Source: a virus. Taken from it: DNA of 64,000 nt. The notes beneath the pieces were generated by a model. That model was given only the letters and a program-made list of their open reading frames with translations. It searched no databases and was not told where the DNA came from. Below, piece after piece: positions 1-64,000 of the stretch. The stretch is taken from positions 1-64,000 of IMG/VR virus record IMGVR_UViG_3300049855_000348; one strand, written 5' to 3'. Both the position numbers and the translations under genes were made by a program. How positions within the stretch are numbered: the stretch's first letter is position 1; the number at the start of each line of letters is the position of its first letter.

Positions 1-170
1 TCAAGCTCAAGCTCGTCAAGCTCAAGCTCGTCAAGCTCAAGCTCGTCAAGCTCAAGCTCGTCAAGCTCAAGCTCGTCAAGCTCAAGCTCGTCAAGCTCAA
101 GCTCGTCAAGCTCAAGCTCGTCAAGCTCTTCTTCGTCCTCAAGCTCAAGCTCAAGTTCTTCGTCTTCTGA
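1..170. repeat. Perfect 15-bp tandem repeat (TCAAGCTCAAGCTCG x8, nt 1-120) decaying into imperfect Ser codons to about nt 170; continues off the window's left edge
   Basis: Read directly. The period of 15 nt equals 5 Ser codons, in frame with the 1..435 ORF. Confidence 0.95.
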
Positions 171-435
171 TTGCACCTTGCCTAGTATGATTAGTGATAG
201 TACCGCATATGGTACACAGGGTGTGCCGTTTAGCTTCTTCTTGGTATTCTCACCGGGTCCTATTACTTCTTATTCATACTCACCAATGCCACCGGGTCTT
301 TCCTTGAATAGCTCTACCGGTGAAATCTCTGGTACACCATCAGCTACGACAGTAAGTGCTGGTCTTGCGAGTGCGAATAATAGTTGTGGTAACGGTTATG
401 ACGGACTTACCATTATTATTAGTGGTGGATCCTAA
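1..435 (+). CDS. 3' part of a surface/fiber-like protein: poly-Ser linker followed by a putative Ig (He_PIG-like) domain (5' partial)
   Basis: Frame 1 is open from nt 1 to TAA 433-435. About 57 consecutive Ser are followed by ...PMPPGLSLNSSTGEISGTPSATT..., a signature typical of putative Ig domains. Codon usage is AT-richer than in neighbouring genes. Confidence 0.6.
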   Translation, partial: SSSSSSSSSSSSSSSSSSSSSSSSSSSSSSSSSSSSSSSSSSSSSSSSSSSSSSSSDCTLPSMISDSTAYGTQGVPFSFFLVFSPGPITSYSYSPMPPGLSLNSSTGEISGTPSATTVSAGLASANNSCGNGYDGLTIIISGGS

Positions 436-438
436 CAA

Positions 439-1506
439 CTAATCGCAGCAGTTTACTTCACACTGATATTTGATCATCGGAACACCGCTGAGCAGTCCGC
501 GATTGTTGAACAGTTTGATCCAACCAGAAAGCTGTTCGGTATTCACACGAACGCCAGCAATGGCAATTTCGCTGAGCAGCGAGTTGGTGAGGAAGAGTTC
601 ACCGCACTGCCCCTGAACATGCAGGGCATAGTCCGCATTCTCGAATGAGCAGCGATCGATACAGACGCTGTGGTGAACGGCATCGGTAACGGTGATCAGT
701 GCGGGATTGTTGACTGCGCTGCCAAGCGTCAAACGACGGTAGAGACCGCCGTAATGAATGTTCAGCAATGGCTGACCGTTGATGGCTTTGGTGAAGTTGA
801 TGCGATCGAGCAGGCAGCCGATGCGCTCGAAGTATTGACGGCTCAGACTGCTTGGAGGGTAAGCGGTGGTCTCTTTGTAAGAAACCAGACTGTACTCGAT
901 GTCCAGACATGGAATGCAGTTCGTGATGCTCGCCGGCTTGTTGGTTTCCACGTTTCCAAGACGAGCACGATCAACGATGAGCGACATGCGATTCAGCGTG
1001 GTATCGAGACCGTCAGCGGTATTGGCAGCAGTGAGTTCGTTGCCGCTCATCTCGATATCGAGAGGAACACCCTGAATCTTCTTGAGCGTTACTTGACCAT
1101 TACCACACAGTAAGAGTTTGCCGTAGCCTTCGGTGACGATGCCGTTGAATTCAACGTCATTTTCCGGCGAGCGGAAGAAGATACCCTGTGCCGCAATGGT
1201 GACACCGGCGAAGTAGAATTTGCACTGACCAACCGCACTGAAGTAGAGGAAGTATTGGCTGGTCATCACCAGACGAGCCTGCAACCACCCCTGATCGCTG
1301 GTGGTGATGGTGATAACGCTGTTCACCTGACGCAGGATGCTCAGGAAGATGTTCGCCACTTCATGATCACCGGGTCCGAGTAAAATGCGGTAATTCTCGG
1401 TATCCGAAACGATGTAGTTGTTGAAATCGGAGACGATCTGAAGCAGACACAGATTCAGTGTCGGGAAATCACCAGAGCCATCGACGTTGATGTGGTAGGT
1501 GATCAT
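439..1506 (-). CDS. hypothetical protein (beta-rich, fiber/spike-module neighbour)
   Basis: 355-aa ORF. Its ATG overlaps the stop of the upstream 1503..3110 gene (ATGA). Confidence 0.55.
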   Translation of the reverse strand: MITYHINVDGSGDFPTLNLCLLQIVSDFNNYIVSDTENYRILLGPGDHEVANIFLSILRQVNSVITITTSDQGWLQARLVMTSQYFLYFSAVGQCKFYFAGVTIAAQGIFFRSPENDVEFNGIVTEGYGKLLLCGNGQVTLKKIQGVPLDIEMSGNELTAANTADGLDTTLNRMSLIVDRARLGNVETNKPASITNCIPCLDIEYSLVSYKETTAYPPSSLSRQYFERIGCLLDRINFTKAINGQPLLNIHYGGLYRRLTLGSAVNNPALITVTDAVHHSVCIDRCSFENADYALHVQGQCGELFLTNSLLSEIAIAGVRVNTEQLSGWIKLFNNRGLLSGVPMIKYQCEVNCCD

Positions 1507-3110
1507 GGGTAGCTCAGCGGATTGTCTTTGAGGAGGCCGTTCTTATCGCATGGGCCACACCACGTGCGCAGTTGGAACTTGGCTCCCGCCTCGTTGTAAA
1601 CCATCAGGTTCGACCAACCGTCTTCACCGGCCTGACTATGCACGTGCTGGATGAACACTGGCAGCGATGGATCGCAAGTCTCCATACCCAGTGGTTCGAG
1701 GCAGAAGAGGAAGCGAGCGCAGCATGGGCCACCGATCACGTTATTGATGGCGTAGCTGTTGAGGTCGGTGTACTTGGTGACGTTGGCGTAGACATCCGGA
1801 TTCGTCGGATCAGCCAGACGAGAGTGGAGATCTTGACCGAGCTTCTGCCACTCGCTGAGCGTCATGTACTCTGGCATTCCAAATGGACCACTGATCCAGT
1901 GGACAACCGGCTGTGAAGCGAGTTGATAGAAGACGTTGTAGTCAGAGTAGACGTGGTTGAGGTCGATCTGACCGACGATGGTGATCGGTACTTCATAGTT
2001 CTCGACGACAACGGGAACCACCGCTGGAATCGTCACGAGAGCGCCGGCAGCGACCATCGACGAAGGGTTGAGGAACACCAGACGCTCAAGTGCGATGTCG
2101 GCGAGTTCCTTTTTCGAGTTGGCGAAACGGAACAGTGAGAAACGACCGAGCCATTCATAACCGCCTGCGGCAGCATTGGCGAAGGTCATCGGAGTTTCAG
2201 TGTTGAGACCGGAGTTGATGTTGGCGAGATCGGTCGTGGCCAGGACAGAATCGAAGTAGACCTTCAAACCGTCAGCAGCCAGAACGATTCCGATGTGATG
2301 CCAGCCGAGATCACCAAGTGCTGGAACCAGGGTGTCTGTTACGAGAGCCCCGTTGACGACACGAAGCGTGAGTGGACCGAAACTGTCTTGGCTGATCAGT
2401 ACCTGAAATTTCTGTGGGCTGGTCAGATCAATCGACGAAATCAACGCAGAGAAACCGGAACCAGGGTTGGCTGCATGTTTGATCCAACCAGTGATGGAGA
2501 ACGAGTCCTCCATGCGTACCTGTGGGAAGTTGATCTTGGTCGCAATTGTGATCTTGCCGCATGGCAGACCGTTGAGTCCAGCCTCTTCGGTAACTGCTCC
2601 CAGGATGATCACGCCATCGTTGTTGGCGGGGGTCAGGTCATGAACGTAGGAGCCATCAACTTCGCCGAGAGTAACGATGTCTTCATCGATCGCCCAGGTA
2701 GCACTTGGTTCGGGCTGGGCGGGGTCACTTTGGGTACGACCGCAGTACAGGTAGATCAGGGTGTCTGCTACGCTGCTGATGACTGGGATCTTCACCCATA
2801 CCATCAGGTGACCGGTGACCGGATCGTAGACTTGGACCTTGCAGGGGATGTGGTCGATCTGATTGGAGTCGGTGAAGGCGATATCACTGCCATCACTGTT
2901 GACGACGTTGCCGCCATTGGCGATCGTCCGTAGACCGGCGTCGGTGATATCCACCAAGATGACGTAGTTGGTGCGATCAACTAAGAAATTCACCGAATCG
3001 ATGGTGATCGGCATACGGTGGGTGTAGCCACCGAGCAGATACCCTGCGGGGTTCGAGATCGTCTTCCTGTGGGGGAGGAAGGCGTGGTTCTTGATCGTTA
3101 CGTCGGGCAC
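1503..3110 (-). CDS. DUF2341 plus LamG/concanavalin-like lectin domain protein (receptor-binding/tail-fiber candidate)
   Basis: 535-aa ORF. The N-terminus (ITIDS..NFLV..DGSDIAFTD..VWVKIP..LYLYCG) resembles DUF2341. The central part (FSITGWIK...WHHIGIVL...KVYFDS) resembles LamG. The GTG start is preceded by CTGCTAGATAAGGC. Confidence 0.6.
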   Translation of the reverse strand: MPDVTIKNHAFLPHRKTISNPAGYLLGGYTHRMPITIDSVNFLVDRTNYVILVDITDAGLRTIANGGNVVNSDGSDIAFTDSNQIDHIPCKVQVYDPVTGHLMVWVKIPVISSVADTLIYLYCGRTQSDPAQPEPSATWAIDEDIVTLGEVDGSYVHDLTPANNDGVIILGAVTEEAGLNGLPCGKITIATKINFPQVRMEDSFSITGWIKHAANPGSGFSALISSIDLTSPQKFQVLISQDSFGPLTLRVVNGALVTDTLVPALGDLGWHHIGIVLAADGLKVYFDSVLATTDLANINSGLNTETPMTFANAAAGGYEWLGRFSLFRFANSKKELADIALERLVFLNPSSMVAAGALVTIPAVVPVVVENYEVPITIVGQIDLNHVYSDYNVFYQLASQPVVHWISGPFGMPEYMTLSEWQKLGQDLHSRLADPTNPDVYANVTKYTDLNSYAINNVIGGPCCARFLFCLEPLGMETCDPSLPVFIQHVHSQAGEDGWSNLMVYNEAGAKFQLRTWCGPCDKNGLLKDNPLSYP

Positions 3111-3113
3111 GCC

Positions 3114-3121
3114 TTATCTAG
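3114..3121 (-). promoter_or_regulatory. CTAGATAA start-proximal box (class II motif)
   Basis: Minus strand reads ctgCTAGATAAggcGTG, ending at the GTG start at 3110. Confidence 0.45.
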
Positions 3122-3128
3122 CAGTCAA

Positions 3129-3698
3129 TCAACCAAAACGGCAAACGGGAGTCAGTTCACAGGAGCTTTGCGTGGTGGCCTTACGAGCCTGTTCCTGGGT
3201 ATGCAGTGCCTGAGAGACCTCTTCGGCTTGCAAACGCTGGTTGTTGACCAGTGAATGGGTAGACACCCGAGCGACGAAGTCGGCCAGATCAAGCTCAATA
3301 CGGTTGAAGACTTCGGCCTTGATGTGAGCCTTGTCCAGGCACTCCTGCGCACCGGCAGGATCCTGGGTGTAGACGGTCAGGAAGGCAGAGGGGTCGAGGT
3401 CGGTGATGTTCAGCAGGAGGTTGAGGGCGGTACCATCCATCTCAACCCGGTCGATCATCTCCAGGTATTTGTACTCGTTCGATTCCGGATCAGTCGTCCA
3501 CCAGGAGGTCACGACGATGCGCGGGCGGATGCCAGCCTTGAAGAGACGCCAGTAGAGTCCGATAGCTTCGACTTGTGAGTCAGAGGTGTGTACCGTGGCT
3601 CCAAGCCCTTCAAACATTCGTGTGAGGGCTTTGGAGGTTCTTTTATCACTCATCAACAGCAGGACATGAGCATCATGCAGGATAGAGATGGTATTCAT
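3129..3698 (-). CDS. CheY-like receiver-fold protein with a degenerate phospho-acceptor site
   Basis: 189 aa. HVLLLMSDKRTSKAL...RPRIVVTSWW...EMDGTALNLLLNI follows the receiver-domain pattern, but SD replaces DD and TS replaces the phospho-Asp. AAGGTGA lies upstream of the ATG. Confidence 0.4.
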   Translation of the reverse strand: MNTISILHDAHVLLLMSDKRTSKALTRMFEGLGATVHTSDSQVEAIGLYWRLFKAGIRPRIVVTSWWTTDPESNEYKYLEMIDRVEMDGTALNLLLNITDLDPSAFLTVYTQDPAGAQECLDKAHIKAEVFNRIELDLADFVARVSTHSLVNNQRLQAEEVSQALHTQEQARKATTQSSCELTPVCRFG

Positions 3699-3704
3699 GA
3701 GGTT

Positions 3705-4262
3705 TCACCTTGGCCGTTTTTGGAAATGCGAAACTTCAGCTTCGAGTCTGGCGATGTCTTGCAGAGCGCCATCGTTTTTATCAACGAGGTTCTGCAATGT
3801 ACTCTTCAGGTTCGAGATCTCATTGGTGGTTGTGGCCTCACTGCGTAAAAGACTGCGAACATCGTCTCTCAACGTGTCCCAGTCTTGACGCTGTGTTTGC
3901 AAACCAGAGATGAGAATCTGAAGACGTGATTCAAGATTCTGTTGCTGTGCGAAATGATTCTGTTGTTCAATGGCACGATCATCAAGACGTTGGTGGATAC
4001 GAGTGATCGCAGCATTGAATTCATTACGAATTATTTCTGAAACATCATCATTACTCTCATTCAGATCGACCTTCACCTGATTGAGATGTTCTTTGACGAT
4101 AGAAGAGATCTTCTCTTCGTGTGGATTTGCTTCCTGATATTTCAGGATCTGTTCGAGCTTGGTGTTGACCTCGCCTTTCCAGATGCCGGCCTGAAAGATC
4201 CAGACAACACATCCACCGCCAGTGATCAGGGCGATGATCGAGATAACGAGGTTCCAGTCCAT
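3705..4262 (-). CDS. N-terminally membrane-anchored coiled-coil protein
   Basis: 185 aa with a hydrophobic N-terminus (WNLVISIIALITGGGCVVWIF) followed by heptad-like Q/E/L-rich sequence. Confidence 0.5.
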   Translation of the reverse strand: MDWNLVISIIALITGGGCVVWIFQAGIWKGEVNTKLEQILKYQEANPHEEKISSIVKEHLNQVKVDLNESNDDVSEIIRNEFNAAITRIHQRLDDRAIEQQNHFAQQQNLESRLQILISGLQTQRQDWDTLRDDVRSLLRSEATTTNEISNLKSTLQNLVDKNDGALQDIARLEAEVSHFQKRPR

Positions 4263-4272
4263 GACCTATGTA

Positions 4273-5031
4273 TCAGATCACTGTGTCGAATCTGGTGACA
4301 TATGCGACCCATCCGGTCGACAGAGCAGTGAGGACCAATGTGAAGTTGGGAGCGTTGTAGACCACAGAAGCAGACACATCAAAAGTGCCACCGGAATCCG
4401 GATGATTGAGGTAATCACTGATCAGGTATGAGAACTGATTGGCCGCACGCATGATGAGGGTCAGTTTGTAGCTTTCCATCACGCCATCTTTTCGCAGGAT
4501 GATGTCGTAGACGGTCTTGTGCAGGGTTCCTTCGGCGATCGAATCGATGTAATTTTCACCAACAGAAAGCGGTACTGGTGCCGGTGTCGCATTTCCGATC
4601 GGCAACACAGACCGCTCTGTCAGTACCTTGATTCCAGTGCCGATGAGCGGGTAGATCATCCCGCCTTCGCCAATCACGTAGAAGTGTAGATCGCTAGATC
4701 CATTGGGGGTGAACGGCAACACCGCCTCATAGACTCGGCCCACCACGAAGCCAGCAGGCATGACCTCTCTACTGCCAGACTTCCTTGGCAGGACGATGCA
4801 CTGACCGATAGCACGGATGGCGACGATCTTCACAGCGTCGTAGCGCAGTGGGTAGATCATCCCAGCTTCGCCGACCACGTAGAAGTGCAGGTCGCTGGAG
4901 CCGTTTGGGGTGAATGATCCGACGATCGGGTAACGGGTACCAATCTTGAAACCAGCCGGCAGCACCGTCCGTGTCCCCGACTTCCGGGGCAGTACCATAC
5001 AGAGCCCGCTGATTGTCGTGTTTACATCCAC
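4273..5031 (-). CDS. hypothetical protein with an internal tandem duplication of about 57 aa
   Basis: 252 aa. The two repeats are LPRKSGTRTVLPAGF..FTPNGSSDLHFYVVGEAGMIYPL and LPRKSGSREVMPAGF..FTPNGSSDLHFYVIGEGGMIYPL. The GTG start is preceded by a CTAGATAG box. Confidence 0.55.
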   Translation of the reverse strand: MDVNTTISGLCMVLPRKSGTRTVLPAGFKIGTRYPIVGSFTPNGSSDLHFYVVGEAGMIYPLRYDAVKIVAIRAIGQCIVLPRKSGSREVMPAGFVVGRVYEAVLPFTPNGSSDLHFYVIGEGGMIYPLIGTGIKVLTERSVLPIGNATPAPVPLSVGENYIDSIAEGTLHKTVYDIILRKDGVMESYKLTLIMRAANQFSYLISDYLNHPDSGGTFDVSASVVYNAPNFTLVLTALSTGWVAYVTRFDTVI

Positions 5032-5034
5032 GAT

Positions 5035-5042
5035 CTATCTAG
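5035..5042 (-). promoter_or_regulatory. CTAGATAG start-proximal box (class II motif)
   Basis: Minus strand reads aagCTAGATAGatcGTG, ending at the start at 5031. The TAG is also the stop of the 5035..5310 ORF. Confidence 0.4.
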
Positions 5043-5310
5043 CTTTCAATTTGCCACAGCCGCAGGACTTGGAACGACCAGAATAGAGATTTCCCGACAA
5101 AATCAGCACTTCTTTTCCGCAGTCACACCGGCATGCCCAGGCGCGGGAACGTGGGTGGTGCATCGTCACTGGAGCCAGGGCGACCAGCTTTCCGAAGCGT
5201 TGGCCTGTCACATCTTTGGCTCTCACACAACTATGTATGTTGGTTCCGTAGATAAGAATCCCAAGCCTCCACATCCTCCTGAAGGAAAGTCCCATGACCG
5301 AAACCACCAA
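5035..5310 (-). CDS. small Cys-rich (zinc-ribbon-like) protein; start uncertain
   Basis: GQRFGKLVAL...WACRCDCGKEV...SKSCGCGK follows the pattern of a common small phage/bacterial Cys-cluster protein. An alternative GTG start at 5211 would avoid overlap with the divergent 5294 gene. Confidence 0.4.
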   Translation of the reverse strand: MVVSVMGLSFRRMWRLGILIYGTNIHSCVRAKDVTGQRFGKLVALAPVTMHHPRSRAWACRCDCGKEVLILSGNLYSGRSKSCGCGKLKAR

Positions 5311-5722
5311 TGCCTACTACACCGACAAGACGCCGCCGCTCATCAAGATGACGGCGTTCACGGATCTGAGCGAGCAGGAAGTCGCCAAGATGCGCTCCTT
5401 CCGCACGGTGTCCGACCCCCTGATCCAGCCCGGTGAAGTGTTCTTCTACATGCCCAACAGTGGCGGTGCGAAGAACATCGAGGGTGATGATCGCTTCTGG
5501 GAGTCGAACAAGCGCATCAGCGCGGCCTTCCTCAACGAAGCGAATCCGATGAACCGTCGTAAGGTCGAAACCCTCCAGTCCAACGGTTCTTCGGTCACCG
5601 AGTTCCGTGAACTCGCTGCCACTGCCGCCCATGCCAACGATCAGCGTTGCATCAAGGTCATGTGGCTCAACCCGGTCACCAGCCCGGACTCCTTTGTCCA
5701 GGTCCGTGTCAACCTGAAGTGA
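5294..5722 (+). CDS. hypothetical protein (first gene of the plus-strand virion/tail block)
   Basis: 142-aa ORF with GAAGGAAAG upstream of the ATG. It is followed by a 12-bp stem-loop. Confidence 0.55.
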   Translation: MTETTNAYYTDKTPPLIKMTAFTDLSEQEVAKMRSFRTVSDPLIQPGEVFFYMPNSGGAKNIEGDDRFWESNKRISAAFLNEANPMNRRKVETLQSNGSSVTEFRELAATAAHANDQRCIKVMWLNPVTSPDSFVQVRVNLK

Positions 5723-5729
5723 TCCCTGT

Positions 5730-5762
5730 CTCGGGCGGTGGTTCTAACAGCCACCGCCCGAG
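5730..5762 (+). other. intergenic stem-loop (12-bp perfect stem, 9-nt loop) without a T-tract
   Basis: CTCGGGCGGTGG-ttctaacag-CCACCGCCCGAG, read directly. It abuts the GTAGATAA box of the next gene. Confidence 0.7.
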
Positions 5763-5770
5763 GTAGATAA
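5763..5770 (+). promoter_or_regulatory. GTAGATAA start-proximal box (class II motif)
   Basis: gGTAGATAAaccATG, ending at the start at 5774. Confidence 0.4.
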
Positions 5771-5773
5771 ACC

Positions 5774-6520
5774 ATGCCGATTTTCCCACGCGACAACGCC
5801 CGTTACGGTGATCCTGTGCGTCTCAACGCACAGTTCTTCAGTGGCGGTGTCTTGTTTGATCCGCCCATTCTTGAACGGGTCGAGATCTATCGTGGCGGAG
5901 ACGGTACCGAGAATGGTGGTGTCCTGGTCGATACGGTCGACAGCGCCAACATTTTCCAGACCGATGTGGGTCTCTACTACATCATCCTCGATCTGCTCTA
6001 CCATGCGTCGCCTTCGCCGGCACCGCTCTCGCCTGAAGATCCCGCTGCCATCATTCCGCAGATGCGGTACTATGATCGCTGGATCTACCGTGAAGAGGTT
6101 GACGGTCCCGAAGTCCACAGCGTTGGTCTGAGCTTCTACCTCTATCCGAGTGGTTCATTCGTCTGTGATGACACCTCGAAGTGGCGCTTCGAGATGAAGC
6201 CCGATCGCAAGCGTATCGTCAAGGGCGAGAACCTGGACATTCGTTTGCAGATCATCCCGGTACCGCTCTACCGCAGCCGCCGCGAGCCGATCGTCGACTA
6301 CCTGATGCCCATCAGCACGATGCGGTACCGGCTGATTGACGTTCAGAACAATCAACTGGTCGACTGGACCACGATTGCATTCACTGGCAAGGAAGGCATC
6401 CTGCCAACCAACATCTTCGCCGCCCTGCAACTCGGCGAGTACCACGTCATTGCCGAACTCACCCTTCCAAACGGTCAGTCAGTCAGATACCCACGTCTCC
6501 CCGTGATGCTTGTCGACTGA
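5774..6520 (+). CDS. hypothetical virion-module protein
   Basis: 248-aa ORF, tightly spaced in a co-oriented block. Confidence 0.6.
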   Translation: MPIFPRDNARYGDPVRLNAQFFSGGVLFDPPILERVEIYRGGDGTENGGVLVDTVDSANIFQTDVGLYYIILDLLYHASPSPAPLSPEDPAAIIPQMRYYDRWIYREEVDGPEVHSVGLSFYLYPSGSFVCDDTSKWRFEMKPDRKRIVKGENLDIRLQIIPVPLYRSRREPIVDYLMPISTMRYRLIDVQNNQLVDWTTIAFTGKEGILPTNIFAALQLGEYHVIAELTLPNGQSVRYPRLPVMLVD

Positions 6521-6524
6521 CACC

Positions 6525-6532
6525 CTAGATAA
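6525..6532 (+). promoter_or_regulatory. CTAGATAA box (class II motif), here 21 nt upstream of the ATG with an intervening GAGAGG Shine-Dalgarno
   Basis: cCTAGATAAaacatcGAGAGGccaaagccATG (start 6553). Confidence 0.4.
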
Positions 6533-6552
6533 AACATCGAGAGGCCAAAGCC

Positions 6553-7596
6553 ATGCCGACCAAATCTATCATCCACGAGAGCGTCGTCAGCGTCCTGAAG
6601 GAAGCTGGTGTCAAGCCCAAGGGAAGCGGCATCGCCCCCTCGAACCATCGCGGTCTGCTCGCTGAGAGCGGTCGTGCGGAACTGCTCGACAAGAAGTCGG
6701 TGGCAGTCATCAAGATGCAGTCGCATCCGAAGCTGTCGGACTGCTCTTGGGAAGCCAAGACCGTCGCCGAAGCCAAGACCCAGGCGTTCGCCGCCTGCAA
6801 GAAGGCTGGCGGGTTCGCCATCTTCGAGTCGTGCAAGGACGGCGTGCTGACCTGCCGCTTCACCCGCGACGCCGCCAAGGCGACCGTCAAGGATGAGGCC
6901 ACCCTGGCTGCCAGCATCAAGGAAGACGACGAGACCGACGGCACCGGTGAACCGACCGGCGACACCAAGACCGATGTCGAAGCCAAGAACGACAAGGGCG
7001 TCTCCCTCAAGACCGATGTCCAGGTCGACAACAAGGGCGAGAATCTGGCCGAAGGCGAGAACGAAGTCGAGACCAAGAAGATCTTCGTGAACAAAGAGAA
7101 GCTGGCCAAATACAAGGAACTGATGGCCAAGAAGGCGGAAGCCGCCAAGAAGAAGCCGGCCACTGCCGAAGAGAAGAAGGAAGTCGCCGAGCAGATCGCC
7201 GCCATCGACGCCGAACTCGATCAGATCAGCGAAGAGTTCTACAGCACCCGCTCGAAGACCATCACCTTCGTACTCTACGAAGGTGGCGTTGCTGAAGTCC
7301 ACGGCCTCAACGAAGATGAACTGGCTCCGTTCGGCGGCACCGCCCCGGCGATGCCCGTCCGCTACGCCAAGAAGGCCAAGGATGCTGGTCCGAACAGCAA
7401 GGTCGACATGGGCGTGTTCTCGCTCCAGAAGATCGAAGGCATGGCCGCCCAGTCGGCGACCATCCTCACCGGCAAGGACTTCAAGGCCAATGGCTGGGGA
7501 ACCCCGGGCAAGGGCACCGGCAAGCAGGGCAAGTGGTCGGATACGGGCAAGCACCCGCTCGACTCGGCCAAGAAGCTCAAAGCCGGCCAGGAGTGA
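6553..7596 (+). CDS. Lys/Glu/Ala-rich hypothetical protein (scaffold-like composition), probably highly expressed
   Basis: 347-aa ORF with a Shine-Dalgarno sequence. A strong intrinsic terminator follows immediately. Confidence 0.6.
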   Translation: MPTKSIIHESVVSVLKEAGVKPKGSGIAPSNHRGLLAESGRAELLDKKSVAVIKMQSHPKLSDCSWEAKTVAEAKTQAFAACKKAGGFAIFESCKDGVLTCRFTRDAAKATVKDEATLAASIKEDDETDGTGEPTGDTKTDVEAKNDKGVSLKTDVQVDNKGENLAEGENEVETKKIFVNKEKLAKYKELMAKKAEAAKKKPATAEEKKEVAEQIAAIDAELDQISEEFYSTRSKTITFVLYEGGVAEVHGLNEDELAPFGGTAPAMPVRYAKKAKDAGPNSKVDMGVFSLQKIEGMAAQSATILTGKDFKANGWGTPGKGTGKQGKWSDTGKHPLDSAKKLKAGQE

Positions 7597-7604
7597 GCCG
7601 ATCA

Positions 7605-7630
7605 AACCCCGGGTTGCCCCGGGGTTTTTT
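7605..7630 (+). terminator. rho-independent terminator
   Basis: AAACCCCGGG-ttg-CCCCGGGGTTTTTT, 9 nt after the stop of the 6553..7596 gene. Confidence 0.85.
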
Positions 7631-7650
7631 CATGCCTATCGATAAGGGTG

Positions 7651-7678
7651 TTGACTTAGACTAAAGTGTCGCTATACT
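7651..7678 (+). promoter_or_regulatory. class I promoter (TTGACT-N16-TATACT with TAGAC and GTCGC spacer blocks)
   Basis: TTGACTTAGACtaaagtGTCGCTATACT. The downstream gene has an 18-nt leader with GGAG. Confidence 0.75.
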
Positions 7679-7702
7679 GTGCTCATCAACCAAGGAGCAC
7701 TT

Positions 7703-8575
7703 ATGGCCGTCACCGTCAAAGCCTCGTCCGACCTCCAACTCTCGCTGCGCCTGGACAGCAAGCTCGGAGCCGAGAATCCCGCCGCCTTCGGCGTGAAGCG
7801 CGGCTATGACGGTGCCGATCGCTTCTTCCTCAAGCCGGGTGAGACCTACTTCGCCGGTCGCGTGGTACGGGTTCGCAGTCATACGGTGCAGGTGATGTCT
7901 GACGTGTGGGCTGATGAGACCTTGGTTGAGGTGGCTCTGCCCAACGGTCAGGTCGAAGAGATCATCCTCGGCTACAGCGGTGATGCTGAGGTCACGGTTG
8001 ACGCCACTCCAGCGGTGCTCTCGAAGGTCGAGACCTACAAGAACGTCGCCATGAAGCTCGAACAGGCGCTCTCCAAAGCCCAGGCCGAAGTCGACCGTTT
8101 GAAGCCGGCCCTGCGCAAGGGTGGCAAGGCGCTGGCCTTCAAGGGTCGCAAGGTGAAGGTCGGTACCGAGGTCGAGATCTTCTGGTCCGGCACCGTCCGC
8201 AACAAGTTCAACGGCTGCAACGAGCACCGTCTGGGTGTGATCCTGCCCAACGGAGACAAGACCTGGGTCTCGGCTGACAACTTCGAGCCCCTGCCCACCC
8301 CGGCAGAAGTCGCCGCCTACGGGTACGCCCTGAAGTTCCTGGATCTCGCCACGGTCGCCTCCCTGGAAGGTCCGAAGGATGTTGGCGACCTGGGCAACTA
8401 CGAGGAGGCCAAGCTCGCCAACCGTGAAGCTGAAGAGGACCTGCGTCGTCTGATGCCGGCCCGGGTCCGGGCTCGGGAGTTCGTCCGTGGGCAGGATGGC
8501 GATGAGGCTGCAAGCGAGCACGAGCGCCTGTACGCAGCCGAAAGCCGTCAGGAGGTGCAGATGGGGGACTACTGA
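7703..8575 (+). CDS. hypothetical virion-module protein
   Basis: ATG at 7703 preceded by GGAGCAC. The ORF track's GTG at 7679 lies inside the promoter -10 region and was rejected. Confidence 0.6.
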   Translation: MAVTVKASSDLQLSLRLDSKLGAENPAAFGVKRGYDGADRFFLKPGETYFAGRVVRVRSHTVQVMSDVWADETLVEVALPNGQVEEIILGYSGDAEVTVDATPAVLSKVETYKNVAMKLEQALSKAQAEVDRLKPALRKGGKALAFKGRKVKVGTEVEIFWSGTVRNKFNGCNEHRLGVILPNGDKTWVSADNFEPLPTPAEVAAYGYALKFLDLATVASLEGPKDVGDLGNYEEAKLANREAEEDLRRLMPARVRAREFVRGQDGDEAASEHERLYAAESRQEVQMGDY

Positions 8576-8614
8576 GAAAGTCCCGCAAATCGACCGCAAA
8601 GGGGGTTGGCGCTG

Positions 8615-8622
8615 CTAGATAA
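8615..8622 (+). promoter_or_regulatory. CTAGATAA start-proximal box (class II motif)
   Basis: ctgCTAGATAAgccGTG, ending at the start at 8626. Confidence 0.45.
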
Positions 8623-8625
8623 GCC

Positions 8626-9813
8626 GTGCCAACCCAGTTCGCATCCAATGTCAAAATCGGCCAGGACATCTTCGTCAACGATCTGGCGGTGTTGTATCTG
8701 TCGTACCGGATGCTCTGGGATAAGGGCAGCCGGCTCGATCTGTTGATCTTCGACCCTGACTGCAAGTTCCACCGGAGCCTGGAAGGCTTGGGTGGGGCAC
8801 CGTCGCCGGCAGTCGAGTTCCAGCTTGAGTACGAACCGTCTGAGGGGGCGCTCTACAAGAACAAGGGCACCAAGCACACCCTCTACCTGATCAAAGCTGG
8901 TCAGGTGCTGACCCCGCTCGGTCTCTGCCTGCGGCTGAAGGCCGTCGACAAGGCCAGCATGCTCCTGCGTGGCACTTCGCTCAACCACAACGCCAACGGG
9001 GTGAAGGCCGGCAAGTTCGTCGAGGCTCTGGCCGGTCGTGTCGGCATCACCGCCAAGATCCCCGACACCGGGGACAACGCCGGCTCTCACCGGGCGGTAC
9101 GTGCCAAGCCGATTGACGCCATCCGCTACGAACTGGACCGAGTGCTCTCCGGTGGTGGCAAGCCCATCAGTCTTCAGTTCGACGACCGTACCGATCAGCA
9201 GGTCCTGACCGGTTTCGAGGAACTGTACGACGCTCAGACTCAGCTACTCACCGACTCTCTCACCGGTGGCACCTACAGCTACGGCGTTGGCATCAAAGAG
9301 AACAATGGAGATTCGGTTTCTTACGGTAACGCCATCTACCATTGGGAACTCGATCAAGACTATCGTCCGGCCATCTGGGGTCACAAGGTCAGCATCGACC
9401 ACCTGAACTCGAAGGGCGAGCAGGTCACCGGTGAGATCTCGGCGAAGCTCTCGAAGAAGCTCGGCATCCAGGGTGACATCCTCGATGCTGGTTCGTCTCG
9501 CCTGCACCTGCCGATGAATGGTCCGGACTCAGCCACCTCAGACGACTACTACGCCAAGGCGGTGATGGTGAACTCAGTCTTCCAGACTGAGATGGCAGTG
9601 ACCAGTGGATGGATGCTGATCGACTCGGATTACAAAGCCTACGACGATCCTACTATTCTGAACCGGAAGCATGTAGTCGTTGCTCTAACAGGCGGAACCA
9701 ACGAGAAGAGTGGGAATGCGATCATTCCCAAGCAGGCGGTGATCATGGGCTTCGAGCATCGTATGACACGCAAGTCGGCCTATACCAGGGTCCACCTGCG
9801 TCGGGGTAGCTAA
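8626..9813 (+). CDS. hypothetical tail-module protein (immediately upstream of the tape measure gene)
   Basis: 395-aa ORF with a GTG start. Confidence 0.6.
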   Translation: MPTQFASNVKIGQDIFVNDLAVLYLSYRMLWDKGSRLDLLIFDPDCKFHRSLEGLGGAPSPAVEFQLEYEPSEGALYKNKGTKHTLYLIKAGQVLTPLGLCLRLKAVDKASMLLRGTSLNHNANGVKAGKFVEALAGRVGITAKIPDTGDNAGSHRAVRAKPIDAIRYELDRVLSGGGKPISLQFDDRTDQQVLTGFEELYDAQTQLLTDSLTGGTYSYGVGIKENNGDSVSYGNAIYHWELDQDYRPAIWGHKVSIDHLNSKGEQVTGEISAKLSKKLGIQGDILDAGSSRLHLPMNGPDSATSDDYYAKAVMVNSVFQTEMAVTSGWMLIDSDYKAYDDPTILNRKHVVVALTGGTNEKSGNAIIPKQAVIMGFEHRMTRKSAYTRVHLRRGS

Positions 9814-9814
9814 G
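9807..9814 (+). promoter_or_regulatory. TAGCTAAG variant of the class II box
   Basis: ggTAGCTAAGccATG, ending at the start at 9817. It contains the TAA stop of the upstream gene. Confidence 0.35.
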
Positions 9815-9816
9815 CC

Positions 9817-12360
9817 ATGGCCGAACCGATCATGCAGGAGGATGTTCTCGTCAACTTCATGGTTGGCGATGAAAAGGTTGTTGCCATGGCCAAGCGGCTG
9901 GCTGAGAACATCAATGGCGTCCGTGGTGCCTCTGAGCAACTGTCCAGTGGTCGTCATTTCATGAAGATGGCTGATGAAATCTTACACCTGGGAAAGGTGA
10001 TGGAGGCCATCAACTTCAACAAAATTCTCGACACCGCCTCCAGTGCGACCAACGATATGTTGAAGAACATGAGGGCTATCAGTGCCAGTGCCGGCATGAC
10101 GAGTAAACAGTTCGCAGAGTTGAATTCTGGCATCGTTGATGCGGCAGCACAGACCGGTGCAGAATTCGGGAACATCGCAGCGAGTGCTCGTGATCTTTTC
10201 GGCAGCACCGGTCTGAAAGAAGGTCTTGGTAAGTCCGTACTCGACGCTGAGCGTCTTGGTATGGTCTTCGACACGAGTTCTGGTTCTTTCGCCAAACTCA
10301 CTGCCAGCATGATCCAGTTCGGTGATGGCGCTGTTGATGCCAACGATGTGATGAAGTCGTTCGACAAGGTTACCGGCATCACCGGTAAGCGTATGGACGA
10401 TCTGTTGGAGTCGGTCACTGACATCAGCAAGACCATGCGGAATGCTGTCGGTAGTGGTAAGCAGTTCGGTGAAAACATGAAAGCCGTTTTGACTAATACG
10501 GCTCAGATCTCAGCACAGTTTACCGAGATGGGTGGCAGCGGTGCCTCTCTCAACGAACTGATGCAGGGTGTGATGGATCCCAACAAGTGGGGTGATATCG
10601 CACAGAAAATGCCGGGCATGGCTGGTCACTTGTTTGAGATGCAGCAGGCGATGGCGGCAGGAAACATGGATGCCTTCAACGCTGCGTTGAAGCAGGGTGC
10701 TGAAGATACCGCTGCGATGGGTGCCAACATGCCGGCCATCGCTCGTGTGGCATCAGGTATTGATTTCACCTCAGCAGAAATTCTTGGAAAGATTGATTTC
10801 AAGAAGGTCGGTACAGAGGCCGAGGGTACGAACGATGTGATGACTCGTTTTGCTGAGTTGTCACATGACCTTGGCACACGATGGGCTCAGTTCTCAAACA
10901 CGCTCTCGAAGAATCTGATGCCGGTTCTGAACATGATCATCGGTGGTATTTCCAAGCTGATGGGTTGGATCAACTTTGCCATGGATAGCCTTGGTCCAGT
11001 TGGTGGCCAGTTCCTTGCTTGGGGAATCGTCATCACAGGTGCAATGGTCAGCCTTCTTGCCGCAACGAAGATGTTCGCCAAGGGAGCGATCAAAGCAGTT
11101 TCCGAGACCGCTGCTGAAGCTGGTCATGGTGTTGGTAAAGCTGCCGGTTCAGTGGTTGGTGGCTTCATGGAAGCGATTGGCAAGGCTGCCTCATCGATTG
11201 CCAAGTATGCCGTTCCGATGTTGGTTATCTCTGCCGCCCTGCTCGTCTTCGCCGCAGCGGTCTACGTGCTCGCCAAGTCCTTCCAGGTCCTCGATAGTGT
11301 TGATCTCGGTCACGTTGCTCTGGGTCTGTTGTTGGTCATTGGTGCCTTCGCCGTATTCGCTATCGCAGCAGTCCTATTGGCACCGGTAGCGCCGGCTCTG
11401 ATCGTGGTTGGCTTGGCCTTCCTGGTCTTCGCCGCAAGCGTCTATGTGATGGCAGCCGCCTCGACCATCCTGGTGGCCTCCGCCATGGCTATGGGTGAAG
11501 TCCCATGGTCGGTACTCGCCGCTGGCTTCATGGAACTGGCACCAGCCCTGCTGGCTCTGTTCATCGCTGCTATGCCATGGGCGTCGCCGGTTGGCTGGCT
11601 GGTCTCTGCCGGTCTGGCTCTTCTCGGTACGTCGCTGGAAGGCGTCGCTGCATCCGCTCAGCAACTCGGCATGGGCTCGCTCAATGCAGCCAAGGGTCTC
11701 AAGGGAATCACTGACTCAGCAGACAAGATCAGTGCTCTGTCGGGGCTGGACTTCACTGGCCTGGAGAAGCTGGGCAACGCCGTCTCTGCCTACAACGTTC
11801 AGGTCACCACCAGCATCAGTGGCAAGACCACCGGTGGCAATGCTGTGCTCAAGGGTATCCAAGAGTCGATCGCCTCGGTGGTCAACACCGTCAAGTCGAT
11901 GCAGGACTTCTCGGTCGATGGTACCCAGGCCATCCTCGATCCGATTCGTGAGATGACTGCCATGGGTACACTGTTCGCCTCCGGCAAGGACAAAGATCTG
12001 CTCTACTTCGCTGCTACGCTCACTGCCTTCATGGGCATGATGCACAATGCCGCTGGCTCCTTCAGCGAAGGTGACTTCGACAAGCTCGGCATCGCAGCTA
12101 GCAAGCTGGAGAACGTGCAGGCAGCTATCAGTCATGACGTGAAGATCAGCACCAAAACTGGCGCTGAGTTGGCTCTCGAAGACCACACCGCTGCTACCGC
12201 TGAACACCAGAAGAACGTCGAGACCCTGTTGGCTGATATCCGTGATGGCATTGATCGCATCAATGGTGGCCCTGGCTCTAAGCAGGTTGCTGAGTACAAC
12301 GGAGGAACCCCAAGCTGGCGTCCTGAAAGTCTGTTCTCGTCTGAGGGAGAGAGCTTCTAA
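9817..12360 (+). CDS. tail tape measure protein
   Basis: 847 aa. The N-terminal region has TMP-core character (Ala/Gly/Ser/Met-rich helical repeats such as ...AGMTSKQFAELNSGIVDAAAQTGAEFGNIAASARDLF...). A central run holds several hydrophobic segments. Confidence 0.8.
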   Translation: MAEPIMQEDVLVNFMVGDEKVVAMAKRLAENINGVRGASEQLSSGRHFMKMADEILHLGKVMEAINFNKILDTASSATNDMLKNMRAISASAGMTSKQFAELNSGIVDAAAQTGAEFGNIAASARDLFGSTGLKEGLGKSVLDAERLGMVFDTSSGSFAKLTASMIQFGDGAVDANDVMKSFDKVTGITGKRMDDLLESVTDISKTMRNAVGSGKQFGENMKAVLTNTAQISAQFTEMGGSGASLNELMQGVMDPNKWGDIAQKMPGMAGHLFEMQQAMAAGNMDAFNAALKQGAEDTAAMGANMPAIARVASGIDFTSAEILGKIDFKKVGTEAEGTNDVMTRFAELSHDLGTRWAQFSNTLSKNLMPVLNMIIGGISKLMGWINFAMDSLGPVGGQFLAWGIVITGAMVSLLAATKMFAKGAIKAVSETAAEAGHGVGKAAGSVVGGFMEAIGKAASSIAKYAVPMLVISAALLVFAAAVYVLAKSFQVLDSVDLGHVALGLLLVIGAFAVFAIAAVLLAPVAPALIVVGLAFLVFAASVYVMAAASTILVASAMAMGEVPWSVLAAGFMELAPALLALFIAAMPWASPVGWLVSAGLALLGTSLEGVAASAQQLGMGSLNAAKGLKGITDSADKISALSGLDFTGLEKLGNAVSAYNVQVTTSISGKTTGGNAVLKGIQESIASVVNTVKSMQDFSVDGTQAILDPIREMTAMGTLFASGKDKDLLYFAATLTAFMGMMHNAAGSFSEGDFDKLGIAASKLENVQAAISHDVKISTKTGAELALEDHTAATAEHQKNVETLLADIRDGIDRINGGPGSKQVAEYNGGTPSWRPESLFSSEGESF

Positions 12361-13733
12361 TGGCTAAAGAAAAAATTGGTGCAGCCGGCATGACCCGTGG
12401 CCCCGTTCAGGGTGCTGACGTTGGTGCCACTCGTAATTCTCCTCCGCTATCGGCACAGGAGCAGGAGGCGAATCGTCAGAGTGATGAAGTCAACATCGCT
12501 GACGCCAAGACCAACATTGCCAACAACAACATGCCGGCAGCCAACCAGAATGTGGCCAATATCCATGATCCGCAGAAACGCATTGAAATGCACAATCAGT
12601 TGGCTGCTGCTGGTGGTGCCGAGTCTCCGCCCGCGAGCCTGTTCAAAGATGGTAGCGGCGGACTCTCTGATCCGCTAGCTCTCTTCTTTATGATGGTGTT
12701 TTACCTCGACAAGGCTTCGCCGACATTCAACTGGAATGATGTGCTGAAGACCGCCAGCGATAATGGCGGGGACAACGTCAAATTCGGAACCATCAAGGTC
12801 GAGGATGGTTTCCTCCCACAACGCCGCTTCAGCGATTCCAACGTTCAGACACCACCAGTGGTTTCATCGAGTGCTGGAAACACCAGTCCAGAAACCACAC
12901 GTGAACTCAACACAAAGCAGACCGAGGTCGGTGCGCAGAAAGATGCCAACCCCAACCCGACAGCCGTCAGTCAGGGTCAGGGCACGTCTGAAAAGAAGGC
13001 CGGTAACGTCATTGTCTGGCCAACCCAGACTATGCCGATCATCTCTGGTGGTATGAACAAGAGTGTTGATTGGCCAAGTCAATCAGTGGCGACTTTGGCT
13101 GAACCAGTTCTCTCGCTCAACAAGGGTGCTTCACCTATCGAGATCGACATCGAGTTCGTCTATGCCGTTGGTACCTTCGGCATCGGTGATGGTGAGATCA
13201 GCGGCTACAGCAGTGTTGGTGACAAGGACCGTGGAGGTGAACCAGCCAGCACATCAGAGCCGCCTCTGACGAACCGCCAGAAGGGCTGGTGGACTGTTGA
13301 GGAGATCATGGGTGCGATGTATCTCGCCACCTCCCTAGTCTATCCATTCAAGAGCAGTCAGGTAGTATCCAAGGGAGTGAAGGACAAGGAGAGTGCTGGT
13401 GCTCAAGCGCAGTTCCCTGTGATCTTCATGCGGCATTACAGCCTCTTCCCCTTCCTGACGCCGTTCGTCGTCAAGGCGGTCAAGATCGAGCCAGATGAGG
13501 AACAGCCGCTCATCGTGACGGAACCACTCAACCTCAACAAGACCATGAAGTCTCACCTGACCTTCCCAGCCGTGCGTCAGGTCGTGAAGATCACCCTATC
13601 GATGATCTCGGCTCACTACTACCTGCCGGTCTTTGGTGGTAAGGACGAAGGCAATCAGATTCAGATTCAAACTTCAGGTGAGACCTATCTTGCCCTGGCT
13701 CAAAGTCTCTTGGGTAAAAGGTTAGAAAAATAA
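12360..13733 (+). CDS. hypothetical tail/baseplate-associated protein
   Basis: 457-aa ORF. Its ATG overlaps the TMP stop (TAATG). Confidence 0.6.
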   Translation: MAKEKIGAAGMTRGPVQGADVGATRNSPPLSAQEQEANRQSDEVNIADAKTNIANNNMPAANQNVANIHDPQKRIEMHNQLAAAGGAESPPASLFKDGSGGLSDPLALFFMMVFYLDKASPTFNWNDVLKTASDNGGDNVKFGTIKVEDGFLPQRRFSDSNVQTPPVVSSSAGNTSPETTRELNTKQTEVGAQKDANPNPTAVSQGQGTSEKKAGNVIVWPTQTMPIISGGMNKSVDWPSQSVATLAEPVLSLNKGASPIEIDIEFVYAVGTFGIGDGEISGYSSVGDKDRGGEPASTSEPPLTNRQKGWWTVEEIMGAMYLATSLVYPFKSSQVVSKGVKDKESAGAQAQFPVIFMRHYSLFPFLTPFVVKAVKIEPDEEQPLIVTEPLNLNKTMKSHLTFPAVRQVVKITLSMISAHYYLPVFGGKDEGNQIQIQTSGETYLALAQSLLGKRLEK

Positions 13734-13738
13734 ACCAT

Positions 13739-14059
13739 ATGCCTGACTATGGAAGTAACAGCCGTTTCAGCACAGACGACGAATTCAAGGTCGTCACCCG
13801 TAAAGGCGTGACCCTTGGTACAGTCACCATCATGCCAGTCCCCAACCGTGGGCCGGACGACTCGCAGTACATCGTACCGCTGAACTTCCAATACCGGTGG
13901 GATCTCCTGGCCAACGCATTGCTGGGTGATCCAAACGACAAGTGGATCCTGATGCGCCACAATCGCATTGAGGACCCGTTTACCGGTCCTTTGGCCGGTG
14001 ATCGTCTGCTGGTGCCTACGGCTGATCAGATCGCTTATTACAGGGGTCAGCAGAGCTAA
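13739..14059 (+). CDS. small tail-module protein (possibly tail-X/LysM-like)
   Basis: 106 aa. The C-terminal ...WDLLANALLGDPNDKWILMRHNRIEDPF..LAGDRLLVP pattern gives only a weak resemblance. Confidence 0.45.
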   Translation: MPDYGSNSRFSTDDEFKVVTRKGVTLGTVTIMPVPNRGPDDSQYIVPLNFQYRWDLLANALLGDPNDKWILMRHNRIEDPFTGPLAGDRLLVPTADQIAYYRGQQS

Positions 14060-14081
14060 GTGTTCGGTCCAGAGTGAACGG

Positions 14082-14109
14082 TTGACATAGATTGTGGTGT
14101 CGCTAATAA
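14082..14109 (+). promoter_or_regulatory. class I promoter, upstream member of a tandem pair
   Basis: TTGACATAGATtgtggtGTCGCTAATAA. Confidence 0.6.
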
Positions 14110-14134
14110 ATTGGCATGCGCCCACAACCAGTCG

Positions 14135-14162
14135 TTGACTTCGACCCTTTTGTCGCTATACT
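14135..14162 (+). promoter_or_regulatory. class I promoter with leaderless geometry
   Basis: TTGACTTCGACccttttGTCGCTATACT. The ATG at 14169 lies exactly 7 nt after the -10 hexamer. Confidence 0.75.
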
Positions 14163-14168
14163 GTGAGC

Positions 14169-14510
14169 ATGCAAAAGAAACTCATCACCCTGGAACTCGA
14201 AACTGAAGTCGGTGGCCCGGCGCGGATGCCCCGTGCGCCCCAACTGCCAGTCCCCGAAACCTACTTCGATACCCTGTGGATGGCGATCGAAGGGTGGTAC
14301 AACTACCTCAGCTTCAAAGGTGCGCAGAAGGGCTGGGGTGAGCCCGCGACCTTCCTGTCTGATCTGGATGTCAAGGTGATGTACGCCGGACAGACCCAGC
14401 AGTTCCTGATCCCCTACGTCAACGGCAAGGGCAGCCACGCCATGCTGATCACCATCTACAAGCGCGACGAAGGTCAGCGCGTGTACGAGGTCACCGCTTA
14501 CAACTCCTGA
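14169..14510 (+). CDS. hypothetical early protein (probably a leaderless mRNA)
   Basis: ATG at the predicted +1. The ORF track's GTG at 14163 would lie inside the -10/discriminator region. Confidence 0.55.
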   Translation: MQKKLITLELETEVGGPARMPRAPQLPVPETYFDTLWMAIEGWYNYLSFKGAQKGWGEPATFLSDLDVKVMYAGQTQQFLIPYVNGKGSHAMLITIYKRDEGQRVYEVTAYNS

Positions 14511-14516
14511 GGATTC

Positions 14517-15059
14517 ATGAGCCCACAAGAGATCATGCGAGCCTACCCAGTAGGCCGCATCCTTGAACTGTCACCTGAGGCGAAGCATCGCATCAAGTTC
14601 CTGGCAGTGTGCCTTGATAACATCGACCTCTGCCAGCGTAAATTGCAAGACAAGCTCGGTGGAATGCATGCAATCGGCCAGCCCGTCACCGGCGAGCAGA
14701 TCACCGAGGTGATCGACAACATGCTCGATGCCCAACCGTTCGAGGGGATGATCTCGCTCACCCTCGGCGAGGGATGGAATGGTCCGGAAGCGATCATCCA
14801 CGCCAAGAATTCGGCTCGATGCCTGCGCAAGGTCATCTGGTCGGTGATCTACGACGATGTCGTCGCCACCTACAGCATCACGTTCTCGGTCTGGAAGAAA
14901 CTCAAGTGCTCGCTGCTGGAGAATCCACCCGGTGGTGGCGTTCTCATTCGTGGCTACGAGTTCGCCGAGAAGGAACTCGGACACGAGGGTAAGTCGAACC
15001 GCCCTGATGTCTGTCCCGACTTCCCACCGATGGGTCTCATGGATGAGGATGAGGAATGA
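14517..15059 (+). CDS. hypothetical protein
   Basis: 180-aa ORF with GAGGA upstream of the ATG. Confidence 0.6.
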   Translation: MSPQEIMRAYPVGRILELSPEAKHRIKFLAVCLDNIDLCQRKLQDKLGGMHAIGQPVTGEQITEVIDNMLDAQPFEGMISLTLGEGWNGPEAIIHAKNSARCLRKVIWSVIYDDVVATYSITFSVWKKLKCSLLENPPGGGVLIRGYEFAEKELGHEGKSNRPDVCPDFPPMGLMDEDEE

Positions 15060-16957
15060 GCAACCTCAACCAAATCATGGAAGCGATCATGTGCTCGGAC
15101 ACCGGCGAGGAGGTCGACACCGACCCGATCGTTGGCCAGCTTGCCGGTGGAAACGCCGTCAGTTGGAAACCGTCTGACCAGATGCTTCAGGCTGCTGCCT
15201 CCCTCGGTTACGGCCAAGGCGTCTCACAGTTGAAGCCGATGATGACCCCCAAGGGTCGTCTGATCGGCTTCCCCTTCCCGACCCCACGTCCCTTTCAACT
15301 TGAAGCTGTGGATGCCGTGCTCGAAGAGTTCAAGGCCGGCAACAACGTTCTATTCGAGGCTGGTACCGGGTTCGGTAAGTCACCACTGGAGATCGGTGTC
15401 GTCTCGGCCTTCCAGTCCGCCTACCTGCTCATCGGTCGCAATGATCTGGTCGACCAATGGGAGCGTGACTTCGATCACTTCAGCAAGATCGGCTTCTACA
15501 AAGCTCGTGCTCGCTTCGACTGCACAGAGATCTCCGGCGATCGTGGCCCTCTCAACTGTTCCCAGGCCAAGACCCCCTGCGGCAAGAAGCGCCAGAGCAA
15601 AGACAACGACTGCCAAGCCTGCCCCTACGCCGTGAATCGTGATGTGGCGCTCGCCAAGCCCTACACCGTGATGACGCTGTCCCTGGGGATGACCATCTTC
15701 AAACACCTCCAGATGCACCCTGGCGTGACCAAGCGTGACGTGATGGTGATCGACGAGTGCTCAGAGCTTGAGTCTGAGATCATGAAGTTCTTCGAGTTCC
15801 AGGTGTCGACCAAGACGCTCTTCCGGGCAATTCAGAAGACGATCACCATGGGTCAGTTCTTCAGCGAAGGGGATGATTTCTATAGCCGCTGGCCGAACGT
15901 CACGCCCAGCACCAACTTCGCCATCGCCATCAACCAAATGCGCCCGATTTCAGACACCTCCGCCTGCTTCCGTTGGGCGATCGAGATCTCAGGCATTGCC
16001 CAGCAACGCATGAACTGGCTTGGTGCCGGCCAGAAGTCCGAGGAGGCTGAGAAGATCGCCGAAGCCTGCGAACAGATCATCCGCATGTGCAAGCAGGTGA
16101 TCGACGCCATCGGCGACAACGTGCCCTACTTCGGGGAGATGGTCCCAGATGAGGTTGATGGCACCTACAAGGTCCGCGTCTCCCCCCTGGAGGCTAAGGG
16201 CATGCTGAGGCGTCTCCTGGCCCCGTACGCGAAACATCTCCTGTTCGTGAGTGCTACGACCGGGTCAGCCGAGATGTTCGCTAGAACGCACTCCCTGCCC
16301 AAGGAAGCGCCTGTCGTCAAGGTGACCGCCCCGTCCGGCTTCCCGGTGGCCAATCGTATGGTCTACAACCTGCGTGCCGGCAACATGAGTAACAAGACCC
16401 AGGTGGCCGACTCCCCCTTGGTCCTGAAGATGCTGGTCGACCTCGCCACCCAACGCCAGTCAGAGCAGCCCCGGTTCGATCACATCAACCAGAAGGGCAT
16501 CATCCACACCTACAACAACAAGATCACGGACATGGTCCTGGAAGCCTTCCGGTCGGCTGGCCTTGGTCACCGGGTGATCCCTCTCAAGGGGTCTGGCAAG
16601 GCTCGTGAGCAGGCCATGGAGATCTTCACCAAGACCACCCAGCCGCTGATCCTGGTCAGTCCCTCGGCGATGCTCGGCCTGTCTCTGAATGACGATCTGG
16701 CCCGCTGGCAGGCCATCGTGAAGGTACCGTACCCGTACCTCGGGGATCAGAGCATTGCCCATCGCAAGGAGACAATCGCAGGCTGGTACGAGTGGCAGAC
16801 CGCCAAGGATCTGATCCAGACCTTCGGTCGCATCGTGCGCTCAGACAGCGACTGGGGATCCACCTACATCCTCGACGACGCCTTCACCGGGTTCTACTCC
16901 CGCAACAGTGATCTCTTTCCTGCGTTCATCCGCGAAGCCATCTGGCAGAAGCCGTGA
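15056..16957 (+). CDS. XPD/DinG-family (Rad3-like) ATP-dependent DNA helicase with a 4-Cys Fe-S-type insertion
   Basis: Walker A FEAGTGFGKS, a DEAH-like VIDECSE, and the Cys cluster C..C..C...C..C between motifs I and II. The C-terminal FGRIVRSDSDWGSTYILDDAF is typical of DinG/XPD. Confidence 0.75.
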   Translation: MSNLNQIMEAIMCSDTGEEVDTDPIVGQLAGGNAVSWKPSDQMLQAAASLGYGQGVSQLKPMMTPKGRLIGFPFPTPRPFQLEAVDAVLEEFKAGNNVLFEAGTGFGKSPLEIGVVSAFQSAYLLIGRNDLVDQWERDFDHFSKIGFYKARARFDCTEISGDRGPLNCSQAKTPCGKKRQSKDNDCQACPYAVNRDVALAKPYTVMTLSLGMTIFKHLQMHPGVTKRDVMVIDECSELESEIMKFFEFQVSTKTLFRAIQKTITMGQFFSEGDDFYSRWPNVTPSTNFAIAINQMRPISDTSACFRWAIEISGIAQQRMNWLGAGQKSEEAEKIAEACEQIIRMCKQVIDAIGDNVPYFGEMVPDEVDGTYKVRVSPLEAKGMLRRLLAPYAKHLLFVSATTGSAEMFARTHSLPKEAPVVKVTAPSGFPVANRMVYNLRAGNMSNKTQVADSPLVLKMLVDLATQRQSEQPRFDHINQKGIIHTYNNKITDMVLEAFRSAGLGHRVIPLKGSGKAREQAMEIFTKTTQPLILVSPSAMLGLSLNDDLARWQAIVKVPYPYLGDQSIAHRKETIAGWYEWQTAKDLIQTFGRIVRSDSDWGSTYILDDAFTGFYSRNSDLFPAFIREAIWQKP

Positions 16958-17145
16958 TCGAGATCCACATCGACGAAGTTACGTGGATGAGTGCTGATCC
17001 TGAAACACAGGAAGCAGCGAAACGTTCATGGCCTCCTGGCTATTTTCTTTTTCTACACGTGGTCGACCCAACGGGCCAGAAGCTCGGTCGCCATCGCTGG
17101 GATCGCCACTACCCATCTCTACCAAAGGAATCTTCATGTCCCTGA
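16954..17145 (+). CDS. small hypothetical protein
   Basis: 63 aa. The GTG overlaps the helicase stop (GTGA). Confidence 0.4.
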   Translation: MIEIHIDEVTWMSADPETQEAAKRSWPPGYFLFLHVVDPTGQKLGRHRWDRHYPSLPKESSCP

Positions 17146-17612
17146 CCAATCTCACTGAACACGCTCAGCGTGTTCTCTCCTTCATGCTCCGTGCGAAACA
17201 GAATTGCCCGGTTGTGCCGACCTTGCCTGATGAAAAGACGCGGATTCTACGGGCGAAGTTGATCTTTGAGGAGGCGATGGAACTCATCAAGGATGGTCTG
17301 GGAATCGATGTCAGCATCGAGACCGACAAGGAAGGGAATGCTGAGTACGCTTTCAAAATCGTCGGCCCTGGTGATCTCGTGCAGATCGCCGATGGCTTCG
17401 CTGATCTCTCGGTGGTGAACACCGGCACGGCGCTCGCCTGCGGCATGGAAGATGTTCGTCTGTTGGAGATCGTCGACCGCAACAACCTCGCCAAGTTCCG
17501 CCCTGGTCATTCATTCCGCGAGGATGGCAAGTTGATCAAGCCACCTGACCACCAGAAGCCGGACTTCAAATCTGAACTCATGCTTCAGGAACACGCAGCG
17601 AAACATGCCTGA
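17136..17612 (+). CDS. MazG-like/PRA-PH-like nucleotide pyrophosphohydrolase
   Basis: ATG at 17136 after AAGGAA. The helical protein carries LIFEEAMELI and IADGFADL acidic motifs. Confidence 0.55.
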   Translation: MSLTNLTEHAQRVLSFMLRAKQNCPVVPTLPDEKTRILRAKLIFEEAMELIKDGLGIDVSIETDKEGNAEYAFKIVGPGDLVQIADGFADLSVVNTGTALACGMEDVRLLEIVDRNNLAKFRPGHSFREDGKLIKPPDHQKPDFKSELMLQEHAAKHA

Positions 17613-17859
17613 AAAAGTTCCATTCGTCCAAGAACCAGACACGTTCATCACTGCAAAACCAGTCGAGAAAAAGGCTGGGAAGCAATGGGTCGTGAAGAAA
17701 GTTCACACCACTATCAAAATCATGGATCAAGATATTCCAATGAAAGATCCAGAAAGTGGTGTGGTTGGTTTTCTGCCAGTTCTGGATGATTATGAGAAAG
17801 CACTTCGTTTCGTAGATGGTGATAGAAGTCTTCTAGCCGGTATCGAACCGGTCACTTGA
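17605..17859 (+). CDS. small hypothetical protein
   Basis: 84 aa. It overlaps the upstream stop, and its own stop overlaps the 5' end of the first tRNA-like RNA. Confidence 0.5.
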   Translation: MPEKVPFVQEPDTFITAKPVEKKAGKQWVVKKVHTTIKIMDQDIPMKDPESGVVGFLPVLDDYEKALRFVDGDRSLLAGIEPVT

Positions 17860-18008
17860 CTCCTATGGTAGCCGTGAAAGCGCAAGGTGTAAAACCCCCA
17901 GGCGAGTAGAACGGAAGGAATCCGAAGTGGGTAGTTGACCAAGCTGTGGCCACAGCCGTCAGCGAGAGCGGAGGAGATAGGTGGGTTCGATTCCTGCCGG
18001 AGTCACCA
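17858..18008 (+). ncRNA. 151-nt tRNA-like RNA with an acceptor stem, T-arm and encoded CCA but a greatly expanded body
   Basis: 5' GACTCC pairs with 3' GGAGTC-A-CCA. The T-arm is GTGGG-TTCGATT-CCTGC. The body carries a copy of the CAAGG..CCCCCAG loop motif and a GCTGTGGCCACAGC palindrome. Confidence 0.5.
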
Positions 18009-18016
18009 AATGCTGT

Positions 18017-18055
18017 GTCCGTGATGGTTATTTTCTTCGGAAACCCATCACGGAC
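18017..18055 (+). other. 11-bp perfect hairpin
   Basis: GTCCGTGATGG-ttattttcttcggaaac-CCATCACGGAC, read directly. Confidence 0.7.
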
Positions 18056-18308
18056 AAGAACCTACGACACACTTGCCAAATTGTTCTTGCAACTGAAATC
18101 AGTCTTGCTACACCTCCACGTACCAGCCATGAGACCTCTCACCTCCATACCAGCCGTTCGCGCCACCAAGTGGCAAGCGAAGCCCATGACCAAAACGGTC
18201 AATGGCGCACAGGGTTGCTTTGGAGTGACAACTGAACGCAATCAGGCCGATCACATTCCGGAACCAGGGTTCATGTAGCAGACAAGGGTAAAACCTCCAA
18301 GCCACATG

Positions 18309-18350
18309 AACCCCGGGACCAAAAAGTCTCGGGGTTCTTCTTTTTCTGAT
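18309..18350 (+). terminator. terminator-like hairpin with a T-rich tail
   Basis: AACCCCGGGAC-caaaaa-GTCTCGGGGTT followed by CTTCTTTTT. Confidence 0.55.
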
Positions 18351-18490
18351 CCTCACGGATCTTGACAACTTTATAATCGTGGAAGCCAATGAGGGGAGAA
18401 ATCCCTTCATTCTTGGACCTACCATCCTGTTCTACTAGACAGGGAAGCCTGTGGGGAGAAATCCTCTAGCCGTGGTGGTGGTCCTGGTAT

Positions 18491-18565
18491 CGTCGAGTAT
18501 TTCAGCGGAAGAATATCTGCATGACATGCAGAAGGTCGGTGGTTCGATCCCACCCTCGACGACCA
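18491..18565 (+). tRNA. tRNA-Val(GAC)
   Basis: 75 nt. Acceptor cgtcgag/ctcgacg, T-arm ggtgg-ttcgatc-ccacc, anticodon arm tctgc-atGACat-gcaga, CCA encoded. Confidence 0.7.
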
Positions 18566-18570
18566 AACAA

Positions 18571-18648
18571 TGCGGAGTAACTGGAGATGGAACCAGCCCA
18601 GCCTCATAAGCTGAACAAACGTGTGTTCGAGTCACACCTCCGCAACCA
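18571..18648 (+). tRNA. tRNA-Met or Ile2 (CAT)
   Basis: 78 nt. Acceptor tgcggag/ctccgca, D-stem ctgg/ccag, anticodon loop ctCATaa, T-arm gtgtg-ttcgagt-cacac, CCA encoded. Confidence 0.7.
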
Positions 18649-18650
18649 TT

Positions 18651-18839
18651 TGCAAGGACCTCTCTGCCCACCATCTCGATCCTAAGAAGAAAGAAGACAA
18701 CATCGGTACGATGGTCAGAAGAAGAGTGGCTATCAAAACTTTGGAAATCGAACTGCAAAAGTGTCTCTGCGTGTGTGAGAACTGTCATCGCAAGATCCAT
18801 GCAGGTATCATCAAACCTTTTCTCAGTGCTGGATCATGA
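18651..18839 (+). pseudogene. HNH endonuclease remnant (HNH core only, no credible start)
   Basis: The frame reads ...SAHHLDPKKKEDNIG...CLCVCENCHRKIHAG.., the H-H...N...CxxCH..H core. There is no ATG upstream of the HH, and the ORF-track start lies inside the tRNA-Met. Confidence 0.5.
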
Positions 18840-18886
18840 CCGAACGCCTGTGGTCATTCCCTGGCGGGCACTCGGATTCTTCACAT

Positions 18887-18963
18887 GGTGGTCGTAGCTC
18901 AATGGATAGAGCACTGGACTGTGGCTCCAGCGGCTGTGGGTTCGACTCCCATCGATCACACCA
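18887..18963 (+). tRNA. tRNA-His(GTG)
   Basis: An extra 5' G (G-1), acceptor gtggtcg/cgatcac, D-arm gctc-aatggata-gagc, anticodon loop ctGTGgc, CCA encoded. Confidence 0.8.
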
Positions 18964-19047
18964 GTTCATTGTGCGGAGTACGCGCCTGACCCAGGCAAGA
19001 GGGTTTGCTCTAACCTCCCAGAGAAGAACGGGAGGTTGCTTCGGCAT

Positions 19048-19121
19048 GGCTTGGTCGCTCAACGGCAGGGCGCTGGTTTGAAAAACCAGAGACGAAGGTT
19101 CGACTCCTTCTCAAGCCACCA
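19048..19121 (+). tRNA. tRNA-Phe(GAA)
   Basis: 74 nt. Anticodon arm ctggt-ttGAAaa-accag, T-arm gaagg-ttcgact-ccttc, CCA encoded. Confidence 0.8.
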
Positions 19122-19133
19122 TCTCCTTCTCAC

Positions 19134-19211
19134 GGTCGGTTCACTGCATGGTGCAGTGTGCGCAAGGACAGTCCCCTAAGCACGGCGGTTCGATTCCCCG
19201 GCTGACCACCA
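19134..19211 (+). ncRNA. tRNA-like RNA A: normal acceptor, D-arm, T-loop and CCA but no canonical anticodon arm
   Basis: Acceptor ggtcggt/gctgacc and D-arm actg-catggtg-cagt. The 26 nt at the anticodon position form only gtgc/gcac around an 18-nt loop, gcAAGGacagtCCCCTAAgc. No 5-bp/7-nt arm is found in any register. Confidence 0.5.
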
Positions 19212-19221
19212 TTTTTTTCAT

Positions 19222-19294
19222 CGGCTGGAATAGGTGCGCGTAAGGCATCAGATCCCCTCAAGCGATGGAGGTTCGATTCCTCCCTGGCCGACCA
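19222..19294 (+). ncRNA. tRNA-like RNA B: 7-bp acceptor, T-arm and CCA with a 38-nt non-cloverleaf body
   Basis: Acceptor cggctgg/ctggccg and T-arm ggagg-ttcgatt-cctcc. The body contains cgc-GTAAGGcatcagatCCCCTCAA-gcg. Confidence 0.5.
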
Positions 19295-19407
19295 AGTACG
19301 ACTTCTCGGGTTCCGCAAGGAACGATCGTCCTACTGGCTACAACGGTGAAAATCCGGTGGATGCCAGAGGTGGTGGGATGGCTCACCAAATAAACTGAGA
19401 CTCATAA
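19295..19407 (+). ncRNA. structured spacer RNA (GNRA-capped helices), homologous at its 3' end to 19485..19592
   Basis: Helices gttcc-GCAA-ggaac, ctggc...gccag enclosing ccgg-tgaaaat-ccgg, and ggtg...cacc, followed by AAATAAACTGAGACT. Confidence 0.4.
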
Positions 19408-19484
19408 GCACCGATCGGCTGGTGGAAAAGCTACCTCCCTTTCAAGGAGATTCTTCGCGGGTTCGACTCCCGTTCGGTGTACCA
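19408..19484 (+). tRNA. tRNA-Glu(TTC)
   Basis: 77 nt. Acceptor gcaccga/tcggtgt, anticodon loop ctTTCaa, T-arm gcggg-ttcgact-cccgt, CCA encoded. Confidence 0.75.
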
Positions 19485-19592
19485 ACGACGGAGCACAGTG
19501 ATCGAAAGATCGACCGGCTAGGCAACTCGCAAGAGTGCTCGAAAGGGCGGAGTCTAGTGGGGTGTAAGCACCTCGAATAAACTGTGAGTTAT
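19485..19592 (+). ncRNA. structured spacer RNA (GAAA- and GCAA-capped helices)
   Basis: Helices gatc-GAAA-gatc, actc-GCAA-gagt, gagcac...gtgctc and ggtg-taag-cacc, followed by GAATAAACTGTGAGTT. Confidence 0.4.
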
Positions 19593-19666
19593 GGTCCTTT
19601 CTGTCAGTGGCAGGCAGCCTGATTCTCAGTCAGACAACGTCGGTTCGATTCCGACAAGGACTACCA
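19593..19666 (+). tRNA. tRNA-Glu(CTC)
   Basis: 74 nt. Acceptor ggtcctt/aaggact, D-arm tgtc-agtggca-ggca, anticodon loop ttCTCag, T-arm gtcgg-ttcgatt-ccgac, CCA encoded. Confidence 0.65.
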
Positions 19667-19670
19667 GCAA

Positions 19671-19766
19671 GAGCGGGACACTGGTTCGAGGCCAGTCATC
19701 GCAAGATGTAGCTCAGGGTGAAAACGTAAGGCATCAAACCCCCAAGTAATCCGGAAGAGCACGCTC
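19671..19766 (+). ncRNA. circularly permuted tRNA-like RNA X1 (T-arm, then GCAA-capped acceptor-like hairpin, then D-arm; the termini form the anticodon-like stem)
   Basis: GAGCG-ggac-ACTGG-ttcgagg-CCAGT-CATC-gcaa-GATG-ta-GCTC-[42-nt insert with GTAAGGcatcaaaCCCCCAAG]-GAGC-a-CGCTC. Every helix was read directly. Confidence 0.55.
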
Positions 19767-19771
19767 TATTT

Positions 19772-19849
19772 GTTCCTGAGGACTAACGGCTAGGTCACCT
19801 CCCTGTCACGGAGTCATTCAAGTGGGTTCAACTCCCATCAGGAACGCCA
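19772..19849 (+). tRNA. tRNA-Asp(GTC)
   Basis: 78 nt. Acceptor gttcctg/caggaac, anticodon loop ctGTCac, T-arm gtggg-ttcaact-cccat, CCA encoded. Confidence 0.75.
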
Positions 19850-19853
19850 ACAT

Positions 19854-19927
19854 CCACGCTTCGTCTAATGGCAGGGCACCGATCTGATACGTCGGATACC
19901 AAGGTTCGATTCCTTGAGCGTGGACCA
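19854..19927 (+). tRNA. tRNA-Ile(GAT)
   Basis: 74 nt. Acceptor ccacgct/agcgtgg, anticodon arm ccgat-ctGATac-gtcgg, T-arm caagg-ttcgatt-ccttg, CCA encoded. Confidence 0.75.
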
Positions 19928-19941
19928 CTTCAGTTTCACAT

Positions 19942-20016
19942 TGTGGGATGGCCTATGTGGTAGGGCACCCGGTTGTTACCCGGACTATACTGGTTCGACT
20001 CCAGTTCCCACAGCCA
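19942..20016 (+). tRNA. tRNA-Asn(GTT)
   Basis: 75 nt. Acceptor tgtggga/tcccaca, anticodon loop ttGTTac, T-arm actgg-ttcgact-ccagt, CCA encoded. Confidence 0.75.
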
Positions 20017-20021
20017 CTTTT

Positions 20022-20097
20022 GGGGTCGTAGCTCAATTGGCAGAGCACCTGTTTTGCACGCAGGATGTTAGCGGTTCAAGTCCGCTCGATTCCACCA
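20022..20097 (+). tRNA. tRNA-Ala(TGC)
   Basis: 76 nt. G3:T70 wobble present, anticodon arm cctgt-ttTGCac-gcagg, CCA encoded. Confidence 0.8.
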
Positions 20098-20167
20098 CGC
20101 GGGAGTAATCTGAGAAATCAGAGAGAATTACCAGCCTCACAGCCGGCAAGGAGTAGACTGTGGTTTT

Positions 20168-20243
20168 GGGGAGTTAGCTCATCTGGTAGAGCGCGAGCAT
20201 GGCATGTTCGAGGCGAGGAGTTCAAGTCTCCTACTCTCCACCA
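20168..20243 (+). tRNA. tRNA-Ala(GGC)
   Basis: 76 nt. G3:T70 wobble present, anticodon arm cgagc-atGGCat-gttcg, CCA encoded. Confidence 0.75.
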
Positions 20244-20602
20244 CTTTCAATCATACGGGCGGCGATATCTCAGAAGCGTAAGGATGATCCCCCAAGTTAT
20301 GAGAAAATCCTATGGGGTGAAAGCCCTCAACTGTCCACCACTCGATCGGAACGTCAGTCGCAGCGTAAGGCTTTTATCAAATCCCCAAGCTGTGCAGTAA
20401 CGCAACTGCTGGTGAAAGACCAGCCTGATCACTCTTCAAACGAAACCCTGGCGGTGAAAAACCGCTTCCTCGGCGCATCCCCTACGTTGGTCTACCTCTG
20501 AAGTTTATCGACCCAGGGCTTCGTGTTTCTGCTAGCTAGATTCATGGGTACCATCAGCGACATCGACGATCAACTCTACGTTCAGCACATCAAGTAACGC
20601 AT
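20244..20602 (+). ncRNA. about 360-nt non-tRNA structured region rich in GNRA-capped helices, with two copies of the GTAAGG..CCCCAAG loop motif
   Basis: Helices gggt-GAAA-gccc, gctggt-GAAA-gaccagc, gcggt-gaaaa-accgc, gcagt-aacgca-actgc and cagc-[GTAAGGcttttatcaaatCCCCAA]-gctg. The only ORFs are short and overlap tRNAs. Confidence 0.4.
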
Positions 20603-20677
20603 ACGTCGATAGCTCCAATGTAGAGCGACGGTTTCCAAAACCGTTGGTTGGGGGTTCAAGTCCCTCTCGACGTGCCA
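20603..20677 (+). tRNA. tRNA-Trp(CCA)
   Basis: 75 nt. Acceptor acgtcga/tcgacgt, anticodon arm acggt-ttCCAaa-accgt, CCA end encoded. Confidence 0.8.
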
Positions 20678-20682
20678 TTCAC

Positions 20683-20757
20683 TGAGAGATAGTTCAACGG
20701 TAGAACGCTGCCCTCTGGAGGCAGATGCTAGAGGTTCGAGTCCTCTTCTCTCAACCA
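20683..20757 (+). tRNA. tRNA-Gln(CTG)
   Basis: 75 nt. Anticodon arm ctgcc-ctCTGga-ggcag, T-arm agagg-ttcgagt-cctct, CCA encoded. Confidence 0.8.
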
Positions 20758-20760
20758 CAC

Positions 20761-20835
20761 TCAGGAATAGTTCAACGGTAGAACGCTGACCTTTGGAGTC
20801 AGTTGCTCCAGGTTCGAGTCCTGGTTCCTGAACCA
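20761..20835 (+). tRNA. tRNA-Gln(TTG)
   Basis: 75 nt. Anticodon arm ctgac-ctTTGga-gtcag, T-arm ccagg-ttcgagt-cctgg, CCA encoded. Confidence 0.8.
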
Positions 20836-20843
20836 TTTCACAT

Positions 20844-20922
20844 CTGCGTGTAGCTCAGCCTGGAACAGAGCACTTGCCTTGGGAGCAAGGGGTCGGAGGT
20901 TCAAATCCTCTCACGTAGACCA
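20844..20922 (+). tRNA. tRNA-Pro(TGG)
   Basis: 79 nt. Anticodon arm cttgc-ctTGGga-gcaag, T-arm ggagg-ttcaaat-cctct, CCA encoded. Confidence 0.8.
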
Positions 20923-20927
20923 TTCAT

Positions 20928-21009
20928 GACGGTCGAGTCGAAAGTCGGGCGCTCCGGCATCAGATTGCAACCCTGATGACAGGTGGTTGAACTCCACCGA
21001 TCGTCTCCA
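20928..21009 (+). tRNA. tRNA-Cys(GCA) with an enlarged (about 14-nt) D-loop
   Basis: 82 nt. Acceptor gacggtc/gatcgtc, D-stem gtcg/cggc, anticodon loop ttGCAac with an A:C at the 31:39 pair, T-arm ggtgg-ttgaact-ccacc, CCA encoded. Confidence 0.55.
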
Positions 21010-21014
21010 TTCAC

Positions 21015-21090
21015 GTGTGTGTATCTCAGTGGCTAGAGAGCTTCCTTGCCAAGGAAGAGGTCGCAGGTTCAAGTCCTGTCACACACTCCA
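21015..21090 (+). tRNA. tRNA-Gly(GCC)
   Basis: 76 nt. Anticodon arm cttcc-ttGCCaa-ggaag, CCA encoded. Confidence 0.8.
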
Positions 21091-21092
21091 AC

Positions 21093-21161
21093 AGGGGCAA
21101 ATGCGGGTTCAACTCCCGCTGCGACTTCGGTCGTATCGTCTAACCCGGTAGGACGGCCCCA
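21093..21161 (+). ncRNA. circularly permuted tRNA-like core X2 (T-arm, then UUCG-capped acceptor-like hairpin, then D-arm); further helices extend to about 21282
   Basis: aGGGG-caaat-GCGGG-ttcaact-CCCGC-t-GCGAC-ttcg-GTCGT-at-CGTC-taacccggtag-GACG-g-CCCC. Downstream helices are ccgtgcgg/ccgcacgg and ccgctc/gagcgg. Confidence 0.5.
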
Positions 21162-21282
21162 CCCCGTGCGGATTGGATACCCGCACGGAATCCGAAGTCC
21201 TCAGGTTCAAGCCAAGGCAACCGCTCGCCGAGCGGAATACAAAATGCGGCTAGAGCAGGGGAGCACGAACGTGGCCCCGTTT

Positions 21283-21356
21283 GCCGATGTAGGTCAATGG
21301 TAGATCTGCTGCCTTCCAAGCAGAGGACGCGGGTTCGATTCCCGCCATCGGCTCCA
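21283..21356 (+). tRNA. tRNA-Gly(TCC)
   Basis: 74 nt. Acceptor gccgatg/catcggc, anticodon loop ctTCCaa, T-arm gcggg-ttcgatt-cccgc, CCA encoded. Confidence 0.8.
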
Positions 21357-21360
21357 TCAT

Positions 21361-21436
21361 GTGTGCCTAGCTCAATGGATAGAGCATCTGACTACGGATC
21401 AGAAGGTTGAAGGTTCGAGTCCTTCGGTACACGCCA
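21361..21436 (+). tRNA. tRNA-Arg(ACG)
   Basis: 76 nt. Anticodon arm tctga-ctACGga-tcaga, T-arm gaagg-ttcgagt-ccttc, CCA encoded. Confidence 0.8.
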
Positions 21437-21469
21437 TTGCATAGCGATCTTTTTGGCTAGCATGTAACC

Positions 21470-21997
21470 ATGTCACTCAAAGATGCCCTCTTTCACTTTC
21501 GTGATCTTGGTTACTACGTTGATGATCAAGGAAATGTATTCAACCCAAGAGGAAAGATTCTTCGGTGTTCAACAAACAAAGATGGTTACAAAAGAATTAC
21601 CACAAGAATGAGAAATCATCCAGTTCATGGGGATTGGTGCCCTAAGGTTGAGGTTCACCGTCTTGCCGGTTATCAGAAGTTCGGAGACAAAATCTTCACC
21701 GAAGGACTTGAGATCTGTCACGATGATGGCGATAAGCGAAACAACGCCAAAGACAATCTGCGACTCGATACGCACAAAAGTAATATGATGGATGTTCCTC
21801 AAGAGGTAAGGATCAATAGAGCAAGACGTGCTGGTAGAGAACATGCCAAGCTAACAGATGAGCAGGTTGCTCACATTCGTTCATCTGGCATGACTCTGAA
21901 ACAGATCATGCAAACATACGGTATCAGTAAGTCTGGTGCCTCCTACGTCAGATCAGGAAAGACTTACGCCAGCCCGTGTATCCCCTCGCTTTCCTAA
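21470..21997 (+). CDS. HNH (HNH_3-type) homing endonuclease with a C-terminal HTH
   Basis: 175 aa with ...GYKRITT...EVHRLAGYQKFG...EICHDDGDKRNNAKDNLRLDTHKSN.. and LTDEQVAHIRSSGMTLKQIMQTYGISKSG. The gene is AT-richer than its surroundings and is embedded in the tRNA array. Confidence 0.75.
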   Translation: MSLKDALFHFRDLGYYVDDQGNVFNPRGKILRCSTNKDGYKRITTRMRNHPVHGDWCPKVEVHRLAGYQKFGDKIFTEGLEICHDDGDKRNNAKDNLRLDTHKSNMMDVPQEVRINRARRAGREHAKLTDEQVAHIRSSGMTLKQIMQTYGISKSGASYVRSGKTYASPCIPSLS

Positions 21998-22051
21998 AGC
22001 GGTGAAAGGGTAACTGGACACATGCAGGTTCAAATCCTGCCTCGGGTACCA
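21972..22051 (+). ncRNA. atypical tRNA-like RNA E1 (possible tRNA-Arg(CCT) lacking a D-arm)
   Basis: Acceptor gcccgtg/ctcgggt (one T:T mismatch), then 7 nt, then arm tcgct-ttCCTaa-agcgg, then 21 nt, then T-arm gcagg-ttcaaat-cctgc and A-CCA. Its 5' end overlaps the HNH gene's 3' end. Confidence 0.4.
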
Positions 22052-22054
22052 CAT

Positions 22055-22132
22055 CGGGGTCCTAGTACGGGAGTGTCTGCATACCATTCGGTCACTACAG
22101 CCTCGGCGGTTCAATCCCGCCAACCTCGACCA
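22055..22132 (+). ncRNA. tRNA-like RNA with acceptor, T-arm and CCA but a long hairpin in place of the D and anticodon arms
   Basis: Acceptor cggggtc/aacctcg (6 of 7 pairs) and T-arm ggcgg-ttcaatc-ccgcc. The body forms agtgtctg-cataccatt-cggtcact, an 8-bp stem with a T:T mismatch and a 9-nt loop. Confidence 0.4.
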
Positions 22133-22135
22133 CAT

Positions 22136-22211
22136 GCGATCGTATTTCAATTGGAAGAACACCACCCTCCGAAGGTGGAAGGTGCAGGTTCGAGTCCTGC
22201 CGATCGCGCCA
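22136..22211 (+). tRNA. tRNA-Arg(CCG)
   Basis: 76 nt. Anticodon arm ccacc-ctCCGaa-ggtgg, T-arm gcagg-ttcgagt-cctgc, CCA encoded. Confidence 0.8.
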
Positions 22212-22214
22212 TCT

Positions 22215-22290
22215 GGTGACGTAGCTCAATGGACAGAGCTTCCAGCTTCTACCTGGATGGTTGGAGGTTCGAGTCCTCCCGTCATCGCCA
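22215..22290 (+). tRNA. tRNA-Arg(TCT)
   Basis: 76 nt. Anticodon arm tccag-ctTCTac-ctgga, T-arm ggagg-ttcgagt-cctcc, CCA encoded. Confidence 0.8.
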
Positions 22291-22294
22291 TCAT

Positions 22295-22369
22295 GCTGCC
22301 ATAGCCGAGTGGTAAGGCACTTCATTCGTAACGAAGAGACCGGGTGTTCGATTCACCCTGGCAGCACCA
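22295..22369 (+). tRNA. tRNA-Thr(CGT)
   Basis: 75 nt. Acceptor gctgcca/tggcagc, anticodon loop ttCGTaa, T-arm gggtg-ttcgatt-caccc, CCA encoded. Confidence 0.7.
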
Positions 22370-22373
22370 TCAC

Positions 22374-22449
22374 GCCCCCATAGCTCAGTTGGTAGAGCAA
22401 CAGTTTTGTAAACTGTAGGTCGTCGGTTCGATCCCGACTGGTGGCTCCA
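22374..22449 (+). tRNA. tRNA-Thr(TGT)
   Basis: 76 nt. Anticodon arm acagt-ttTGTaa-actgt, T-arm gtcgg-ttcgatc-ccgac, CCA encoded. Confidence 0.8.
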
Positions 22450-22456
22450 TTTTCAC

Positions 22457-22530
22457 GCTGCTATAGTTCAGTGGTAAAACACGTCCTTGGTAAGGACGAG
22501 CCCCAGGTTCAATTCCTGGTAGCAGCACCA
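22457..22530 (+). tRNA. tRNA-Thr(GGT)
   Basis: 74 nt. Anticodon arm cgtcc-ttGGTaa-ggacg, T-arm ccagg-ttcaatt-cctgg, CCA encoded. Confidence 0.8.
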
Positions 22531-22535
22531 TTCAT

Positions 22536-22611
22536 CCATCAGTAGCGTAATTGGCAGCGCAGCGGGTTTTTACCCCGTGGGTTGTGAGTTCGACTCTCAC
22601 CTGATGGACCA
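22536..22611 (+). tRNA. tRNA-Lys(TTT)
   Basis: 76 nt. Anticodon arm gcggg-ttTTTac-cccgt, T-arm gtgag-ttcgact-ctcac, CCA encoded. Confidence 0.8.
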
Positions 22612-22617
22612 TCGCAT

Positions 22618-22693
22618 GCATCCATAGCTCAACTGGCAGAGCACTCGGTTCTTACCCAAGGGGTTGGAGGTTCAAATCCTCCTGGATGCACCA
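22618..22693 (+). tRNA. tRNA-Lys(CTT)
   Basis: 76 nt. Acceptor gcatcca/tggatgc, anticodon loop ttCTTac, T-arm ggagg-ttcaaat-cctcc, CCA encoded. Confidence 0.75.
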
Positions 22694-22707
22694 TCATTAC
22701 ATAAGTC

Positions 22708-22941
22708 ATGCCAGCATGGAAATGGATGATCCTGAAGTTCTGTACCAGAGCGCATTTCATGCGGCTCATAGCAACCTTGATCATCCTCATCGCAGGCTTT
22801 CAATCTCTCTACTACCAGAAGATTGAAGACACGTGGTTGATCCTGGTTGGTGCAGTGATGAACCACTACTTCAACCACAAAGAAGCTGCGAACGTCACGG
22901 AAGAAGACAAGAATCCGGACGACGAATGCAAGGTCGGTTAG
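22708..22941 (+). CDS. small two-TM membrane protein (hypothetical) inside the tRNA array
   Basis: 77-aa ORF with two hydrophobic segments (LIATLIILIAGF and WLILVGAVM). Its 3' end overlaps the next tRNA by 10 nt. Confidence 0.4.
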   Translation: MPAWKWMILKFCTRAHFMRLIATLIILIAGFQSLYYQKIEDTWLILVGAVMNHYFNHKEAANVTEEDKNPDDECKVG

Positions 22942-23006
22942 TTCAGCGGTAGAACGCTTCTCTTACACGGAAGATGTCGGGGGTTCGATCCCCTCACCGA
23001 CTACCA
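22932..23006 (+). tRNA. tRNA-Val(TAC)
   Basis: 75 nt. Acceptor ggtcggt/accgact, anticodon arm cttct-ctTACac-ggaag, T-arm ggggg-ttcgatc-ccctc, CCA encoded. Confidence 0.8.
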
Positions 23007-23011
23007 CTTGC

Positions 23012-23091
23012 CGGTCTGTATCGGCTCGGTCTTATAAGCCGTCGAAACCGTAATTGGTTACATGAGGGTTCGACTCCCTCCAGACCGACCA
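23012..23091 (+). ncRNA. atypical tRNA-like RNA E2 (possible tRNA-Ile(TAT) lacking a D-arm); same architecture as E1
   Basis: Perfect acceptor cggtctg/cagaccg, then 8 nt, then arm cggt-ctTATaa-gccg, then 22 nt with an aacc/ggtt hairpin, then T-arm gaggg-ttcgact-ccctc and A-CCA. It lies immediately upstream of an HNH gene. Confidence 0.4.
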
Positions 23092-23126
23092 CAAGGCTTC
23101 CACGATTCCCCTCCAAGGAGAACGCC

Positions 23127-23678
23127 ATGGCACCCGGTGCCTGCATAGTGCTGAACAACTCGTATGCCTTCCTCTCGATCAACAACTGGTTCGAGGCGAT
23201 GCGTCTCGTCGTCCGTGGCCGCGCCGTGCCGCTGGCAAACTACGAGACCAAGATCCGGGCAGAGCGTGAAGAGTTCGACGCACCAGCAGTCGTGATGCTG
23301 AAGCACCACGTGAACCTGGGGCGGAGAAGGCAACCTTTCACCCTGCCATCACATCGCAACATCTGGGTCCGTGATGGTGGGCACTGCGCCTACTGCAATC
23401 ACCCGCTGACGCTGCGGACAGTGACCAAGGAACACGTGATGCCCAGGTCACGCGGTGGAGAAGACAGCCTCTTGAACGTCGTGTCCGCCTGTGGCGACTG
23501 CAACGCCAAGAAGTCGAACCGCACGCCGGCAGAAGCCGGCATGAAGTTCCGTGACGGCATCGAACTGCGTCACCTCAACGATGAGGAGAAGCTGACGGTG
23601 CTGCTCAAGACCTCCCAGAGCCACGAACGGAAGACGTGGCTGGGGTTCCTCAAGAAGCAGGGTCTGACGCTGTTCTGA
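23127..23678 (+). CDS. HNH endonuclease (McrA-like)
   Basis: ATG at 23127 after AAGGAGAA. Motifs CAYCNH...EHVMPRSRGGEDSLLNVVSACGDCNAKKSN are present. The longer ORF-track start at 22974 runs through tRNAs and was rejected. Confidence 0.75.
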   Translation: MAPGACIVLNNSYAFLSINNWFEAMRLVVRGRAVPLANYETKIRAEREEFDAPAVVMLKHHVNLGRRRQPFTLPSHRNIWVRDGGHCAYCNHPLTLRTVTKEHVMPRSRGGEDSLLNVVSACGDCNAKKSNRTPAEAGMKFRDGIELRHLNDEEKLTVLLKTSQSHERKTWLGFLKKQGLTLF

Positions 23679-23844
23679 CGGATGTTGTGCCTCCGGCTCT
23701 GATCGCTTGATCACAGTCGGAGGCGAACCGTCGAACGGACTCCCGATCGTTCCAGTTGAAGGTCCATTCGTGAACCTCTCCGCTGGATGTGGTGATGGTT
23801 CCGATCACGAGTAGAGTGCCGGATGGATAGGGGCGTGCTGGCAT
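23650..23844 (-). CDS. small hypothetical protein
   Basis: 64-aa ORF downstream of the release-factor gene with no clear Shine-Dalgarno. Its 3' end overlaps the convergent HNH gene. Confidence 0.3.
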   Translation of the reverse strand: MPARPYPSGTLLVIGTITTSSGEVHEWTFNWNDRESVRRFASDCDQAIRAGGTTSVRTASDPAS

Positions 23845-23896
23845 ACCGGTGAAGTCTACAGACTAGCACCGATTGCAAGTCGTCTGGGTGTGAAGT

Positions 23897-24578
23897 TCAC
23901 TCCATCAAGCCGTCCAGGTCCCCCTTCATCCAAGCACGCACCGTGATGGATCGCCCTGTGCGGTGGTCCCTCACGTTGTCGTTCTGCACCTGGATGGTGC
24001 GGATCTTGTCACCACGCTCGCCGGAGCCTATCTGCTGCCGGCGATCGTCGTTTTGATCGGTATGGTGTTGGGTAGCGATGCCCCCCGCCAGACGCTCCTG
24101 TAACAGGGCCATGGCAGCATGCTTGTTCGACAACTGGTGGCGCTCTTTGTCGGCACGGACAGTCATGCCCGTCGGACGATGGGTGATCTGCACACCCGAC
24201 TCAGTCTTGTTGCGGTGCTGACCACCTGGGCCAGATCCACGGACGGTGATGATATCCAGGTCGCGTTCATCCAGCACGAACTTCTGCTGCTGGCTTCCAT
24301 CGATCACCGCCACGGTGACCGTCGAGCTATGGACACGACCCTTGCGCTCAGTGGGTGGAACCCGCTGCCAACGATGGCCGCCTGCTTCTTGGCTGAAGGC
24401 TTCTTTGGCTCCCTTACCAGTAACGGTGAGCCGCAGAAAGCCGTGAGACTCTTGATCCACTACAACTTCAAAGACCCCTCCGCGCTCCCCATTTGCGATA
24501 GATGGTGAGGTGTTCGCGCACGAGCAATCGTGCGTCCTCGCCGCCTTCAGCGGCTCTGATTTCGAGGTGGATAGTCAT
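23897..24578 (-). CDS. RF1-like peptide chain release factor lacking domain 1; needs a +1 ribosomal frameshift at CTT TGA: join(24578..24471, 24469..23897) on the minus strand
   Basis: Frame 0 reads MTIHLEIRAAEGGEDARLLVREHLTIYRKWGARRGL then TGA. The +1 frame continues EVVVDQESHGF...GGHRWQRVPPTERKGRVHSSTVTVAV...GSGPGGQHRNKTESGV (a PxT-like PPT and the GGQ motif). The slip site is cGGAGGGGT CTT TGA A. Confidence 0.8.
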
Positions 24579-24584
24579 GACGGG

Positions 24585-24612
24585 CTTGTAGCAGGTGGGT
24601 GACTAGATTCAA
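24585..24612 (-). promoter_or_regulatory. weak promoter-like element with leaderless geometry for the release-factor gene
   Basis: Minus strand reads TTGAAT-N16-TACAAG-cccgtc-ATG. The -10 is poor (it ends in G) but the spacing matches the class I promoters. Confidence 0.3.
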
Positions 24613-24619
24613 CGAGCAC

Positions 24620-24647
24620 TTGACATAGACCTTTTGGTCGCTAATAG
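24620..24647 (+). promoter_or_regulatory. class I promoter with leaderless geometry
   Basis: TTGACATAGACcttttgGTCGCTAATAG. The ATG at 24654 is 7 nt after the -10. Confidence 0.75.
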
Positions 24648-24653
24648 TAAGCC

Positions 24654-24872
24654 ATGGCAAGCGATCCGCAGCAGATCTCAATCGACAAACAGATCGAGCA
24701 ATCTCGCATCATCAAGAATCTGACTGCCAACAACAATCAGCTTCGCTCGGCGCTCAAGAAGTGCCTCAACGTGTTGAGTGGTGAGGATCTAAATAAGGAT
24801 TGTCTGATCAGGGCTTTAGAAGCCGGTCGAGACGCCTTGCAGAACCAAAAAACACAGAAGAAAAAATCATGA
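24654..24872 (+). CDS. hypothetical early protein
   Basis: 72-aa ORF starting at the predicted +1. Confidence 0.55.
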   Translation: MASDPQQISIDKQIEQSRIIKNLTANNNQLRSALKKCLNVLSGEDLNKDCLIRALEAGRDALQNQKTQKKKS

Positions 24873-25174
24873 ACGACACCCCCGAGCCCGCTCCTGTTCT
24901 CTTCACCCTCGAAAACATCAAGTCAATCGTCGACTGGCAGTTGGCTGGCTTCGTCCATCCGCTGACCTGTGGGAACGACAGTAGCCACCCCGATCTGTTG
25001 CCGACCATGGGAGAGGTTCTTCCATACGCACCCGGCAATGTGACCATGGCCCTGGTCTGTGTTCAGTGCGGCTACAAGCAGACGCACATCCCTGAAACCT
25101 GCATCACCAGCCCTCGTGACCCGGCGTGGTTGCAGATGCGTGATATGCTCAGCGGGAAGAGCAGTCCGGGATGA
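24869..25174 (+). CDS. hypothetical protein (Cys pairs suggest a zinc ribbon)
   Basis: ATGA overlap with the upstream stop. CGND...CVQCGY is present. Confidence 0.5.
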   Translation: MNDTPEPAPVLFTLENIKSIVDWQLAGFVHPLTCGNDSSHPDLLPTMGEVLPYAPGNVTMALVCVQCGYKQTHIPETCITSPRDPAWLQMRDMLSGKSSPG

Positions 25175-25995
25175 GCACCAAGATCTACAACGGCTACCGG
25201 ATCATGTCCTCGAATATCTTCGAGATCATGAGGCTGCTCGATGATGTTGGCAAAGCCTATGACAAGGCTGCCAAGGTCTACATGGCCACCCTGTCCGCCC
25301 ACGTGATGATCAATGCCTGGGATACGCTGACGTTGGCCGCACCACAGAGGATCGCACAGGATGAGGAGATGGAAGATCTCCTGGAGTATTCGGTCTCAAT
25401 CCACACCTACCAGTTTATCGCCAGTCGGCAGAAGAAGATCAAGGCGACGAACCGTCGTGACCCGGTCTATGACTTTCAACTCGACATCATCATCTTCCCA
25501 GAAGGCGGCTGGAGCGATACGCTGGCCATGGTCTACACTGAGAACGCCACGTTCAAAAAGGCGTTCGAGGAGCATCCGCTGGTGGAGGAGTTCGGCTATT
25601 GGGACAACTCTGATCGCCCCGAAGAAGTACCAGAGCACGCCTGGAACAGTCGTGGTGAGCGGTGGATGGCTCTGGTTGGTGATGATGTTCCGAGCCGCCG
25701 TGGCCTGACCAGACAGTACGAACGGCAGTACGGACCTGAAGTTCTCTACTCCGACATATTGCCGCTTTTCCCACTCATCGAGCATCGTGCTGAGCGGTGG
25801 GCAGAGGAGAGTTTGGTCAGTGAGTATGGCGAGAAAGTTGAGGCACCAGCCAAAGATGGGGTCTACTCATGGCTGACAAGAGCCAGGGCATGGGCCAAGG
25901 AAGGTACCCGGTTGAAAGACCGCATCGCCAAGATCCTGCCCTTGATGAGCAACCCAACCAAAGAACAGATCAGCAAGTTCCCCGAGAAGAAGTGA
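25171..25995 (+). CDS. hypothetical protein
   Basis: 274-aa ORF with an ATGA overlap. Confidence 0.6.
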   Translation: MSTKIYNGYRIMSSNIFEIMRLLDDVGKAYDKAAKVYMATLSAHVMINAWDTLTLAAPQRIAQDEEMEDLLEYSVSIHTYQFIASRQKKIKATNRRDPVYDFQLDIIIFPEGGWSDTLAMVYTENATFKKAFEEHPLVEEFGYWDNSDRPEEVPEHAWNSRGERWMALVGDDVPSRRGLTRQYERQYGPEVLYSDILPLFPLIEHRAERWAEESLVSEYGEKVEAPAKDGVYSWLTRARAWAKEGTRLKDRIAKILPLMSNPTKEQISKFPEKK

Positions 25996-26231
25996 TGCCG
26001 AAGCACCACACCTATCTGACCAGTCCACGGCTGGCTTTGCAGGAGATCCGGAAGCTCCGTCATGGTCCGAGTTCAATCGTCGATCCAAGAGGCTCGGATC
26101 CCATTGCCACACTGACACCAGCGCAGCGAGAGCAGATCAAGCGTGACTTCCATCTCTGGTGGGATTCGTGGGTCGCTCCTTGCCTGACCACGCTCGAACG
26201 TCGCCACAGCAAGACCAGGGTGAAGAAGTGA
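25995..26231 (+). CDS. hypothetical protein
   Basis: The ATG at 25995 overlaps the upstream TGA (GTGATG). 78 aa. Confidence 0.45.
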   Translation: MPKHHTYLTSPRLALQEIRKLRHGPSSIVDPRGSDPIATLTPAQREQIKRDFHLWWDSWVAPCLTTLERRHSKTRVKK

Positions 26232-26527
26232 ACAGACACGGCATCAAAACGACAACGAAGGAGGTTTTCTTTTTCTCCTTCAAGGGTGACTCTACCGTCA
26301 GTTCACTCGATCAGATCACCCTTCCCCCAGCAATGGGACTCAGTGATCAGATGTTTCACCGTTTTGGCGAATGGCTCAAGCGTGAGGGTCATGCCTGGGA
26401 ATACCTTTCAGAGGAACGACTCTGTCAGCTATCGATTGAGTTCTTCAACCTTGCTCTCATGCAGCATGAGAAGCCACGTCGCTTCGATCGGATGGCTACC
26501 AAGGAAGAGATCAAAGTAGGGTGTTGA
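26228..26527 (+). CDS. hypothetical protein (start uncertain)
   Basis: The GTG at 26228 overlaps the upstream stop. The gene's own stop is the TGA inside the TTGACT of the next promoter. Confidence 0.45.
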   Translation: MNRHGIKTTTKEVFFFSFKGDSTVSSLDQITLPPAMGLSDQMFHRFGEWLKREGHAWEYLSEERLCQLSIEFFNLALMQHEKPRRFDRMATKEEIKVGC

Positions 26528-26551
26528 CTTAGACTGAATGGTCGCTATACT
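26524..26551 (+). promoter_or_regulatory. class I promoter with leaderless geometry
   Basis: TTGACTTAGACtgaatgGTCGCTATACT followed by ctgggcATG. The ATG at 26558 is 7 nt after the -10. Confidence 0.8.
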
Positions 26552-26557
26552 CTGGGC

Positions 26558-27085
26558 ATGAGCAAGAACAAAGACGCCACCACTGATCCCGCCAACGCCG
26601 TCGAATCCGCCCGTGGCATCCTGGAAGAGTTGAGGGAAGAGTTGCAGGCGTGGTATGACAACCTCCCCGAGAACTTTCAGAACGGCAGCAAGGGTGAAAC
26701 CCTCCAGTCCGCCATTGATCAGTTGGAGTCGGCTGACGGGTACCTGGAAGAGCCGCCCACCTGCGCTGAACTGCTCACGGTCAACTACAGCTTCTCGACC
26801 AAGCGGAAGCAGTCCCGCGCCGACCGCTGTGCTGATGCGTGCAGTCTCCTGGCCGGCTGTGTCGATGCCGCCCGCGAGAAAGCCACCGAGCTTCAGGAAG
26901 CCCAGGCGCTCTCCTCCGAAGCCAACCAGGACCAGACCGGCCTGGATGAAGCCACCAAAGAGAAGATCGCCAAGGAAGCCAAGCAGGTTGAATCTGACAT
27001 CAGTGAACTGGAATCGTTCGCTGATGCCTGTGAGAGCGCCAAGGATGAAGCCGAAGCCACTGAGTTTCCAGGGATGTTCGGATGA
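26558..27085 (+). CDS. acidic hypothetical protein
   Basis: 175-aa ORF starting at the predicted +1. Confidence 0.6.
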   Translation: MSKNKDATTDPANAVESARGILEELREELQAWYDNLPENFQNGSKGETLQSAIDQLESADGYLEEPPTCAELLTVNYSFSTKRKQSRADRCADACSLLAGCVDAAREKATELQEAQALSSEANQDQTGLDEATKEKIAKEAKQVESDISELESFADACESAKDEAEATEFPGMFG

Positions 27086-27405
27086 ATGACCTGAACGATC
27101 CAAAACTCACCGGCCCCTGGTTCGCTGCCCGCCTTCAGGTCTACGTGACCGGCAAGTACAATGCCTTCAAGCACTGCGCCTCATCTGGCCTGCGCTGGGC
27201 TTGGGTGATCACCAATGGTGAGGTGGTTGAAGGCTCAGGCGACCCGATTGGCAGCGGGTGCTACTATCGCCGTTACGACACCAAGAAGGACGCAGCCGAA
27301 ATGGCTGCCAAGTACGACCCCAATCGTGGTGTCTACACTCCCAGGATCCTCAACGCTACCTGCCGGCAGCAGGTGGCCAAGTACGCCCCGAAAGGCACCC
27401 CATGA
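27082..27405 (+). CDS. hypothetical protein
   Basis: 107 aa with an ATGA overlap. Confidence 0.55.
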   Translation: MNDLNDPKLTGPWFAARLQVYVTGKYNAFKHCASSGLRWAWVITNGEVVEGSGDPIGSGCYYRRYDTKKDAAEMAAKYDPNRGVYTPRILNATCRQQVAKYAPKGTP

Positions 27406-27623
27406 GCACTCAGACCCAGGTTCGTGTCACCGTCCGCTTCTATGGCCGGCTCTCGGGAGCCTTGGGCATTGGTAGCGAGCATGTCGAGCGTCGCACCATC
27501 ACGGTGCCCAGCCCGTTCACCGAGGAGGAGGCGAAGGAAGCCGCCCGGGTGAATCTCTACGATCGCCAAGGCGACAGCTTGGCCTACGAACACGTCACCG
27601 TCAAATCCATCGCTTTCAACTGA
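27402..27623 (+). CDS. hypothetical protein
   Basis: The ATG at 27402 overlaps the upstream stop (ATGA). 73 aa. Confidence 0.5.
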   Translation: MSTQTQVRVTVRFYGRLSGALGIGSEHVERRTITVPSPFTEEEAKEAARVNLYDRQGDSLAYEHVTVKSIAFN

Positions 27624-27630
27624 GCACCCC

Positions 27631-28065
27631 ATGACCATCTCCAAAATGAACTGCATGCACTGCGGCAAACTCTTCACCGAGCAGGAGCCATCCTACCTCG
27701 GCCTGCTGCTGCACAGGATCTGCTACCAAGTGGTCGGTGGTCAGATAGACGAGCAGTTGCCGACCCTGTCATCCCACAGCAGCCACGGAGACCGGCAAAC
27801 CGACCTCCTGGCCCAGAAGGTCGCCTACCCTCCGACTGCCGACCTTCCTGGTCAGCGTGGTACTCACGGCTGCCAGTATCCGGCCCCGCCACTCGATACC
27901 GGCGAGATGTCCCTCAACGAGGTGCTGGTCCGCCTGGGCATCTCGAAGACCAAGATTCCCCTGTCGTTCGACAAGTACGACTTCGAGAAACGGGGTCATC
28001 GGATCTTCACTGGTGACTGCCAAGAGATCTGGGTGTGGCTGCGCGAGCAAAAACTCATCCTCTGA
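27631..28065 (+). CDS. hypothetical protein
   Basis: 144-aa ORF. Confidence 0.5.
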   Translation: MTISKMNCMHCGKLFTEQEPSYLGLLLHRICYQVVGGQIDEQLPTLSSHSSHGDRQTDLLAQKVAYPPTADLPGQRGTHGCQYPAPPLDTGEMSLNEVLVRLGISKTKIPLSFDKYDFEKRGHRIFTGDCQEIWVWLREQKLIL

Positions 28066-28094
28066 CAAGATCAGGAACCCGGTAGTTGAAACCC

Positions 28095-28112
28095 GTGTTC
28101 CACGTGGAACAC
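28095..28112. repeat. perfect 18-bp palindrome GTGTTCCACGTGGAACAC in a 137-bp intergenic gap
   Basis: Read directly. It could be an operator or an RNA hairpin. Confidence 0.8.
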
Positions 28113-28202
28113 TGGGGGCTCTCACAGCCTCGTACAGGCAAGATCTCCCACAAAGTGACCATGGCCAGCCAATGACCATCGTCTTCGCTCTGAGGGGTTT
28201 CT

Positions 28203-28484
28203 ATGACTCGCAAGCGCCTCCCTGGAACCTCGATCATGAGCCACGCCCTCGACATCACTCCGATCCTTGGGATACCAGTTCTTTTTGACCCATCAAAGCT
28301 GGTGATCCCGGTCAATGAGGCTCGGGTGATCACCAACCGGACCTACCACGAGCGGGATACCCGGTGGTCGGTCATCTGGCAGCGGGCCGATGGACGGGTG
28401 ACGGCGACTGGGTTCCTGACCGAGAAGGCTGCGCTGACCTGGGCATGCGCTCGGGCAGCGGTGACCCAGGTGCTGCCGGAATGA
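28203..28484 (+). CDS. hypothetical protein
   Basis: 93-aa ORF. Confidence 0.5.
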   Translation: MTRKRLPGTSIMSHALDITPILGIPVLFDPSKLVIPVNEARVITNRTYHERDTRWSVIWQRADGRVTATGFLTEKAALTWACARAAVTQVLPE

Positions 28485-28858
28485 ATGAGGTCCAGGTCTA
28501 CGATGGTGATGGTACCATTCCGCTGGTCGACTTCACGACGATTGAACCCATGCGTGGCGGTCAGCAGGTGAAGGTTCTCTTCTTCAACGATGACGACTCC
28601 ATCAAGCGTGCGTACGGGTTGGCAACGGTGAGGAAGCTCGAACACACTCTCTCGCTTGTCATCGGGAGCCGTTTACTGCCGGCCAACGAAGAACTCGGTA
28701 AGAGACTGACGAGTCTTCACGGCTCTTTCGAGAGGTTCAACCTGGAGATCCTTGGCGTCAGGTACGTCGATTGCCTTGTCGCCAACCTCATCTTCAACCC
28801 CAAGACCGAATACAGTTACATCCAGGTCAGATTCGCCAGAACCATTCAGAGGGATTAG
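28481..28858 (+). CDS. hypothetical protein (N-terminal EVQVYDGDG motif family)
   Basis: The ATG at 28481 overlaps the upstream stop (ATGA). 125 aa. Confidence 0.5.
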   Translation: MNEVQVYDGDGTIPLVDFTTIEPMRGGQQVKVLFFNDDDSIKRAYGLATVRKLEHTLSLVIGSRLLPANEELGKRLTSLHGSFERFNLEILGVRYVDCLVANLIFNPKTEYSYIQVRFARTIQRD

Positions 28859-28861
28859 GTG

Positions 28862-28889
28862 TTGACTTAGACCAAAAGGTCGCTAATAT
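28862..28889 (+). promoter_or_regulatory. class I promoter with leaderless geometry
   Basis: TTGACTTAGACcaaaagGTCGCTAATAT. The ATG at 28896 is 7 nt after the -10. Confidence 0.8.
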
Positions 28890-28895
28890 ACCGGC

Positions 28896-29165
28896 ATGAG
28901 CACTACCACTGAAGCCCCTGCCACCCTCATCCCTGCTTACAAGGTCCGCGTCCGTGATGACAAGGGCACCAACGTGGGCTGCCTGGGTCACAACGGCGAT
29001 GTCTGGCGACTGAGGGTCTACCACGGGCACTACACCAAGGAACAGGCCGATCGGTACGCTGCCGAGTTGACCAAGCAGAACCCTGGCTACGTCGCCACCG
29101 CCGAACGCTACGAGAAGGGCGACGGTTTCCTCAACGCCTTGCTCGCCAGCAACAAGAAGACCTGA
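28896..29165 (+). CDS. hypothetical protein
   Basis: 89-aa ORF starting at the predicted +1. Confidence 0.55.
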   Translation: MSTTTEAPATLIPAYKVRVRDDKGTNVGCLGHNGDVWRLRVYHGHYTKEQADRYAAELTKQNPGYVATAERYEKGDGFLNALLASNKKT

Positions 29166-29166
29166 C

Positions 29167-29343
29167 ATGGCCCACCAGTGGGTACATCGTCCCCATACCC
29201 TTGAGCACTTCCAGAAGCCGGAACAGCGGACGTGCTCCGTCTGTGGTGCTCAGCAGGAACTGGTTGTTGAACAGGCTTGGATGCGGGTTGTCTCTCGTCG
29301 CTGGCTGCCGCTGGCTGGCCGGTGCAAGATCAAGAAGTCTTGA
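29167..29343 (+). CDS. possible 58-aa Cys-containing protein (below the ORF-track cutoff)
   Basis: The ATG follows 1 nt after the upstream stop. The frame ends on the TGA inside the TTGACT of the next promoter, as seen for other genes. It competes with the 29201..29398 track ORF. Confidence 0.35.
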   Translation: MAHQWVHRPHTLEHFQKPEQRTCSVCGAQQELVVEQAWMRVVSRRWLPLAGRCKIKKS

Positions 29344-29367
29344 CTTAGATCAAAGAGTCGCTATACT
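29340..29367 (+). promoter_or_regulatory. class I promoter (leadered; the downstream gene has an AAGGAAG Shine-Dalgarno)
   Basis: TTGACTTAGATcaaagaGTCGCTATACT. Confidence 0.75.
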
Positions 29368-29394
29368 TCCCATGTCACCCAAGGAAGCCTGTCT

Positions 29395-29718
29395 ATGACC
29401 ATGTCTCTCGCCGAAGTCTGCACCTTGGTTCAAGATCTGCACGGTAAGAAGACTGGTAGCCGCGACATCTTTCGTCTGGTGATCAAGGCGCTCGTTGCGA
29501 GTGGGAAAGATACAATCGAGGCCGGTGACACCTTACTCGGTGTCGTGCCGGGTAGCCCACGTGAAAAAACCGCATGGCTCAAAGCCGATGCAGAGGTACT
29601 GGGCGGACGCTGGGTCAAGGGCCGTCAGGTCGTGACCGGACGTGGTCCTTTCGGTCGTTACGGTGGCGGGAGTGCTCGCAGTGGATACTACAGCGGTTAC
29701 TTCACCACCAGAATATAA
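29395..29718 (+). CDS. hypothetical protein
   Basis: 107-aa ORF with AAGGAAG upstream. Confidence 0.55.
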   Translation: MTMSLAEVCTLVQDLHGKKTGSRDIFRLVIKALVASGKDTIEAGDTLLGVVPGSPREKTAWLKADAEVLGGRWVKGRQVVTGRGPFGRYGGGSARSGYYSGYFTTRI

Positions 29719-29753
29719 TGCTTACTTCAAACCCATCACAAAGGAATCCCTTC

Positions 29754-30350
29754 ATGCGCTTCTTCCTCCTGCTCCTCCTGTCCTTCTCCACTCTGTTCGC
29801 CGGTGATCCTCCGGCTGCCGAGGCCAAGCTGCCTGCCGATGTGCAGAAGGTAGTCGATGAACGTGATGCTGCGGTGGCCAAGGCCAAGGCGGTCTTCGAT
29901 GCGGCTCAGGCCAAGGCGACGACCGAGGCTATCGCCAAGCTGGAGAAGGTGGTTGTCGCCATCACAAAAAAGGGCGATCTCGCCAACGCTACGGCTATCC
30001 AGAAGTTGGTCGACGAGTACAAGGCCGGGCTTCCGGATCTATTGGGTAAGAAACCAGAAACAAAAATCGATCTTGAGGAGGCGATTGTTGGTGTGAAGTG
30101 GAAATTTTACTGGCAAGGTCTTGGTGGTGAAAACAAGATCATGAGATTTGCCCGTAAGGGTGTCATTAGTGAAGGGTCCAACTTCGGTGAAAACAGTTAT
30201 CGCATCAAGGACGGTGTTCTACAACTTCTCAATCAGAATGGTGGAATACACAGCACTCTCACTCTGAGGGCTGATGGGAATCTTGAAAGTGGAGACACTT
30301 CTGAATCAACCTGGAAGGGGAAGTGCTTCTTGATCAAGGCCGAGAAATAA
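29754..30350 (+). CDS. secreted protein (signal-peptide-like N-terminus)
   Basis: ATG at 29754 after AAGGAA. The N-terminus MRFFLLLLLSFSTLFAGD is followed by an Ala/Lys-rich helix and a beta-rich C-terminus. Confidence 0.55.
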   Translation: MRFFLLLLLSFSTLFAGDPPAAEAKLPADVQKVVDERDAAVAKAKAVFDAAQAKATTEAIAKLEKVVVAITKKGDLANATAIQKLVDEYKAGLPDLLGKKPETKIDLEEAIVGVKWKFYWQGLGGENKIMRFARKGVISEGSNFGENSYRIKDGVLQLLNQNGGIHSTLTLRADGNLESGDTSESTWKGKCFLIKAEK

Positions 30351-31146
30351 TCCTGATCAGTTCGTTGTTTTTCACGTCCTGACAGAATGATGGGCGATCA
30401 ATAAGAAGGCTGTCGTTTTCAAATACGTCGATCGACAGCCTTTCAACTTCTGCCCATCTATAGAGAAAATGAAAGTGGTAGGAGTAGATCTCGAAGTCTG
30501 ACTCAACCTGAAGAAGTCGACCATCGATGTAGCGAACGGCTGGATGAATGCCTTTGTGATTCTGAAGAGAGTCGCGGCCAACGTGCTTGGCTCCAACTCG
30601 CTTCATCGCTATGGAAAACCACCGCTCATCAAGACAATGATGTTTTTCAGTATCGCAGATCTTTTGCCGAAAGTCCAGATCTTCTGAAAATTCTTTGAAC
30701 CACTTTTCTTGAGTAGAAGAAAAGTAGTCATTTTTGAACCATGTCCAATATCCTCCGATGCGATCATAATGACTGATTATTTCAACATCGTCAGAGATCA
30801 GATTTTTTACTAGATCGTAGTTTCCGTACATGGCATCCATGTCGGTCCACATAAAACAATCGTAATCTTTGATGATGTCGTTGAAGATCCAATAGAAGAG
30901 CGGTCGAAGATCACAAATTTTATAGGCATGCGGAAGACCCTTGAACTCTGGAATTATCTTTCTTACACGCTCGTTGATGTCCTCCATCGACATCTTTACG
31001 AATTCCATGTTAGGATACATCTTGGGAGGAGGTGTATCAGCAATAACGATGTACTTGTCGATTCCCTGCTTCGCACCTGAACGTCCAGTCAGGTGCCAGA
31101 TCTTAGGGTAAGGTCCCTGCCAAACGTTGAGCATGCAAGAACGCAT
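30334..31146 (-). CDS. putative glycosyltransferase (DUF6625-like pattern)
   Basis: 270 aa with YKICDLRPLFYWIF..DYDCFMWTDMDAMYGN. Last gene of the AT-rich minus-strand operon. Confidence 0.45.
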   Translation of the reverse strand: MRSCMLNVWQGPYPKIWHLTGRSGAKQGIDKYIVIADTPPPKMYPNMEFVKMSMEDINERVRKIIPEFKGLPHAYKICDLRPLFYWIFNDIIKDYDCFMWTDMDAMYGNYDLVKNLISDDVEIISHYDRIGGYWTWFKNDYFSSTQEKWFKEFSEDLDFRQKICDTEKHHCLDERWFSIAMKRVGAKHVGRDSLQNHKGIHPAVRYIDGRLLQVESDFEIYSYHFHFLYRWAEVERLSIDVFENDSLLIDRPSFCQDVKNNELIRIISRP

Positions 31147-31147
31147 C

Positions 31148-34009
31148 TTACCACCATGCCTTGAAGAAGCCGATACCGTCGGCGAAATATCTGAATGTAA
31201 CTGACATACCTTTTTTACGCAGGTAGGTAGAAAGACCTTCTATGGTATAATCAGAGATTGAATGACCACTCATCATACTTGCTGAGTATCGATTGTCTCC
31301 TTCCCTGAAGTTATGAAACTCACCGACAATCTTTTTTATTTTAGAAAGTTTTTTGGTGGTGTAGAGGATAGGGAACTCAGATCCTTCACAGTCAATCTTC
31401 AAAAGATCAACTTCATCTAAGATATCGTCTAGACCAATTACAGGGACACTTATTGTTCCACGCTCATAAATCACGTGTGCTCCTCCAAAGTTGTTTCCAA
31501 CGTTGGTGAGACTTGCTATTGATTTACGATATTCGTCTGATCTTCCTATAGCGGCTGTGATGACTTTGATAGATGGATATTTTTTTACATTTTGTGCAAG
31601 TATGAGGAGGTTGTCTAACATCGGCTCACAACATATCACTTCTTTTGCACCAAGTGAGGCGCACATGGCTGAGAATGCACCAATGTTGCCGCCGATGTCC
31701 AACACTGTTTTTCCGCTCACGTCAGATGGTTGTATCTCATACTCGTTTTCAATGACAACAGAGTGAATGACGCCCTGGTCAGTTGTATTTTCACGATAAA
31801 CGAGTTCGTTGGCGATGTTTTTTGCTTTGGCTTTACTGATAGGAAGTTTTGGAATAACTCTTTTGTGTGAATAGTATTCATCAAGCTGTGTTTGAGCAGT
31901 GATAAACTCAACAACATCGCCATGATAAAAACCAAGACCACCACTCTTCTTTATTTTGAAAAGATACAATGGTGTTCCACAACACATAGCCACATGCGCA
32001 ATACCTGAATCAACGGCAAACACAGCACGAGCCGACGAGATTTCGTCAAACAAGGCTTTCATGTCGGTGCCATGGTCTTTGAATGTTGCTAATGGGAAGG
32101 ATGCCTTCATCCATTCATCATGTGGTTGAAGGAAGACTATGTTATAGCCTTGCTCCGTGAATCGAGCGACCAATTGAACGATGTCGTCTTTAGAGATGTC
32201 GTAGTTGTTCGAGTAAGATCCCGACGAATGACCTACAAGGTGAAAAATGACATTGTTCCTTCCGGAATCACCACAAGAATATCCAAGATAGTCATGTGGA
32301 AAATCCAACGCATCAGCCGAACGGTCTTTATTACCGAATTTCATGACCTTGATGAAATTTGAAATAAAGTTAGAGCACTCGAAACTACTCCAGTGCTCGT
32401 GAACACAGTTGTCACTAGGAACTGGGATCCACCCTGTGAAATCCTCAGGTCCACCGTCAACTGGTCGAATCTTTGTTACAGGAATCTGCTCGATCCATTG
32501 ATCAATGTCTTGGTGTTCTATCCTGGCGATGTCTACAAACTCTCGCATCTTTTGATCAATGAGTTTGCTGTTACCGTAAAAGTAAAGTTTCTGCTTTGTA
32601 TGTTTAGCATACCAATAATACAAAGAGACATGCAATATAGCATCACCAAGACCTGACTTCCAGTTGATGTAAAGGAAGGGTTTTTCTTTCACCGCATTCT
32701 CCTTCCTATCAAACCACCGCTCAACCTTGTGTTCATCGTAGTTGAGCGTCCAGTCCCAGAAGGCTTCCTTGCTGCGGTAGACCCACATAGGAACACGCCA
32801 CCCTGCCGCGATGAAGCAGGGTCCGCTCTGGGGGGTGATCAACAGATCGAGCTTGCTGACCATGTCGACTATCCAGGAGATGTCGCCGTTGACCTGTCGC
32901 AGGTCTTCAACGCCCTCAGGAACGATTCTGTTGTCTCGGTTGCCTATCAGGAAGATCCGATGCTTTGGATAGCTTTGACGGGCTTCCTTGAGCATCTGGT
33001 CTAGGACTACAGGGTCGATATCTCCCTGGGTGTTGCTGTGGGTGATCAAACCGATGAGTCCGCCGTTTGGCCTTGGCTTTGGTCTGTTGAAGTGGATGTC
33101 AAAAGACTTTCCTGGAGTCATGGTCGGATCCATGAAACGGTAAAATCTCTTCACACCGTTCATCTGAGGCCATTCGTCTAAAGAAGGGTTACCACCGCAA
33201 TCGATCATGTCGGGAGTGCGTTCAGACCAGATCACCCCATCAAAAAACTCACAGGCAGCTTTGCGTTCTGGTTGAAACCAGACCAACACCGAGTGACCGG
33301 TTTTTATATGATAGAGATGAGCGGCAGCACAGAAACCTAACACATCACCGAGCATCTGGTGACCCATCCAGAATGATTTTTCGGCTTTCTTGACGTTGTG
33401 TGAATCGATAAGGAAATCGTCGTAGACGACCTTTTTCTTGAATCGAACGACTACCTTTTTTTCAATATCAGAGAAGTCATCAAGCTGGAAGGCATATCCC
33501 TCTACGGTGATTTTGACATTTAGATTACTTGCACGATAGAGATAATCGACACCTTCCTGCTTCAAAATCTCAACATTATATTTGAGAAAATCATAGGTCT
33601 TTTTTGGATCATTTACGGCATAAAATTGTGTGCCCCATGGAGCACCACTTTTGATGGTGAATAAGCCTTTTGTATCGAGAGGTAGTGTTGTTTCACTGTG
33701 AAAAAACAAAAGGTCGTAATCGTCACCTTCGTTCATGATACCATCAATATCAGACATGAGTCCACGACGAAAGAGAGCATCATCTTCACAGATGAAGATC
33801 TTCTTATGTCCAGCTTTTATCGCCATTTCTAGGACTTTGATATGACCGAGAGTACAAGCCAGTCGACGATTCTCGTTCACGACTCCGTCTACCACAACGT
33901 AGGTCGTGTTCATCTCTTCCATTTGCTTAGCAAAAATGGCACGTCGATCACTACGGCTGGGGAGACTCAGGACGTAGACCTGATCAACGTAATCATTCAA
34001 CGATGTCAT
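31148..34009 (-). CDS. 953-aa multidomain fusion: GT25-like glycosyltransferase, two GT9 (heptosyltransferase)-like modules and an FkbM-type methyltransferase
   Basis: The N-terminus (YVLSLPSRSDRR...GHIKVLEMA...IFICEDDALF) looks like GT25. The middle (LGDVLGFCAAAH..., LIGLITHSN..., ITPQSGPCFIAAGW...) looks like GT9. The C-terminus (VLDIGGNIGAFS...LLKIDCEGSEFPIL) looks like FkbM. Confidence 0.6.
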   Translation of the reverse strand: MTSLNDYVDQVYVLSLPSRSDRRAIFAKQMEEMNTTYVVVDGVVNENRRLACTLGHIKVLEMAIKAGHKKIFICEDDALFRRGLMSDIDGIMNEGDDYDLLFFHSETTLPLDTKGLFTIKSGAPWGTQFYAVNDPKKTYDFLKYNVEILKQEGVDYLYRASNLNVKITVEGYAFQLDDFSDIEKKVVVRFKKKVVYDDFLIDSHNVKKAEKSFWMGHQMLGDVLGFCAAAHLYHIKTGHSVLVWFQPERKAACEFFDGVIWSERTPDMIDCGGNPSLDEWPQMNGVKRFYRFMDPTMTPGKSFDIHFNRPKPRPNGGLIGLITHSNTQGDIDPVVLDQMLKEARQSYPKHRIFLIGNRDNRIVPEGVEDLRQVNGDISWIVDMVSKLDLLITPQSGPCFIAAGWRVPMWVYRSKEAFWDWTLNYDEHKVERWFDRKENAVKEKPFLYINWKSGLGDAILHVSLYYWYAKHTKQKLYFYGNSKLIDQKMREFVDIARIEHQDIDQWIEQIPVTKIRPVDGGPEDFTGWIPVPSDNCVHEHWSSFECSNFISNFIKVMKFGNKDRSADALDFPHDYLGYSCGDSGRNNVIFHLVGHSSGSYSNNYDISKDDIVQLVARFTEQGYNIVFLQPHDEWMKASFPLATFKDHGTDMKALFDEISSARAVFAVDSGIAHVAMCCGTPLYLFKIKKSGGLGFYHGDVVEFITAQTQLDEYYSHKRVIPKLPISKAKAKNIANELVYRENTTDQGVIHSVVIENEYEIQPSDVSGKTVLDIGGNIGAFSAMCASLGAKEVICCEPMLDNLLILAQNVKKYPSIKVITAAIGRSDEYRKSIASLTNVGNNFGGAHVIYERGTISVPVIGLDDILDEVDLLKIDCEGSEFPILYTTKKLSKIKKIVGEFHNFREGDNRYSASMMSGHSISDYTIEGLSTYLRKKGMSVTFRYFADGIGFFKAWW

Positions 34010-34026
34010 GAGATGGACGCCCTGTC

Positions 34027-34215
34027 TTATTGACGTTGCAGATTCAGTATTTCTAGCTCAAGGTCAATAAGCAAACGCGGAACGTCGCCTCCGTTTGGCT
34101 TACCCTCACGCTTCAGACGTTCATTGATCCAAACGTCGAGGTGTTCCTTCGGGGTATGCTTACGAAGGTGATCAACGACTCGTTGCAGTAGATCGATTTC
34201 ACGATTTTTTGACAA
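34027..34215 (-). CDS. small hypothetical protein
   Basis: 62-aa ORF within the operon. Confidence 0.4.
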   Translation of the reverse strand: MSKNREIDLLQRVVDHLRKHTPKEHLDVWINERLKREGKPNGGDVPRLLIDLELEILNLQRQ

Positions 34216-35050
34216 TGTTGAATCCTTTGATCAAGAGTTCTTTGGCACGCATCAAGTGGACAATAGCCGGACTGTTTTTGTTTTTCTCTCCGCTCATGTA
34301 GTCTTCAAATGTCCAAACCTCTCCCATAGGGAGCTTGTTTACATACTGACCAGTCCAATCAGAAGCCCAGTAGTTGTTGGTGTTTTTGTAGACGTTCAAC
34401 TTCCAGTCATTCACGAAATGACCGATATAGGCTAGAGCAACTTCCTCGGTGATATCAAGTAGGTGTAGCTCGTTACGACCAAACTCATAGAACTCAATGG
34501 CTTTATTGTAAAATTCGTCAATCGACTCACGACGCACAATCCAAAAGCCGGCGTTTGTGTTGTAGACAGGTTGGTCTTGAGGAACACCACGATAGTGTAG
34601 AAGAACCTTGTACCATTTTATCGGTACTCCCCACCAGTCATCACGCTTTACGAACTGACCTTCGCACTTGGATTCAAGCTGGACGAACCATTTGTTGTCG
34701 CGCAGTAGTTTGTCGAATGGACGTGGCTTGCGGACGAAGAAATTGTCAGCATCGAGCCAGACAAAGTAGGCGTAGTCGAGCTTGGAGACCTCTTCCTTCA
34801 GGTACTCGAACTTGAACAGGTAGTGATCGTTGCTCAATTCCTCAATATGGTGGAAGAAGACACCTGGATCGCCAAGGGTATCCCATGGCTCATCAGTCCA
34901 CACATGGAAGTCTTCAGTAACACCAACTCGCCGTGCTGAGATAATGCAGGTCCTGAACATTTTAGCGTGGTCACCGGTGGCAACCGACCAGTAACAGAAC
35001 TCACGATTCGTATTCGGTTGTACGTGGATCAATTCATTTACTTTGTTCAC
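34199..35050 (-). CDS. putative GT-A fold glycosyltransferase (DXD motif)
   Basis: 283 aa with YAYFVWLDADNFFV. Confidence 0.45.
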   Translation of the reverse strand: MNKVNELIHVQPNTNREFCYWSVATGDHAKMFRTCIISARRVGVTEDFHVWTDEPWDTLGDPGVFFHHIEELSNDHYLFKFEYLKEEVSKLDYAYFVWLDADNFFVRKPRPFDKLLRDNKWFVQLESKCEGQFVKRDDWWGVPIKWYKVLLHYRGVPQDQPVYNTNAGFWIVRRESIDEFYNKAIEFYEFGRNELHLLDITEEVALAYIGHFVNDWKLNVYKNTNNYWASDWTGQYVNKLPMGEVWTFEDYMSGEKNKNSPAIVHLMRAKELLIKGFNIVKKS

Positions 35051-35238
35051 GGGTTGTCCTTCGAGTAGGCTGCGTCGTCGATGATGCGATGAAGGCGCTT
35101 GACCTCCATCATCAGAATAACGATGTCCCAGTCGCTTGGTACGACCTGAACGATGTGGGGTAGCTCACACATGGTTTTGTGAGCGTGGTCCATGGCCTCT
35201 TTGAGTGTTCGATCTTTGATGGTCGCGTTCTTGGCCAT
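35047..35238 (-). CDS. small hypothetical protein
   Basis: 63-aa ORF that overlaps the downstream start. Confidence 0.4.
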   Translation of the reverse strand: MAKNATIKDRTLKEAMDHAHKTMCELPHIVQVVPSDWDIVILMMEVKRLHRIIDDAAYSKDNP

Positions 35239-35265
35239 GACGAATCTACCCAGGGGAAAGGTGAA

Positions 35266-35472
35266 TCAGGACGGGTCAGCCGGTGTGTAGCGGATGACCC
35301 CGCGACCCTTGGCAATCAGGGCAGCACTTTCGGCATCCCAGCCATCGGCGGTGTAGGTCACGAGGTGCTTCTCGTGGGAGTTGAACGCCAGGGACACCCA
35401 GTATTTGCCGGGCTCCTCAGGCTTCTTTCCCTTGATCCAGGGGCAGCGGTAGCCGTTGGGGGTGATGGTCAT
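35266..35472 (-). CDS. small hypothetical protein
   Basis: 68-aa ORF. Confidence 0.4.
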   Translation of the reverse strand: MTITPNGYRCPWIKGKKPEEPGKYWVSLAFNSHEKHLVTYTADGWDAESAALIAKGRGVIRYTPADPS

Positions 35473-35753
35473 GTTGGCCTCGGTTTGAACTGGCCGATGT
35501 CGTCGGCGAACTTGGCCCAGCGCAGGAGAGCTTTGGTGGCATCCTCCATGTTCCAGATCAGATCTCGGCCATTCTCTTTTCGAGTGGCTTCGCTGATGGC
35601 TGTGTAAAGCGGAAGGTTGCCTCTGATCAGATCCTCAGCGAAGAACTTCCGGCTCTCCTCCTCTTGCGAGTGTTTGCAGATGATCTCGACAGCGTCTGGG
35701 ACATTGTCTGGTGAGTCTGGTGGAGTGAGACCGCTGCCGACCTGGATGCTCAC
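35469..35753 (-). CDS. hypothetical protein
   Basis: 94-aa ORF with overlapping stop and start. Confidence 0.45.
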   Translation of the reverse strand: MSIQVGSGLTPPDSPDNVPDAVEIICKHSQEEESRKFFAEDLIRGNLPLYTAISEATRKENGRDLIWNMEDATKALLRWAKFADDIGQFKPRPT

Positions 35754-36337
35754 AGGCGACTCGCTGTGTTCCCGATTTGTTCGAGCTTGTCGAGGCGAGT
35801 ACCGAGTTGATATTTGGCATGCTCGGTGATGAGTTGGCCGAGGATTCTACCCTTCAACTGGTAGTCTGACAGGTTGTAGGCGATGGTGTTGAAATGCTGA
35901 TCTCCGCGCACACTATTGACGATGTCTCGGATGATCTCGCAGATGTTCTTGAGGGCGTTTTTCGCATCGTACTCACCACTGAAACCGGGCAAACTCTGAT
36001 CGTTGTCTTTGAGTAGCTGTTGTTCGATCTCGTTTAGCCTAACACTGAGAGATTCGACGAGCTTGGTAAAGTCGTTTTGATTGACGCTGTGAATAGCATT
36101 CAAAACCTTATTACCCTCATCGATGAGTTTTTTCAGGTCAGCAGCTTTGGCTTCGATATCGACGTAAACCTTCTTCGCCGCGACATCGATGATCGTCTCA
36201 ATCTCTTTCTTTGTGCTCTCTGAGATCTTGAGGCTTACTACCTTGATGGCCTCATCGATCGCACGCTGACGCATCTCTGGCGATGGCCAGAGAAAGGCTT
36301 CGTCCATCTGAACTGGCTCAGGAGCATCAACCATCAC
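35750..36337 (-). CDS. hypothetical helical protein
   Basis: 195-aa ORF. Confidence 0.5.
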   Translation of the reverse strand: MMVDAPEPVQMDEAFLWPSPEMRQRAIDEAIKVVSLKISESTKKEIETIIDVAAKKVYVDIEAKAADLKKLIDEGNKVLNAIHSVNQNDFTKLVESLSVRLNEIEQQLLKDNDQSLPGFSGEYDAKNALKNICEIIRDIVNSVRGDQHFNTIAYNLSDYQLKGRILGQLITEHAKYQLGTRLDKLEQIGNTASRL

Positions 36338-36732
36338 TTCGACTCGACGCGGGCACCACTCAGGGCGAGTGTACGGGCTAGGACGACCGCATCAGCCTCG
36401 GAGGAGCAGGGGATCCAGACGCCGAATTGCAGCGGTGGATTCATCGGAGGAACAGCCAGTTCCTTCTCGACCGGTTTGACACGGAAGCGGTTGATGATTT
36501 CAGTCAACTCTTGGAAGAGGACCTTGGAACGATCCTGGATCTCGACGCAGACCAGAACGGTACCTTTTTTGACATCTTCGCCGATAGGATACCGGGAGAC
36601 TCGGTGGTACTTTTTCTTCTTCAGACCGGAGTTGATCTTGTCGGTTCTCTTGTTGAAAGCGACGATTACTTTCGAGAACTCATTGAACCGATCGTGCTTG
36701 ATGGTGGCTTTGAGATCGTGTCCGCTGCTCAT
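36334..36732 (-). CDS. hypothetical protein, first gene of the glycosylation-island operon (leaderless)
   Basis: The ATG at 36732 is 7 nt after the -10 of promoter 36739..36766. Confidence 0.55.
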   Translation of the reverse strand: MSSGHDLKATIKHDRFNEFSKVIVAFNKRTDKINSGLKKKKYHRVSRYPIGEDVKKGTVLVCVEIQDRSKVLFQELTEIINRFRVKPVEKELAVPPMNPPLQFGVWIPCSSEADAVVLARTLALSGARVESK

Positions 36733-36738
36733 GCCGGA

Positions 36739-36766
36739 AGTATAGCGACCTTTTGGTAGCTGTCAA
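36739..36766 (-). promoter_or_regulatory. class I promoter with leaderless geometry
   Basis: Minus strand reads TTGACAGCTACcaaaagGTCGCTATACT followed by tccggcATG. Confidence 0.75.
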
Positions 36767-37077
36767 CCGTGATCCATGTCTGGTCTGCTGTTGACGAGAC
36801 GGATCTCGACGAACTCGGTGATCTCAACCTCCAACTTCAGGAAGTCCTCACTGTGGATGCTCCTGGACCCACCAGATGGCACCAGGATCCTGCCGGCGAC
36901 AGCCTCGTAGAGGATCTGTTCGAGAACCTGCACCGAGAGCCGTTTGTCCTTGATGGTGAATGACCAGCACCGTGGAGTGGAGACCAAGGAGGTCATGCCG
37001 GCGTTCTCACCCGACCTGATCATCCAGAGCACACCATCGCCATCCTGGTGAACATCGATCAGGTCGAGGAGCTTCAT
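36763..37077 (-). CDS. hypothetical protein
   Basis: 104-aa ORF. Confidence 0.45.
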   Translation of the reverse strand: MKLLDLIDVHQDGDGVLWMIRSGENAGMTSLVSTPRCWSFTIKDKRLSVQVLEQILYEAVAGRILVPSGGSRSIHSEDFLKLEVEITEFVEIRLVNSRPDMDHG

Positions 37078-37084
37078 GGCTTAG

Positions 37085-37411
37085 TTAGGCTTCGCCGTTG
37101 TTGGTGTCTTTCCATTTATTCCAATCCAATCCCATCATCACCTTTGTGGGATCGGTGTCTCTACCAGTGTGATAGGTATCACCTTCATCTTCTTCCATCG
37201 GTTGTGAGAGTAGACGATTGATGCCGTTGAATTTATCCCATAGAAATTCGTTTTGTTTACGAAGATCGGCTATGTCTGAATTTTTATATTCAGATTCTCT
37301 TTCAAGCTCTATGATACGTTGGCGTAGCCGTTCATTCTCCTCAATCAGCTTCTGAAGCTCTGGAGGAATCACGCCATCACCATCAAACACCTGCACTTCA
37401 GACAAGCCCAT
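37085..37411 (-). CDS. hypothetical coiled-coil protein (N-terminal SEVQVFDGDG motif family)
   Basis: 108-aa ORF. Confidence 0.5.
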   Translation of the reverse strand: MGLSEVQVFDGDGVIPPELQKLIEENERLRQRIIELERESEYKNSDIADLRKQNEFLWDKFNGINRLLSQPMEEDEGDTYHTGRDTDPTKVMMGLDWNKWKDTNNGEA

Positions 37412-38261
37412 CGGTCACCATGTCCTCTCTGTCGACATCTTCTCCGAGGTACTTCTTCTCGAAACGTTTTTCAGCGATCTCACAGTTTCTGATGAAGCAC
37501 TCCTGCTGTTTGGTGGTCCACTTTGCGGTGGTCACCTTGTAGGGCTGCTGGCCTTTGTTCGTCATCTGCGTCCGGTCACGAGTGTTACGAAGGCAGATGT
37601 AGAAGGCTTCCGAATCGTACTGTGACTGAACGATCCACATCACGGTCGTGTCTTTGAAAATGATGCGACGAGAGCCGACTACCACTATCAATGATTTCAG
37701 CTTGAATGGGTCGATGATGCCGATGAAGTTTTCTCTTGTCTCGTCGGTGATCTTCTTCACCTCAAGGACGATCGTATGTTGCGATCGAAAGAGATTGGCT
37801 TCGAGAGAACCGCATACGATGGTGTGTGAAGTCTGGTTCATCGCATTCTCGTACAGACAGCGATGCTTCTGACGAAGGGCGTCTATGTCGATCCGCAATC
37901 CAATGTTGGCCAGGAAAGCGCAGAGGTAGCCGTTGATGCGAACGAAGACATCTTCGTGTTTCTTATCTTCCCCTGTGAACTGGTAGAGACGCAGAGCCAG
38001 CACGTGCTCATCGAGCAGCAACTGTTGGAGCGACAACTGGTCACGGTCCTTCTCCGTGATGTTGTGATAGTCCATGACCTGACCTTTGCCGGAGATCAGG
38101 AAGCAGTAGAGCAGTCGACGGCAGGCGACGCCGACCCGGTCAGCGTAGCCGGCACGCTCCAGGATGAAGTTCCGGCAATCGCCTGGGATGTAACCCCAGT
38201 TGATCGGGTTCTCCCACTCAAGGGGGCCGCCAATGCCGTCACCGACCTGGATCGATCTCAC
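37398..38261 (-). CDS. hypothetical protein
   Basis: 287-aa ORF. Confidence 0.55.
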   Translation of the reverse strand: MRSIQVGDGIGGPLEWENPINWGYIPGDCRNFILERAGYADRVGVACRRLLYCFLISGKGQVMDYHNITEKDRDQLSLQQLLLDEHVLALRLYQFTGEDKKHEDVFVRINGYLCAFLANIGLRIDIDALRQKHRCLYENAMNQTSHTIVCGSLEANLFRSQHTIVLEVKKITDETRENFIGIIDPFKLKSLIVVVGSRRIIFKDTTVMWIVQSQYDSEAFYICLRNTRDRTQMTNKGQQPYKVTTAKWTTKQQECFIRNCEIAEKRFEKKYLGEDVDREDMVTDGLV

Positions 38262-39211
38262 TTGGCAGCTTTCGCCAGCTTGAGCTTTTCCTTGGCGTCC
38301 TTCACCGCTTGGCGGGTCTCTTTGACCATGACCTTGGCGCTGGCCAGGGTCGGCAGGAACTGAACCTCGGGGTTGTTGCCGAGCTTGGCCCAGTTCTTCT
38401 GGACGCTTTCCAGGTTGCCATTGGCCAGCACCCCGCCGTTGTACTTGGCGCAGTAGCTCAGGGTGCCGTAGAGGTCATCCCAGCAGCGTTTCCGGCGCTC
38501 CAGAGCCTCGATCTCGGTCTGAAGGGTCTCCAGGTGCGTCTTGCGATCAACCTTCGCCTGAGCGACCGCACGGTCGATCTCTGCCTGCCGGGCGACCACA
38601 TCGAAGCCCTCAGCCGACTCAACCAGGGTGGGCACCTGACGGTAGACGGTCATCTGACCATCGGCAGCGTTCTCGCCGTAGCGGTAGTTGGTCTTGAGGC
38701 TGGTTCTGAGGACCAGCTTCTTGTCGCCCAGGACCACAGTGCAGTAGCCGACCAGTTCCGAGTCCAGGCTGACGTTCAGGGTCACCTCACCATCACCACC
38801 GATCAGATCGGCCTTCTCGCCGACACGGGCGGCGAAGAACGCCTTGTTGTCTTCCCACTGCTGATCAGCCGCCTTCTCGATCGCGGCTTCATCCAAGGTC
38901 CAGCCGGCGATTTCCTTCTGGAGGTTGCGGAAGCGGAGGTCCTGATTCTGGTAGGTGGGGGTGGCCGGAGCGGCTTCCTTGTTCTTGTTGACCCAGGCGT
39001 GGCGGATGCGGCTGGCCGGGAAGCTCTTGTAGTCGTCCATGGAGCGGACGTGGACCGGCAGGCGCTCGCTGGGCACCCAAGCGGCGACCTCCTTCTGGGT
39101 GATCGCCAGCAGGCGCTTGGCCCAGTCCAGCATGTTGGCGCGGATCTTGTCGCGCACGACATCGAAGGCCGGGGTGTTCAGGGCAGCGAGGATGGCGGTG
39201 CTGTTGCTCAT
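38258..39211 (-). CDS. hypothetical protein (leaderless)
   Basis: The ATG at 39211 is 7 nt after the -10. The ORF-track ATG at 39217 abuts the -10 and was rejected. Confidence 0.55.
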   Translation of the reverse strand: MSNSTAILAALNTPAFDVVRDKIRANMLDWAKRLLAITQKEVAAWVPSERLPVHVRSMDDYKSFPASRIRHAWVNKNKEAAPATPTYQNQDLRFRNLQKEIAGWTLDEAAIEKAADQQWEDNKAFFAARVGEKADLIGGDGEVTLNVSLDSELVGYCTVVLGDKKLVLRTSLKTNYRYGENAADGQMTVYRQVPTLVESAEGFDVVARQAEIDRAVAQAKVDRKTHLETLQTEIEALERRKRCWDDLYGTLSYCAKYNGGVLANGNLESVQKNWAKLGNNPEVQFLPTLASAKVMVKETRQAVKDAKEKLKLAKAAK

Positions 39212-39217
39212 GCCCAT

Positions 39218-39245
39218 ATATTAGCGATCTTTTGGTCTAAGTCAA
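39218..39245 (-). promoter_or_regulatory. class I promoter with leaderless geometry
   Basis: Minus strand reads TTGACTTAGACcaaaagATCGCTAATAT followed by atgggcATG. Confidence 0.75.
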
Positions 39246-39253
39246 CACCTATC

Positions 39254-39841
39254 CTAGAACTTCCATCCAATCCCGAAGCTCACGTCCGACAGGTAGACGG
39301 AAAGCATGCCTAGAAACGGCCCGTTTTCCAACTCGGCCACCACCCCAACGTGGTCGCTGCGGCTGACGATGCTGTTCATGCAGTCAGAAAGCTGATCCCC
39401 ATACCAGTAGCGGTACCGGAGGATGAGGGAGCCACCGAAGGTCGGATCTCGCAAGGCTGGACCACCGAAGATCCAACCACCCTCAGCCCAGGATCTGGAC
39501 TCAAGGTCGAACCAGGGGTGATCGTAGTCAATGCCGATGAAAGGACGAACGGTCGTGTGCTCCTCTTCCCGAAGATTATACCTTTGGCTGCCGAAGGTGT
39601 CGTGAACGCTGTTCTGGATCTGCTTGCCATTGAGATCGCCGGAAAGCAACACACCAGCCCTGATGAATTCGTAGCGAACCGAAGTTGCCAGGATGTCTAC
39701 CCGGGAGTCGCCGTAGATGCGATCGGTGTAGAGTCGTCCGTCGATGGTCAGTTCTGTGGTCGCTTGTCGGAGTGTGAGAACAAGACCACCGGTCATGTAA
39801 TCATCACCACCGTCGTTGAGAAGGAGCAGTAGGAAATCCAT
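39254..39841 (-). CDS. hypothetical protein with an outer-membrane beta-barrel-like C-terminus (...GIGWKF)
   Basis: 195 aa with alternating aromatic/hydrophobic strands and a terminal Phe. No convincing signal peptide. The start is leaderless. Confidence 0.45.
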   Translation of the reverse strand: MDFLLLLLNDGGDDYMTGGLVLTLRQATTELTIDGRLYTDRIYGDSRVDILATSVRYEFIRAGVLLSGDLNGKQIQNSVHDTFGSQRYNLREEEHTTVRPFIGIDYDHPWFDLESRSWAEGGWIFGGPALRDPTFGGSLILRYRYWYGDQLSDCMNSIVSRSDHVGVVAELENGPFLGMLSVYLSDVSFGIGWKF

Positions 39842-39847
39842 CTTTCA

Positions 39848-39875
39848 AATATAGCGACTTTTTTATCTAAGTCAA
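39848..39875 (-). promoter_or_regulatory. class I promoter with leaderless geometry
   Basis: Minus strand reads TTGACTTAGATaaaaaaGTCGCTATATT followed by tgaaagATG. The ATG at 39841 is 7 nt after the -10. Confidence 0.75.
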
Positions 39876-39878
39876 GAA

Positions 39879-39967
39879 TGGCGGAAGTGGCACGAATCGA
39901 ACGTGCAAGACCCGTGAAGGTCTGTTGAGGTTCAAGCTCAGTCCCCTCGCCTATAGGGAGCACTTCC
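39879..39967 (-). tRNA. tRNA-Ser(TGA), class II
   Basis: 89 nt. Acceptor ggaagtg/cacttcc, anticodon loop ctTGAac, long variable arm agacc-ttcac-gggtct, T-arm gcacg-ttcgatt-cgtgc, CCA encoded. Confidence 0.75.
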
Positions 39968-39972
39968 ATGAA

Positions 39973-40064
39973 TGGCGGATACGGCAGGATTTGAACCTGC
40001 GGGTGACTTGCGCCACCTCCTAGTTTCGAGCTAGGTGCGATAAGCCGGGCTCTGCCACGTATCC
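39973..40064 (-). tRNA. tRNA-Ser(CGA), class II
   Basis: 92 nt. Anticodon arm cctag-ctCGAaa-ctagg, long variable arm, CCA encoded. Confidence 0.75.
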
Positions 40065-40069
40065 ATGAA

Positions 40070-40162
40070 TGGCGGATTGCTAGGGAGTCGGACCCTCAAC
40101 GTGTTTCCACGTTTCATCGCTTTCCAGGCGAGTACGGTTAGCCACCACCGTCAACACAATCC
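40070..40162 (-). tRNA. tRNA-Ser(GGA), class II
   Basis: 93 nt. Anticodon loop ctGGAaa, variable arm aacgtg-gaaa-cacgtt, T-loop tccgact, CCA encoded. Confidence 0.65.
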
Positions 40163-40167
40163 ATGAA

Positions 40168-40259
40168 TGGCGGAACGGGTGAGATTTGAACTCACGGGTG
40201 ACTTTCGCCACCTCTTCCTTAGCAAGGAAGTGCAATAGGCCAGACTCTGCCACCGTTCC
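40168..40259 (-). tRNA. tRNA-Ser(GCT), class II
   Basis: 92 nt. Anticodon arm cttcc-ttGCTaa-ggaag, long variable arm, CCA encoded. Confidence 0.75.
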
Positions 40260-40263
40260 ATGA

Positions 40264-40347
40264 TGGTCTCTGAGGTGGGACTCGAACCCACAAAGCTGCG
40301 ATGTTTAGGACCGCAAGGTGTGCCATTCCCTATGAAGCCACTCAGAG
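40264..40347 (-). tRNA. tRNA-Leu(TAA)-like, atypical (C at position 33, long D region, short variable loop)
   Basis: 84 nt. Acceptor ctctgag/ctcagag, anticodon arm gcggt-ccTAAac-atcgc, T-arm gtggg-ttcgagt-cccac, A73, CCA encoded. Confidence 0.5.
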
Positions 40348-40351
40348 AAGT

Positions 40352-40429
40352 TGGTGTCCCATGCAGGAGTCGAACCTGCAAAGATCTGCATTTTGAATGC
40401 AGCGCGTCTGCCAATTGCGCCAATGGGAC
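40352..40429 (-). tRNA. tRNA-Leu(CAA) with a short (6-nt) variable loop
   Basis: 78 nt. Leu-type D-arm tggcgcaattggcagacgcg, anticodon arm ctgca-ttCAAaa-tgcag, A73, CCA encoded. Confidence 0.65.
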
Positions 40430-40430
40430 G

Positions 40431-40507
40431 TGGTATCCACGAAGAGATTTGAACTCTTACTGTTCGGTGCCTAAGACCGATGCCTCTGCCGGTTGGGCTA
40501 CGTGGAC
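40431..40507 (-). tRNA. tRNA-Leu(TAG) with a short (5-nt) variable loop
   Basis: 77 nt. Anticodon arm tcggt-ctTAGgc-accga, T-arm aagag-ttcaaat-ctctt, A73, CCA encoded. Confidence 0.65.
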
Positions 40508-40513
40508 GTGAAA

Positions 40514-40599
40514 TGGTGGGATAGGCTGGAGTCGAACCAACAGTGGCGGTGAAGCGTCACGTTTACAGCGTGGTGAGCCTTCCAATGCTCAACTATCCC
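40514..40599 (-). tRNA. tRNA-Tyr(GTA), class II
   Basis: 86 nt. Acceptor gggatag/ctatccc, D-arm gagc/gctc, anticodon loop ctGTAaa, 15-nt variable arm, CCA encoded. Confidence 0.75.
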
Positions 40600-40609
40600 A
40601 GATGAAAAA

Positions 40610-40688
40610 TGGTACCCGTGACAGGAGTCGAACCTGCAATTTTACTACCACCTCAAGGTAGCGCGTCTGCCAATTTCGCCACACGGGC
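40610..40688 (-). tRNA. tRNA-Leu(GAG) with a short (7-nt) variable loop
   Basis: 79 nt. D-arm tggcgaaattggcagacgcg, anticodon arm ctacc-ttGAGgt-ggtag, A73, CCA encoded. Confidence 0.65.
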
Positions 40689-40691
40689 ATG

Positions 40692-40769
40692 TGGTACCGG
40701 GGGCGGGAGTCGAACCCGCAAAGAACATGGACCTGAACCATGCGCGTCTGCCTGTTTCGCCACCCCGGC
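40692..40769 (-). tRNA. tRNA-Leu(CAG) with a short (6-nt) variable loop
   Basis: 78 nt. D-arm tggcgaaacaggcagacgcg, anticodon arm catgg-ttCAGgt-ccatg, A73, CCA encoded. Confidence 0.65.
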
Positions 40770-40800
40770 GTGTATGAAGCGACCACGATCAGAAAGTTGT

Positions 40801-40834
40801 AAAAGAAAGAACCCCGGCTTTTTGGGCCGGGGTT
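40801..40834 (-). terminator. rho-independent terminator between the 40983..41564 gene and the minus-strand tRNA array
   Basis: Minus strand reads AACCCCGGC-ccaaaaa-GCCGGGGTT followed by CTTTCTTTT. Confidence 0.7.
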
Positions 40835-40982
40835 CGAGAGTTCGCTTTGGGCTTTTGTGCCTACTCCAGCGTGCTCCGAATCCCGGTCTCCGAATAGGAG
40901 AGGGACAACGACAGCAGACTGAGTGAGAGAGAACGGCGCATTGCGCTGCTCCTCATAGCGAGACTACTCCAGGTGGCAAGAA

Positions 40983-41564
40983 CTATTTCTTGTGGGTGCC
41001 CTCCACGCCACGAGCGACACGGTCCATGGTGCGCTTGTGCAGCCAGAGGCGAGCAGTGTCGAGATGGTTCAGTGCGACAGCATTGTCACGGCAGGAAAAT
41101 TCTCCCTTCATGAAGCCCTCCAAACGATCGATGAGGATGGCGAGCAGGGCTTCGTGGCTGTTGCCGTTGTAGCCGGCTTCTTTCACTGGGCCGTTCTGGA
41201 AGGTGATGCGCTGGACTTTGAAGGGGGTTTTGACTTTGAACCCAAGGGAACCCATGATTGGGATCTTCGCAAAGTTGAAATCGTCCAGAATAGTGAGGGT
41301 GGTTTCTTCGTTGATGTCGAATTCGGTTCGACTCGGGCCATCCTCTTCGTTGGAATCCAACAGAGCTACAACATCTTCCCATTCTTTGTGTTGTTTCCGA
41401 ATCACCGGATCTTCAGAATCCGGTTCAGGTTCGCCATAGGGGATCAACACGACATAGTCGTGGCAGGCACCACCACTTCCCGGCTTGTCCAACACGAAGA
41501 TGCGCAAAGCCTCGTTGAGGCCGTTGACGCGGTGGGCGGTGAGTTCACGGATATTAGGACGCAT
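40983..41564 (-). CDS. hypothetical protein (conserved-looking C-terminal helical region ending ...RGVEGTHKK)
   Basis: 193-aa ORF with GGAGAA upstream of the ATG. Confidence 0.55.
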   Translation of the reverse strand: MRPNIRELTAHRVNGLNEALRIFVLDKPGSGGACHDYVVLIPYGEPEPDSEDPVIRKQHKEWEDVVALLDSNEEDGPSRTEFDINEETTLTILDDFNFAKIPIMGSLGFKVKTPFKVQRITFQNGPVKEAGYNGNSHEALLAILIDRLEGFMKGEFSCRDNAVALNHLDTARLWLHKRTMDRVARGVEGTHKK

Positions 41565-41709
41565 GGCGTTCTCCAGACACGCCGCAGGCCGGGTGGGAAC
41601 AGAGTGTCCCCGGTGCCGTCGGCCACATATGGGCTTCAGGCGTGATGGATCGACCTGCGATCACTGTCGACCTCTGTCTACCTGCCGGCTAAATACGTCA
41701 AGCCCAGGC

Positions 41710-41737
41710 TTGACTTGGTCATGATAGCGACTACTAT
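41710..41737 (+). promoter_or_regulatory. class I-related promoter (TTGACT-N16-TACTAT), leadered
   Basis: TTGACTtggtcatgatagcgacTACTAT. The downstream ATG at 41756 is preceded by GAGGAAA. Confidence 0.55.
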
Positions 41738-41755
41738 GTCGCCAACGAGGAAACG

Positions 41756-42262
41756 ATGGCCTATCCTAACCGTGAACTCTACCTGCCGATCCTCCTAGAG
41801 GTCGAGGAGGCTGTCACCCGTCGCGGCGAGAACCGTCCACTGATCGTCGAGGCGGCCTACAAGAAGATCATCGCCGAGTGGGGTGCCAACCTCACCGAAG
41901 AGGAGCAGACCTCGCTGGGTGCCTTCCGCCTGATCATGGAGCAGTTCGCCCTGCGGAACCAGATCCAGGCCGAGGCGGCTGCGCAGATCGTCACCAAGTC
42001 GGCGGTACAGCGTTGGGGCGTCGACAACGTCCCGAACTGGGCCAACCTCACTACCATCCAGCAGACCGCTGCCCTCTTCACTCGTCTTAGCTCGAAGGCG
42101 AAAGAGATCGTCTACGAGGACATCATCTCGAAGGACGGCAAGCCACAGCCCGGCAGCACGCTGAAGTGGGATTTCCCCGATGTCGATGAGACACGGGCGA
42201 AGATCGCCAAGGTCTTCCTCGACGACATCATCGCTCAGGGTCAGGGTGCGGAGCAGCAGTGA
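41756..42262 (+). CDS. hypothetical protein
   Basis: 168-aa ORF with a Shine-Dalgarno sequence. Confidence 0.6.
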   Translation: MAYPNRELYLPILLEVEEAVTRRGENRPLIVEAAYKKIIAEWGANLTEEEQTSLGAFRLIMEQFALRNQIQAEAAAQIVTKSAVQRWGVDNVPNWANLTTIQQTAALFTRLSSKAKEIVYEDIISKDGKPQPGSTLKWDFPDVDETRAKIAKVFLDDIIAQGQGAEQQ

Positions 42263-43059
42263 AGAAGCCGATCAATCAATCCGTTGCCAAGATCATCACT
42301 GAAAACGACTGGGGTTCTTACCTCAAGTTGCCAGTTTCTGAAGATGATCTCCTGAACGAATCGCAGAATGATCGGCTCAAGCGGCTGCAACGCATTCTGA
42401 CCGCACGGCATTTCGGCATCATGAGCCCGCATCGTTCCTTCGCACATCATCAAGACATTCCTCAGAAGGGAATGCGTCCTGAAGGTGATCCTGCGATCTA
42501 TCGTGGTGATCAATCCGCCCTTCGCTTTGTCGGCGCTGACTTTCGTGGCGGCAAACAGGCGATGAAGATGACGCACAACGCCGCTGCATGGAGTCAACTC
42601 CGTCAGACCGTATCGCATCTTGGTTTCAAGCCGCTGCCGGTAACCGGAGCCTTCAAAGAGAAGGGGGGTGAACTGGGGGCGGAGGCTGCGCTGGTGATCC
42701 CAGGGACAGGTCACGGGAAAGTCCAACTTTCTCAAGCCGTCCTGGTCAACCTCGCTCGTCGCTACAACCAGGACAGCTTCATCTACGCCGGTCCCGAAAC
42801 GCAGGGCAAAGTACACCTGTTCGAGGTGTCGGCGCGAGGGAAGAGTGGCCTTCCAACCGCCTATGATCATCACTTCCCAATCGGCTCAGCAGAGACACCA
42901 TCTGATATCCGATCGCTAGTGCAGCGACTCTACAAAGCCGAAGACGATCCTCAGAAGATCCAAGGCTTGGCACAGCCACGTCGTCATGGTGAACAGCCAG
43001 TGAAACGTCCGACGTTTGGCACCCAACTCGGAAAGGGTAAGGGAATAACATTTACATGA
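42259..43059 (+). CDS. hypothetical protein
   Basis: 266-aa ORF with a GTGA overlap. Confidence 0.55.
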   Translation: MKKPINQSVAKIITENDWGSYLKLPVSEDDLLNESQNDRLKRLQRILTARHFGIMSPHRSFAHHQDIPQKGMRPEGDPAIYRGDQSALRFVGADFRGGKQAMKMTHNAAAWSQLRQTVSHLGFKPLPVTGAFKEKGGELGAEAALVIPGTGHGKVQLSQAVLVNLARRYNQDSFIYAGPETQGKVHLFEVSARGKSGLPTAYDHHFPIGSAETPSDIRSLVQRLYKAEDDPQKIQGLAQPRRHGEQPVKRPTFGTQLGKGKGITFT

Positions 43060-43589
43060 GCGAGATCCAGGTTCTTGACGGCATGCTCGACACCTCCCTG
43101 CACGATGAGCAGGGGAGAAAACATGGTGTTTTCAGACTGGTCGGGGATCCGTATAACTGGAACAAGGGCAACTGGACCTTGTTGGTTGAGTACGTTCGTG
43201 GAGTTCAACAGTTCCCGGTCAAATGGGAGTCTCCATCTGGTCGCATCGAACGCCGATCGAGAAGCTACTGGGTTGATGAGAAGGGTCTCGTTGGTCCTGA
43301 TGGATGGACTCGATACTACAGCACCAATCCAGATGCGATTCTTGAGGAAGGCTTCGCCGGCCCATCAACACCTGCCGAGCACATCTACTACAACAAGGAT
43401 GGCACAGAGGTTCTGTACCATAAGCGTTGGACGGCAAAACAGACACGTAAACGGAAGACCGAACCACCATCGCCGAACAAGTGGCCGAAGGTCTGGCCTG
43501 CCGAGAGTGTCAAGAAGCCCCGTCACCCCCGTTACATCGAGATCTCTGAATCAAACAACGTCACGCCAACCGATGTGATCTATAAGTAA
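43056..43589 (+). CDS. hypothetical protein (N-terminal SEIQVLDG motif family)
   Basis: 177-aa ORF with an ATGA overlap. Confidence 0.55.
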   Translation: MSEIQVLDGMLDTSLHDEQGRKHGVFRLVGDPYNWNKGNWTLLVEYVRGVQQFPVKWESPSGRIERRSRSYWVDEKGLVGPDGWTRYYSTNPDAILEEGFAGPSTPAEHIYYNKDGTEVLYHKRWTAKQTRKRKTEPPSPNKWPKVWPAESVKKPRHPRYIEISESNNVTPTDVIYK

Positions 43590-43592
43590 GTC

Positions 43593-44246
43593 ATGGACTT
43601 CATCGGCTTCGTCAATCGTCTGAACGAAGGTTTCGTCAGCGTCCCCAAGCAGCCATGGAAGACCAAGGAAGAAGCCCTGGCCCTGGCTGAGAAGGCGCTG
43701 CCGGCCTTCCGTCGTATCCTGATGAAGGCTGCGCCGGCTGATTCCGTGGTGAAGTACGCCATCAAGCCATCAGAGTCGATTGATGACAAACTCCAACGCT
43801 GGAAGCCTGCCGGTCGTGGTATCGACACCATGTTCGACATGCTGCGTGGTGCCATCCTGGTCCGTGACGGTGAGGAGATCCAGGACACCATTCATCGCCT
43901 GAGCCGTGGGCCAGTGGTCGCCAAGTTCGAGCACAAGGATGAGCCGAAGGATGCTCTGGGCTACTACGGCAGCTACCACATCGACCTGTACCTGCCTGAG
44001 TTCAAGGTGGTGGCTGAGGTCCAGGTGATGACCAAGAAACTCTGGGCGTACAAGAAAGAGGCGCACCGGATCTACAAGGAGCAGCGCGGTAAACCTCAGA
44101 TCGACCCTGCTGCTGCGAGCAAGTCACGGGAACTCTACCGTGTCGGCAACACGCCGAAGAAACTTACTGCGCAGAAGCCTGAGAAAGCCGATCGCGCAAT
44201 GCTGCAAGCTGCCCGTAGAGGCGAGCACCCGGACCTATCTGATTGA
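43593..44246 (+). CDS. RelA/SpoT-type small alarmone synthetase-like nucleotidyltransferase (SAS/toxSAS-like)
   Basis: 217 aa. It carries KPSESIDDKLQR, DMLRGAILV, GYYGSYHIDL and AEVQVMTKKLWAYKKEAHRIYK, in the order of the synthetase-domain motifs. Confidence 0.65.
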   Translation: MDFIGFVNRLNEGFVSVPKQPWKTKEEALALAEKALPAFRRILMKAAPADSVVKYAIKPSESIDDKLQRWKPAGRGIDTMFDMLRGAILVRDGEEIQDTIHRLSRGPVVAKFEHKDEPKDALGYYGSYHIDLYLPEFKVVAEVQVMTKKLWAYKKEAHRIYKEQRGKPQIDPAAASKSRELYRVGNTPKKLTAQKPEKADRAMLQAARRGEHPDLSD

Positions 44247-44757
44247 TGCCAGCCTTGCGGGATGCCAGCAGCAAAGCCTCGGCACCTTGAAGGTAGTTCT
44301 TCACCCATTCTGGCTTCATGGTCTTCGACCCGTCCAGTAGGTTGTCGTAGCGATCGGCGAGCTTGATCAGCACCGCATCCAACGACTTGCCCGAGAAGCC
44401 AGCGATGTAGGCGTTCTTGTCCTTGGTCCCCGGAGGCTTGGTCAGTTCACGCACCAGCTTTTGCACCCGTTCAGGGAACTCGGAGATGTCAGCCTTGGTG
44501 TCTTCGAGCACGTCGTGGAGGTAAGCCGCTGCCAGCACCTCTTTGTCCACCACACCAGCGTTCTGGAGGATCTTCACTACCCGTTCAGGGTGGACGATGT
44601 AGGGGTTCTTCCCATCCTTCCGGATCTGACCTTCGTGGGCGATGGTGGCGAATGAGCGAGCGTGTTCCAGCAGGTCGCGTTGACCATTGCCAGCGATGTG
44701 GTCCATCACATCGTGGTCATCGTTCGAGAGGGCTTCGCAGAGGATCTTCTTTTTCAT
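44164..44757 (-). CDS. HD-domain (p)ppGpp hydrolase-like protein (small alarmone hydrolase, Mesh1/SpoT-type)
   Basis: 197 aa with ATIAHEGQIRKDGKNPYIVHPERV and AAYLHDVLEDT. Its 3' end overlaps the convergent synthetase gene by 83 nt. Confidence 0.7.
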   Translation of the reverse strand: MKKKILCEALSNDDHDVMDHIAGNGQRDLLEHARSFATIAHEGQIRKDGKNPYIVHPERVVKILQNAGVVDKEVLAAAYLHDVLEDTKADISEFPERVQKLVRELTKPPGTKDKNAYIAGFSGKSLDAVLIKLADRYDNLLDGSKTMKPEWVKNYLQGAEALLLASRKAGINQIGPGARLYGQLAALRDRLSQASAQ

Positions 44758-44766
44758 GTTGTCCTT

Positions 44767-44794
44767 ATGATAGCGTTAGTTTTGTCTAAGTCAA
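44767..44794 (-). promoter_or_regulatory. class I promoter (3-nt leader)
   Basis: Minus strand reads TTGACTTAGACaaaactAACGCTATCAT, with the ATG at 44757. Confidence 0.65.
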
Positions 44795-44811
44795 CCTTTT
44801 GATCGACGTTC

Positions 44812-44838
44812 TTGCGTCTACCAAAATAGCGATAGAGT
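44812..44838 (+). promoter_or_regulatory. weaker divergent promoter for dnaE (TTGCGT-N15-TAGAGT)
   Basis: The ATG at 44846 is 8 nt after the -10. There is no Shine-Dalgarno. Confidence 0.4.
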
Positions 44839-44845
44839 GATCGCC

Positions 44846-47800
44846 ATGCCGACCCTTTCCTTGCATTCCCATACTGTCTACTCCCAACGTGACTCGATCG
44901 TAAAGCCTGATGCAATAGCTACCAAGATCAAAGCCAACGGCGGGACGCACTACGCCGTTACCGACCACGGCACTGCCCAGGGCTGGCTGGCCGTCCGTGA
45001 TGCCTGCAAGAAGGCCAAGTTGATCCCGATCTATGGGGTCGAGCTTTACGTCAACGACTTCATCCTCGTTTTCAAGGAGATCCAACGACTCCGTGATGCC
45101 GCCCCCAAGAAGGAAGCCCCACAGGTCGTATTGCAGGCGATCAGGGACAAGATCCTGCCTCTGATGTCCCCAGCACAGGCCACCTACTTCACGTCGAACC
45201 TGGACGATCCCAAGGACCCTGTCGCAACCGCCAAGCAACTGATGATGCGCCTGGGCTACGGCTACGAGCATCTGGTGGCTGTGGCCGTCACCGCCCAAGG
45301 CCGGGAGAACTTGATCCGCCTACACAACAAGGGGCAGACCGACGGCAACTACTTCAAGCCGCAGGTGACCACCGACCAATGCCTTGCCGCTGCTGAGGGC
45401 ATCATTTGGACGACCGCCTGCATGGGTGGTCCGATCGCCAAACGTTTCCGCTACGACCCGACTGGCCAGGAGGCGCTGAATTACCTCAACCGCTGGCAGG
45501 CACACAAGGCGAACTTCTACCTGGAGGTCCAGCCGCTCGACCTACTCGACCAACGCCGGAACAACAAGCGCCTGATCGCTGTCTCCAAGGTGACCGGCTT
45601 CCCGCTGGTCCTGTCACAGGACAACCACCACCTGAACGAAGAGGACTGGGTTGCTCACCGTGCGCTGATGCTCTCTCAGAACGACCGTACGATCGAACAG
45701 ATCGAAGAGACCTATGCCTACCAGGGGAGCCTTTTCACCTTCACCGAACTGAAGCGCAAGCTCGGCGTCTCCACCACGTGGCAAGCGCAGGAGATCATCG
45801 AGAACGAAAAGATCGAAGTGAGGATCCCGGCTGGTCACCACTACGGGGATGTGAAGCTCCACTGGCGTACCAATGACGATGTCCGCAAACAGTGTGAGAC
45901 CACCAACCCTGAGTTGATGCCGATCATCGACGAATGCTTCGCCACCACCGATCGACTCTGCCAGGAGATCAAAGAGATCCCCTGGTCAACCAAGCATCGC
46001 CTGACGCACTATGACGACGCCAGGGCACAAGCGTTGGCAATCTGCCATCAGCGTCTGAAGGACCTTGGCTTCGATCGTGAGACCGTCAACGATGGTACTG
46101 TGGTTGTCACTGAAGGTGAAAAGCCGTCAGAGATCAAGGCCAAGTATCTCGCTTGGTTGGAGAAGGAAGACAAGGTTATCACCGCCTGTGGATTCTGGGA
46201 TTACATCTGGACGCTCTATCGAGTGACCAAGGCTGTGCAGGACGAAGGTATCCCAGTCGGCTACGCTCGTGGCTCTGGCGGTGGTTGTCTCGTGATGTTC
46301 CTCCTTGGTATCATCCGTGTGAACCCAGTGAAGTATGGTCTGTACTTCGAGCGATTCCTGAACCCGGCTCGTCTCGGTTTGGATCCGAAAACCTTGAAGC
46401 GTGTGAAGGAGATGGCGTCCTGCCCTGACGCTGACCTGGACTTCTCATCGATCAGTCGCAAGCGGGTCATCGAGATCACCGAACAGATGTTCGGCAAGGA
46501 GTTCGTGGTTCCTGTTGGAACCGTCGGCGAAGCGAAACTCAAGACCGCCATGGCCGATCTGTGCCGCGTACTCAAGATCACGCAGGCTACCTACATGCCG
46601 GTCTCGAAGGAACTGCCTGAAGACATCAATGGCGTCATGACCTTCGAGGATGCGATGAAGGTGCCGGCATTCGCCGAGTTCATCGCCAAGCATGAACTCC
46701 TGTCCAAGCTGTTGGCTCCGCTCATCGGTGTGATCCGTTCTACTGGTCAACACGCTGGCGGTGTCTGCATCGCCGACGTTCCGGTTGCCAATGCTGTGCC
46801 GGTGATCCGTGCTGGTGCCAAGGATGGTGGCAACATTGTCACCGGCTTCGGTGAGTCTGGTGCTGAGCGTGCTCTTGAATCCATCGGCTTCGTGAAGTTC
46901 GACTTCTTGGCTACTGATACTGTCGACCATGTCTCTTTGTGTGCCCGTTCGCTCTACGAAGAACATCTGGCCAACGGCGGTCAGCCGTGGGTGAAGCCTG
47001 GGGAAATTCTGCTCTACCCTGAGCAAATCCCACACTTCACCGAGAACGATCCCAACGTGATGAAGGCGATCTTCCATACCGGCAACACCGACGGCATCTT
47101 CCAGATGGAAGAACAGATCGGTAAGCAGATGGTGCAGTTGGTGAAGCCAGACACCGTCGATGAAATCTCCGACATCAGCACCATGATCCGTCCTGGTTGT
47201 TTGCAGGCGCATTGTACGTGGTTCACCAATGCCACCGGTGCGGTTGAGAACAAAGTCGGCAGTGGTCTCCACTTCGCTTACGCTGCTCGTAAGTTCGAGC
47301 GTGAACTCAACCCACCACCAGATCTACCTCAGGAAATCTTGGAGGTCTTGAAGCCAACGCACTACTGCTGCATCTACCAGGAACAGATGATGTTCCTGAT
47401 TGAGATCGTCACTGGTGGCAAGATGTCACTCGGTGAAGGTGACATCTACCGTCGTGCCGTCGAGCACTCGGCGAAGGGTGTTCCGGCAGCAATCGAGACG
47501 CTGGCCAAGATGGAAGGCGAGATGAAGGCTGCCGGTGCCTACTCACCGGACATCGTCGAGACTGTCTGCACGATCATCAAGGGTGGTGCGGCCTACTCAT
47601 TCAATAAAGCACACTCGCTGTCCTACTCGCTCTTCAGCTACGGTCAGGCGTGGTTCAAGCATTACTACCCGCACATCTTCCTGGCCAGTCACGTGAGTCT
47701 GCTCGCAGCGAAGAACAAGCTGGAGAAGGCTCACAAGATCATCAACAACGGTCGCTCGATGGGTATCGAGATCAAAGCACCACACGTCCTCCACTCGAAA

Positions 47801-48601
47801 GAGAAGGCAACGTGGGGCGCAGACAAGAAGACAATCTTCCTTCCGTTCACCACCGTCAAAGGTGTGAAGGATGAAACCGCTCTGGCAATCCCTAGACTCG
47901 CTCAGGGCTGCACCACCGTTCTCGATTTCATGCTCAAGGCTCGGAAGGATCCGGCGATCAAGAAGAATCATCTGATCGACCTCGCTCGCATCGGCGGCTT
48001 CGATGGTATGGACAATGTTCCGCGCCTCAAAACGGTTGCTGCGATCACTTACTGTCTTGCTCGTGTGACGGCTAAACAAAGCGATCAGATCTTCACCGAG
48101 TTCTGGAATCAGGCTCTGGCATTCACGTGCCTTGGCGAGATCACCAACGAACGAAAGTCACAGATCGAAGTGGAGGTGTTCGGTTCGTTCATCAACGAGT
48201 CACCACTCGACCGTATGCTGCCATGGCTCCACGAGAACGGCTGGCAACCCATGTCCCAGATCGTGCCAGAGAAGGATCAGGAATTCCCGGTGTTCTTCCT
48301 CACCACCGGTGTGACGAAGAAGGTCCACAAGACCGGCAACAGCAAGGGTAAGGAATGGCTCAAGCTGACATGCTGGGATGGTGAGGGCGTCTGCGAACTC
48401 AACATCTGGGCTCATGACCTCCAGGGAACTCCCGAGGAGGGCATCGTCGGCTACCACGGAATCATCAAGCCGAACCAAGTCTATTTGGCCATCATCCAAG
48501 CCGACGGGGAGCGCCCGGTCTCCTTGGCTCGACGCAAGGTCTACAACGCACGGGTTCCTGAGATCCGGACGACATTGGCGATCAAAAACCTGGGTAGCTA
48601 G
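44846..48601 (+). CDS. dnaE: DNA polymerase III alpha subunit (DnaE-type)
   Basis: The PHP N-terminus is MPTLSLHSHTVYSQRDS. GSGGGCLVMFLLGIIRVNPVKYGLYFERFLNP and FNKAHSLSYSLFSYGQAWFKHYYP match conserved Pol IIIa motifs. The ATG at 44846 is preferred over the track's GTG at 44837. Confidence 0.9.
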   Translation: MPTLSLHSHTVYSQRDSIVKPDAIATKIKANGGTHYAVTDHGTAQGWLAVRDACKKAKLIPIYGVELYVNDFILVFKEIQRLRDAAPKKEAPQVVLQAIRDKILPLMSPAQATYFTSNLDDPKDPVATAKQLMMRLGYGYEHLVAVAVTAQGRENLIRLHNKGQTDGNYFKPQVTTDQCLAAAEGIIWTTACMGGPIAKRFRYDPTGQEALNYLNRWQAHKANFYLEVQPLDLLDQRRNNKRLIAVSKVTGFPLVLSQDNHHLNEEDWVAHRALMLSQNDRTIEQIEETYAYQGSLFTFTELKRKLGVSTTWQAQEIIENEKIEVRIPAGHHYGDVKLHWRTNDDVRKQCETTNPELMPIIDECFATTDRLCQEIKEIPWSTKHRLTHYDDARAQALAICHQRLKDLGFDRETVNDGTVVVTEGEKPSEIKAKYLAWLEKEDKVITACGFWDYIWTLYRVTKAVQDEGIPVGYARGSGGGCLVMFLLGIIRVNPVKYGLYFERFLNPARLGLDPKTLKRVKEMASCPDADLDFSSISRKRVIEITEQMFGKEFVVPVGTVGEAKLKTAMADLCRVLKITQATYMPVSKELPEDINGVMTFEDAMKVPAFAEFIAKHELLSKLLAPLIGVIRSTGQHAGGVCIADVPVANAVPVIRAGAKDGGNIVTGFGESGAERALESIGFVKFDFLATDTVDHVSLCARSLYEEHLANGGQPWVKPGEILLYPEQIPHFTENDPNVMKAIFHTGNTDGIFQMEEQIGKQMVQLVKPDTVDEISDISTMIRPGCLQAHCTWFTNATGAVENKVGSGLHFAYAARKFERELNPPPDLPQEILEVLKPTHYCCIYQEQMMFLIEIVTGGKMSLGEGDIYRRAVEHSAKGVPAAIETLAKMEGEMKAAGAYSPDIVETVCTIIKGGAAYSFNKAHSLSYSLFSYGQAWFKHYYPHIFLASHVSLLAAKNKLEKAHKIINNGRSMGIEIKAPHVLHSKEKATWGADKKTIFLPFTTVKGVKDETALAIPRLAQGCTTVLDFMLKARKDPAIKKNHLIDLARIGGFDGMDNVPRLKTVAAITYCLARVTAKQSDQIFTEFWNQALAFTCLGEITNERKSQIEVEVFGSFINESPLDRMLPWLHENGWQPMSQIVPEKDQEFPVFFLTTGVTKKVHKTGNSKGKEWLKLTCWDGEGVCELNIWAHDLQGTPEEGIVGYHGIIKPNQVYLAIIQADGERPVSLARRKVYNARVPEIRTTLAIKNLGS

Positions 48602-48602
48602 G
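48595..48602 (+). promoter_or_regulatory. TAGCTAGG variant of the class II box
   Basis: ggTAGCTAGGccATG, ending at the start at 48605. It contains the dnaE TAG stop. Confidence 0.35.
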
Positions 48603-48604
48603 CC

Positions 48605-48877
48605 ATGGGATTACCAGCCGCTCGCATCGGTGACACCTACGCCATGCACACCGACATGATCCTCACCGGATCACCGAACGTGTTGGTCAACGGCAGGGGT
48701 ATTCACCGGGTGATGGACATCTTCATGTGTCCGATCGTTGGCATCGGCATGACCGTTATGGGTTCGCAGACGGTCAAAGTGAACAACCAGTTTGCCGCCC
48801 GGGTGATGGGGGTCGGTATCTGTGCCGGCCAAAACCTCATTGCTACAGGGAGCCAAGACGTATCAATCGGAGGTTGA
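48605..48877 (+). CDS. PAAR-domain spike-tip protein
   Basis: 90 aa. AARIGD...GSPNVLVNGRGIHRVMD...GSQTVKVNN..AARV matches the PAAR repeat pattern. The stop is the TGA inside the next TTGACT. Confidence 0.75.
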   Translation: MGLPAARIGDTYAMHTDMILTGSPNVLVNGRGIHRVMDIFMCPIVGIGMTVMGSQTVKVNNQFAARVMGVGICAGQNLIATGSQDVSIGG

Positions 48878-48901
48878 CTTAGACCAGTTGGTCGCTATAC
48901 T
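48874..48901 (+). promoter_or_regulatory. class I promoter with leaderless geometry onto a GTG
   Basis: TTGACTTAGACcagttgGTCGCTATACT followed by ctgggcGTG. The GTG at 48908 is 7 nt after the -10. Confidence 0.75.
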
Positions 48902-48907
48902 CTGGGC

Positions 48908-49423
48908 GTGCTAAGATTCCACCCCATGATTGATCGAGCCATCGATCGCTTCGCCTTGGATGAGGAGTCCATTCATGGTCCTGCCCACTGGGCACGGGTC
49001 CTTGAAAACGGGATGCGAATCGCCCCCTTCACCGGTGGCGACAAGATTGTGGTGGGACTCTTCGCCATCTTCCATGACTGCTGCCGCCAGAATGACGGCA
49101 CAGACATCTACCACGGTCCCCGGGCTGCCAAGTGGGTAGCCGACATGGAGGACCTGGGTCTCGACCGGCATCAGAAGCTCGACCTGATCAAGGCGCTGGC
49201 AGGGCACACCAACAGCCTGCACACGCCCAATGTGACGGTTGCCACCTGCTGGGATGCGGATCGCCTGGACATCAGTCGCTGCGGCTTTCAGATCAACCCC
49301 ATGTTCCTGACCACGGATGCAGCCAAGAATCCCGACGTGATCGCCTGGGCTCAGAAGCGGGGCGAGTACGGTGAGGTCCCCAAGTTCGCCAACCCCTACG
49401 TTTTCAAAGGGAGCACCCCATGA
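48908..49423 (+). CDS. HD-domain metal-dependent phosphohydrolase
   Basis: HGPAHWARV...FAIFHDCCR...HG...CWDADRLD gives an H..HD..D pattern. An alternative ATG lies at 48926. Confidence 0.6.
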   Translation: MLRFHPMIDRAIDRFALDEESIHGPAHWARVLENGMRIAPFTGGDKIVVGLFAIFHDCCRQNDGTDIYHGPRAAKWVADMEDLGLDRHQKLDLIKALAGHTNSLHTPNVTVATCWDADRLDISRCGFQINPMFLTTDAAKNPDVIAWAQKRGEYGEVPKFANPYVFKGSTP

Positions 49424-49779
49424 GCTATAGCAACACCAACAGCGAGGGTACCAATTCGCTGGGCAACCTGCTGACCTACCTGATCACCGGCGTGGTGCTG
49501 GTCTACATCTGGAACGGCTTGGTCTGGCTCTTCTTCCGCCACTTCGGCTGGGGTTACGTGCCGATCAACCTCTGGACGCCCTTCCTCGGCTGGGTGATGC
49601 TGGTGGCCTTCGCTGCCCCCTCCCTCTTCGCCTTCCATGCCACCCTGATGCCCGATGCCATCGTAGGCTCCAGCAACCCTGCGACCTACTACGCTCACCC
49701 CAATGCATGGCTCTGGTCCTTCCTGACGGTACCCCTGATGCTGCTCTTCCTGCGGGCGTTTCCTAAAACCGATGAATGA
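49420..49779 (+). CDS. membrane protein (about 3 TM segments)
   Basis: 119 aa, hydrophobic, with an ATGA overlap. Confidence 0.55.
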   Translation: MSYSNTNSEGTNSLGNLLTYLITGVVLVYIWNGLVWLFFRHFGWGYVPINLWTPFLGWVMLVAFAAPSLFAFHATLMPDAIVGSSNPATYYAHPNAWLWSFLTVPLMLLFLRAFPKTDE

Positions 49780-49782
49780 CCA

Positions 49783-49790
49783 CTAGATCA
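49783..49790 (+). promoter_or_regulatory. CTAGATCA variant of the class II box
   Basis: caCTAGATCAgggtATG, ending at the start at 49795. Confidence 0.3.
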
Positions 49791-49794
49791 GGGT

Positions 49795-50148
49795 ATGAAT
49801 AACCAAGAGACCCTTCGTCACGACCCCAGCCTGGGTGAAGTCGATCCCCGCACCTATCATCTGGTTGGGTGCGTTCGCTTTGTCTGTGAGAAGATCGGCA
49901 GCAACGACCGCATCGCCCAGGCCAACCGGCTCATCTACGCCGTCGACAAGGCATGCGAGGCGTCAGGGGAGACCCGGGTAAGGGTCCACCTGACTTCGAC
50001 CCCTGGAATCGATCCCAAGGTCTCTGTGGAGGTCCGGATCCAGCCTCTGACCACCTCCGAGAAGGATGAGAAAGCCCTGTTCGAGAAGGTGGCCAAATTG
50101 TGGCCCGAGGTGCTGGCCAAGGGTGTTGGCCGTTGGGTAGCCGCCTAA
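49795..50148 (+). CDS. hypothetical protein
   Basis: 117-aa ORF. Confidence 0.55.
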   Translation: MNNQETLRHDPSLGEVDPRTYHLVGCVRFVCEKIGSNDRIAQANRLIYAVDKACEASGETRVRVHLTSTPGIDPKVSVEVRIQPLTTSEKDEKALFEKVAKLWPEVLAKGVGRWVAA

Positions 50149-50161
50149 GCCTCTGCCGGCG

Positions 50162-50169
50162 CTAGATAA
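50162..50169 (+). promoter_or_regulatory. CTAGATAA start-proximal box (class II motif)
   Basis: gCTAGATAAgcgcATG, ending at the start at 50174. Confidence 0.45.
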
Positions 50170-50173
50170 GCGC

Positions 50174-51796
50174 ATGGCTCTGGAAAACCCTCTCCACCGG
50201 ATCGACACGGCGAATATCGAGACCGAAGCCCCTGCCATCCCGTGGCAGAAGAGGGACTTCGACGGATATTCCCTCCGAAACGTACACGAACGGGCATTGG
50301 CAGATCGTGATGTGTGGTTGCTCGGTCTGATCAAGACCGTCAAGGATCACGGCGGGGCAAATGTCAGCCCACAGTTCCCGTTCACCGAGACGGCCACCAT
50401 GAAGCCGTCGCAGGCGGTGGCGCTCGACAACGTCGGCGACGTGATGGCCGGCTTCACCGTTGACCCGGCACCCCTCAAGCTCAGTACCAGCTTCCTGGCT
50501 GATCTCAAGTTGATCCTCAGCAACGAGTTCCGTGAGCCTTACATCTCAACGATGGTGCTGCGCAAGGCACTCGACACGAACACCTCCCTGGTGCAGATCT
50601 TCGTCGATCTGGAGATCAGCGCACGCTACACCGGTGACCAGCAGGACCACGTGATCCTGGCTCTCACCGGCAAAGCCTTCAACGACGTGCAGGACAACAC
50701 GAATCCGTCCTCCCGTGATGACATCGCTCTGACGTTGACCCCGCAGACCGTTGATGGTCGTGAATGGCTCAACTCCGGCGTCGTCCGCTTCGCCTTCATC
50801 GGCTCGGTTCAGAGTTCGCTCTCCACCTCATGGTCGGTTGGTCTCTACAACAACGCCATGGTCGAAGGCTTCTCGACGCTGCCGACGCTGGAACGCATCA
50901 CCTTCGCCTTCACCCGCCCGGCGACCGAACTGACGGAACTGGCCTACAACCTTCTCGGCGATCTTCAGAGCGCGGTGCCGTTCCTCGACAAGATCAAGAA
51001 CTACCCGTTCGACATCGGTGCGACGGCAGGTCAGATCCTCGCCAAGTACATCCTCGACATCAATGTCTCCGGCCCACCGGTTGCGCCGGTCTACATCAAG
51101 CGCATTCGTATCGATGGCAGCAATTACATTTTCCTGCTGGCCTACAACGAATACGATTCGCTCGGCAACTACCTCGGCACGGTGAACATCGGTGTCGCCA
51201 CGCTGACACCAACCTCGGCCAACAAGATCACTGTGTCGTCTCTGGGCTCGAACCGTGTTGCCGGCGTCTCGCCGACATGGCTCGATGAAGTCCCCACCAC
51301 CGGCACGACTGACAACTACGGCAACGGCACGCTGAAGGTAAAGTCGTACGCCGACATGGCATCGCTCTTTGCCGAACTCATCTCTGCGCCGGTGACCGTC
51401 GGAAGTCCAAGCCCAATCGATGTGAGCCCAGTCTCCCCTGAGCCGATCGTCGGTCTCTATGCTGATCCGACCATGATCGAAATGGTTGAGAGCAACAGCT
51501 ACCTCGACTCGTTGGCGCTCGACATCCAGGGAACACCAGTGTCGGTTTACAACCGGCCACTCAGTTCTTCCCATACGTCACCGAACGTTCAGGTCTCCAT
51601 CGGCGGTGTGCTGGTCAATCGCCGCACTTGCTACGGTCAAGAAGCCCTGATGCGTGACTTCTATGGCATCGCCTCGTCTGAGTCGCTGATCGACAACCCG
51701 AAGATCCCGTTGGAAGATCAATGGTATGACACCACATCAGCAACGCTGAAGGTGTACCAGTTCATCCAAGGTAAGCGTCGGTGGAGGACCCTGTGA
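50174..51796 (+). CDS. hypothetical virion structural protein (540 aa)
   Basis: Large ORF heading the co-oriented structural block. Confidence 0.6.
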   Translation: MALENPLHRIDTANIETEAPAIPWQKRDFDGYSLRNVHERALADRDVWLLGLIKTVKDHGGANVSPQFPFTETATMKPSQAVALDNVGDVMAGFTVDPAPLKLSTSFLADLKLILSNEFREPYISTMVLRKALDTNTSLVQIFVDLEISARYTGDQQDHVILALTGKAFNDVQDNTNPSSRDDIALTLTPQTVDGREWLNSGVVRFAFIGSVQSSLSTSWSVGLYNNAMVEGFSTLPTLERITFAFTRPATELTELAYNLLGDLQSAVPFLDKIKNYPFDIGATAGQILAKYILDINVSGPPVAPVYIKRIRIDGSNYIFLLAYNEYDSLGNYLGTVNIGVATLTPTSANKITVSSLGSNRVAGVSPTWLDEVPTTGTTDNYGNGTLKVKSYADMASLFAELISAPVTVGSPSPIDVSPVSPEPIVGLYADPTMIEMVESNSYLDSLALDIQGTPVSVYNRPLSSSHTSPNVQVSIGGVLVNRRTCYGQEALMRDFYGIASSESLIDNPKIPLEDQWYDTTSATLKVYQFIQGKRRWRTL

Positions 51797-52761
51797 GCGA
51801 TCTGAGTTCCCTACCGGAAGTCACCCCGCTGTCTTGTCAGCGGGAACTGTCTTTCACCGAGTTCAACCGCGTCATCAGTGAACTGATGGAGCGTGACCGT
51901 GTTCTCGAAGAAGCCGTGCTCGCCTTCACTGACGAGGCATTCCTTCAGAACACCGTCAAGATGCTTCAGGCCACCGAGATCATCCTTGGATCAGATCTGA
52001 TGCAGTCTGTCATCACTGCTGGCATTCTGCCGGTGGGTGTCGACAGCTACGAGAACTTCCAGGCCGATGTGAAGCAGCGTCTGGCCAATCTCGAATTGGA
52101 GACCACGGTCACCACCGGTGATCAGGCTCCACGTTCACTGAAGAGTGTGGTCGACGGACTGGTTACTACCACACAAGCCTTTGCCACTGAGCTTGCCACC
52201 TTCGCCACTCAGCTTGAAGAGATCAAGTCGCTGACTTCTGACATCGCCGAAGTGAAGGCGACGATGGACAGTCTGGATCGTCGTGTCACCGATCTCGAAT
52301 CGTTGACGGCTGATATCGCTGACGAACTTCGCAACGCTCGCAAGGAACTGGCTACCGATCCGAGCAAGCGTCTGGTCGACAAGATCGACGCCATGGATTC
52401 GGTCAGCCGTGCTCTGCGGCAGCGTGTGGATTCTCTCACCAAGGAGATCACCGACGCCCGTTCAGCAGATCGCTACGACACCCTAGCCCAACACATCGGT
52501 GCCATCGAGTCGAACGTCGAAGCACTCCAGGAAACCCTGGAGCGCATCAAGGGCAAGGGTGCGGTCTCCGGCATCAAGGCTGGCCGCTCGATCCTGCATG
52601 GTGATGTTGAACTCATCCCAGGCAGCAACATCAGCATCACCCGTGAGCGCAATGGATTCCGCTTCGATGTCGTTGAGATCGGCACTGTGGTCGACCTCGG
52701 TGCTCCAAGCATCGACCCGAACAACTGCTGTGGACCGGGCCGCCCGACCTTCGGGAACTGA
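51793..52761 (+). CDS. hypothetical structural protein with a central coiled coil
   Basis: The GTG at 51793 overlaps the upstream TGA (GTGA). An alternative GTG lies at 51781. Confidence 0.55.
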   Translation: MSDLSSLPEVTPLSCQRELSFTEFNRVISELMERDRVLEEAVLAFTDEAFLQNTVKMLQATEIILGSDLMQSVITAGILPVGVDSYENFQADVKQRLANLELETTVTTGDQAPRSLKSVVDGLVTTTQAFATELATFATQLEEIKSLTSDIAEVKATMDSLDRRVTDLESLTADIADELRNARKELATDPSKRLVDKIDAMDSVSRALRQRVDSLTKEITDARSADRYDTLAQHIGAIESNVEALQETLERIKGKGAVSGIKAGRSILHGDVELIPGSNISITRERNGFRFDVVEIGTVVDLGAPSIDPNNCCGPGRPTFGN

Positions 52762-52764
52762 TCT

Positions 52765-53856
52765 GTGCGCTTCCATCCGCAGGTGGCCAGGATCCTGAAG
52801 GAAGCCGTCGGTGAGACCAAACTCCCCGTCAAGGTCTACGCACCGAATCCAACCAGTGCTCGTGGCTTCTTCCCTGAACGCAATCACCCCAACCTGAGCA
52901 TCGAGTTCAAGCCGGTTGGCGGTGGTAAGCACATCGAGCTTGGTTCCGGTCGTGCCACCCACGTGCAGTATTCTGGTGAGCACTTCGGAGGCACTTCCAA
53001 CCAAGCCGAGTACGCCACCAAGAAGCGGTGCTTGATCATCTCAGCCATCGGCTCGAACTCTGGTGGCCGATACACGGCTGTGGCCCTCGATTACATCTCC
53101 AAGAACGGCGGCAAGCTGATGGGCGAAGGGTACTTCTCCTGGCAGGGCCAGCGGGCCAGCGGTGGTACCAACGACGAGATCATCGACCGCTTCTTCGCTA
53201 AGATGAACAGCCTGTTCGGGCTGCTCAACCATCGCATCCCAAATCGTAAGGCGGATGCTGACCTGTTCCGTGCTGCCGGTCTGGAGGTCGAGGAACAGCC
53301 CGCAGAGGCGATTCCAGACATCATCAAGGATCACCCCACCCTACTGCCAGCCACGAAGGTCCTGACGGCTCTGGGAGCCAAGCTGGACACTCCTCCTGGT
53401 ATCACCTTCGAGATCACCAAGATCCCGACTGACTTGGGCCACCAGCACGTCATCCAGAAGGCTCTGGATGACCTGAAGGATGCCAAGCTGCTCGACTACG
53501 ATCTGGCCTACCAGGGGCCGAAGATCTCGAAGATCACGATCATGAGGGAAGGTGTTGACTTAGACCGTAAGGTCGCTATAATCGAGAGCATGAGAAACCG
53601 CGACATTATCGCCACCGCCAACAAGGGAAAATACGGTAACGGTCTCAGGATCGTCTGTCAGGGCATCACCTTCGTGACGATCGAGGCGACCGATGGTAGC
53701 GGCTCGATCGCGGTGGCCGAGGGTGAGAAGGAGTTCTCGCTCTGCGACTACGAGAAGGGCGAGTTGGTCGACAAGATCCGCACGTTGGCCGGCAAGGTCA
53801 CTCGTCAGGGTATCACCGAGACTATCCGCGAGTACGCCAAGCCCATCAACGGGTGA
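52765..53856 (+). CDS. hypothetical structural protein; contains an in-frame class I promoter copy
   Basis: 363-aa ORF with a GTG start. The promoter is translated as ...GVDLDRKVAII... Confidence 0.55.
   Translation: MRFHPQVARILKEAVGETKLPVKVYAPNPTSARGFFPERNHPNLSIEFKPVGGGKHIELGSGRATHVQYSGEHFGGTSNQAEYATKKRCLIISAIGSNSGGRYTAVALDYISKNGGKLMGEGYFSWQGQRASGGTNDEIIDRFFAKMNSLFGLLNHRIPNRKADADLFRAAGLEVEEQPAEAIPDIIKDHPTLLPATKVLTALGAKLDTPPGITFEITKIPTDLGHQHVIQKALDDLKDAKLLDYDLAYQGPKISKITIMREGVDLDRKVAIIESMRNRDIIATANKGKYGNGLRIVCQGITFVTIEATDGSGSIAVAEGEKEFSLCDYEKGELVDKIRTLAGKVTRQGITETIREYAKPING
53555..53582 (+). promoter_or_regulatory. class I promoter embedded in frame within a coding sequence
   Basis: TTGACTTAGACcgtaagGTCGCTATAAT. 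The in-frame ATG at 53590 is 8 nt after the -10. Confidence 0.6.
53590..53856 (+). CDS. possible nested 88-aa product (C-terminal part of 52765..53856) from the internal promoter
   Basis: The in-frame ATG lies at leaderless distance from the embedded promoter. Confidence 0.35.
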   Translation: MRNRDIIATANKGKYGNGLRIVCQGITFVTIEATDGSGSIAVAEGEKEFSLCDYEKGELVDKIRTLAGKVTRQGITETIREYAKPING

Positions 53857-53859
53857 GCC

Positions 53860-54177
53860 ATGCAACAGGTCGTCGAAGTTCTTCCAGACGAGTCGATCCC
53901 GGTGACCGAGTGGGAGAGGGCGTTGGAAGGTTTCAACAGCTACCAGCAGGCTGAGATCCGAAATGCCATGGCCTACCATTCGCGGCTTGGCTGGTCACCC
54001 AAGTTGATCCAGCGTGACCGTCCAGGCAAGCCGAGCACCTTCGCGCTTCGTTCTGGCAGTTCGGCGACGCCAACAGACAAGCCTTTCGAGGTGCCGTTCG
54101 AGTTCTCGATCTGCAACGTCTGCCATACCGCTACCTGCGAGCACAAGGAAGGAAGACCGGACTGGCCTGCTAGATAA
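53860..54177 (+). CDS. hypothetical protein
   Basis: 105-aa ORF. Its TAA stop lies inside the next CTAGATAA box. Confidence 0.55.
   Translation: MQQVVEVLPDESIPVTEWERALEGFNSYQQAEIRNAMAYHSRLGWSPKLIQRDRPGKPSTFALRSGSSATPTDKPFEVPFEFSICNVCHTATCEHKEGRPDWPAR
54170..54177 (+). promoter_or_regulatory. CTAGATAA start-proximal box (class II motif)
   Basis: ctgCTAGATAAgccATG, ending at the start at 54181. Confidence 0.45.
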
Positions 54178-54180
54178 GCC

Positions 54181-55956
54181 ATGATCAGGGATCTCTACCA
54201 AAAGCTCACCGAAGAGGACAAGAAGGACTCTCCGAAGAAGAAGACTGATCGTCCTGAGAAGGAAGAGCCAGTTCTCATCATCAAGTTGGTTGATGGCAAG
54301 AAGATCCGTGACGGTGTCTGTGTCGATTTCATCGGTGGTGGTCACAACCTCGCCTATCCCGACATCATCCCCAAGGGTGAGATCTGGATCGAACAGGATC
54401 TGTCACCGGAAGAGCAGACCGACATCCTGGTGCATGAACTCGTCGAATTCGCGCTCATGTCGAAGGCCGACATGACCTACACGCCGGCCCACACCTTCGC
54501 CAACAAGATGGAGAAGGTGTTCCGTGGCTTCGAGGGTCGCTGGAAGATCCGTGGTGCTCCGGAGGCCGGTGAGGCGATCGTCAAGGGCAAGGAGAAGGCG
54601 GAGGTAGAAGAGAAGGAGAAGAAGGTCGCCGAGTCTCTGATCAACGAGACCTACACCAATGGTCTGATCTACTTTCTCAAGTACCTCGAAGCCGGCATCG
54701 ACGTGTACGACTTCGCTCATGAACTTGAAGCCTTCTTCGAGTCCAAGGGAATGGACCATCCGGAAACCTATGATCCCGATGAGCCATTCGAGTTCTTGGA
54801 GTCGAAAGAGTTTGAGTCATTGAAACCGAAGTTCCAGAAATACCTCGAAGAGAACATTCGTGCTGATGATGCTGCGTTGCCGACTTACCTCTACCTCGAC
54901 AGCGCCAAGCTGGTCCCACGCAACACGTGGTTGGTCCACTTCTCTGATGACGCTGATGACATTGCCACCAGTGGCTTCACCTATGGTGCTGAAGACTACA
55001 CCAAGATCGGCCTGACTACTCACTTCAGCGACAAGGTCCGCAAGAAGGGTCCTGGTTGGAACTTCGCCTTCAAGCTGGACAGTCGGTATTCAACTCGTGC
55101 AGCGGACAGTGGAAAATACGGCAAGCATGCCGTTCTCTTCCAGTGCGCTGGCGTTGAAGCTCATCATAGTGGTGACAGCGAAGATCAAGTCGTCTTCTGG
55201 GGTCCTGCTGCACACAATCGTTACCTGCTGATGAAGGATGGCGAAGGTAATTGGTGCGTTCGTCATGCACGCACGCACCGTGTTCTCTTTCAATCGGAAG
55301 AGTTCGATGATGTCGCTGTCTGGGTAACAAAGAACGAACATCAGTACCGCAAGGTCATCACCAACGACCTGCCGCAGAAACCAATCTTCCCGACGCCGGT
55401 CAAAGACCGTGCTCGGATGCAAGCCAAGCCTTCGGTACCGATGCCGAAGTCGATTCAAGAAGCCAAGAAGTGGGACACCAAAGGTGGACGCTTCATCACT
55501 CCAGAAGAAAAGAATGACAAAAAGAAAAAGCGCCCGTCCTACAAAATCTACAAGGGCATCCCGACCAATCCGCCGCAGGCTATTCAAGTAGCACAGGGCA
55601 TCTCCGAGAGCGAAGAGAACCAGTCACTGCTGGTGATCGTCAACAAGTATGCCTCGAACAAGCATCCTGATGACCATGTGCCAGAGGACTACGACTGGGC
55701 TCGTGACAAGGCGTTCAACGTCAGCAGCCTGGAGCACATGATGCCCGGTGGCATAGCTGGCTGGAAGTCTTGGCTCGCCGATGAGGTGAAAGGTGTTCCA
55801 GGTCAGTGGGACAAGCTCGCCACGACAAAGAAGATCGATGACCCAGTCATCATCTCCCCAGGCCACATCTGGGATGGCTGGCATCGCATCGCTGCTGCCA
55901 TCGTCAATGGACACGCAACCATTCCGGCGATCGTAGGAAGACTCCATGCTCGGTAA
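54181..55956 (+). CDS. large hypothetical protein with a C-terminal ParB/sulfiredoxin-like nuclease-fold motif
   Basis: 591 aa. The C-terminus reads ...IWDGWHRIAAAIVNGHATIPAIVG, a DGxHR...IP pattern. Confidence 0.5.
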   Translation: MIRDLYQKLTEEDKKDSPKKKTDRPEKEEPVLIIKLVDGKKIRDGVCVDFIGGGHNLAYPDIIPKGEIWIEQDLSPEEQTDILVHELVEFALMSKADMTYTPAHTFANKMEKVFRGFEGRWKIRGAPEAGEAIVKGKEKAEVEEKEKKVAESLINETYTNGLIYFLKYLEAGIDVYDFAHELEAFFESKGMDHPETYDPDEPFEFLESKEFESLKPKFQKYLEENIRADDAALPTYLYLDSAKLVPRNTWLVHFSDDADDIATSGFTYGAEDYTKIGLTTHFSDKVRKKGPGWNFAFKLDSRYSTRAADSGKYGKHAVLFQCAGVEAHHSGDSEDQVVFWGPAAHNRYLLMKDGEGNWCVRHARTHRVLFQSEEFDDVAVWVTKNEHQYRKVITNDLPQKPIFPTPVKDRARMQAKPSVPMPKSIQEAKKWDTKGGRFITPEEKNDKKKKRPSYKIYKGIPTNPPQAIQVAQGISESEENQSLLVIVNKYASNKHPDDHVPEDYDWARDKAFNVSSLEHMMPGGIAGWKSWLADEVKGVPGQWDKLATTKKIDDPVIISPGHIWDGWHRIAAAIVNGHATIPAIVGRLHAR

Positions 55957-56683
55957 GCCATGGCTGGAGATCTTGACGGAGTCGCACGATCCAGAACCCG
56001 AGGTGACTTGGGTACCATGCGAAGCCTGGGAAGATGACTGCCTCGTCTTGCCGGCTGTCGCCGATGAACAGATCATCACCGAGGGCAATGCTGCCGACGT
56101 GCTCAAGAAGCTGCGTGCTGACGGTTGGTCAACCTCTGGTCGTTCCCTGTCCAGAATCCTCAAGGAAGTCGACCCACGCTTCATCAACCACGCTGAGCAC
56201 TTGAAACGCCTCACGCAGGGCGGTGTGCGCCCCGATGGGACACCTTTCCCTGGTGGTGGTGGTCTGCGGTGGGGTGGACTGCTGATCTCGGCCAAGGAAG
56301 CCCTGCTGCGCGTCCTGGGCTCGTATGAATACAACGACACTCAGGAGCAGTACCAGCAGACCATCCGCTTCGCCAACTTCCACAAGATCGCCAAGGCTCG
56401 TGGAGTGAACTGGACCGAGAAGGCTCGGATGCTGATGAACGACCGGATCAAGGTCCACTGCGACTGCCCGGCCTTCCGGTACTTCTACGCCTACACCGCC
56501 ACCAAGAAGGGCTTCGGCCTGTACCCGGAACTGCGACCCAGCGAGAAGACCAACAAGCAGAAGAACGGCGGTATCTGCAAGCACCTGAATCTGGTCTTGG
56601 CCCACCTGCCTTCCCAGGCACAGAGCATCGCCGGTGAGATGAAGAGCCACTTCGGGGTGAAGATCAAGAAGAAGACCAAGTAG
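55946..56683 (+). CDS. SWIM zinc-finger protein
   Basis: 245 aa with VHCDCPAFRYF...GGICKHLNLVL, a CxC...CxH pattern. Confidence 0.55.
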   Translation: MLGKPWLEILTESHDPEPEVTWVPCEAWEDDCLVLPAVADEQIITEGNAADVLKKLRADGWSTSGRSLSRILKEVDPRFINHAEHLKRLTQGGVRPDGTPFPGGGGLRWGGLLISAKEALLRVLGSYEYNDTQEQYQQTIRFANFHKIAKARGVNWTEKARMLMNDRIKVHCDCPAFRYFYAYTATKKGFGLYPELRPSEKTNKQKNGGICKHLNLVLAHLPSQAQSIAGEMKSHFGVKIKKKTK

Positions 56684-56686
56684 GTG

Positions 56687-56714
56687 TTGACTTAGACTGA
56701 AAGGTCGCTATAAT
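56687..56714 (+). promoter_or_regulatory. class I promoter with leaderless geometry
   Basis: TTGACTTAGACtgaaagGTCGCTATAAT followed by ctgggcATG. The ATG at 56721 is 7 nt after the -10. Confidence 0.8.
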
Positions 56715-56720
56715 CTGGGC

Positions 56721-56894
56721 ATGAACGAAGCGAAGAAAATCACCTTCCTGCCCATCCGCACGACGCTCTCTGGTCGTGACTCGACCTGCGGCAAGATCCG
56801 CGAGTGGTTGGTCCTCGAAGGTGGTGTGCAGATCAGCCGCCGCTACTCTCTCAAGGACTGCAAGCGTGACTACCCGACGGGAGTGAAGGCATGA
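56721..56894 (+). CDS. 57-aa hypothetical protein (below the ORF-track cutoff)
   Basis: The ATG sits at the predicted +1. The frame (MNEAKKITFLPIRTT...) ends in an ATGA overlap with the next gene. Confidence 0.5.
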   Translation: MNEAKKITFLPIRTTLSGRDSTCGKIREWLVLEGGVQISRRYSLKDCKRDYPTGVKA

Positions 56895-57139
56895 CCAACT
56901 CCGAGACCATCGCTCAAGCCCTCCGTGAGTTCGCCAATTTACTGGGCGAGGAGGTCAAGAAGTCCGAAACTCCTGAAGATCAGGAGAAATGGATGGAACT
57001 GAGCGTCCTGATGCGTCGTTTCGCTCGCTTGGCGGCTGCGATGCCGTTCGAGGCGGCCAAGGAACTGGTCAAAGAGTTCGAGGAAGAGGACCGCAGCATC
57101 ATCATGGACTTGCTGGGTAAGAAGGGGATCTTCTTCTAA
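56891..57139 (+). CDS. hypothetical protein
   Basis: 82-aa ORF. Confidence 0.5.
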   Translation: MTNSETIAQALREFANLLGEEVKKSETPEDQEKWMELSVLMRRFARLAAAMPFEAAKELVKEFEEEDRSIIMDLLGKKGIFF

Positions 57140-57158
57140 GTCCCGTCTAAATAGGTGC

Positions 57159-58070
57159 ATGCCTGATGGACCTGGACGTGCAACACGCCGAGATGTAGCC
57201 AGCCACAACAGCAACCCGCTGGGTTTTCAGGGGTTGTGGAGTGGTGTTGTCGTTGACGATCTCGATCCGCTGAAAATTGGTCGTGTTCGTCTGCGCATCT
57301 TCGACCTGCACGATGAAGAGACCCCGGTGGCAGAACTGCCCTGGGCGTTGCCGTGCTTCCCCTCAGCCTTCATGAACGCCACCGATCCGACCAAGTCGGG
57401 TGGTTTCTTCCAGGTGCCGCCGATCGACGCCATGGTCCACGTGATGTTCCAGAAGGGAGATCCAGAGTTCCCTGTTTGGATGGGTGGCTGGTTCCCCAAG
57501 GAACCCGGCATCATCGGTCGTGAGAAGTACACCTCGAACGACAATCGCAAGGCGCTCTACAACGGCGAAGGTCGACCAGCTTGCCCATCGTGGCGGTCAT
57601 TGCGTGGTCACGTCATCGAACTCGATGATGAGGTTCCCGAACTTCGCATCACCTCCACCAATGGTCACAAGATCACGATGTCGGATGGTGCTGGTGAGCA
57701 GGGCGACTGCATCAAGCTCGAAGATCATGCCGGCAATTACATCTGGATGGATACCGGTCGCGGTCTCTTGTCGATTCGTTGGGACGGTGATGTGAAGGAA
57801 CACATCACTGGCAATAAACAAATCATCATCGACGGCAATCTTCAGATGACCGTCGGTGGTAACCACGAGACATCAGCCGACGGTAACATCACGCACCTCG
57901 CTTCTGGTCAGATGTCTCTCGACTCGCCAATGATCAATCTCAACGGAGGCATTGCTCAAGAGCCTTCCATCAGCGAAGCTGCGCAGGGTGCGGAATCCGC
58001 TGGCGACTCTGTCGGCGAAGTTCTGAAACGCCTCGGCAACACCATCCGCAAGATCCTGACAGGAAAGTAA
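57159..58070 (+). CDS. baseplate central spike/hub protein (gpV / gp5 OB-fold-like)
   Basis: GVVVDDLDPLKIGRVRLRIF...LPWALPCFP...GGFFQVPPIDAMVHVMFQKGDPEFPVWMGGWF, followed by beta-helix-like repeats. Confidence 0.75.
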   Translation: MPDGPGRATRRDVASHNSNPLGFQGLWSGVVVDDLDPLKIGRVRLRIFDLHDEETPVAELPWALPCFPSAFMNATDPTKSGGFFQVPPIDAMVHVMFQKGDPEFPVWMGGWFPKEPGIIGREKYTSNDNRKALYNGEGRPACPSWRSLRGHVIELDDEVPELRITSTNGHKITMSDGAGEQGDCIKLEDHAGNYIWMDTGRGLLSIRWDGDVKEHITGNKQIIIDGNLQMTVGGNHETSADGNITHLASGQMSLDSPMINLNGGIAQEPSISEAAQGAESAGDSVGEVLKRLGNTIRKILTGK

Positions 58071-58071
58071 C

Positions 58072-59787
58072 ATGGCCATCTGCACCGATCCGGTTGATCT
58101 CTGCGGCGTAAAGATCCCTCACGCTGGCTGCAACATCGACTCGTATGAGAACGGCCTTGGACCCGGCATGCAGCACATCATCCAGTTGAACTGGATCACT
58201 GTGCCTAGCGAAGAGGCGACGATCCCCGAGGTGTGGGTGTTCGTCGATGGCTACAAGCCGCTCCGCCTCGGCAATTTCGCTGATGGTCAATACTACTCCA
58301 TTTCGTGGGATCTTCGTAAGACGATGCAATCAGGCACCGTCCGTATTGGTCTCCAGTTCCCGCCGACGGAAGATGAGAAGATCCAGGGCAAGCAAGGTGC
58401 GCTGGTCTTCAGCACGGTCACCAACTACTTCGAGAACCGCATCGAACTGACCTTCGATCACAACGTCAGCGGTGCGGCATCTGAGACCTTCGCTGAAGTC
58501 CAGGCTGTTCCCGGTTCTCAAGAGGTCTGCGGTACCGACAGCAGCTATGGTGTCTGCATCTTCGATTGCTGCCCTCAGAACTGCACGAAGCCCTACGACA
58601 ACAACGTCTTCTGCTGGGAGACTCACAACGAGTCAGCCTTCGCCGTTCGTGATGCCATCGATCCCGGTCTCGCCAAGCAGGTCTTCGTTGCTTCCGAATC
58701 TGGTGTCATGCCCATCCGTGGTGTGGCTCTGACACGTTCCGGTGACGCCTACGACCAGGACACGAAGCTCCTCTACGCCAGCCAGCAATGGGTCATGGTG
58801 TGGGACTTTGAGCAGGGTCGCTTGATGGATTTCTTCCCCAAGGAATGGCTGCGCTACGGCGCTGCGTTCTATTATCAGAACCAGACCCTACGGAAGGAGA
58901 TCAAGGCCGGCTTCTCGAACCGCAAGCCGTACTACATCGAGATCGTCGATCTCGGCTTGGTGAACAACCCTCAGGGTGCCTACAACCTCGACCTCGACTC
59001 CAGCGGTCAGCATGCGCAGAACTGGGATGTCCCATCCCGCATCCTGGCTCTGCACCGTGAAGGTCAGCAGCGTCCCGCTCCCGGCTGGGGCAAGCCGAAA
59101 CCAGTGGGCGCTGAAGCCCTCTACACCGAGTTCAATCACCTCAGTGTCGACACTTACCGTCAGGTCTCGAATGAGGCTGCGCCGGCCCTGCGTCAGCGTT
59201 TCTTCGAGGACCGTAAGCTGTTCCTCGAACACACCACCAAGCAGCGCCACCACGATCAGATCATGTTCCTGACCAAGGAGGTCGCCGAGCGTACCCTTCG
59301 TGCCTTGCAGGATGTGGTGGAGAATGGTCGCCATCTGGTCGATACGTTGAACCCCGAAAGCCAGAACGGCTTCGGCTATTACATGATCACCATCCTGAAC
59401 ATCATCAGCCAGAAGATGCTGAAGGCGAAGGCTGACATCAAGATGCAGCAGTTTGGTGACTTCAAGCTCGAAGCCGATGAAGAGACGGCTGCTGACTGGT
59501 CTCGTTACATCTACGGCGAGCTACGCCGTCTGGTGGAGATCACCAAGATCGAGAAGAAGGACTTCCAGGCCACCATGCTGGAAGCTCTGAAGACGGCTGA
59601 TCCGGCTGACCCGACCAGCCTGCTCAAGAAGATCCAGGAACTGATCGACCCGGCCCTGCTCAAGCAGCAGTACGACATCGCCGCCAACGGTCGAATCAAT
59701 GCCGGTGGTGGTCTCAACGATCCGGATACCGCCACTGAAAATCAGATCCGTGGCATCCCAACTGCGAAGACCATCAAGTCGACGTAA
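58072..59787 (+). CDS. hypothetical baseplate-module protein
   Basis: 571-aa ORF. Confidence 0.6.
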   Translation: MAICTDPVDLCGVKIPHAGCNIDSYENGLGPGMQHIIQLNWITVPSEEATIPEVWVFVDGYKPLRLGNFADGQYYSISWDLRKTMQSGTVRIGLQFPPTEDEKIQGKQGALVFSTVTNYFENRIELTFDHNVSGAASETFAEVQAVPGSQEVCGTDSSYGVCIFDCCPQNCTKPYDNNVFCWETHNESAFAVRDAIDPGLAKQVFVASESGVMPIRGVALTRSGDAYDQDTKLLYASQQWVMVWDFEQGRLMDFFPKEWLRYGAAFYYQNQTLRKEIKAGFSNRKPYYIEIVDLGLVNNPQGAYNLDLDSSGQHAQNWDVPSRILALHREGQQRPAPGWGKPKPVGAEALYTEFNHLSVDTYRQVSNEAAPALRQRFFEDRKLFLEHTTKQRHHDQIMFLTKEVAERTLRALQDVVENGRHLVDTLNPESQNGFGYYMITILNIISQKMLKAKADIKMQQFGDFKLEADEETAADWSRYIYGELRRLVEITKIEKKDFQATMLEALKTADPADPTSLLKKIQELIDPALLKQQYDIAANGRINAGGGLNDPDTATENQIRGIPTAKTIKST

Positions 59788-59790
59788 CTG

Positions 59791-59798
59791 CTAGATAG
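59791..59798 (+). promoter_or_regulatory. CTAGATAG start-proximal box (class II motif)
   Basis: ctgCTAGATAGgaacaccATG, ending at the start at 59806. Confidence 0.4.
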
Positions 59799-59805
59799 GA
59801 ACACC

Positions 59806-60642
59806 ATGAGCGCACCATCTGGAGCAGGAATCAGCGACCCACGAGCCAAGCACCGTCCGGTGAATTATGGCCGTCCGTCGACCAATCAGCCGCTGCGCCT
59901 GCCACGTGATACTAACTCACCGGTGGCACGCATCTCCTCGAACCCGCTGTCACGTTCGGCTAGCCAGAGTTCGACCTTCAGCAGCAATGCCATTCAGGTC
60001 GGCCAGCCCGTCGATACCTCGAACAGCACTGCCCGTATGGTGGCGTTCACGGTGGACAACCAGACCAATGCCGGCGCATCACAACTGACGGCTGCTGAAC
60101 AGGCTCGCAACCTGGAAGCTGTCAACGCTCGCAAGTCGGGCGTGCTTGGTTGCATCGGTAAGAGCCCGTCGAATCCGAACCCTGGCTGTGCCACGCCGTG
60201 CGACACGATCGACTGCTTGGAGAAGATGCTGGTGGGCAACCTGCTCGACCTGGATGCCAAGAAGCTCCTGTGCGATGCAGTCACTGCCACCGAGCGTGCC
60301 ATCAAGCGTGATGTCGACTCGGCTGGTGATCAGCTTCTCGGAGCCGCCAAGGCACTGACCGACATCAGCGTCATCAATGCCCCGCTGCGTGTGGTGAACA
60401 ACTTCATCGGCAAGATCGACCCTGGTCAGGTGGCCAACTGCTTGGGTGCCCAAGCGGTGAAGGACAACATCCAGGGCAAGCTGCGCAAAGCTCAGAACAC
60501 GGTCAAGAAGTTCCAGAAGGGCTACCAAGACAAGATCGCCAAGAAATTCAACGATGGCACGGCTGCCCTCCAGCAGTTCAGCCTTGCACCTGATCAGTGC
60601 AACCGCCCGAAACCAGCTAGCCTCAGTGGAATCCTGGTGTGA
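59806..60642 (+). CDS. hypothetical baseplate-module protein
   Basis: 278-aa ORF. Confidence 0.55.
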   Translation: MSAPSGAGISDPRAKHRPVNYGRPSTNQPLRLPRDTNSPVARISSNPLSRSASQSSTFSSNAIQVGQPVDTSNSTARMVAFTVDNQTNAGASQLTAAEQARNLEAVNARKSGVLGCIGKSPSNPNPGCATPCDTIDCLEKMLVGNLLDLDAKKLLCDAVTATERAIKRDVDSAGDQLLGAAKALTDISVINAPLRVVNNFIGKIDPGQVANCLGAQAVKDNIQGKLRKAQNTVKKFQKGYQDKIAKKFNDGTAALQQFSLAPDQCNRPKPASLSGILV

Positions 60643-61085
60643 TCGACATCGTCAAACCGGTGCGGCCTCCGAATGTGACGGGAAGTTCAATCTTCTCGTC
60701 CGGGTTCGGTTTCAACACCTTCACACCGCAGCGTAAACAGTTCGCGTTGCTGGCCAACTTCGATTCGATCAGGGACAATATCCGTAACATCATCTTCTTC
60801 CGCAAGGGTGACTACCCGGACAATCCTGACTTCGGCATCGGCCTGCAAGACTATCTCTTCGAGCAAGCTGACGAAGTCATGCGTATCGCTCTGAATCAAG
60901 AGACACGCCGTCAGATCTCTCGCTACGAGCCACGTGTCGTCATTCGCTCCATCAGCGTCAGCACCCCATCGTGGGCTGATGATGCGGTGGTGCTGGATAT
61001 CGATCTGCTGGTGAACAACATCCAACTCTCAGGCGCGGCATCTGCCAGTGGCGGCTTCTCCATCAACCCAACAGGTTCAGCATGA
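60639..61085 (+). CDS. baseplate wedge protein, GPW/gp25-like
   Basis: IRDNIRNIIFFRKGDYPDNPDFGIGLQDYLFEQ...ISRYEPRV matches the gp25-family pattern. Confidence 0.75.
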   Translation: MIDIVKPVRPPNVTGSSIFSSGFGFNTFTPQRKQFALLANFDSIRDNIRNIIFFRKGDYPDNPDFGIGLQDYLFEQADEVMRIALNQETRRQISRYEPRVVIRSISVSTPSWADDAVVLDIDLLVNNIQLSGAASASGGFSINPTGSA

Positions 61086-63040
61086 GCACAGAAGTCGAAG
61101 TCGGCCTCATCCCACGTGGACGCAAGTCCTACTCCCAGGTCGAATACTCGTCACTGGACCGTGAGACCATCGAACAGTCGTTGATCGACTACGTTCGTGC
61201 CACGTTCCCTGAGCAGCGCGACTACGTCGAGTCGGCTGGCTTCCGCATCGTCACTCGTGAGATCTCCTACGTTGCTGACCTGCTCAGCTACCGCGCCGAC
61301 TACCTCGCCAACAACAACTACCTGCCGACTGCCACCAACCTGCGTGCGCTCGACAACCTGTTGGCTTTGATCGGCTACCGTCGCTCCTCGGTGCAGCCTG
61401 CTGCTACCGACGTGATCATCGTTCCGCAGCAGACCATCGGCAATCCAGACATTCCGGCTGAAGCTGCCAACACTGTCCGCATCCCGGCCAAGACCGTCAT
61501 CACCGGCGTCGGCAAGATGGGCAACCCGGTCAGCTTCGAGTTGTTCGCTGGCCCCACCAACATCTTCGACGACATTGAGATCCCAGCCGGTCAGGCGAAC
61601 GTCGCCGCCTATGCTGTTGAAGGCATCAGCAAGACCATCGTCGTCAAGAGTAACGGCGAACGCTTCCAGCAGATCTACCTGTCGGACATCAGCATCATCC
61701 AGGATACCATCCGCATCAATGCCGGTGTCTACGACTCCACTGATCCCAGCGTCGGCACGACCTACAATCCGAACCTCCCACAATGGGAGCGTGTCGACTA
61801 CATCGTCACCCATCGTGCTGAGAACGTCTTCGAGGCTCGCCTTCGTCCTGATGGTCTGACGCTGATCAGCTTCGGTGATGGCACCTTCGGCAATACCATC
61901 CCCCTCGGCCAAGACATCATCATCAACTACCGTCAAGGCGGTGGTGAGAACGGTAACGTCCTGCCCGGTGGTCTGACCGGCAATGGCAACTTCCCGATCT
62001 ACAACGGTGGTCTGCGTACGCCGAACTCGGTCGGCTGCGCCATGACCAACGTCGCTCGTGGCGTGGGTGGCCGCGACGAGGAAGGCATCGAAGAGGCCAA
62101 GTTCCTCGCTCCGCTGGTCTACCAAGCCCAGAGCCGTGCCGTCAAGGATATCGACTTCACCGCCCTGGCGCTGAAGCACCCCAAGGTCAGCAAGTGCGTT
62201 GCGGTGTCCCGTCAGGACATCGTCGTCGACAGCTTTGAGGATCCTGCCGAGTGGACCTTCCCATTGGCCGCCACTCAGCCGTACACCATCAACATCAACG
62301 TTCACCGTCTCGACCTGCGTACCTCGCAGAACTACACCGCCAACGTTCGCCCATCGAAAACCGTCTACACCGACATCAACGAGTTGGTGATCGAGTTGAA
62401 TGCGCTGCTCGGCTGGTCGTACGATGAAGCCTCGTTGAGTTTCTATCCGACGGTACTCAACAAACAGTTCATCGGTCGCTTCGATGTCTCCATCCAGGGC
62501 TACATCGAGTTCTGGGTCACCCCAGGCAGCTACCAAGCACGCCTGAGCATCAACACCGGTGGCAATGCCTTGCTGCCGCGCCTGTTCATCCCGGCTGGTG
62601 ATTACGGTCGTGTCGATGCCAACTACGTCGACCTGCACATCCTCACCTACGCCGATGACGGCAACGTGGCAGTCCCCAATGTCGCCCTGGTCAACGATCT
62701 GCGCACCTACTTCGACAAATACCGTGAGATCCAGACCGAGATCGTCATCCGTCGTGGCTTCATCCAGCGTGTCGACATCGACGGCAACGTCTACATCGAC
62801 AAGACCGCAGATCCCATCCAGATCCGCAACAAGGTCGATCAAGCCATCAAGGATCTGTTCTCTGCCAGCAAGCGTGAACTGGGTGAGCCGTTCTACGTCT
62901 CGAAGCTCTTCGAGGCCATCGAAGCTATCAGCGGTGTCGCCTACGTTGACGAGTTCAAGCCCGCACAGAATGTCTTCCCAGACTCCCGCACGCTTCTTCA
63001 ACTGGGCACGGTCAACGTCGTGTTCTATGAGGCCAAGTAA
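61082..63040 (+). CDS. baseplate J-like protein (gp6/gpJ family)
   Basis: 652 aa. It follows the gp25-like gene with an ATGA overlap. GGRDEEGIEEAKFLAP... and the C-terminal region are typical of baseplate J. Confidence 0.75.
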   Translation: MSTEVEVGLIPRGRKSYSQVEYSSLDRETIEQSLIDYVRATFPEQRDYVESAGFRIVTREISYVADLLSYRADYLANNNYLPTATNLRALDNLLALIGYRRSSVQPAATDVIIVPQQTIGNPDIPAEAANTVRIPAKTVITGVGKMGNPVSFELFAGPTNIFDDIEIPAGQANVAAYAVEGISKTIVVKSNGERFQQIYLSDISIIQDTIRINAGVYDSTDPSVGTTYNPNLPQWERVDYIVTHRAENVFEARLRPDGLTLISFGDGTFGNTIPLGQDIIINYRQGGGENGNVLPGGLTGNGNFPIYNGGLRTPNSVGCAMTNVARGVGGRDEEGIEEAKFLAPLVYQAQSRAVKDIDFTALALKHPKVSKCVAVSRQDIVVDSFEDPAEWTFPLAATQPYTININVHRLDLRTSQNYTANVRPSKTVYTDINELVIELNALLGWSYDEASLSFYPTVLNKQFIGRFDVSIQGYIEFWVTPGSYQARLSINTGGNALLPRLFIPAGDYGRVDANYVDLHILTYADDGNVAVPNVALVNDLRTYFDKYREIQTEIVIRRGFIQRVDIDGNVYIDKTADPIQIRNKVDQAIKDLFSASKRELGEPFYVSKLFEAIEAISGVAYVDEFKPAQNVFPDSRTLLQLGTVNVVFYEAK

Positions 63041-64000
63041 TGTCTCTTCAGGCGAACATCAATGTCCCTGGCCTGATCACGCTGAACTACCCCTACCAAG
63101 GGCAGTCCATCACCAGCCACGTTCGCTTGGCCGGCAACGTCATCATCCCGGACAAGGACAGCCTGCCCGCTGGTACCGATTACCTGATGGAGCAGTTGTC
63201 TCCTGGTGATCAATTGTTGGTCCTGCCGAGCCACGCTCTCTACGGCAAGACCTACAACATCAAGGACATCACCTACTACATGGACGGTGTTGCGGTTCGT
63301 CAGGTGGACTACACCGAAGACGAGATCCGCACCTACCGTTTCAACGATGACTACCTCTCGGTGTTCTACGGTGATGAGATCTCTGAAGGCAATCACGTCT
63401 ACACCATCGTGGTGACGGCCTACTCATCGCAGAACCCTGGCATCATCATCTACGACAGCCTCGAATTGAATTTCGTCTACGATCTGGCCAGCAACAGCAT
63501 CAAGACGATGCTCGATGCCATCACGCCTCAGCCATTCCTTGGTGCTGATGATCACCAGACGATCATGTACGCTTTGGACTACGTCCTCACGAAGCGCACT
63601 GAAGGCTCGCTGAAGACTGACATCGACTTCCTCGGCAGTCTCTACGATCTCGACAAAATCCCCGACTACCTGATCCCGTTCCTCGCCAAGACCATCGGCT
63701 ACGACTACTTCGCTGGTCTCCTCGGCAACGGTGACAGCATTCGTGAAGAACTGCGTTTCCTGCCTGACTGGCAGAAGTCTGTCGGTACCAAGGAAAGCAT
63801 CCTGGTCCTACTGCGTGCCCTGGCCATCTCAGGTAACATCGTTCCGCTCTACCTTGATCTCCAGAACAAGACTTTGGTCACTGGTGCCAAGCAGCGGTAC
63901 TTGCAGACCGACAGCACCAGCTTCCCAGCACAGACCAAACAAGCTCGTTGGACCATTCCACTCGTCCAACAGAACTTCGTCACCACGTCGATCAATCACA
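63040..64000 (+). CDS. tail/baseplate protein I-like (gpI family), 3' partial
   Basis: Not in the ORF track. The ATG at 63040 overlaps the TAA (TAATG) and the frame stays open to the window end. It contains ...IPFLAKTIGYDYF...LRFLPDWQKSVGTKESILVLLRAL... Confidence 0.65.
   Translation, partial: MSLQANINVPGLITLNYPYQGQSITSHVRLAGNVIIPDKDSLPAGTDYLMEQLSPGDQLLVLPSHALYGKTYNIKDITYYMDGVAVRQVDYTEDEIRTYRFNDDYLSVFYGDEISEGNHVYTIVVTAYSSQNPGIIIYDSLELNFVYDLASNSIKTMLDAITPQPFLGADDHQTIMYALDYVLTKRTEGSLKTDIDFLGSLYDLDKIPDYLIPFLAKTIGYDYFAGLLGNGDSIREELRFLPDWQKSVGTKESILVLLRALAISGNIVPLYLDLQNKTLVTGAKQRYLQTDSTSFPAQTKQARWTIPLVQQNFVTTSINH

Follow-up and report, generated by a model that had tools for sequence, protein, structure and literature searches.

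The window, by which the whole stretch of 64,000 nucleotides is meant, belongs to an uncultured large phage that encodes DnaE, a tape-measure-like protein and a baseplate wedge protein, and it carries two tRNA arrays on opposite strands. The minus-strand array (39879-40769) contains eight tRNA genes detected by ARAGORN at its default settings (Ser-TGA, Ser-CGA, Ser-GCT, Leu-CAA, Leu-TAG, Tyr-GTA, Leu-GAG and Leu-CAG), together with a probable Ser-GGA gene and an 84-nt tRNA-like element. The features of the locus are as follows.

40983..41564, minus strand: gene of 193 aa, directly upstream of the array
40809..40835, minus strand: terminator-like hairpin separating the 193-aa gene from tRNA-Leu(CAG)
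40692..40769, minus strand: tRNA-Leu(CAG), 78 nt with CCA; variable region TTCTTT (6 nt); D-arm TGGCGAAACAGGCAGACGC; A73; ARAGORN and full-length Rfam tRNA match (49.5 bits)
40610..40688, minus strand: tRNA-Leu(GAG), 79 nt; variable region TAAAATT (7 nt); D-arm TGGCGAAATTGGCAGACGC; A73; ARAGORN and Rfam (50.6 bits)
40514..40599, minus strand: tRNA-Tyr(GTA), 86 nt; long variable arm kept; ARAGORN and Rfam tRNA (42.7 bits)
40431..40507, minus strand: tRNA-Leu(TAG), 77 nt; variable region ACAGT (5 nt); A73; ARAGORN and Rfam (55.8 bits)
40352..40429, minus strand: tRNA-Leu(CAA), 78 nt; variable region ATCTTT (6 nt); D-arm TGGCGCAATTGGCAGACGC; A37; A73; ARAGORN and Rfam (54.1 bits)
40264..40347, minus strand: 84-nt tRNA-like element, earlier read as Leu-TAA; Rfam tRNA 28.1 bits, under the 29-bit cut-off
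40168..40259, minus strand: tRNA-Ser(GCT), 92 nt; long variable arm; ARAGORN and Rfam (52.2 bits)
40070..40162, minus strand: probable tRNA-Ser(GGA), 93 nt; long variable arm; ARAGORN at relaxed threshold only
39973..40064, minus strand: tRNA-Ser(CGA), 92 nt; long variable arm; ARAGORN and Rfam (46.5 bits)
39879..39967, minus strand: tRNA-Ser(TGA), 89 nt; long variable arm; ARAGORN
18491..23006, plus strand: second tRNA array, 25 default ARAGORN calls

The sequence-only reading of this DNA had listed five Leu genes (CAG, GAG, TAG, CAA and TAA), one Tyr gene (GTA) and four Ser genes (GCT, GGA, CGA and TGA) in the minus-strand array. Eight of them are default ARAGORN calls, Ser-GGA appears at the relaxed threshold only, and the supposed Leu-TAA is a non-canonical element. 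The probable Ser-GGA gene, which was not reported by Rfam at E<=1, has a deviant T-loop (TCCGACT, with C at position 55), and its MFE fold is a cloverleaf. The best Rfam clan match of Ser-TGA is tRNA-Sec (38.5 bits) because of its long arm. As that reading had stated, the Ser and Tyr genes keep their long arms (genes of about 85-93 nt), and Leu, Ser and Tyr are all absent from the 25 ARAGORN tRNAs of the plus-strand array, in which Asp-GTC (19772-19849) was missed by default ARAGORN and found by Rfam and relaxed ARAGORN only. The two arrays had been said to cover all 20 amino acids; 19 are covered, since tRNA-Cys was not found in the window by any tool used. Several further non-canonical tRNA-like elements lie within the window.

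The same Leu/Tyr/Ser-only array occurs at the same place in a relative, L244, whose DnaE is 76% identical, and a homologous hairpin lies at the corresponding place there. The region ahead of the minus-strand array showed no sigma-70 consensus promoter. The 193-aa gene matches phrog_2428 (1.8e-28), and both it and its L244 counterpart have a precomputed Pfam match to PF24729, an Acb2/Tad1-type sponge; our own hmmscan against Pfam did not reproduce this match on the 193-aa gene, and it is possible but uncertain that the gene product carries such an anti-defence domain. An HD_4 hydrolase gene and a weak RelA/SpoT-like gene also lie near the array. Relatives such as L244 came from a protein database and their contigs. 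Among 50,697 phage records there was no near match to the array region, protein searches of the phage collection with the tape-measure-like ORF and DnaE gave no close relative (best DnaE about 25% identical), and a DnaE search of the IMG/VR loci gave no relative. The more distant relatives L245-L248 (DnaE identity 53-59%) are uninformative on array conservation because there is no tRNA array near their DnaE. The Leu/Tyr/Ser-only minus-strand array is a lineage-specific module, shared by at least one relative. The possibility that Leu, Ser and Tyr genes cluster in general was considered and rejected: in 94 distinct arrays, 55 adjacencies were observed against 62 expected (z about -1), and a contiguous Leu/Ser/Tyr block is present in only six of these arrays.

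The four Leu genes are 77-79 nt long including the encoded CCA, with variable regions of 5-7 nt according to ARAGORN and the Rfam tRNA model, whose alignments are full-length in all four cases (49.5-55.8 bits). With a long variable arm (class II) defined as one of more than 10 nt, none of the four has a class II shape. Five short Leu genes had been claimed earlier; four stand, and the fifth is the 84-nt element. Missed gene ends, which the sequence-only reading had named as a possible source of error, cannot hide an arm because genes in the array sit only 1-10 nt apart. T8, A14, A15 and the D-loop GG pair are present in all four genes, and the variable loop of each ends in T (U48). Set against the identity feature list for the tertiary core in PMC9976931, they contain the complete Leu core, namely U8-A14, A15-U48, G18G19, A20a, a 3-bp D-stem and an 11-nt D-loop, the loops read directly from the sequence being AAATTGGCAGA, AAACAGGCAGA, CAATTGGCAGA and CAACCGGCAGA. 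The discriminator A73, claimed for all Leu genes, is indeed present in these four as well as in the 84-nt element, and A73, A14, A15 and U48 recur in all three Leu genes of L244. Position 37 suits the anticodon as in genuine Leu tRNAs, with G37 after the three NAG anticodons and A37 after CAA, and the T-loops are canonical (TTCGACT or TTCAAAT). A bacterial Leu-type D-arm sequence had been reported for four Leu genes. It is found in Leu-CAG, Leu-GAG and Leu-CAA, whose D-arm regions are nearest to those of long-arm Leu tRNAs in sequence comparison, that of Leu-GAG being identical to one long-arm Leu at 20/20 positions. The D-arm of Leu-TAG diverges in sequence (TAGCCCAACCGGCAGAGGC) and is not clearly Leu-like by that measure, but it has the same architecture of a 3-bp stem and an 11-nt loop. 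The central observation of the earlier reading therefore holds: the genes are real tRNA-Leu genes that lack the long variable arm and keep Leu identity features, in an array of class II amino acids only. A class I tRNA-Leu of the animal-mitochondrial kind is ruled out by the phage context and by the canonical G18G19 and T-loops.

The 84-nt element has a canonical acceptor stem, T-arm, A73 and CCA, and its D-arm is Leu-like in architecture but has C at position 14. To be read as TAA it needs a 7-bp anticodon stem, a loop CCUAAAC with C33 and extra nucleotides before the stem, as judged from its fold. ARAGORN finds it at the relaxed threshold only and calls it Lys-CTT with a poor fold. It thus lacks the RF00005 gathering score, U33, A14 and 5-bp anticodon stem of a canonical tRNA. 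It has no counterpart in the array of L244, and its codon, TTA, accounts for 4 of the 700 Leu codons counted in the phage. The element is probably a decaying Leu paralogue.

Short-armed tRNA-Leu is widespread. A search pattern of D-arm/T-arm spacing, run on viral contigs of IMG/VR and on bacterial genome contigs, gave at least 120 loci in each, and further examples occur in cultured phages and Frankiales-type chromosomes, so the earlier view that this shape is unusual outside organelles does not survive. The type can be described as a gene of 73-81 nt with a variable loop of 4-8 nt, a Leu anticodon, A73 and a class II-type D-arm; the four window genes (77-79 nt, 5-7-nt loops) belong to it. The reference set for this type comprises 96 distinct sequences from IMG/VR and 85 from bacterial genomes. 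Conservation and covariation, like gene structure and distribution, are direct observations. Of the 96 distinct IMG/VR sequences, 95 have A73, 92 have A14, 94 have A15 and 92 have U48, and long-arm Leu genes from the same loci have a matching pattern at these positions. Across 214 distinct short Leu sequences, the anticodon stem is 86-100% paired by position, with four of its five positions reaching at least 94%, and each of the four Watson-Crick pair types is represented, which is compensatory covariation. These sequence patterns indicate that the short-arm type is under selection. Among the listed IMG/VR loci with a short Leu gene, the long arm is kept by 75 of 79 Ser genes and 39 of 40 Tyr genes. 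An unbiased IMG/VR sample selected by the D-arm alone contained 5 short and 64 long Leu genes, so short Leu is a minority overall, although the long group may include many host tRNA genes from prophage contig ends. Recent in-place deletion of the arm was rejected as an origin: with the variable region excluded, the best identity between short and long Leu genes per locus reaches 76%, with a median of 62%.

The short form also occurs on cellular chromosomes. In Frankiales-type genomes, a short Leu-CAA gene has pyruvate kinase on one side and an ANTAR response regulator on the other, and this synteny is conserved. In M. tuberculosis, long arms are described for three of the five Leu tRNAs (PMC7450476, PMC11541572), which implies that the other two are short-armed. 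One mycobacterial tRNA cluster is described as containing a Leu-TAG whose variable loop is short (PMC6582537). This is not the textbook state: according to a standard review, animal mitochondria are the sole exception to the rule that tRNA-Leu is long-armed (PMC9976931). Full-text literature searches turned up passing remarks on short-armed tRNA-Leu of phages but no paper with this as its subject. Because the short form is common in phages, mobile arrays and actinobacterial chromosomes, its presence in this phage is real but ordinary.

It is very improbable that the short genes do not serve translation as leucine acceptors and are instead decaying pseudogenes, tRNAs of switched identity, or tRNA-like decoys, primers or processing signals. 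The degenerate look of the adjoining 84-nt element, the presence of several more non-canonical tRNA-like elements in the window and the ambiguous D-arm sequence of Leu-TAG would suit such a reading. However, the cloverleaves of the four genes are complete and CCA is encoded; position 37 fits the anticodon, G37 with NAG and A37 with CAA; and the anticodons suit the main Leu codons of the phage. Furthermore, the same genes are retained in L244 despite a DnaE identity of 76%, at least 92 of the 96 distinct relatives keep each of A73, A14, A15 and U48, and compensatory covariation is seen in the anticodon stem.

We are fairly confident instead that the window genes are working phage-encoded leucine tRNAs of the widespread short-variable-arm type. 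They would descend from an ordinary class II bacterial tRNA-Leu, the arm alone having been reduced to a 5-7-nt loop, because the class II D-arm (3-bp stem, 11-nt loop and unpaired 13:22) is kept along with the Leu identity set of A73, U8-A14, A15-U48, G18G19 and A20a. E. coli LeuRS requires A73, A15-U48, G18G19 and A20a and does not require the arm, and arm-less variants are still charged (PMC9976931). Deletion of the arm chiefly reduces the affinity of the Aquifex enzyme (PMC2377443), so that for LeuRS of both organisms the arm is no identity element and contributes to affinity only (PMC9976931, PMC2377443). If these properties can be extrapolated, the host LeuRS presumably leucylates the short Leu tRNAs. 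Their use in translation would let the minus-strand array supply the dominant Leu codons of the phage, CTG (294 of 700) and CTC (240). Bacterial TyrRS recognises its tRNA via the long arm, as seen in TyrRS-tRNA structures. The long arm likewise matters for the binding of tRNA-Ser to SerRS (PMC11541572). The use of the arm by these two enzymes would explain why the Ser and Tyr genes of the array keep it, and arm loss would then be a tolerated state open only to leucine. Because removal of the arm lowers the affinity of Aquifex LeuRS, its loss may carry a cost, which would argue for an unnamed compensating benefit; any benefit beyond tolerance is unproven.

One candidate benefit lies in phage defence. 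Because loop-directed effectors exist, it is plausible in principle that a short Leu tRNA would evade nucleases or modification enzymes directed at the variable loop. [quoted passage not shown] AbiEii, a toxin of abortive infection, probably favours class II tRNAs (bioRxiv 10.64898/2026.01.19.700257). Arm loss could accordingly be read as counter-defence, with host effectors that grip or cut the long variable arm of class II tRNAs disabling host tRNA-Leu, and arm-less phage replacements escaping them, but we regard this as unlikely. No effector acting on the tRNA-Leu arm is reported in the literature found. The known targets, Ser and Tyr, retain their arms in this array. Short and long Leu genes occur together in 43 of the 120 listed viral loci. 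Moreover, the short Leu gene is also a chromosomal housekeeping gene in Actinomycetota, which fits tolerance better than an arms race. It is similarly doubtful that the Leu/Tyr/Ser-only array, lying by a possible anti-defence gene, forms a dedicated cassette that replaces class II tRNAs. The array does match the class II amino acids exactly and is also kept in L244, the upstream 193-aa gene has its precomputed Acb2/Tad1 match in both phages, and the HD_4 hydrolase and weak RelA/SpoT-like genes are in the vicinity; yet hmmscan did not reproduce the Acb2/Tad1 match, and adjacency of class II tRNAs is not enriched over the 94 arrays. The chances appear slim for the fuller proposal that the cassette, beside its possible anti-defence gene, resupplies exactly the three long-armed families open to attack by arm-directed effectors such as PtuAB-type nucleases and DUF1814 nucleotidyltransferase toxins while Leu is made immune by deletion of the arm. 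Within that proposal, only leucine could shed the arm because only LeuRS ignores it.

Tolerated arm loss thus remains the preferred explanation. The window adds one uncultured large phage to a class that GenBank annotations already contain and that papers touch on briefly. A census of the wider pattern is warranted, as short Leu is common in phage clusters and mobile arrays whereas the review makes an exception for animal mitochondria only. In the same loci, loss of the arm is seen in Leu but hardly ever in Ser or Tyr, and this asymmetry matches known synthetase recognition, providing a clean natural experiment on which tRNA features may change freely. Should it be true that arm loss shields from arm-directed toxins, this would be a new route of defence evasion by phage tRNAs.

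Among known systems, animal mitochondrial tRNA-Leu has a short variable loop as in the window, and its leucylation rests on A73 and the tertiary core (PMC9976931). However, it is of unrelated origin and has a reduced, A/U-rich and often unstable core, whereas the phage genes have a full bacterial Leu D-arm and a canonical T-arm. Phage T5 resembles the window in encoding Leu(UAG) within a large tRNA region, but that gene is 85 nt long and keeps the long arm. The tRNA-Leu of T4 is also long-armed. The Frankiales-type Leu-CAA and the two M. tuberculosis Leu tRNAs share the short form, with 75-77 nt, a 5-nt variable loop, A73 and a D-arm containing GGCAGACGC. These Actinomycetota genes are cell-encoded, single-copy and set in housekeeping synteny, whereas the window genes are phage-borne and lie in an array. 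In addition, the variable loop is 6-7 nt long in three of the four window Leu genes, while 5 nt is commonest in the short-arm type. The tRNA arrays of mobile elements in mycobacteria and other bacteria are, like those of the window, dense and composed of tRNAs structurally unlike the chromosomal copies, and arrays of Acidobacteriota open with an uninterrupted Leu-Leu-Ser-Ser-Ser-Ser-Tyr run containing short Leu genes. However, they form one array on one strand of bacterial contigs or plasmids, in contrast to the two strand-segregated arrays of the phage.

Close parallels are seen in cultured phages from three unrelated groups. Gordonia phage Sixama (MN484601) has Leu genes of 74-76 nt, Tyr of 88 nt and Ser of 85 nt in one tRNA cluster; Pseudomonas phage Boevelstad (PQ464592) has two Leu genes of 74 nt beside Ser of 87 nt; and Pectobacterium phage POP15 (MT560059) has Leu of 77 nt, Tyr of 88 nt and Ser of 95 nt. 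In BLAST, the window Leu-CAA is 84% identical to a Boevelstad Leu gene over 96% of the query, although the window phage is unrelated to all three at the genome level. These phages intersperse their Leu, Ser and Tyr genes with tRNAs of other isotypes, whereas in the window they occupy an array of their own on the opposite strand.

The window belongs to a large, uncultured phage. Besides a DnaE-type polymerase it encodes a tape-measure-like protein and a baseplate wedge protein; it matches a 79-kb Logan contig, and no close relative was found among 50,697 deposited phage genomes. Default ARAGORN predicts 33 tRNA genes, of which 25 form the plus-strand array (18491-23006) and eight the minus-strand array (39879-40769). 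In the direction of transcription, the latter reads Leu-CAG, Leu-GAG, Tyr-GTA, Leu-TAG, Leu-CAA, Ser-GCT, Ser-CGA and Ser-TGA. No sigma-70 consensus promoter was found ahead of it. Further features are as follows.

44837-48601: DnaE-type polymerase gene
40070-40162, minus strand: Ser-GGA, relaxed ARAGORN run only
40264-40347, minus strand: 84-nt element, relaxed ARAGORN run only

Leu, Ser and Tyr are absent from the 25 plus-strand genes of the default run, in agreement with the sequence-only reading, which confined these isotypes to the minus-strand array. Its claim that the arrays cover all 20 amino acids is unconfirmed, because no tRNA-Cys gene was found by ARAGORN or Rfam; tRNA-Asp was seen by Rfam and relaxed ARAGORN only.

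Four short leucine tRNA genes (CAG, GAG, TAG and CAA), lacking the long variable arm that is the class II hallmark of Leu, Ser and Tyr, are real. The Rfam tRNA model aligns with them end to end at 49.5-55.8 bits, leaving only 5-7 nt between the anticodon stem and the T-stem (variable regions ACAGT, ATCTTT, TTCTTT and TAAAATT), and in every gene the acceptor stem is 7 bp long and CCA is encoded. Neighbouring genes in the minus-strand array are 1-10 nt apart, and therefore no arm can be concealed by misplaced gene boundaries. The Ser and Tyr genes of the array, about 85-92 nt long, retain their long arms, as had been proposed. All four Leu genes carry A73, U8 and A14, A15 with a U at the end of the variable loop (the A15-U48 pair), G18G19 and A20a, a 3-bp D-stem and an 11-nt D-loop, features listed as the leucine identity set for E. 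coli LeuRS (PMC9976931). In a comparison of D-arm regions with those of labelled phage tRNAs, Leu-CAA, Leu-GAG and Leu-CAG were each closest to long-arm Leu tRNAs, one match being 20/20; the Leu-TAG D-arm has the same architecture, but its sequence is not clearly Leu-like. The core observation of the sequence-only reading is thus confirmed, including retention of A73, with some details wrong: the D-arm sequence it quoted for four Leu genes is carried by three only, and its fifth short gene, "Leu-TAA", does not stand.

This "Leu-TAA" is the 84-nt element, which scores 28.1 bits against an Rfam cut-off of 29. In its best fold, a 7-bp anticodon stem closes a CCUAAAC loop (C33); read directly, the sequence shows a C at position 14 and additional nucleotides ahead of the stem. 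Of the 700 leucine codons counted in 16 window ORFs, 4 are TTA, and the element is missing from L244, the sole related phage with the array. It is read as a decaying Leu paralogue.

Other tRNA-like elements lie in or near the plus-strand array. The motif GCG[C/T]AAGG...TCCCC..AAG occurs in four copies (19160-19262 and 20276-20389, plus strand, within 19122-19407 and 20244-20602), each forming the loop of a short hairpin in stretches between assigned tRNAs; after two of them come a T-arm-like GGTTCGATTCC and a CCA end. They have the appearance of tRNA-like RNAs missed by all tools. Two non-canonical elements on the plus strand end in CCA and have well-formed acceptor and T arms: 21972-22051 (Rfam tRNA 28 bits, below cut-off), whose 5' acceptor-stem strand is identical with that of Leu-GAG, and 23010-23092 (Rfam tRNA-Sec 26.6 bits, below cut-off), whose loop is CTTATAA (anticodon TAT) and whose variable arm may be long. 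A sub-threshold match to the Y RNA-like YrlA family (21102-21154, plus strand; 27.3 bits against a 69-bit cut-off) sits in the 190-nt gap separating two tRNA-Gly genes. An HNH endonuclease gene (21470-21997, plus strand; HNH_3, E 6.8e-10) lies inside the array, and such genes are also found within the tRNA regions of T5 and Gordonia phage Sixama.

The phage L244, a 191-kb JGI contig whose DnaE is 76% identical, has an array in the matching position, downstream of a homologous gene and a terminator-like hairpin. Its order is Leu-GAG, Tyr-GTA, Leu-CAG, Leu-CAA and then four Ser genes, and all three Leu are short. The Leu/Tyr/Ser grouping has therefore been inherited within this lineage. It does not hold generally: among 94 distinct arrays, different class II isotypes are not enriched as neighbours (55 adjacencies observed against 62 expected), and a contiguous class II block occurs in six. 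The window phage and L244 each have one serine tRNA whose T-loop starts with TCC rather than TTC (C at position 55), namely Ser-GGA (40070-40162, minus strand) in the window and Ser-CGA (6829-6920, minus strand) in L244.

A search of IMG/VR, in which parts of the Leu D-arm and T-arm were fixed at a spacing too small for a long arm, gave at least 120 loci. Nearly all matches listed are Leu tRNAs, with anticodons TAG, TAA, CAA, CAG, GAG or AAG. The 216 ARAGORN Leu genes at these loci, among the matches listed, are bimodal in length (160 of 73-81 nt and 56 of 82-99 nt), and short and long Leu occur together in 43 loci, whereas the long form prevails in Ser (75/79) and Tyr (39/40). Among 96 distinct short Leu from the same matches, A73 is present in 95, A14 in 92, A15 in 94 and U48 in 92; the search pattern left all four positions free. 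In a set of 214 distinct short Leu, pairing of the anticodon stem amounts to 86-100% by position (at least 94% at four of five pairs) and all four Watson-Crick pair types occur, which is strong compensatory covariation. Selection is clearly acting on the short type. An unbiased D-arm-only sample of IMG/VR yielded 5 short and 64 long Leu, so the short form is a minority overall; many of these long Leu may be host genes at prophage ends. Five tRNAs at the IMG/VR loci, among the matches listed, are labelled "Pyl" (anticodon CTA) by ARAGORN; some have Leu-type D-arms, and they may have arisen from tRNA-Leu as amber suppressors.

The length asymmetry between Leu and Ser/Tyr recurs in cultured phages.

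tRNA gene lengths in cultured phages (deposited annotation)
Gordonia phage Sixama: Leu 76, 74 and 75 nt; Tyr 88 nt; Ser 85 nt
Pseudomonas phage Boevelstad: Leu 74 and 74 nt; Tyr not in region; Ser 87 nt
Pectobacterium phage POP15: Leu 77 nt; Tyr 88 nt; Ser 95 nt
Phage T5: Leu 85 nt (long arm); Tyr 88 nt; Ser 89-94 nt

Bacterial genome contigs contain the same spacing pattern at no fewer than 120 loci, with 76 Leu genes of 73-80 nt among the matches listed. Part of these loci are dense arrays, for example in Acidobacteriota (29-34 tRNAs per 8 kb). In many genomes of Frankiales-type Actinomycetota, a 75-77-nt Leu-CAA with a 5-nt variable loop is the lone tRNA of its locus and has an identical pattern-bounded core. 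Its flanks, pyruvate kinase and ANTAR response regulator genes, are kept in the 13 loci (L130, L145, L150, L167, L168, L171, L184, L188, L192, L203-L205 and L227) compared with the reference copy (L126, 4609-4684). This Leu-CAA is a vertically inherited chromosomal gene and a cell-encoded exception to the tRNA-Leu class II rule. In M. tuberculosis, "several" leucine tRNAs are long-armed (PMC7450476); these are named as Leu-2, Leu-3 and Leu-5 (PMC11541572), and hence two of the five tRNA-Leu lack the long arm. Behra et al. described, in a tRNA cluster, a Leu-TAG whose variable loop is short (PMC6582537). Given the viral and bacterial loci (at least 120 each), the cultured phages, the Frankiales-type chromosomes and M. 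tuberculosis, the premise that class-I-shaped tRNA-Leu is unusual outside organelles, which echoes a standard review (PMC9976931), is wrong.

Other unusual tRNAs were seen in these contigs. Streptomyces tibetensis (L181) has two tRNA-Leu(TAA) about 400 nt apart, at 3266-3350 and 3668-3744, of which one has a long arm (85 nt) and the other a short one (77 nt); a lone short Leu-TAA occurs in other Streptomyces contigs. Hymenobacter and other Bacteroidota (L141, L154, L174, L176, L194, L195, L221, L224 and L236) share a conserved 77-nt RNA with a Leu-type D-arm TGGCGGAACTGGCAGACGC, an odd anticodon region CCTATCTCG and the end ...CAGCA, labelled Asp(ATC) by ARAGORN. In Kitasatospora, Streptomyces, Lentzea and Stackebrandtia (L124, L132, L135, L138, L140, L153, L178, L180 and L202), families of tRNA genes share a near-identical scaffold, GTAGCGCAGAGGCAGACGC...GCCGGTTCGAATCCGGC, and between them carry many anticodons; among them are a Ser(GCT) of 75 nt and a Tyr(GTA) of 76 nt, both lacking the long arm.

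Arm loss in phage Leu could be a counter-defence against arm-directed host effectors. [quoted passage not shown] The genes near the array also hint at an anti-defence or alarmone-related neighbourhood.

40983-41564, minus strand: 193-aa protein gene, precomputed Acb2/Tad1 hairpin match
43593-44246, plus strand: weak RelA/SpoT-like synthetase domain (E 8.6e-5, below cut-off)
44164-44757, minus strand: HD_4 hydrolase (E 4.6e-12)

The Acb2/Tad1 match of the gene upstream of the array is present in both the window phage and L244, but our own profile scan did not reproduce it. However, our literature search found no effector reported to act on the Leu arm, and short Leu is a housekeeping gene in Actinomycetota, which simple tolerance of arm loss fits better. 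We therefore regard counter-defence as unlikely.

Tolerance of arm loss agrees with how the three synthetases recognize their tRNAs. In bacterial TyrRS-tRNA structures, the long arm is contacted by TyrRS. The long arm is also important for SerRS binding (PMC11541572). E. coli LeuRS relies on A73 and the tertiary core, and arm-less tRNA-Leu variants are still charged (PMC9976931); for Aquifex LeuRS, arm removal mainly reduces affinity and deletion of U48 abolishes charging (PMC2377443). Only leucine of the three class II families drops the arm, most likely because LeuRS reads A73 and the core, whereas SerRS and TyrRS use the arm; the same dependence would account for the strict retention of U48, A15 and A73. 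The host LeuRS would thus be expected to charge the four short Leu tRNAs of the window, which would probably serve CTG and CTC, the dominant leucine codons of the phage (700 leucine codons, 16 ORFs). The general asymmetry, with the arm lost in Leu and kept in Ser and Tyr, is worth a systematic census. The window itself is of modest note, its short Leu genes being another case of a known, under-described kind.

What the first reader, a model, noticed from the sequence alone, without database searches (positions are those of the whole stretch)
43593..44757. Convergent, 83-nt-overlapping RelA/SpoT synthetase-like and HD hydrolase-like gene pair
**The pair.** A 217-aa single-domain protein has the ordered RelA/SpoT synthetase motifs (..DMLRGAILV.., GYYGSYH, EVQVMT..W....H..YK). 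It faces a 197-aa SpoT/Mesh1-type HD hydrolase (HEGQIRKDG.PYI.HP, LHDVLEDT). Their 3' ends overlap by 83 nt (44164..44246).

**Known biology.** Single-domain synthetases include toxSAS enzymes. Some of these make (pp)pApp or ppGpp, and others pyrophosphorylate the tRNA CCA end. Small alarmone hydrolases can act as their antitoxins, and phage-encoded examples are known.

**Context in this window.** The pair sits beside about 40 tRNAs, several CCA-ending tRNA mimics and a MazG-like gene (17136..17612). This suggests coordinated manipulation of alarmone or tRNA-end chemistry. The antisense overlap could couple expression of the two genes.
Basis: partly seen in the sequence, partly recalled or inferred. 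Interest (0 to 1): 0.65.

Follow-up and report, generated by a model that had tools for sequence, protein, structure and literature searches.

The report
Phage alarmone synthetase–hydrolase gene pair
A large phage carries two tail-to-tail overlapping genes, one for a divergent RelA/SpoT-type enzyme that most likely makes an adenosine "alarmone" such as (p)ppApp and one for an enzyme that breaks such molecules down; the synthetase belongs to a family found almost only in viruses, which has not been described before and can be tested directly.

Summary
ORFs 43593..44246 (+, 217 aa) and 44164..44757 (−, 197 aa) exist and converge with an 83-nt overlap. Five related phage contigs keep the overlap (50–83 nt).

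- **Hydrolase:** a clear Mesh1/SAH-type HD enzyme with all catalytic residues.
- **Synthetase:** below Pfam's cut-off on its own, but profile, fold and motif tests place it firmly in the RelA/SpoT synthetase fold with catalytic residues intact.
- **Family:** about 600 sequence clusters. It turned up in many viral contigs but in only two MAG contigs among 185,579 cellular genomes. Its ATP-donor site resembles Tas1, not the canonical form.
- **Linkage:** 13 of 26 lineages have an HD hydrolase nearby, in varied orientations. Eight of these are Aph1-type, the (p)ppApp-specific family. Seven proteins fuse synthetase and hydrolase, in both domain orders.

Best reading: a phage module in which the synthetase makes (p)ppApp-type 3'-pyrophosphorylated adenosine nucleotides and the hydrolase degrades them. 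The hydrolase has its own conserved promoter.

The tRNA-end alternative is not excluded, because the family often sits in phage tRNA gene clusters. The product is inferred, not shown. I rate this a new variant of a known kind, of moderate to high interest.

The parts
43593..44246 (+). Small alarmone synthetase (SAS)-like gene, 217 aa. It belongs to a divergent RelA/SpoT-synthetase family found almost only in viral contigs. The core is residues ~20-186. The C-terminal tail (~187-217) has low model confidence and lies in the overlap.
   Evidence: ORF. Pfam RelA_SpoT E=8.6e-5, 23.2 bits, below the cut-off of 27. Family profiles hit RelP, RelQ, YwaC, Rel and Tas1. AF2 model pLDDT 84. Foldseek top hits are all RSH synthetases: Tas1, SAS1/2, RelP, CapRel. 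Conserved K58, S62, K66, D82, R85, G123, Y124, G126, H129, E142, Q144.
44164..44757 (-). Small alarmone hydrolase (SAH) gene, 197 aa, Mesh1/SpoT-type HD pyrophosphohydrolase. It is the only minus-strand gene between plus-strand neighbours.
   Evidence: HD_4 46.4 bits against a cut-off of 27.2. MESH1 3nr1 E=1.8e-13, bacterial SAHs and Rel hydrolase domains. TIGR00691 N-terminal region. phrog_990. Invariant H56, H81-D82, E85-D86, K132, D135, N139; Mesh1-like R46-K47-D48.
44164..44246 (.). 83-nt convergent 3' overlap of the two coding regions.
   Evidence: Coordinates. Overlaps of 83, 80, 56 and 50 nt in relatives L037, L036, L003 and L001. The SAH C-terminal helix encoded here is conserved widely. 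The SAS tail is variable and has pLDDT ~50. No unusual RNA structure.
44767..44794 (-). Sigma-70-like promoter candidate for the SAH gene (TTGACT-16-TATCAT). Its -10 element lies 9 nt from the ATG, so the mRNA has a very short leader or none.
   Evidence: Consensus scan, 10 of 12 matches. The -35 element and spacing are conserved upstream of the SAH gene in L036, L001 and L003.
41710..41737 (+). Sigma-70-like promoter candidate (TTGACT-16-TACTAT) in front of the four-gene plus-strand block 41756..44246 that ends with the SAS gene.
   Evidence: Consensus scan, 9 of 12 matches. It lies 19 nt upstream of ORF 41756. The block genes abut or overlap by 4 nt. Conservation in relatives was not checked.

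Best explanation
The pair is a phage-encoded module that makes and degrades an alarmone.

**Synthetase.** The 217-aa protein is an active small alarmone synthetase of a divergent RSH subfamily found almost only in viruses. It uses ATP as pyrophosphate donor, through a Tas1/Apk-like donor site, and transfers the pyrophosphate to the 3'-OH of a purine nucleotide. The product is most likely (p)ppApp from an adenosine nucleotide, possibly with some (p)ppGpp.

**Hydrolase.** The 197-aa Mesh1-type HD enzyme removes that 3'-pyrophosphate. It acts as the product-degrading antagonist, in the way ATfaRel acts on FaRel or Aph1 on Apk2. This limits or times the effect of the synthetase during infection.

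**Expression.** The hydrolase is transcribed from its own conserved sigma-70-like promoter, converging on the operon that ends with the synthetase. The scan finds no terminator between them. The 3' overlap is mainly tight convergent packing. It could also cause transcriptional interference.

**Shown:** gene structure, folds, catalytic residues, conserved linkage and fusions.
**Inferred:** enzymatic activity, the product, the direction of control and the benefit to the phage.
For: **1. Fold and active site.**
- Family profiles hit RelP, RelQ, YwaC, Rel and Tas1 (E=1e-6 to 1e-4).
- 136 of 148 family members hit Pfam RelA_SpoT.
- The AF2 model (pLDDT 84) matches only RSH synthetases; Tas1 is top at E=1.5e-6 and CapRel gives TM 0.60.
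- K58, S62, K66, D82, Y124, H129, E142 and Q144 are invariant or nearly so in 148 sequences.

**2. Hydrolase.** It is intact and Mesh1-like.

**3. Functional linkage.**
- 13 of 26 SAS lineages have an HD hydrolase in the flank, 11 of them within 1 kb, in convergent, divergent and co-directional layouts.
- Seven family members are fused to an HD domain, in both orders.
- phiM12 and phiN3 carry an Aph1-like gene elsewhere in the genome.

**4. Adenosine chemistry.**
- Eight linked hydrolases and five fused domains are Aph1-type: 7smg E=8e-40 for the profile and 4.8e-23 for the fusion P0039.
- Aph1 enzymes hydrolyse (p)ppApp, and most do not hydrolyse ppGpp (PMC10083569).
- SAS active-site motifs are the same whichever hydrolase type is linked.

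**5. Donor site.** It resembles Tas1/Apk: no Arg in syn1, D-x-x-R in syn2, no Arg in syn4. CapRel, FaRel2 and the (p)ppGpp synthetases keep R-x-K, D-x-x-G-x-R and E-x-Q-x-R (PMC11782079; PMC12226406).

**6. Published pattern.** Among characterised toxSASs, the (pp)pApp producers FaRel and Apk2 have linked hydrolases, while the tRNA-modifying ones are neutralised by pZFD- or Panacea-type antitoxins (PMC11782079, PMC7229694).

**7. Promoter.** The SAH promoter candidate is conserved in relatives.
Against: - No biochemical data exist for any member of this family.
- The window's own hydrolase is Mesh1/SAH-type, not Aph1-type, and would also accept (p)ppGpp or tRNA-PP.
- The syn3 motif is S-x-H, as in guanosine-using RSH enzymes, not the G-x-N of Apk1/Apk2.
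- The window protein is below Pfam's cut-off. Single-sequence searches of PDB, NCBIfam and PADLOC found nothing.
- Half of the lineages show no hydrolase within the flank examined.
- The family is basic (median pI 9.5) and lies near phage tRNA genes in 9-10 of 26 lineages. Both points fit an RNA substrate.
- An Aph1 partner implies adenosine 3'-pyrophosphate, a description that also fits a pyrophosphorylated tRNA A76.
- If both enzymes were active together they would form a futile ATP-consuming cycle, and the control that would prevent this is unknown.
Confidence: 0.55

Rival explanations
1. tRNA-end chemistry. The SAS pyrophosphorylates the 3'-CCA adenosine of tRNAs (host or competitor), as CapRel, FaRel2 and PhRel do. 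The SAH or Aph1-type partner removes the modification. The module belongs to the phage's tRNA and translation toolkit.
For: - SAS genes lie within 6 kb of phage tRNA genes in 9-10 of 26 lineages. In L004 and L030 they are embedded in the tRNA cluster, and the window's pair is 2.8 kb from an 8-tRNA cluster.
- phiN3 has a tRNA nucleotidyltransferase and a peptidyl-tRNA hydrolase within 4 kb.
- The family is basic, with median pI 9.5.
- SAHs such as ATfaRel neutralise tRNA-modifying toxSASs (PMC7229694).
- An adenine-specific Aph1 partner also fits A76-3'-PP.
- CapRel gives one of the best structural superpositions (TM 0.60, rmsd 3.2).
Against: - The donor-site motifs differ from both proven tRNA pyrophosphokinases for which I had data: CapRel has R-x-K, DIGGCR and EVQLRT, and FaRel2 has R64, K66, D90, G93 and R95 (PMC11782079).
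- The family profile does not reach CapRel or FaRel2 in the PDB at E<=1, although it reaches Tas1 and the (p)ppGpp synthetases.
- Known tRNA-modifying toxSASs pair with pZFD or Panacea antitoxins, not with hydrolases (PMC11782079).
- One family member is fused to a nucleoside diphosphate kinase.
- tRNA regions of large phages may simply be places where accessory genes accumulate.
- Blocking tRNAs gives no obvious advantage to a phage that needs translation.
Confidence: 0.2
2. A split Rel for (p)ppGpp. The SAS makes (p)ppGpp and the SAH degrades it, which lets the phage set the host's stringent-response state.
For: - The syn3 motif is S-x-H, as in guanosine-using RSH enzymes (PMC12226406).
- The window's SAH has the Mesh1-like R-K-D motif of ppGpp-capable hydrolases.
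- The profile hits to YwaC, RelP and Mtb Rel are slightly better than the hit to Tas1.
- One source names a close homologue 'ppGpp synthetase'.
Against: - Eight linked and five fused hydrolases are Aph1-type. All twelve tested homologues hydrolysed ppApp, and only two showed modest ppGpp activity (PMC10083569).
- All three canonical Arg residues of the ppGpp-synthetase donor site are replaced in the way seen in Tas1.
- Motifs do not differ between SAS proteins linked to SAH-type and Aph1-type partners.
Confidence: 0.12
3. Two independent functions that happen to be neighbours. The SAH is a stand-alone counter-defence enzyme against host alarmone- or toxSAS-based immunity, as proposed for phage SAHs. 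The SAS is inactive or does something unrelated.
For: - Stand-alone phage SAHs neutralise all tested toxSASs (PMC7229694).
- Jumbo-phage HD-alarmone phosphodiesterases are proposed counter-defences (PMC7824862).
- SAH and Aph1 genes are far more common in phages (213 and 389 records) than this SAS family (11 records).
- An Acb2/Tad1-like gene lies nearby.
Against: - Linkage recurs in 13 of 26 lineages with two different hydrolase lineages and several orientations, and there are seven fusions in both domain orders.
- Catalytic residues of the SAS are under strong conservation.
Confidence: 0.08

Closest known systems
FaRel–ATfaRel (Cellulomonas marina): a (pp)pApp-producing toxSAS with a small alarmone hydrolase as type IV antitoxin (PMC7229694, PMC11782079)
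   Same: A single-domain RSH synthetase is genetically linked to a single-domain SpoT/Mesh1-type HD hydrolase that would degrade its product. The inferred chemistry uses adenosine as acceptor.
   Different: - FaRel sits in a co-directional three-gene bacterial operon with a second, Tis1-like protein antitoxin. Here the genes converge and overlap, each with its own promoter, and I found no Tis1- or IapK-like gene.
- The host here is a ~220-kb phage.
- The SAS family turned up in only two MAG contigs among cellular genomes.
- I could not place the SAS on the published RSH tree.
Apk2–IapK–Aph1 of MuF polymorphic toxins in temperate phages, and Tas1/Apk1–Tis1 (PMC10083569, PMC12226406)
   Same: - Phage-encoded (p)ppApp synthetase with a hydrolase that gives enzymatic immunity.
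- The donor-site variants are shared: no Arg in syn1, D-x-x-R in syn2, no Arg in syn4.
- Relatives of the window's SAS are linked or fused to Aph1-type hydrolases.
   Different: - No MuF or PAAR delivery domain and no IapK/Tis1 immunity gene.
- syn3 is S-x-H, not G-x-N, and syn4 is V-M, not Y-H or V-N.
- The window's hydrolase is Mesh1/SAH-type, not Aph1.
- The carriers are large phages with their own replication genes and tRNA sets, not small temperate prophages.
CapRel, FaRel2, PhRel: tRNA-CCA pyrophosphokinase toxSASs (PMC9712102, PMC11782079)
   Same: Same fold (CapRel TM 0.60). Small, basic proteins. Association with phages and with translation.
   Different: They have the canonical donor site (R-x-K, D-x-x-G-x-R, E-x-Q-x-R), whereas this family has the Tas1-like variant. 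They pair with pZFD or Panacea antitoxins, not hydrolases. The family profile does not detect them at E<=1.
Long bifunctional Rel/SpoT enzymes
   Same: An HD hydrolase and an RSH synthetase act on the same 3'-pyrophosphorylated nucleotide. Some family members are HD–SYNTH fusions in the same order as Rel.
   Different: There are no TGS, ACT or ribosome-binding regulatory domains. The fused HD domain is Aph1-type, which is (p)ppApp-specific. In the window the two activities are on separate, convergently transcribed genes.
Stand-alone phage SAHs (Salmonella phages PVP-SE1 and SSU5) and jumbo-phage HD-alarmone phosphodiesterases (PMC7229694, PMC7824862)
   Same: A phage-encoded Mesh1/SpoT-type hydrolase that can degrade alarmones.
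   Different: Those are interpreted as counter-defence against host alarmone systems and have no phage-encoded synthetase partner. Here the hydrolase is paired with a synthetase.

Membership tests
RelA/SpoT homologue (RSH) synthetase domain / small alarmone synthetase | Match to Pfam PF04607 RelA_SpoT at or above the gathering score | tested here: not met
   The window protein scores 23.2 bits against a cut-off of 27 (E=8.6e-5, covering 109 of 113 profile positions). At family level, 136 of 148 relatives match at E<=0.01, the best at 2.8e-12.
RelA/SpoT homologue (RSH) synthetase domain / small alarmone synthetase | RSH synthetase fold (five-stranded sheet framed by helices) | tested here: met
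   AF2 model pLDDT 84, pTM 0.75. All 50 listed Foldseek PDB hits are RSH synthetases (Tas1, SAS1, SAS2, RelP, CapRel, Rel), probability 1.0, TM 0.5-0.6. Family profiles hit the same proteins by sequence.
RelA/SpoT homologue (RSH) synthetase domain / small alarmone synthetase | Ordered syn1-syn5 motifs with catalytic Lys/Ser/Lys, Mg-binding Asp, G-loop Tyr, Glu-x-Gln and His | tested here: met
   K58, S62, K66, D82, G123-Y124, H129, E142-x-Q144, H158 and Y161 are invariant or >=90% conserved in 148 sequences and align with the motifs of YwaC, RelP, Rel, Tas1 and CapRel. Three canonical Arg residues are replaced.
RelA/SpoT homologue (RSH) synthetase domain / small alarmone synthetase | ATP-dependent 3'-pyrophosphokinase activity | not testable with these tools
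   Needs an enzyme assay.
Adenosine 3'-pyrophosphokinases (Apk1/Tas1, Apk2) | Apk-type syn2 (Arg three residues after the Mg-binding Asp, no D-x-x-G-x-R) and no Arg in syn1 or syn4 | tested here: met
   D82-M-L-R85-G-A; A56 at the syn1 Arg position; E-V-Q-V-M146. Tas1 has D-L-A-R-N-T, A-P-I-K and E-I-Q-V-N. The Apk2 signature RYT is from PMC12226406.
Adenosine 3'-pyrophosphokinases (Apk1/Tas1, Apk2) | Apk-type syn3 G-x-N | tested here: not met
   The family has G-Y-Y-G-S-[HY]-H, that is S-x-H as in (p)ppGpp synthetases, with one extra residue.
Adenosine 3'-pyrophosphokinases (Apk1/Tas1, Apk2) | N-terminal delivery domain (PAAR or MuF) and a Tis1/IapK protein immunity gene | tested here: not met
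   The protein is a single domain of 217 aa. The upstream ORFs have no Pfam, PHROG or PDB match to Tis1 or IapK, and ORF 43056..43589 occurs only in the closest relatives. The sequence searches were not sensitive enough to exclude a remote Tis1-like fold.
Adenosine 3'-pyrophosphokinases (Apk1/Tas1, Apk2) | Genetic linkage to an Aph1-type (p)ppApp hydrolase | tested here: inconclusive
   Met in 8 related lineages and 5 fusions. Not met in the window clade, whose partner is Mesh1/SAH-type.
toxSAS toxin–antitoxin module with SAH antitoxin (FaRel–ATfaRel type) | SAS adjacent to an SAH in a conserved arrangement | tested here: met
   Adjacent and overlapping, and conserved in five relatives.
toxSAS toxin–antitoxin module with SAH antitoxin (FaRel–ATfaRel type) | Co-directional bi- or tricistronic operon in a bacterial chromosome or prophage | tested here: not met
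   The genes converge and each has a promoter candidate. The contig is a 220-kb phage. The family signature was found in only 2 MAG contigs among 185,579 genomes.
toxSAS toxin–antitoxin module with SAH antitoxin (FaRel–ATfaRel type) | Toxicity of the SAS and its neutralisation by the SAH | not testable with these tools
   Needs co-expression assays.
tRNA-CCA pyrophosphokinase toxSAS (CapRel, FaRel2, PhRel, PhRel2) | Canonical donor site (syn1 R-x-K, syn2 D-x-x-G-x-R, syn4 E-x-Q-x-R), as in CapRel and FaRel2 | tested here: not met
   Direct alignment with CapRel-SJ46 (L041 2944..4065). FaRel2 residues R64, K66, D90, G93 and R95 are from PMC11782079.
tRNA-CCA pyrophosphokinase toxSAS (CapRel, FaRel2, PhRel, PhRel2) | tRNA binding and 3'-end pyrophosphorylation | not testable with these tools
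   Only indirect hints: basic pI and proximity to tRNA genes.
Small alarmone hydrolase / Mesh1 (HD_4) – the 197-aa protein | HD_4 profile above the cut-off and similarity to solved SAH or Mesh1 structures | tested here: met
   46.4 bits against 27.2. 3nr1 E=1.8e-13, 5vxa 1e-12, 7qoc, 4yf1 and 6yvc.
Small alarmone hydrolase / Mesh1 (HD_4) – the 197-aa protein | Metal and catalytic residues: H…HD…ED…D…N | tested here: met
   H41, H56, H81-D82, E85-D86, D135 and N139 are present and invariant or nearly so in 11 aligned partners.
Aph1 (p)ppApp-specific hydrolases – the 197-aa protein | Aph1 signature (Asp at the D24 position, D116/R119, short ~150-aa form) | tested here: not met
   The window SAH has R46 at the D24 position, is 197 aa long, and scores 25 bits to 7smg against 54 bits to MESH1. 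The partners of more distant SAS relatives do meet this signature.

The most novel reading that the evidence does not exclude
This SAS family, seen almost only in viruses, together with its interchangeable Aph1- or Mesh1-type hydrolases and the Aph1–SAS fusions (which would be Rel-like bifunctional enzymes for (p)ppApp), forms a (p)ppApp or adenosine-3'-pyrophosphate system run by the phage. Large, probably virulent phages would use it for host takeover, not as a toxin–immunity pair. Its frequent position inside phage tRNA gene clusters would then be functional. It might counteract ppGpp at stringently controlled tRNA and rRNA promoters, or reversibly cap tRNA 3' ends. The convergent, promoter-to-promoter layout in this clade would act as an expression toggle between synthesis and degradation.
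Probability: 0.25. Interest if true: 0.8.

Novelty: new variant of a known kind. Interest (0 to 1): 0.58.

Why it matters
(p)ppApp is known mainly as a product of bactericidal toxins (Tas1/Apk1, Apk2, FaRel), and its physiological roles are an open question. Aph1-type (p)ppApp hydrolases are widespread, yet most have no known cognate synthetase (PMC10083569). Phage SAHs are currently read only as counter-defence.

A synthetase family found almost only in viruses, repeatedly linked or fused to these hydrolases in large phages, supplies candidate missing synthetases. It suggests that phages themselves make, and not only destroy, adenosine alarmones.

Cultivable relatives exist (Sinorhizobium phages phiM12 and phiN3, Paraglaciecola virus GD1). 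The idea can therefore be tested by enzyme assays and by nucleotide profiling during infection.

Tried and rejected
- **Single-sequence searches of the SAS.** PDB gave only chance hits (E 0.3-0.75). NCBIfam and PADLOC gave nothing. Family profiles were needed.
- **Megablast of 42000-46000 against deposited phages.** No match. The DnaE-like polymerase reaches only 23-28% identity to known phages, so the phage lineage and host remain unknown.
- **Third component.** ORF 43056..43589, just upstream of the SAS, has no Pfam, PHROG or PDB match and occurs only in the two closest relatives. I rejected it as a conserved third component.
- **Bidirectional terminator or structured RNA in the overlap.** z-scores run from −0.9 to +0.9 and there is no terminator-like site. 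Rejected.
- **Substitution counts in the overlap, window against L037.** SAS frame 4 synonymous and 8 non-synonymous; SAH frame 7 and 6. Too few to decide which frame is constrained. Wider alignments show that the SAH C-terminus is the conserved one.
- **Cellular genomes.** The first genome-contig scan with the 148-sequence alignment failed for lack of a conserved stretch. The repeat with 30 sequences used one narrow peptide pattern, so the count of two loci is a lower bound.
- **Published RSH nomenclature.** No supplements are held for PMC7229694, and the Apk1-homologue lists of PMC12691689 contain no phage entries. Subfamily naming is left open.
- **Aph1 identity for the window's own hydrolase.** Rejected.
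- **Horizontal-transfer signature.** The GC content of the pair (0.56-0.58) matches its surroundings.
Full report
**1. The observation**

The two ORFs are exactly as described: 43593..44246 on the plus strand (217 aa, ATG) and 44164..44757 on the minus strand (197 aa, ATG). Their 3' ends overlap by 83 nt, and the quoted motifs are present.

The hydrolase is the only minus-strand gene in this stretch. On one side is a plus-strand block of four tightly packed ORFs (41756..44246) whose last member is the synthetase. On the other is a plus-strand DnaE-like polymerase gene (44837..48601). The GC content of the pair (0.56-0.58) matches its surroundings.

The window belongs to a contig of 220,489 bp. 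It holds 33 tRNA genes and has no close relative among deposited phages.

**2. The hydrolase**

The 197-aa protein matches Pfam HD_4 well above the cut-off (46.4 bits against 27.2) and phrog_990 'metal-dependent phosphohydrolase'. It also matches the hydrolase end of TIGR00691 spoT_relA.

Among solved structures it matches human and fly MESH1, bacterial small alarmone hydrolases and Rel hydrolase domains (E down to 1.8e-13). The metal and catalytic residues H41, H56, H81-D82, E85-D86, D135 and N139 are all present and conserved among partners. The base and phosphate-contacting motif is R46-K47-D48, as in MESH1.

It is not an Aph1-type enzyme. It scores 25 bits to 7smg against 54 bits to MESH1, and it has Arg where Aph1 has the specificity-determining D24 (PMC10083569).

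**3. The synthetase**

On its own the 217-aa protein is a borderline case.
- Pfam RelA_SpoT gives E=8.6e-5 and 23.2 bits, below the cut-off of 27, although it covers 109 of 113 profile positions.
- The single sequence finds no RSH structure in the PDB, no NCBIfam family and no PADLOC family.

Family-level evidence settles the question.
- A word-indexed search found only ten relatives. An exhaustive HMMER search with their profile found 602 cluster representatives at E<=1e-3 and 231 at E<=1e-10.
- Profiles of 10 and of 148 sequences hit RelP, RelQ/YjbM, YwaC, Mtb Rel and Tas1 (E=1e-6 to 3e-4), with the motifs in register.
- 136 of the 148 members hit RelA_SpoT individually.
- An AlphaFold model (pLDDT 84, pTM 0.75) retrieves only RSH synthetases from the PDB. 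Tas1 is first (E=1.5e-6, 22% identity) and CapRel gives the best superposition (TM 0.60, rmsd 3.2 Å).
- From the viral structure library it retrieves the phiN3 'RelA/SpoT family protein' (TM 0.67, rmsd 2.0 Å).

The catalytic positions are invariant or nearly so across 148 sequences: K58, S62 and K66 (syn1); D82 (Mg); G123-Y124 and H129 (G-loop); E142-x-Q144; H158 and Y161.

**4. A distinct family found almost only in viruses**

The family has its own signature:
- syn1 [VIF]-x-x-[DGNA]-[IV]-K-[SP]-x-x-S-x-x-[DSN]-K
- syn2 D-[VLI]-[LV]-R-[GSA]-A
- syn3 G-Y-[YF]-G-S-[HY]-H
- syn4 E-[ILV]-Q-V-M-T-[KR]-[KR]-L-W

I aligned it with the proven tRNA pyrophosphokinase CapRel-SJ46 (fetched from NC_031129), Tas1, YwaC, RelP and Mtb Rel.
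- **Donor site.** The three canonical Arg residues of the ATP-donor site are the Arg of R-x-K, the Arg of D-x-x-G-x-R and the Arg of E-x-Q-x-R. The family lacks all three and has a new Arg three residues after the Mg-binding Asp. Tas1 shows the same pattern (A-P-I-K, D-L-A-R-N-T, E-I-Q-V-N), and the same is reported for Apk2 (RYT at syn2; PMC12226406).
- **Canonical enzymes.** CapRel (R-L-K, D-I-G-G-C-R, E-V-Q-L-R-T) and FaRel2 (R64, K66, D90, G93, R95; PMC11782079) keep the canonical site.
- **syn3.** Here the family has S-x-H like the (p)ppGpp synthetases, not the G-x-N of Apk1/2.

Distribution:
- Homologues at 28-38% identity occur in a few deposited large phages: Sinorhizobium phiM12, phiN3, phiM7 and phiM19; Variovorax V45v66; Desulfovibrio 7757; and Paraglaciecola GD1. 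Some are annotated 'RelA/SpoT family protein'.
- IMG/VR contains 24 loci, mostly on contigs of 50-256 kb.
- A pattern scan of one genome for each of 185,579 species found only two loci, both on MAG contigs. The scan used one narrow peptide pattern, so this count is a lower bound.
- I found no paper that describes this family.

**5. Linkage to hydrolases**

I clustered the SAS genes of all fetched loci at 70% identity, which gave 26 lineages.
- Thirteen have an HD hydrolase within the flank, eleven of them within 1 kb.
- The layouts differ. The window clade is convergent and overlapping (−83, −80, −56 and −50 nt). L012 is convergent without overlap. The P0010 clade is divergent. Seven lineages are co-directional.
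- The hydrolases belong to two lineages. Five are long Mesh1/SAH-type and eight are short Aph1-type.
- A profile of seven short partners matches the (p)ppApp hydrolase Aph1 (7smg) over its full length at E=8.3e-40. The next hit is at 7e-18.
- The short partners carry Asp at the D24 position. Paraglaciecola gp94 has D-K-A, exactly as Aph1 does.

Seven family members are fusion proteins, and these were not used to train my models.
- Aph1–SAS: P0027, P0032, P0039 and P0111. P0039 matches 7smg at E=4.8e-23.
- SAS–Aph1: P0134.
- SAS–SAH: P0050 and P0052.

phiM12 and phiN3 lack an adjacent hydrolase but encode an Aph1-type gene at the far end of the genome (E≈1e-26). The SAS active-site motifs do not differ between proteins linked to SAH-type partners, Aph1-type partners or no nearby hydrolase.

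Linkage in several orientations, replacement of one hydrolase lineage by another, and fusions in both orders together argue that the hydrolase acts on the product of the synthetase.

**6. What the product is likely to be**

Aph1 enzymes hydrolyse pApp, ppApp and pppApp. Aph1 itself has no detectable activity on (p)ppGpp. All twelve tested homologues hydrolysed ppApp, and only two showed modest ppGpp activity (PMC10083569).

Among characterised toxSASs, the (pp)pApp producers FaRel and Apk2 have linked hydrolases. The tRNA-modifying enzymes are controlled by pZFD or Panacea antitoxins that block the donor site (PMC7229694, PMC11782079). Together with the Tas1-like donor site, this favours an adenosine 3'-pyrophosphokinase that makes (p)ppApp.

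Three caveats apply.
- The S-x-H syn3 motif and the Mesh1-type partner in the window clade also fit guanosine acceptors.
- 'Adenosine 3'-pyrophosphate' also describes a pyrophosphorylated tRNA A76.
- The family is basic (median core pI 9.5) and lies within 6 kb of phage tRNA genes in 9-10 of 26 lineages. In L004 the pair sits inside a 24-tRNA cluster, with a tRNA-Gly gene starting 3 nt after the SAS stop codon. In L030 tRNA genes flank the SAS on both sides. The window's pair is 2.8 kb from an 8-tRNA cluster. phiN3 has a tRNA nucleotidyltransferase and a peptidyl-tRNA hydrolase within 4 kb.

I could not build a proper null model for this proximity. tRNA regions of large phages may simply collect accessory genes.

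My estimates are about 0.55 for (p)ppApp-type nucleotide synthesis (possibly with (p)ppGpp as well), 0.2 for tRNA-end modification, 0.12 for (p)ppGpp only, and 0.08 for unrelated functions.

**7. The overlap and expression**

A sigma-70-like site, TTGACT-16-TATCAT (10 of 12 matches), lies at 44794..44767 on the minus strand, 9 nt upstream of the SAH start codon. A similar site, TTGACT-16-TACTAT, lies at 41710..41737, 19 nt upstream of the plus-strand block. The scan found 3 promoter-like sites against 1.2±0.8 in shuffles.

The SAH promoter's −35 element and position are conserved in L036, L001 and L003. There the −10 element is only 6 nt from the ATG, which suggests a leaderless or nearly leaderless mRNA. 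No terminator-like site or unusually stable RNA structure lies between the two genes. Convergent transcripts are therefore expected to overlap.

Inside the overlap the SAH frame encodes a C-terminal helix (…LYxxLxALRDRL…) that is conserved even in distant SAHs. The SAS frame encodes a tail that varies in sequence and length and has low model confidence (pLDDT about 50).

I therefore read the overlap mainly as the SAS reading frame running on into the conserved 3' end of the SAH gene in a tightly packed convergent pair. Transcriptional interference or antisense pairing is possible but not shown.

**8. Neighbourhood**

- The minus-strand ORF 40983..41564 is homologous (E≈1e-60) to genes in L003, L036 and L037 that carry precomputed Acb2_Tad1_hairpin hits. 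Its own Pfam scan was negative.
- ORF 42259..43059 has a weak S-AdoMet-lyase hit (E=3.7e-4). The distant P0010 contigs carry a clear S-AdoMet_lyase gene 3 kb from their pair.

This gives the region a counter-defence flavour. It fits a role in host takeover or counter-defence but does not define one.

**9. Comparison with what is known, and verdict**

The logic of a synthetase plus a product-degrading hydrolase is that of FaRel–ATfaRel and Apk2–Aph1. Phage-encoded SASs and SAHs are both known.

New here:
- a stand-alone SAS subfamily with a Tas1-like donor site, seen almost only in viruses;
- its occurrence in large phages with their own replication genes and tRNA sets, not in prophage toxin cassettes;
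- interchangeable Aph1- or Mesh1-type partners, and Aph1–SAS fusions;
- frequent placement in tRNA gene regions;
- in this clade, a conserved convergent overlapping layout with separate promoters.

The product and the benefit to the phage are inferred, not shown. I rate it a new variant of a known kind, with interest about 0.58.

Noticed in passing
window 40983..41564 (-): A 193-aa ORF just upstream of the SAS operon is homologous (E~1e-60) to genes in L003, L036 and L037 that carry precomputed Pfam Acb2_Tad1_hairpin hits (the anti-CBASS/anti-Thoeris sponge family). It matches phrog_2428 (E=1.8e-28). Its own Pfam scan at E<=0.01 was negative, perhaps because of an insertion at about residues 54-114.
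   Followed up: partly
window 42259..43059 (+); L004 4656..5399 (-): The 266-aa ORF two genes upstream of the SAS has weak hits to the S-adenosylmethionine lyase family (E=3.7e-4, below the cut-off) and to DUF3293. The distantly related P0010 contigs carry a clear S-AdoMet_lyase gene about 3 kb from their SAS–Aph1 pair. This may be a recurring counter-defence neighbourhood.
   Followed up: partly
window 44795..44850; L001, L003 and L036 equivalents: The intergenic region between the SAH and the DnaE-like gene holds a conserved block, TAGCGATAGA[GT]TGATCGCCATGCCGAC. A −10-like TAGAGT/TAGATT lies 7 nt before a conserved ATG at 44846. The polymerase probably starts at this ATG, not at the GTG at 44837, and its mRNA may be leaderless. 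L001 and L003 also have TTGACT at the −35 position.
   Followed up: partly
window 18491..23006 (+) and 39879..40769 (-): There are two tRNA clusters, 25 genes on the plus strand and 8 on the minus strand (all Ser, Leu and Tyr, the long-variable-arm class). That makes 33 tRNAs, not about 40. The minus-strand cluster is also present next to the pair in L037 with the same gene order.
   Followed up: partly
L004 5768..16535; L030 1215..8578; L018 7198..7410; L022 5450..5532: SAS-family genes lie within or beside phage tRNA gene clusters in 9-10 of 26 independent lineages. In L004 a tRNA-Gly gene starts 3 nt after the SAS stop codon. No null model was computed, and the reason is unknown.
   Followed up: partly
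proteins P0023 (NIF–SAS) and other members of alignment A2: Five family members are fused to an NLI-interacting-factor-like (HAD, DxDxT) phosphatase domain, and one to a nucleoside diphosphate kinase domain. These may be alternative antagonist or partner enzymes for the SAS.
   Followed up: no
deposited phage genomes: Aph1-type hydrolase genes occur in 389 deposited phage records (many from Pseudomonas, Aeromonas and Klebsiella phages) and Mesh1/SAH-type genes in 213. The SAS family occurs in only 11. Most phage alarmone hydrolases therefore have no phage-encoded synthetase of this family.
   Followed up: no
It does match PHROG nucleotide pyrophosphohydrolase and MazG-like families (phrog_671 E=2.5e-19). 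It is 26 kb from the pair, just upstream of the large tRNA cluster.
   Followed up: partly
L001 7151..7426, L003 7594..7863, L036 7753..8025: In relatives, a small gene (89-91 aa) with PAAR_motif hits follows the DnaE-like polymerase gene directly. I did not check the equivalent position in the window (after 48601).
   Followed up: no
L010 3153..4460 (Variovorax phage V45v66): In this phage the ORF containing the SAS domain is 435 aa as I called it. It extends beyond the RelA_SpoT match (residues 134-236) on both sides with sequence of unknown function. The record is unannotated and the true start codon is uncertain.
   Followed up: no
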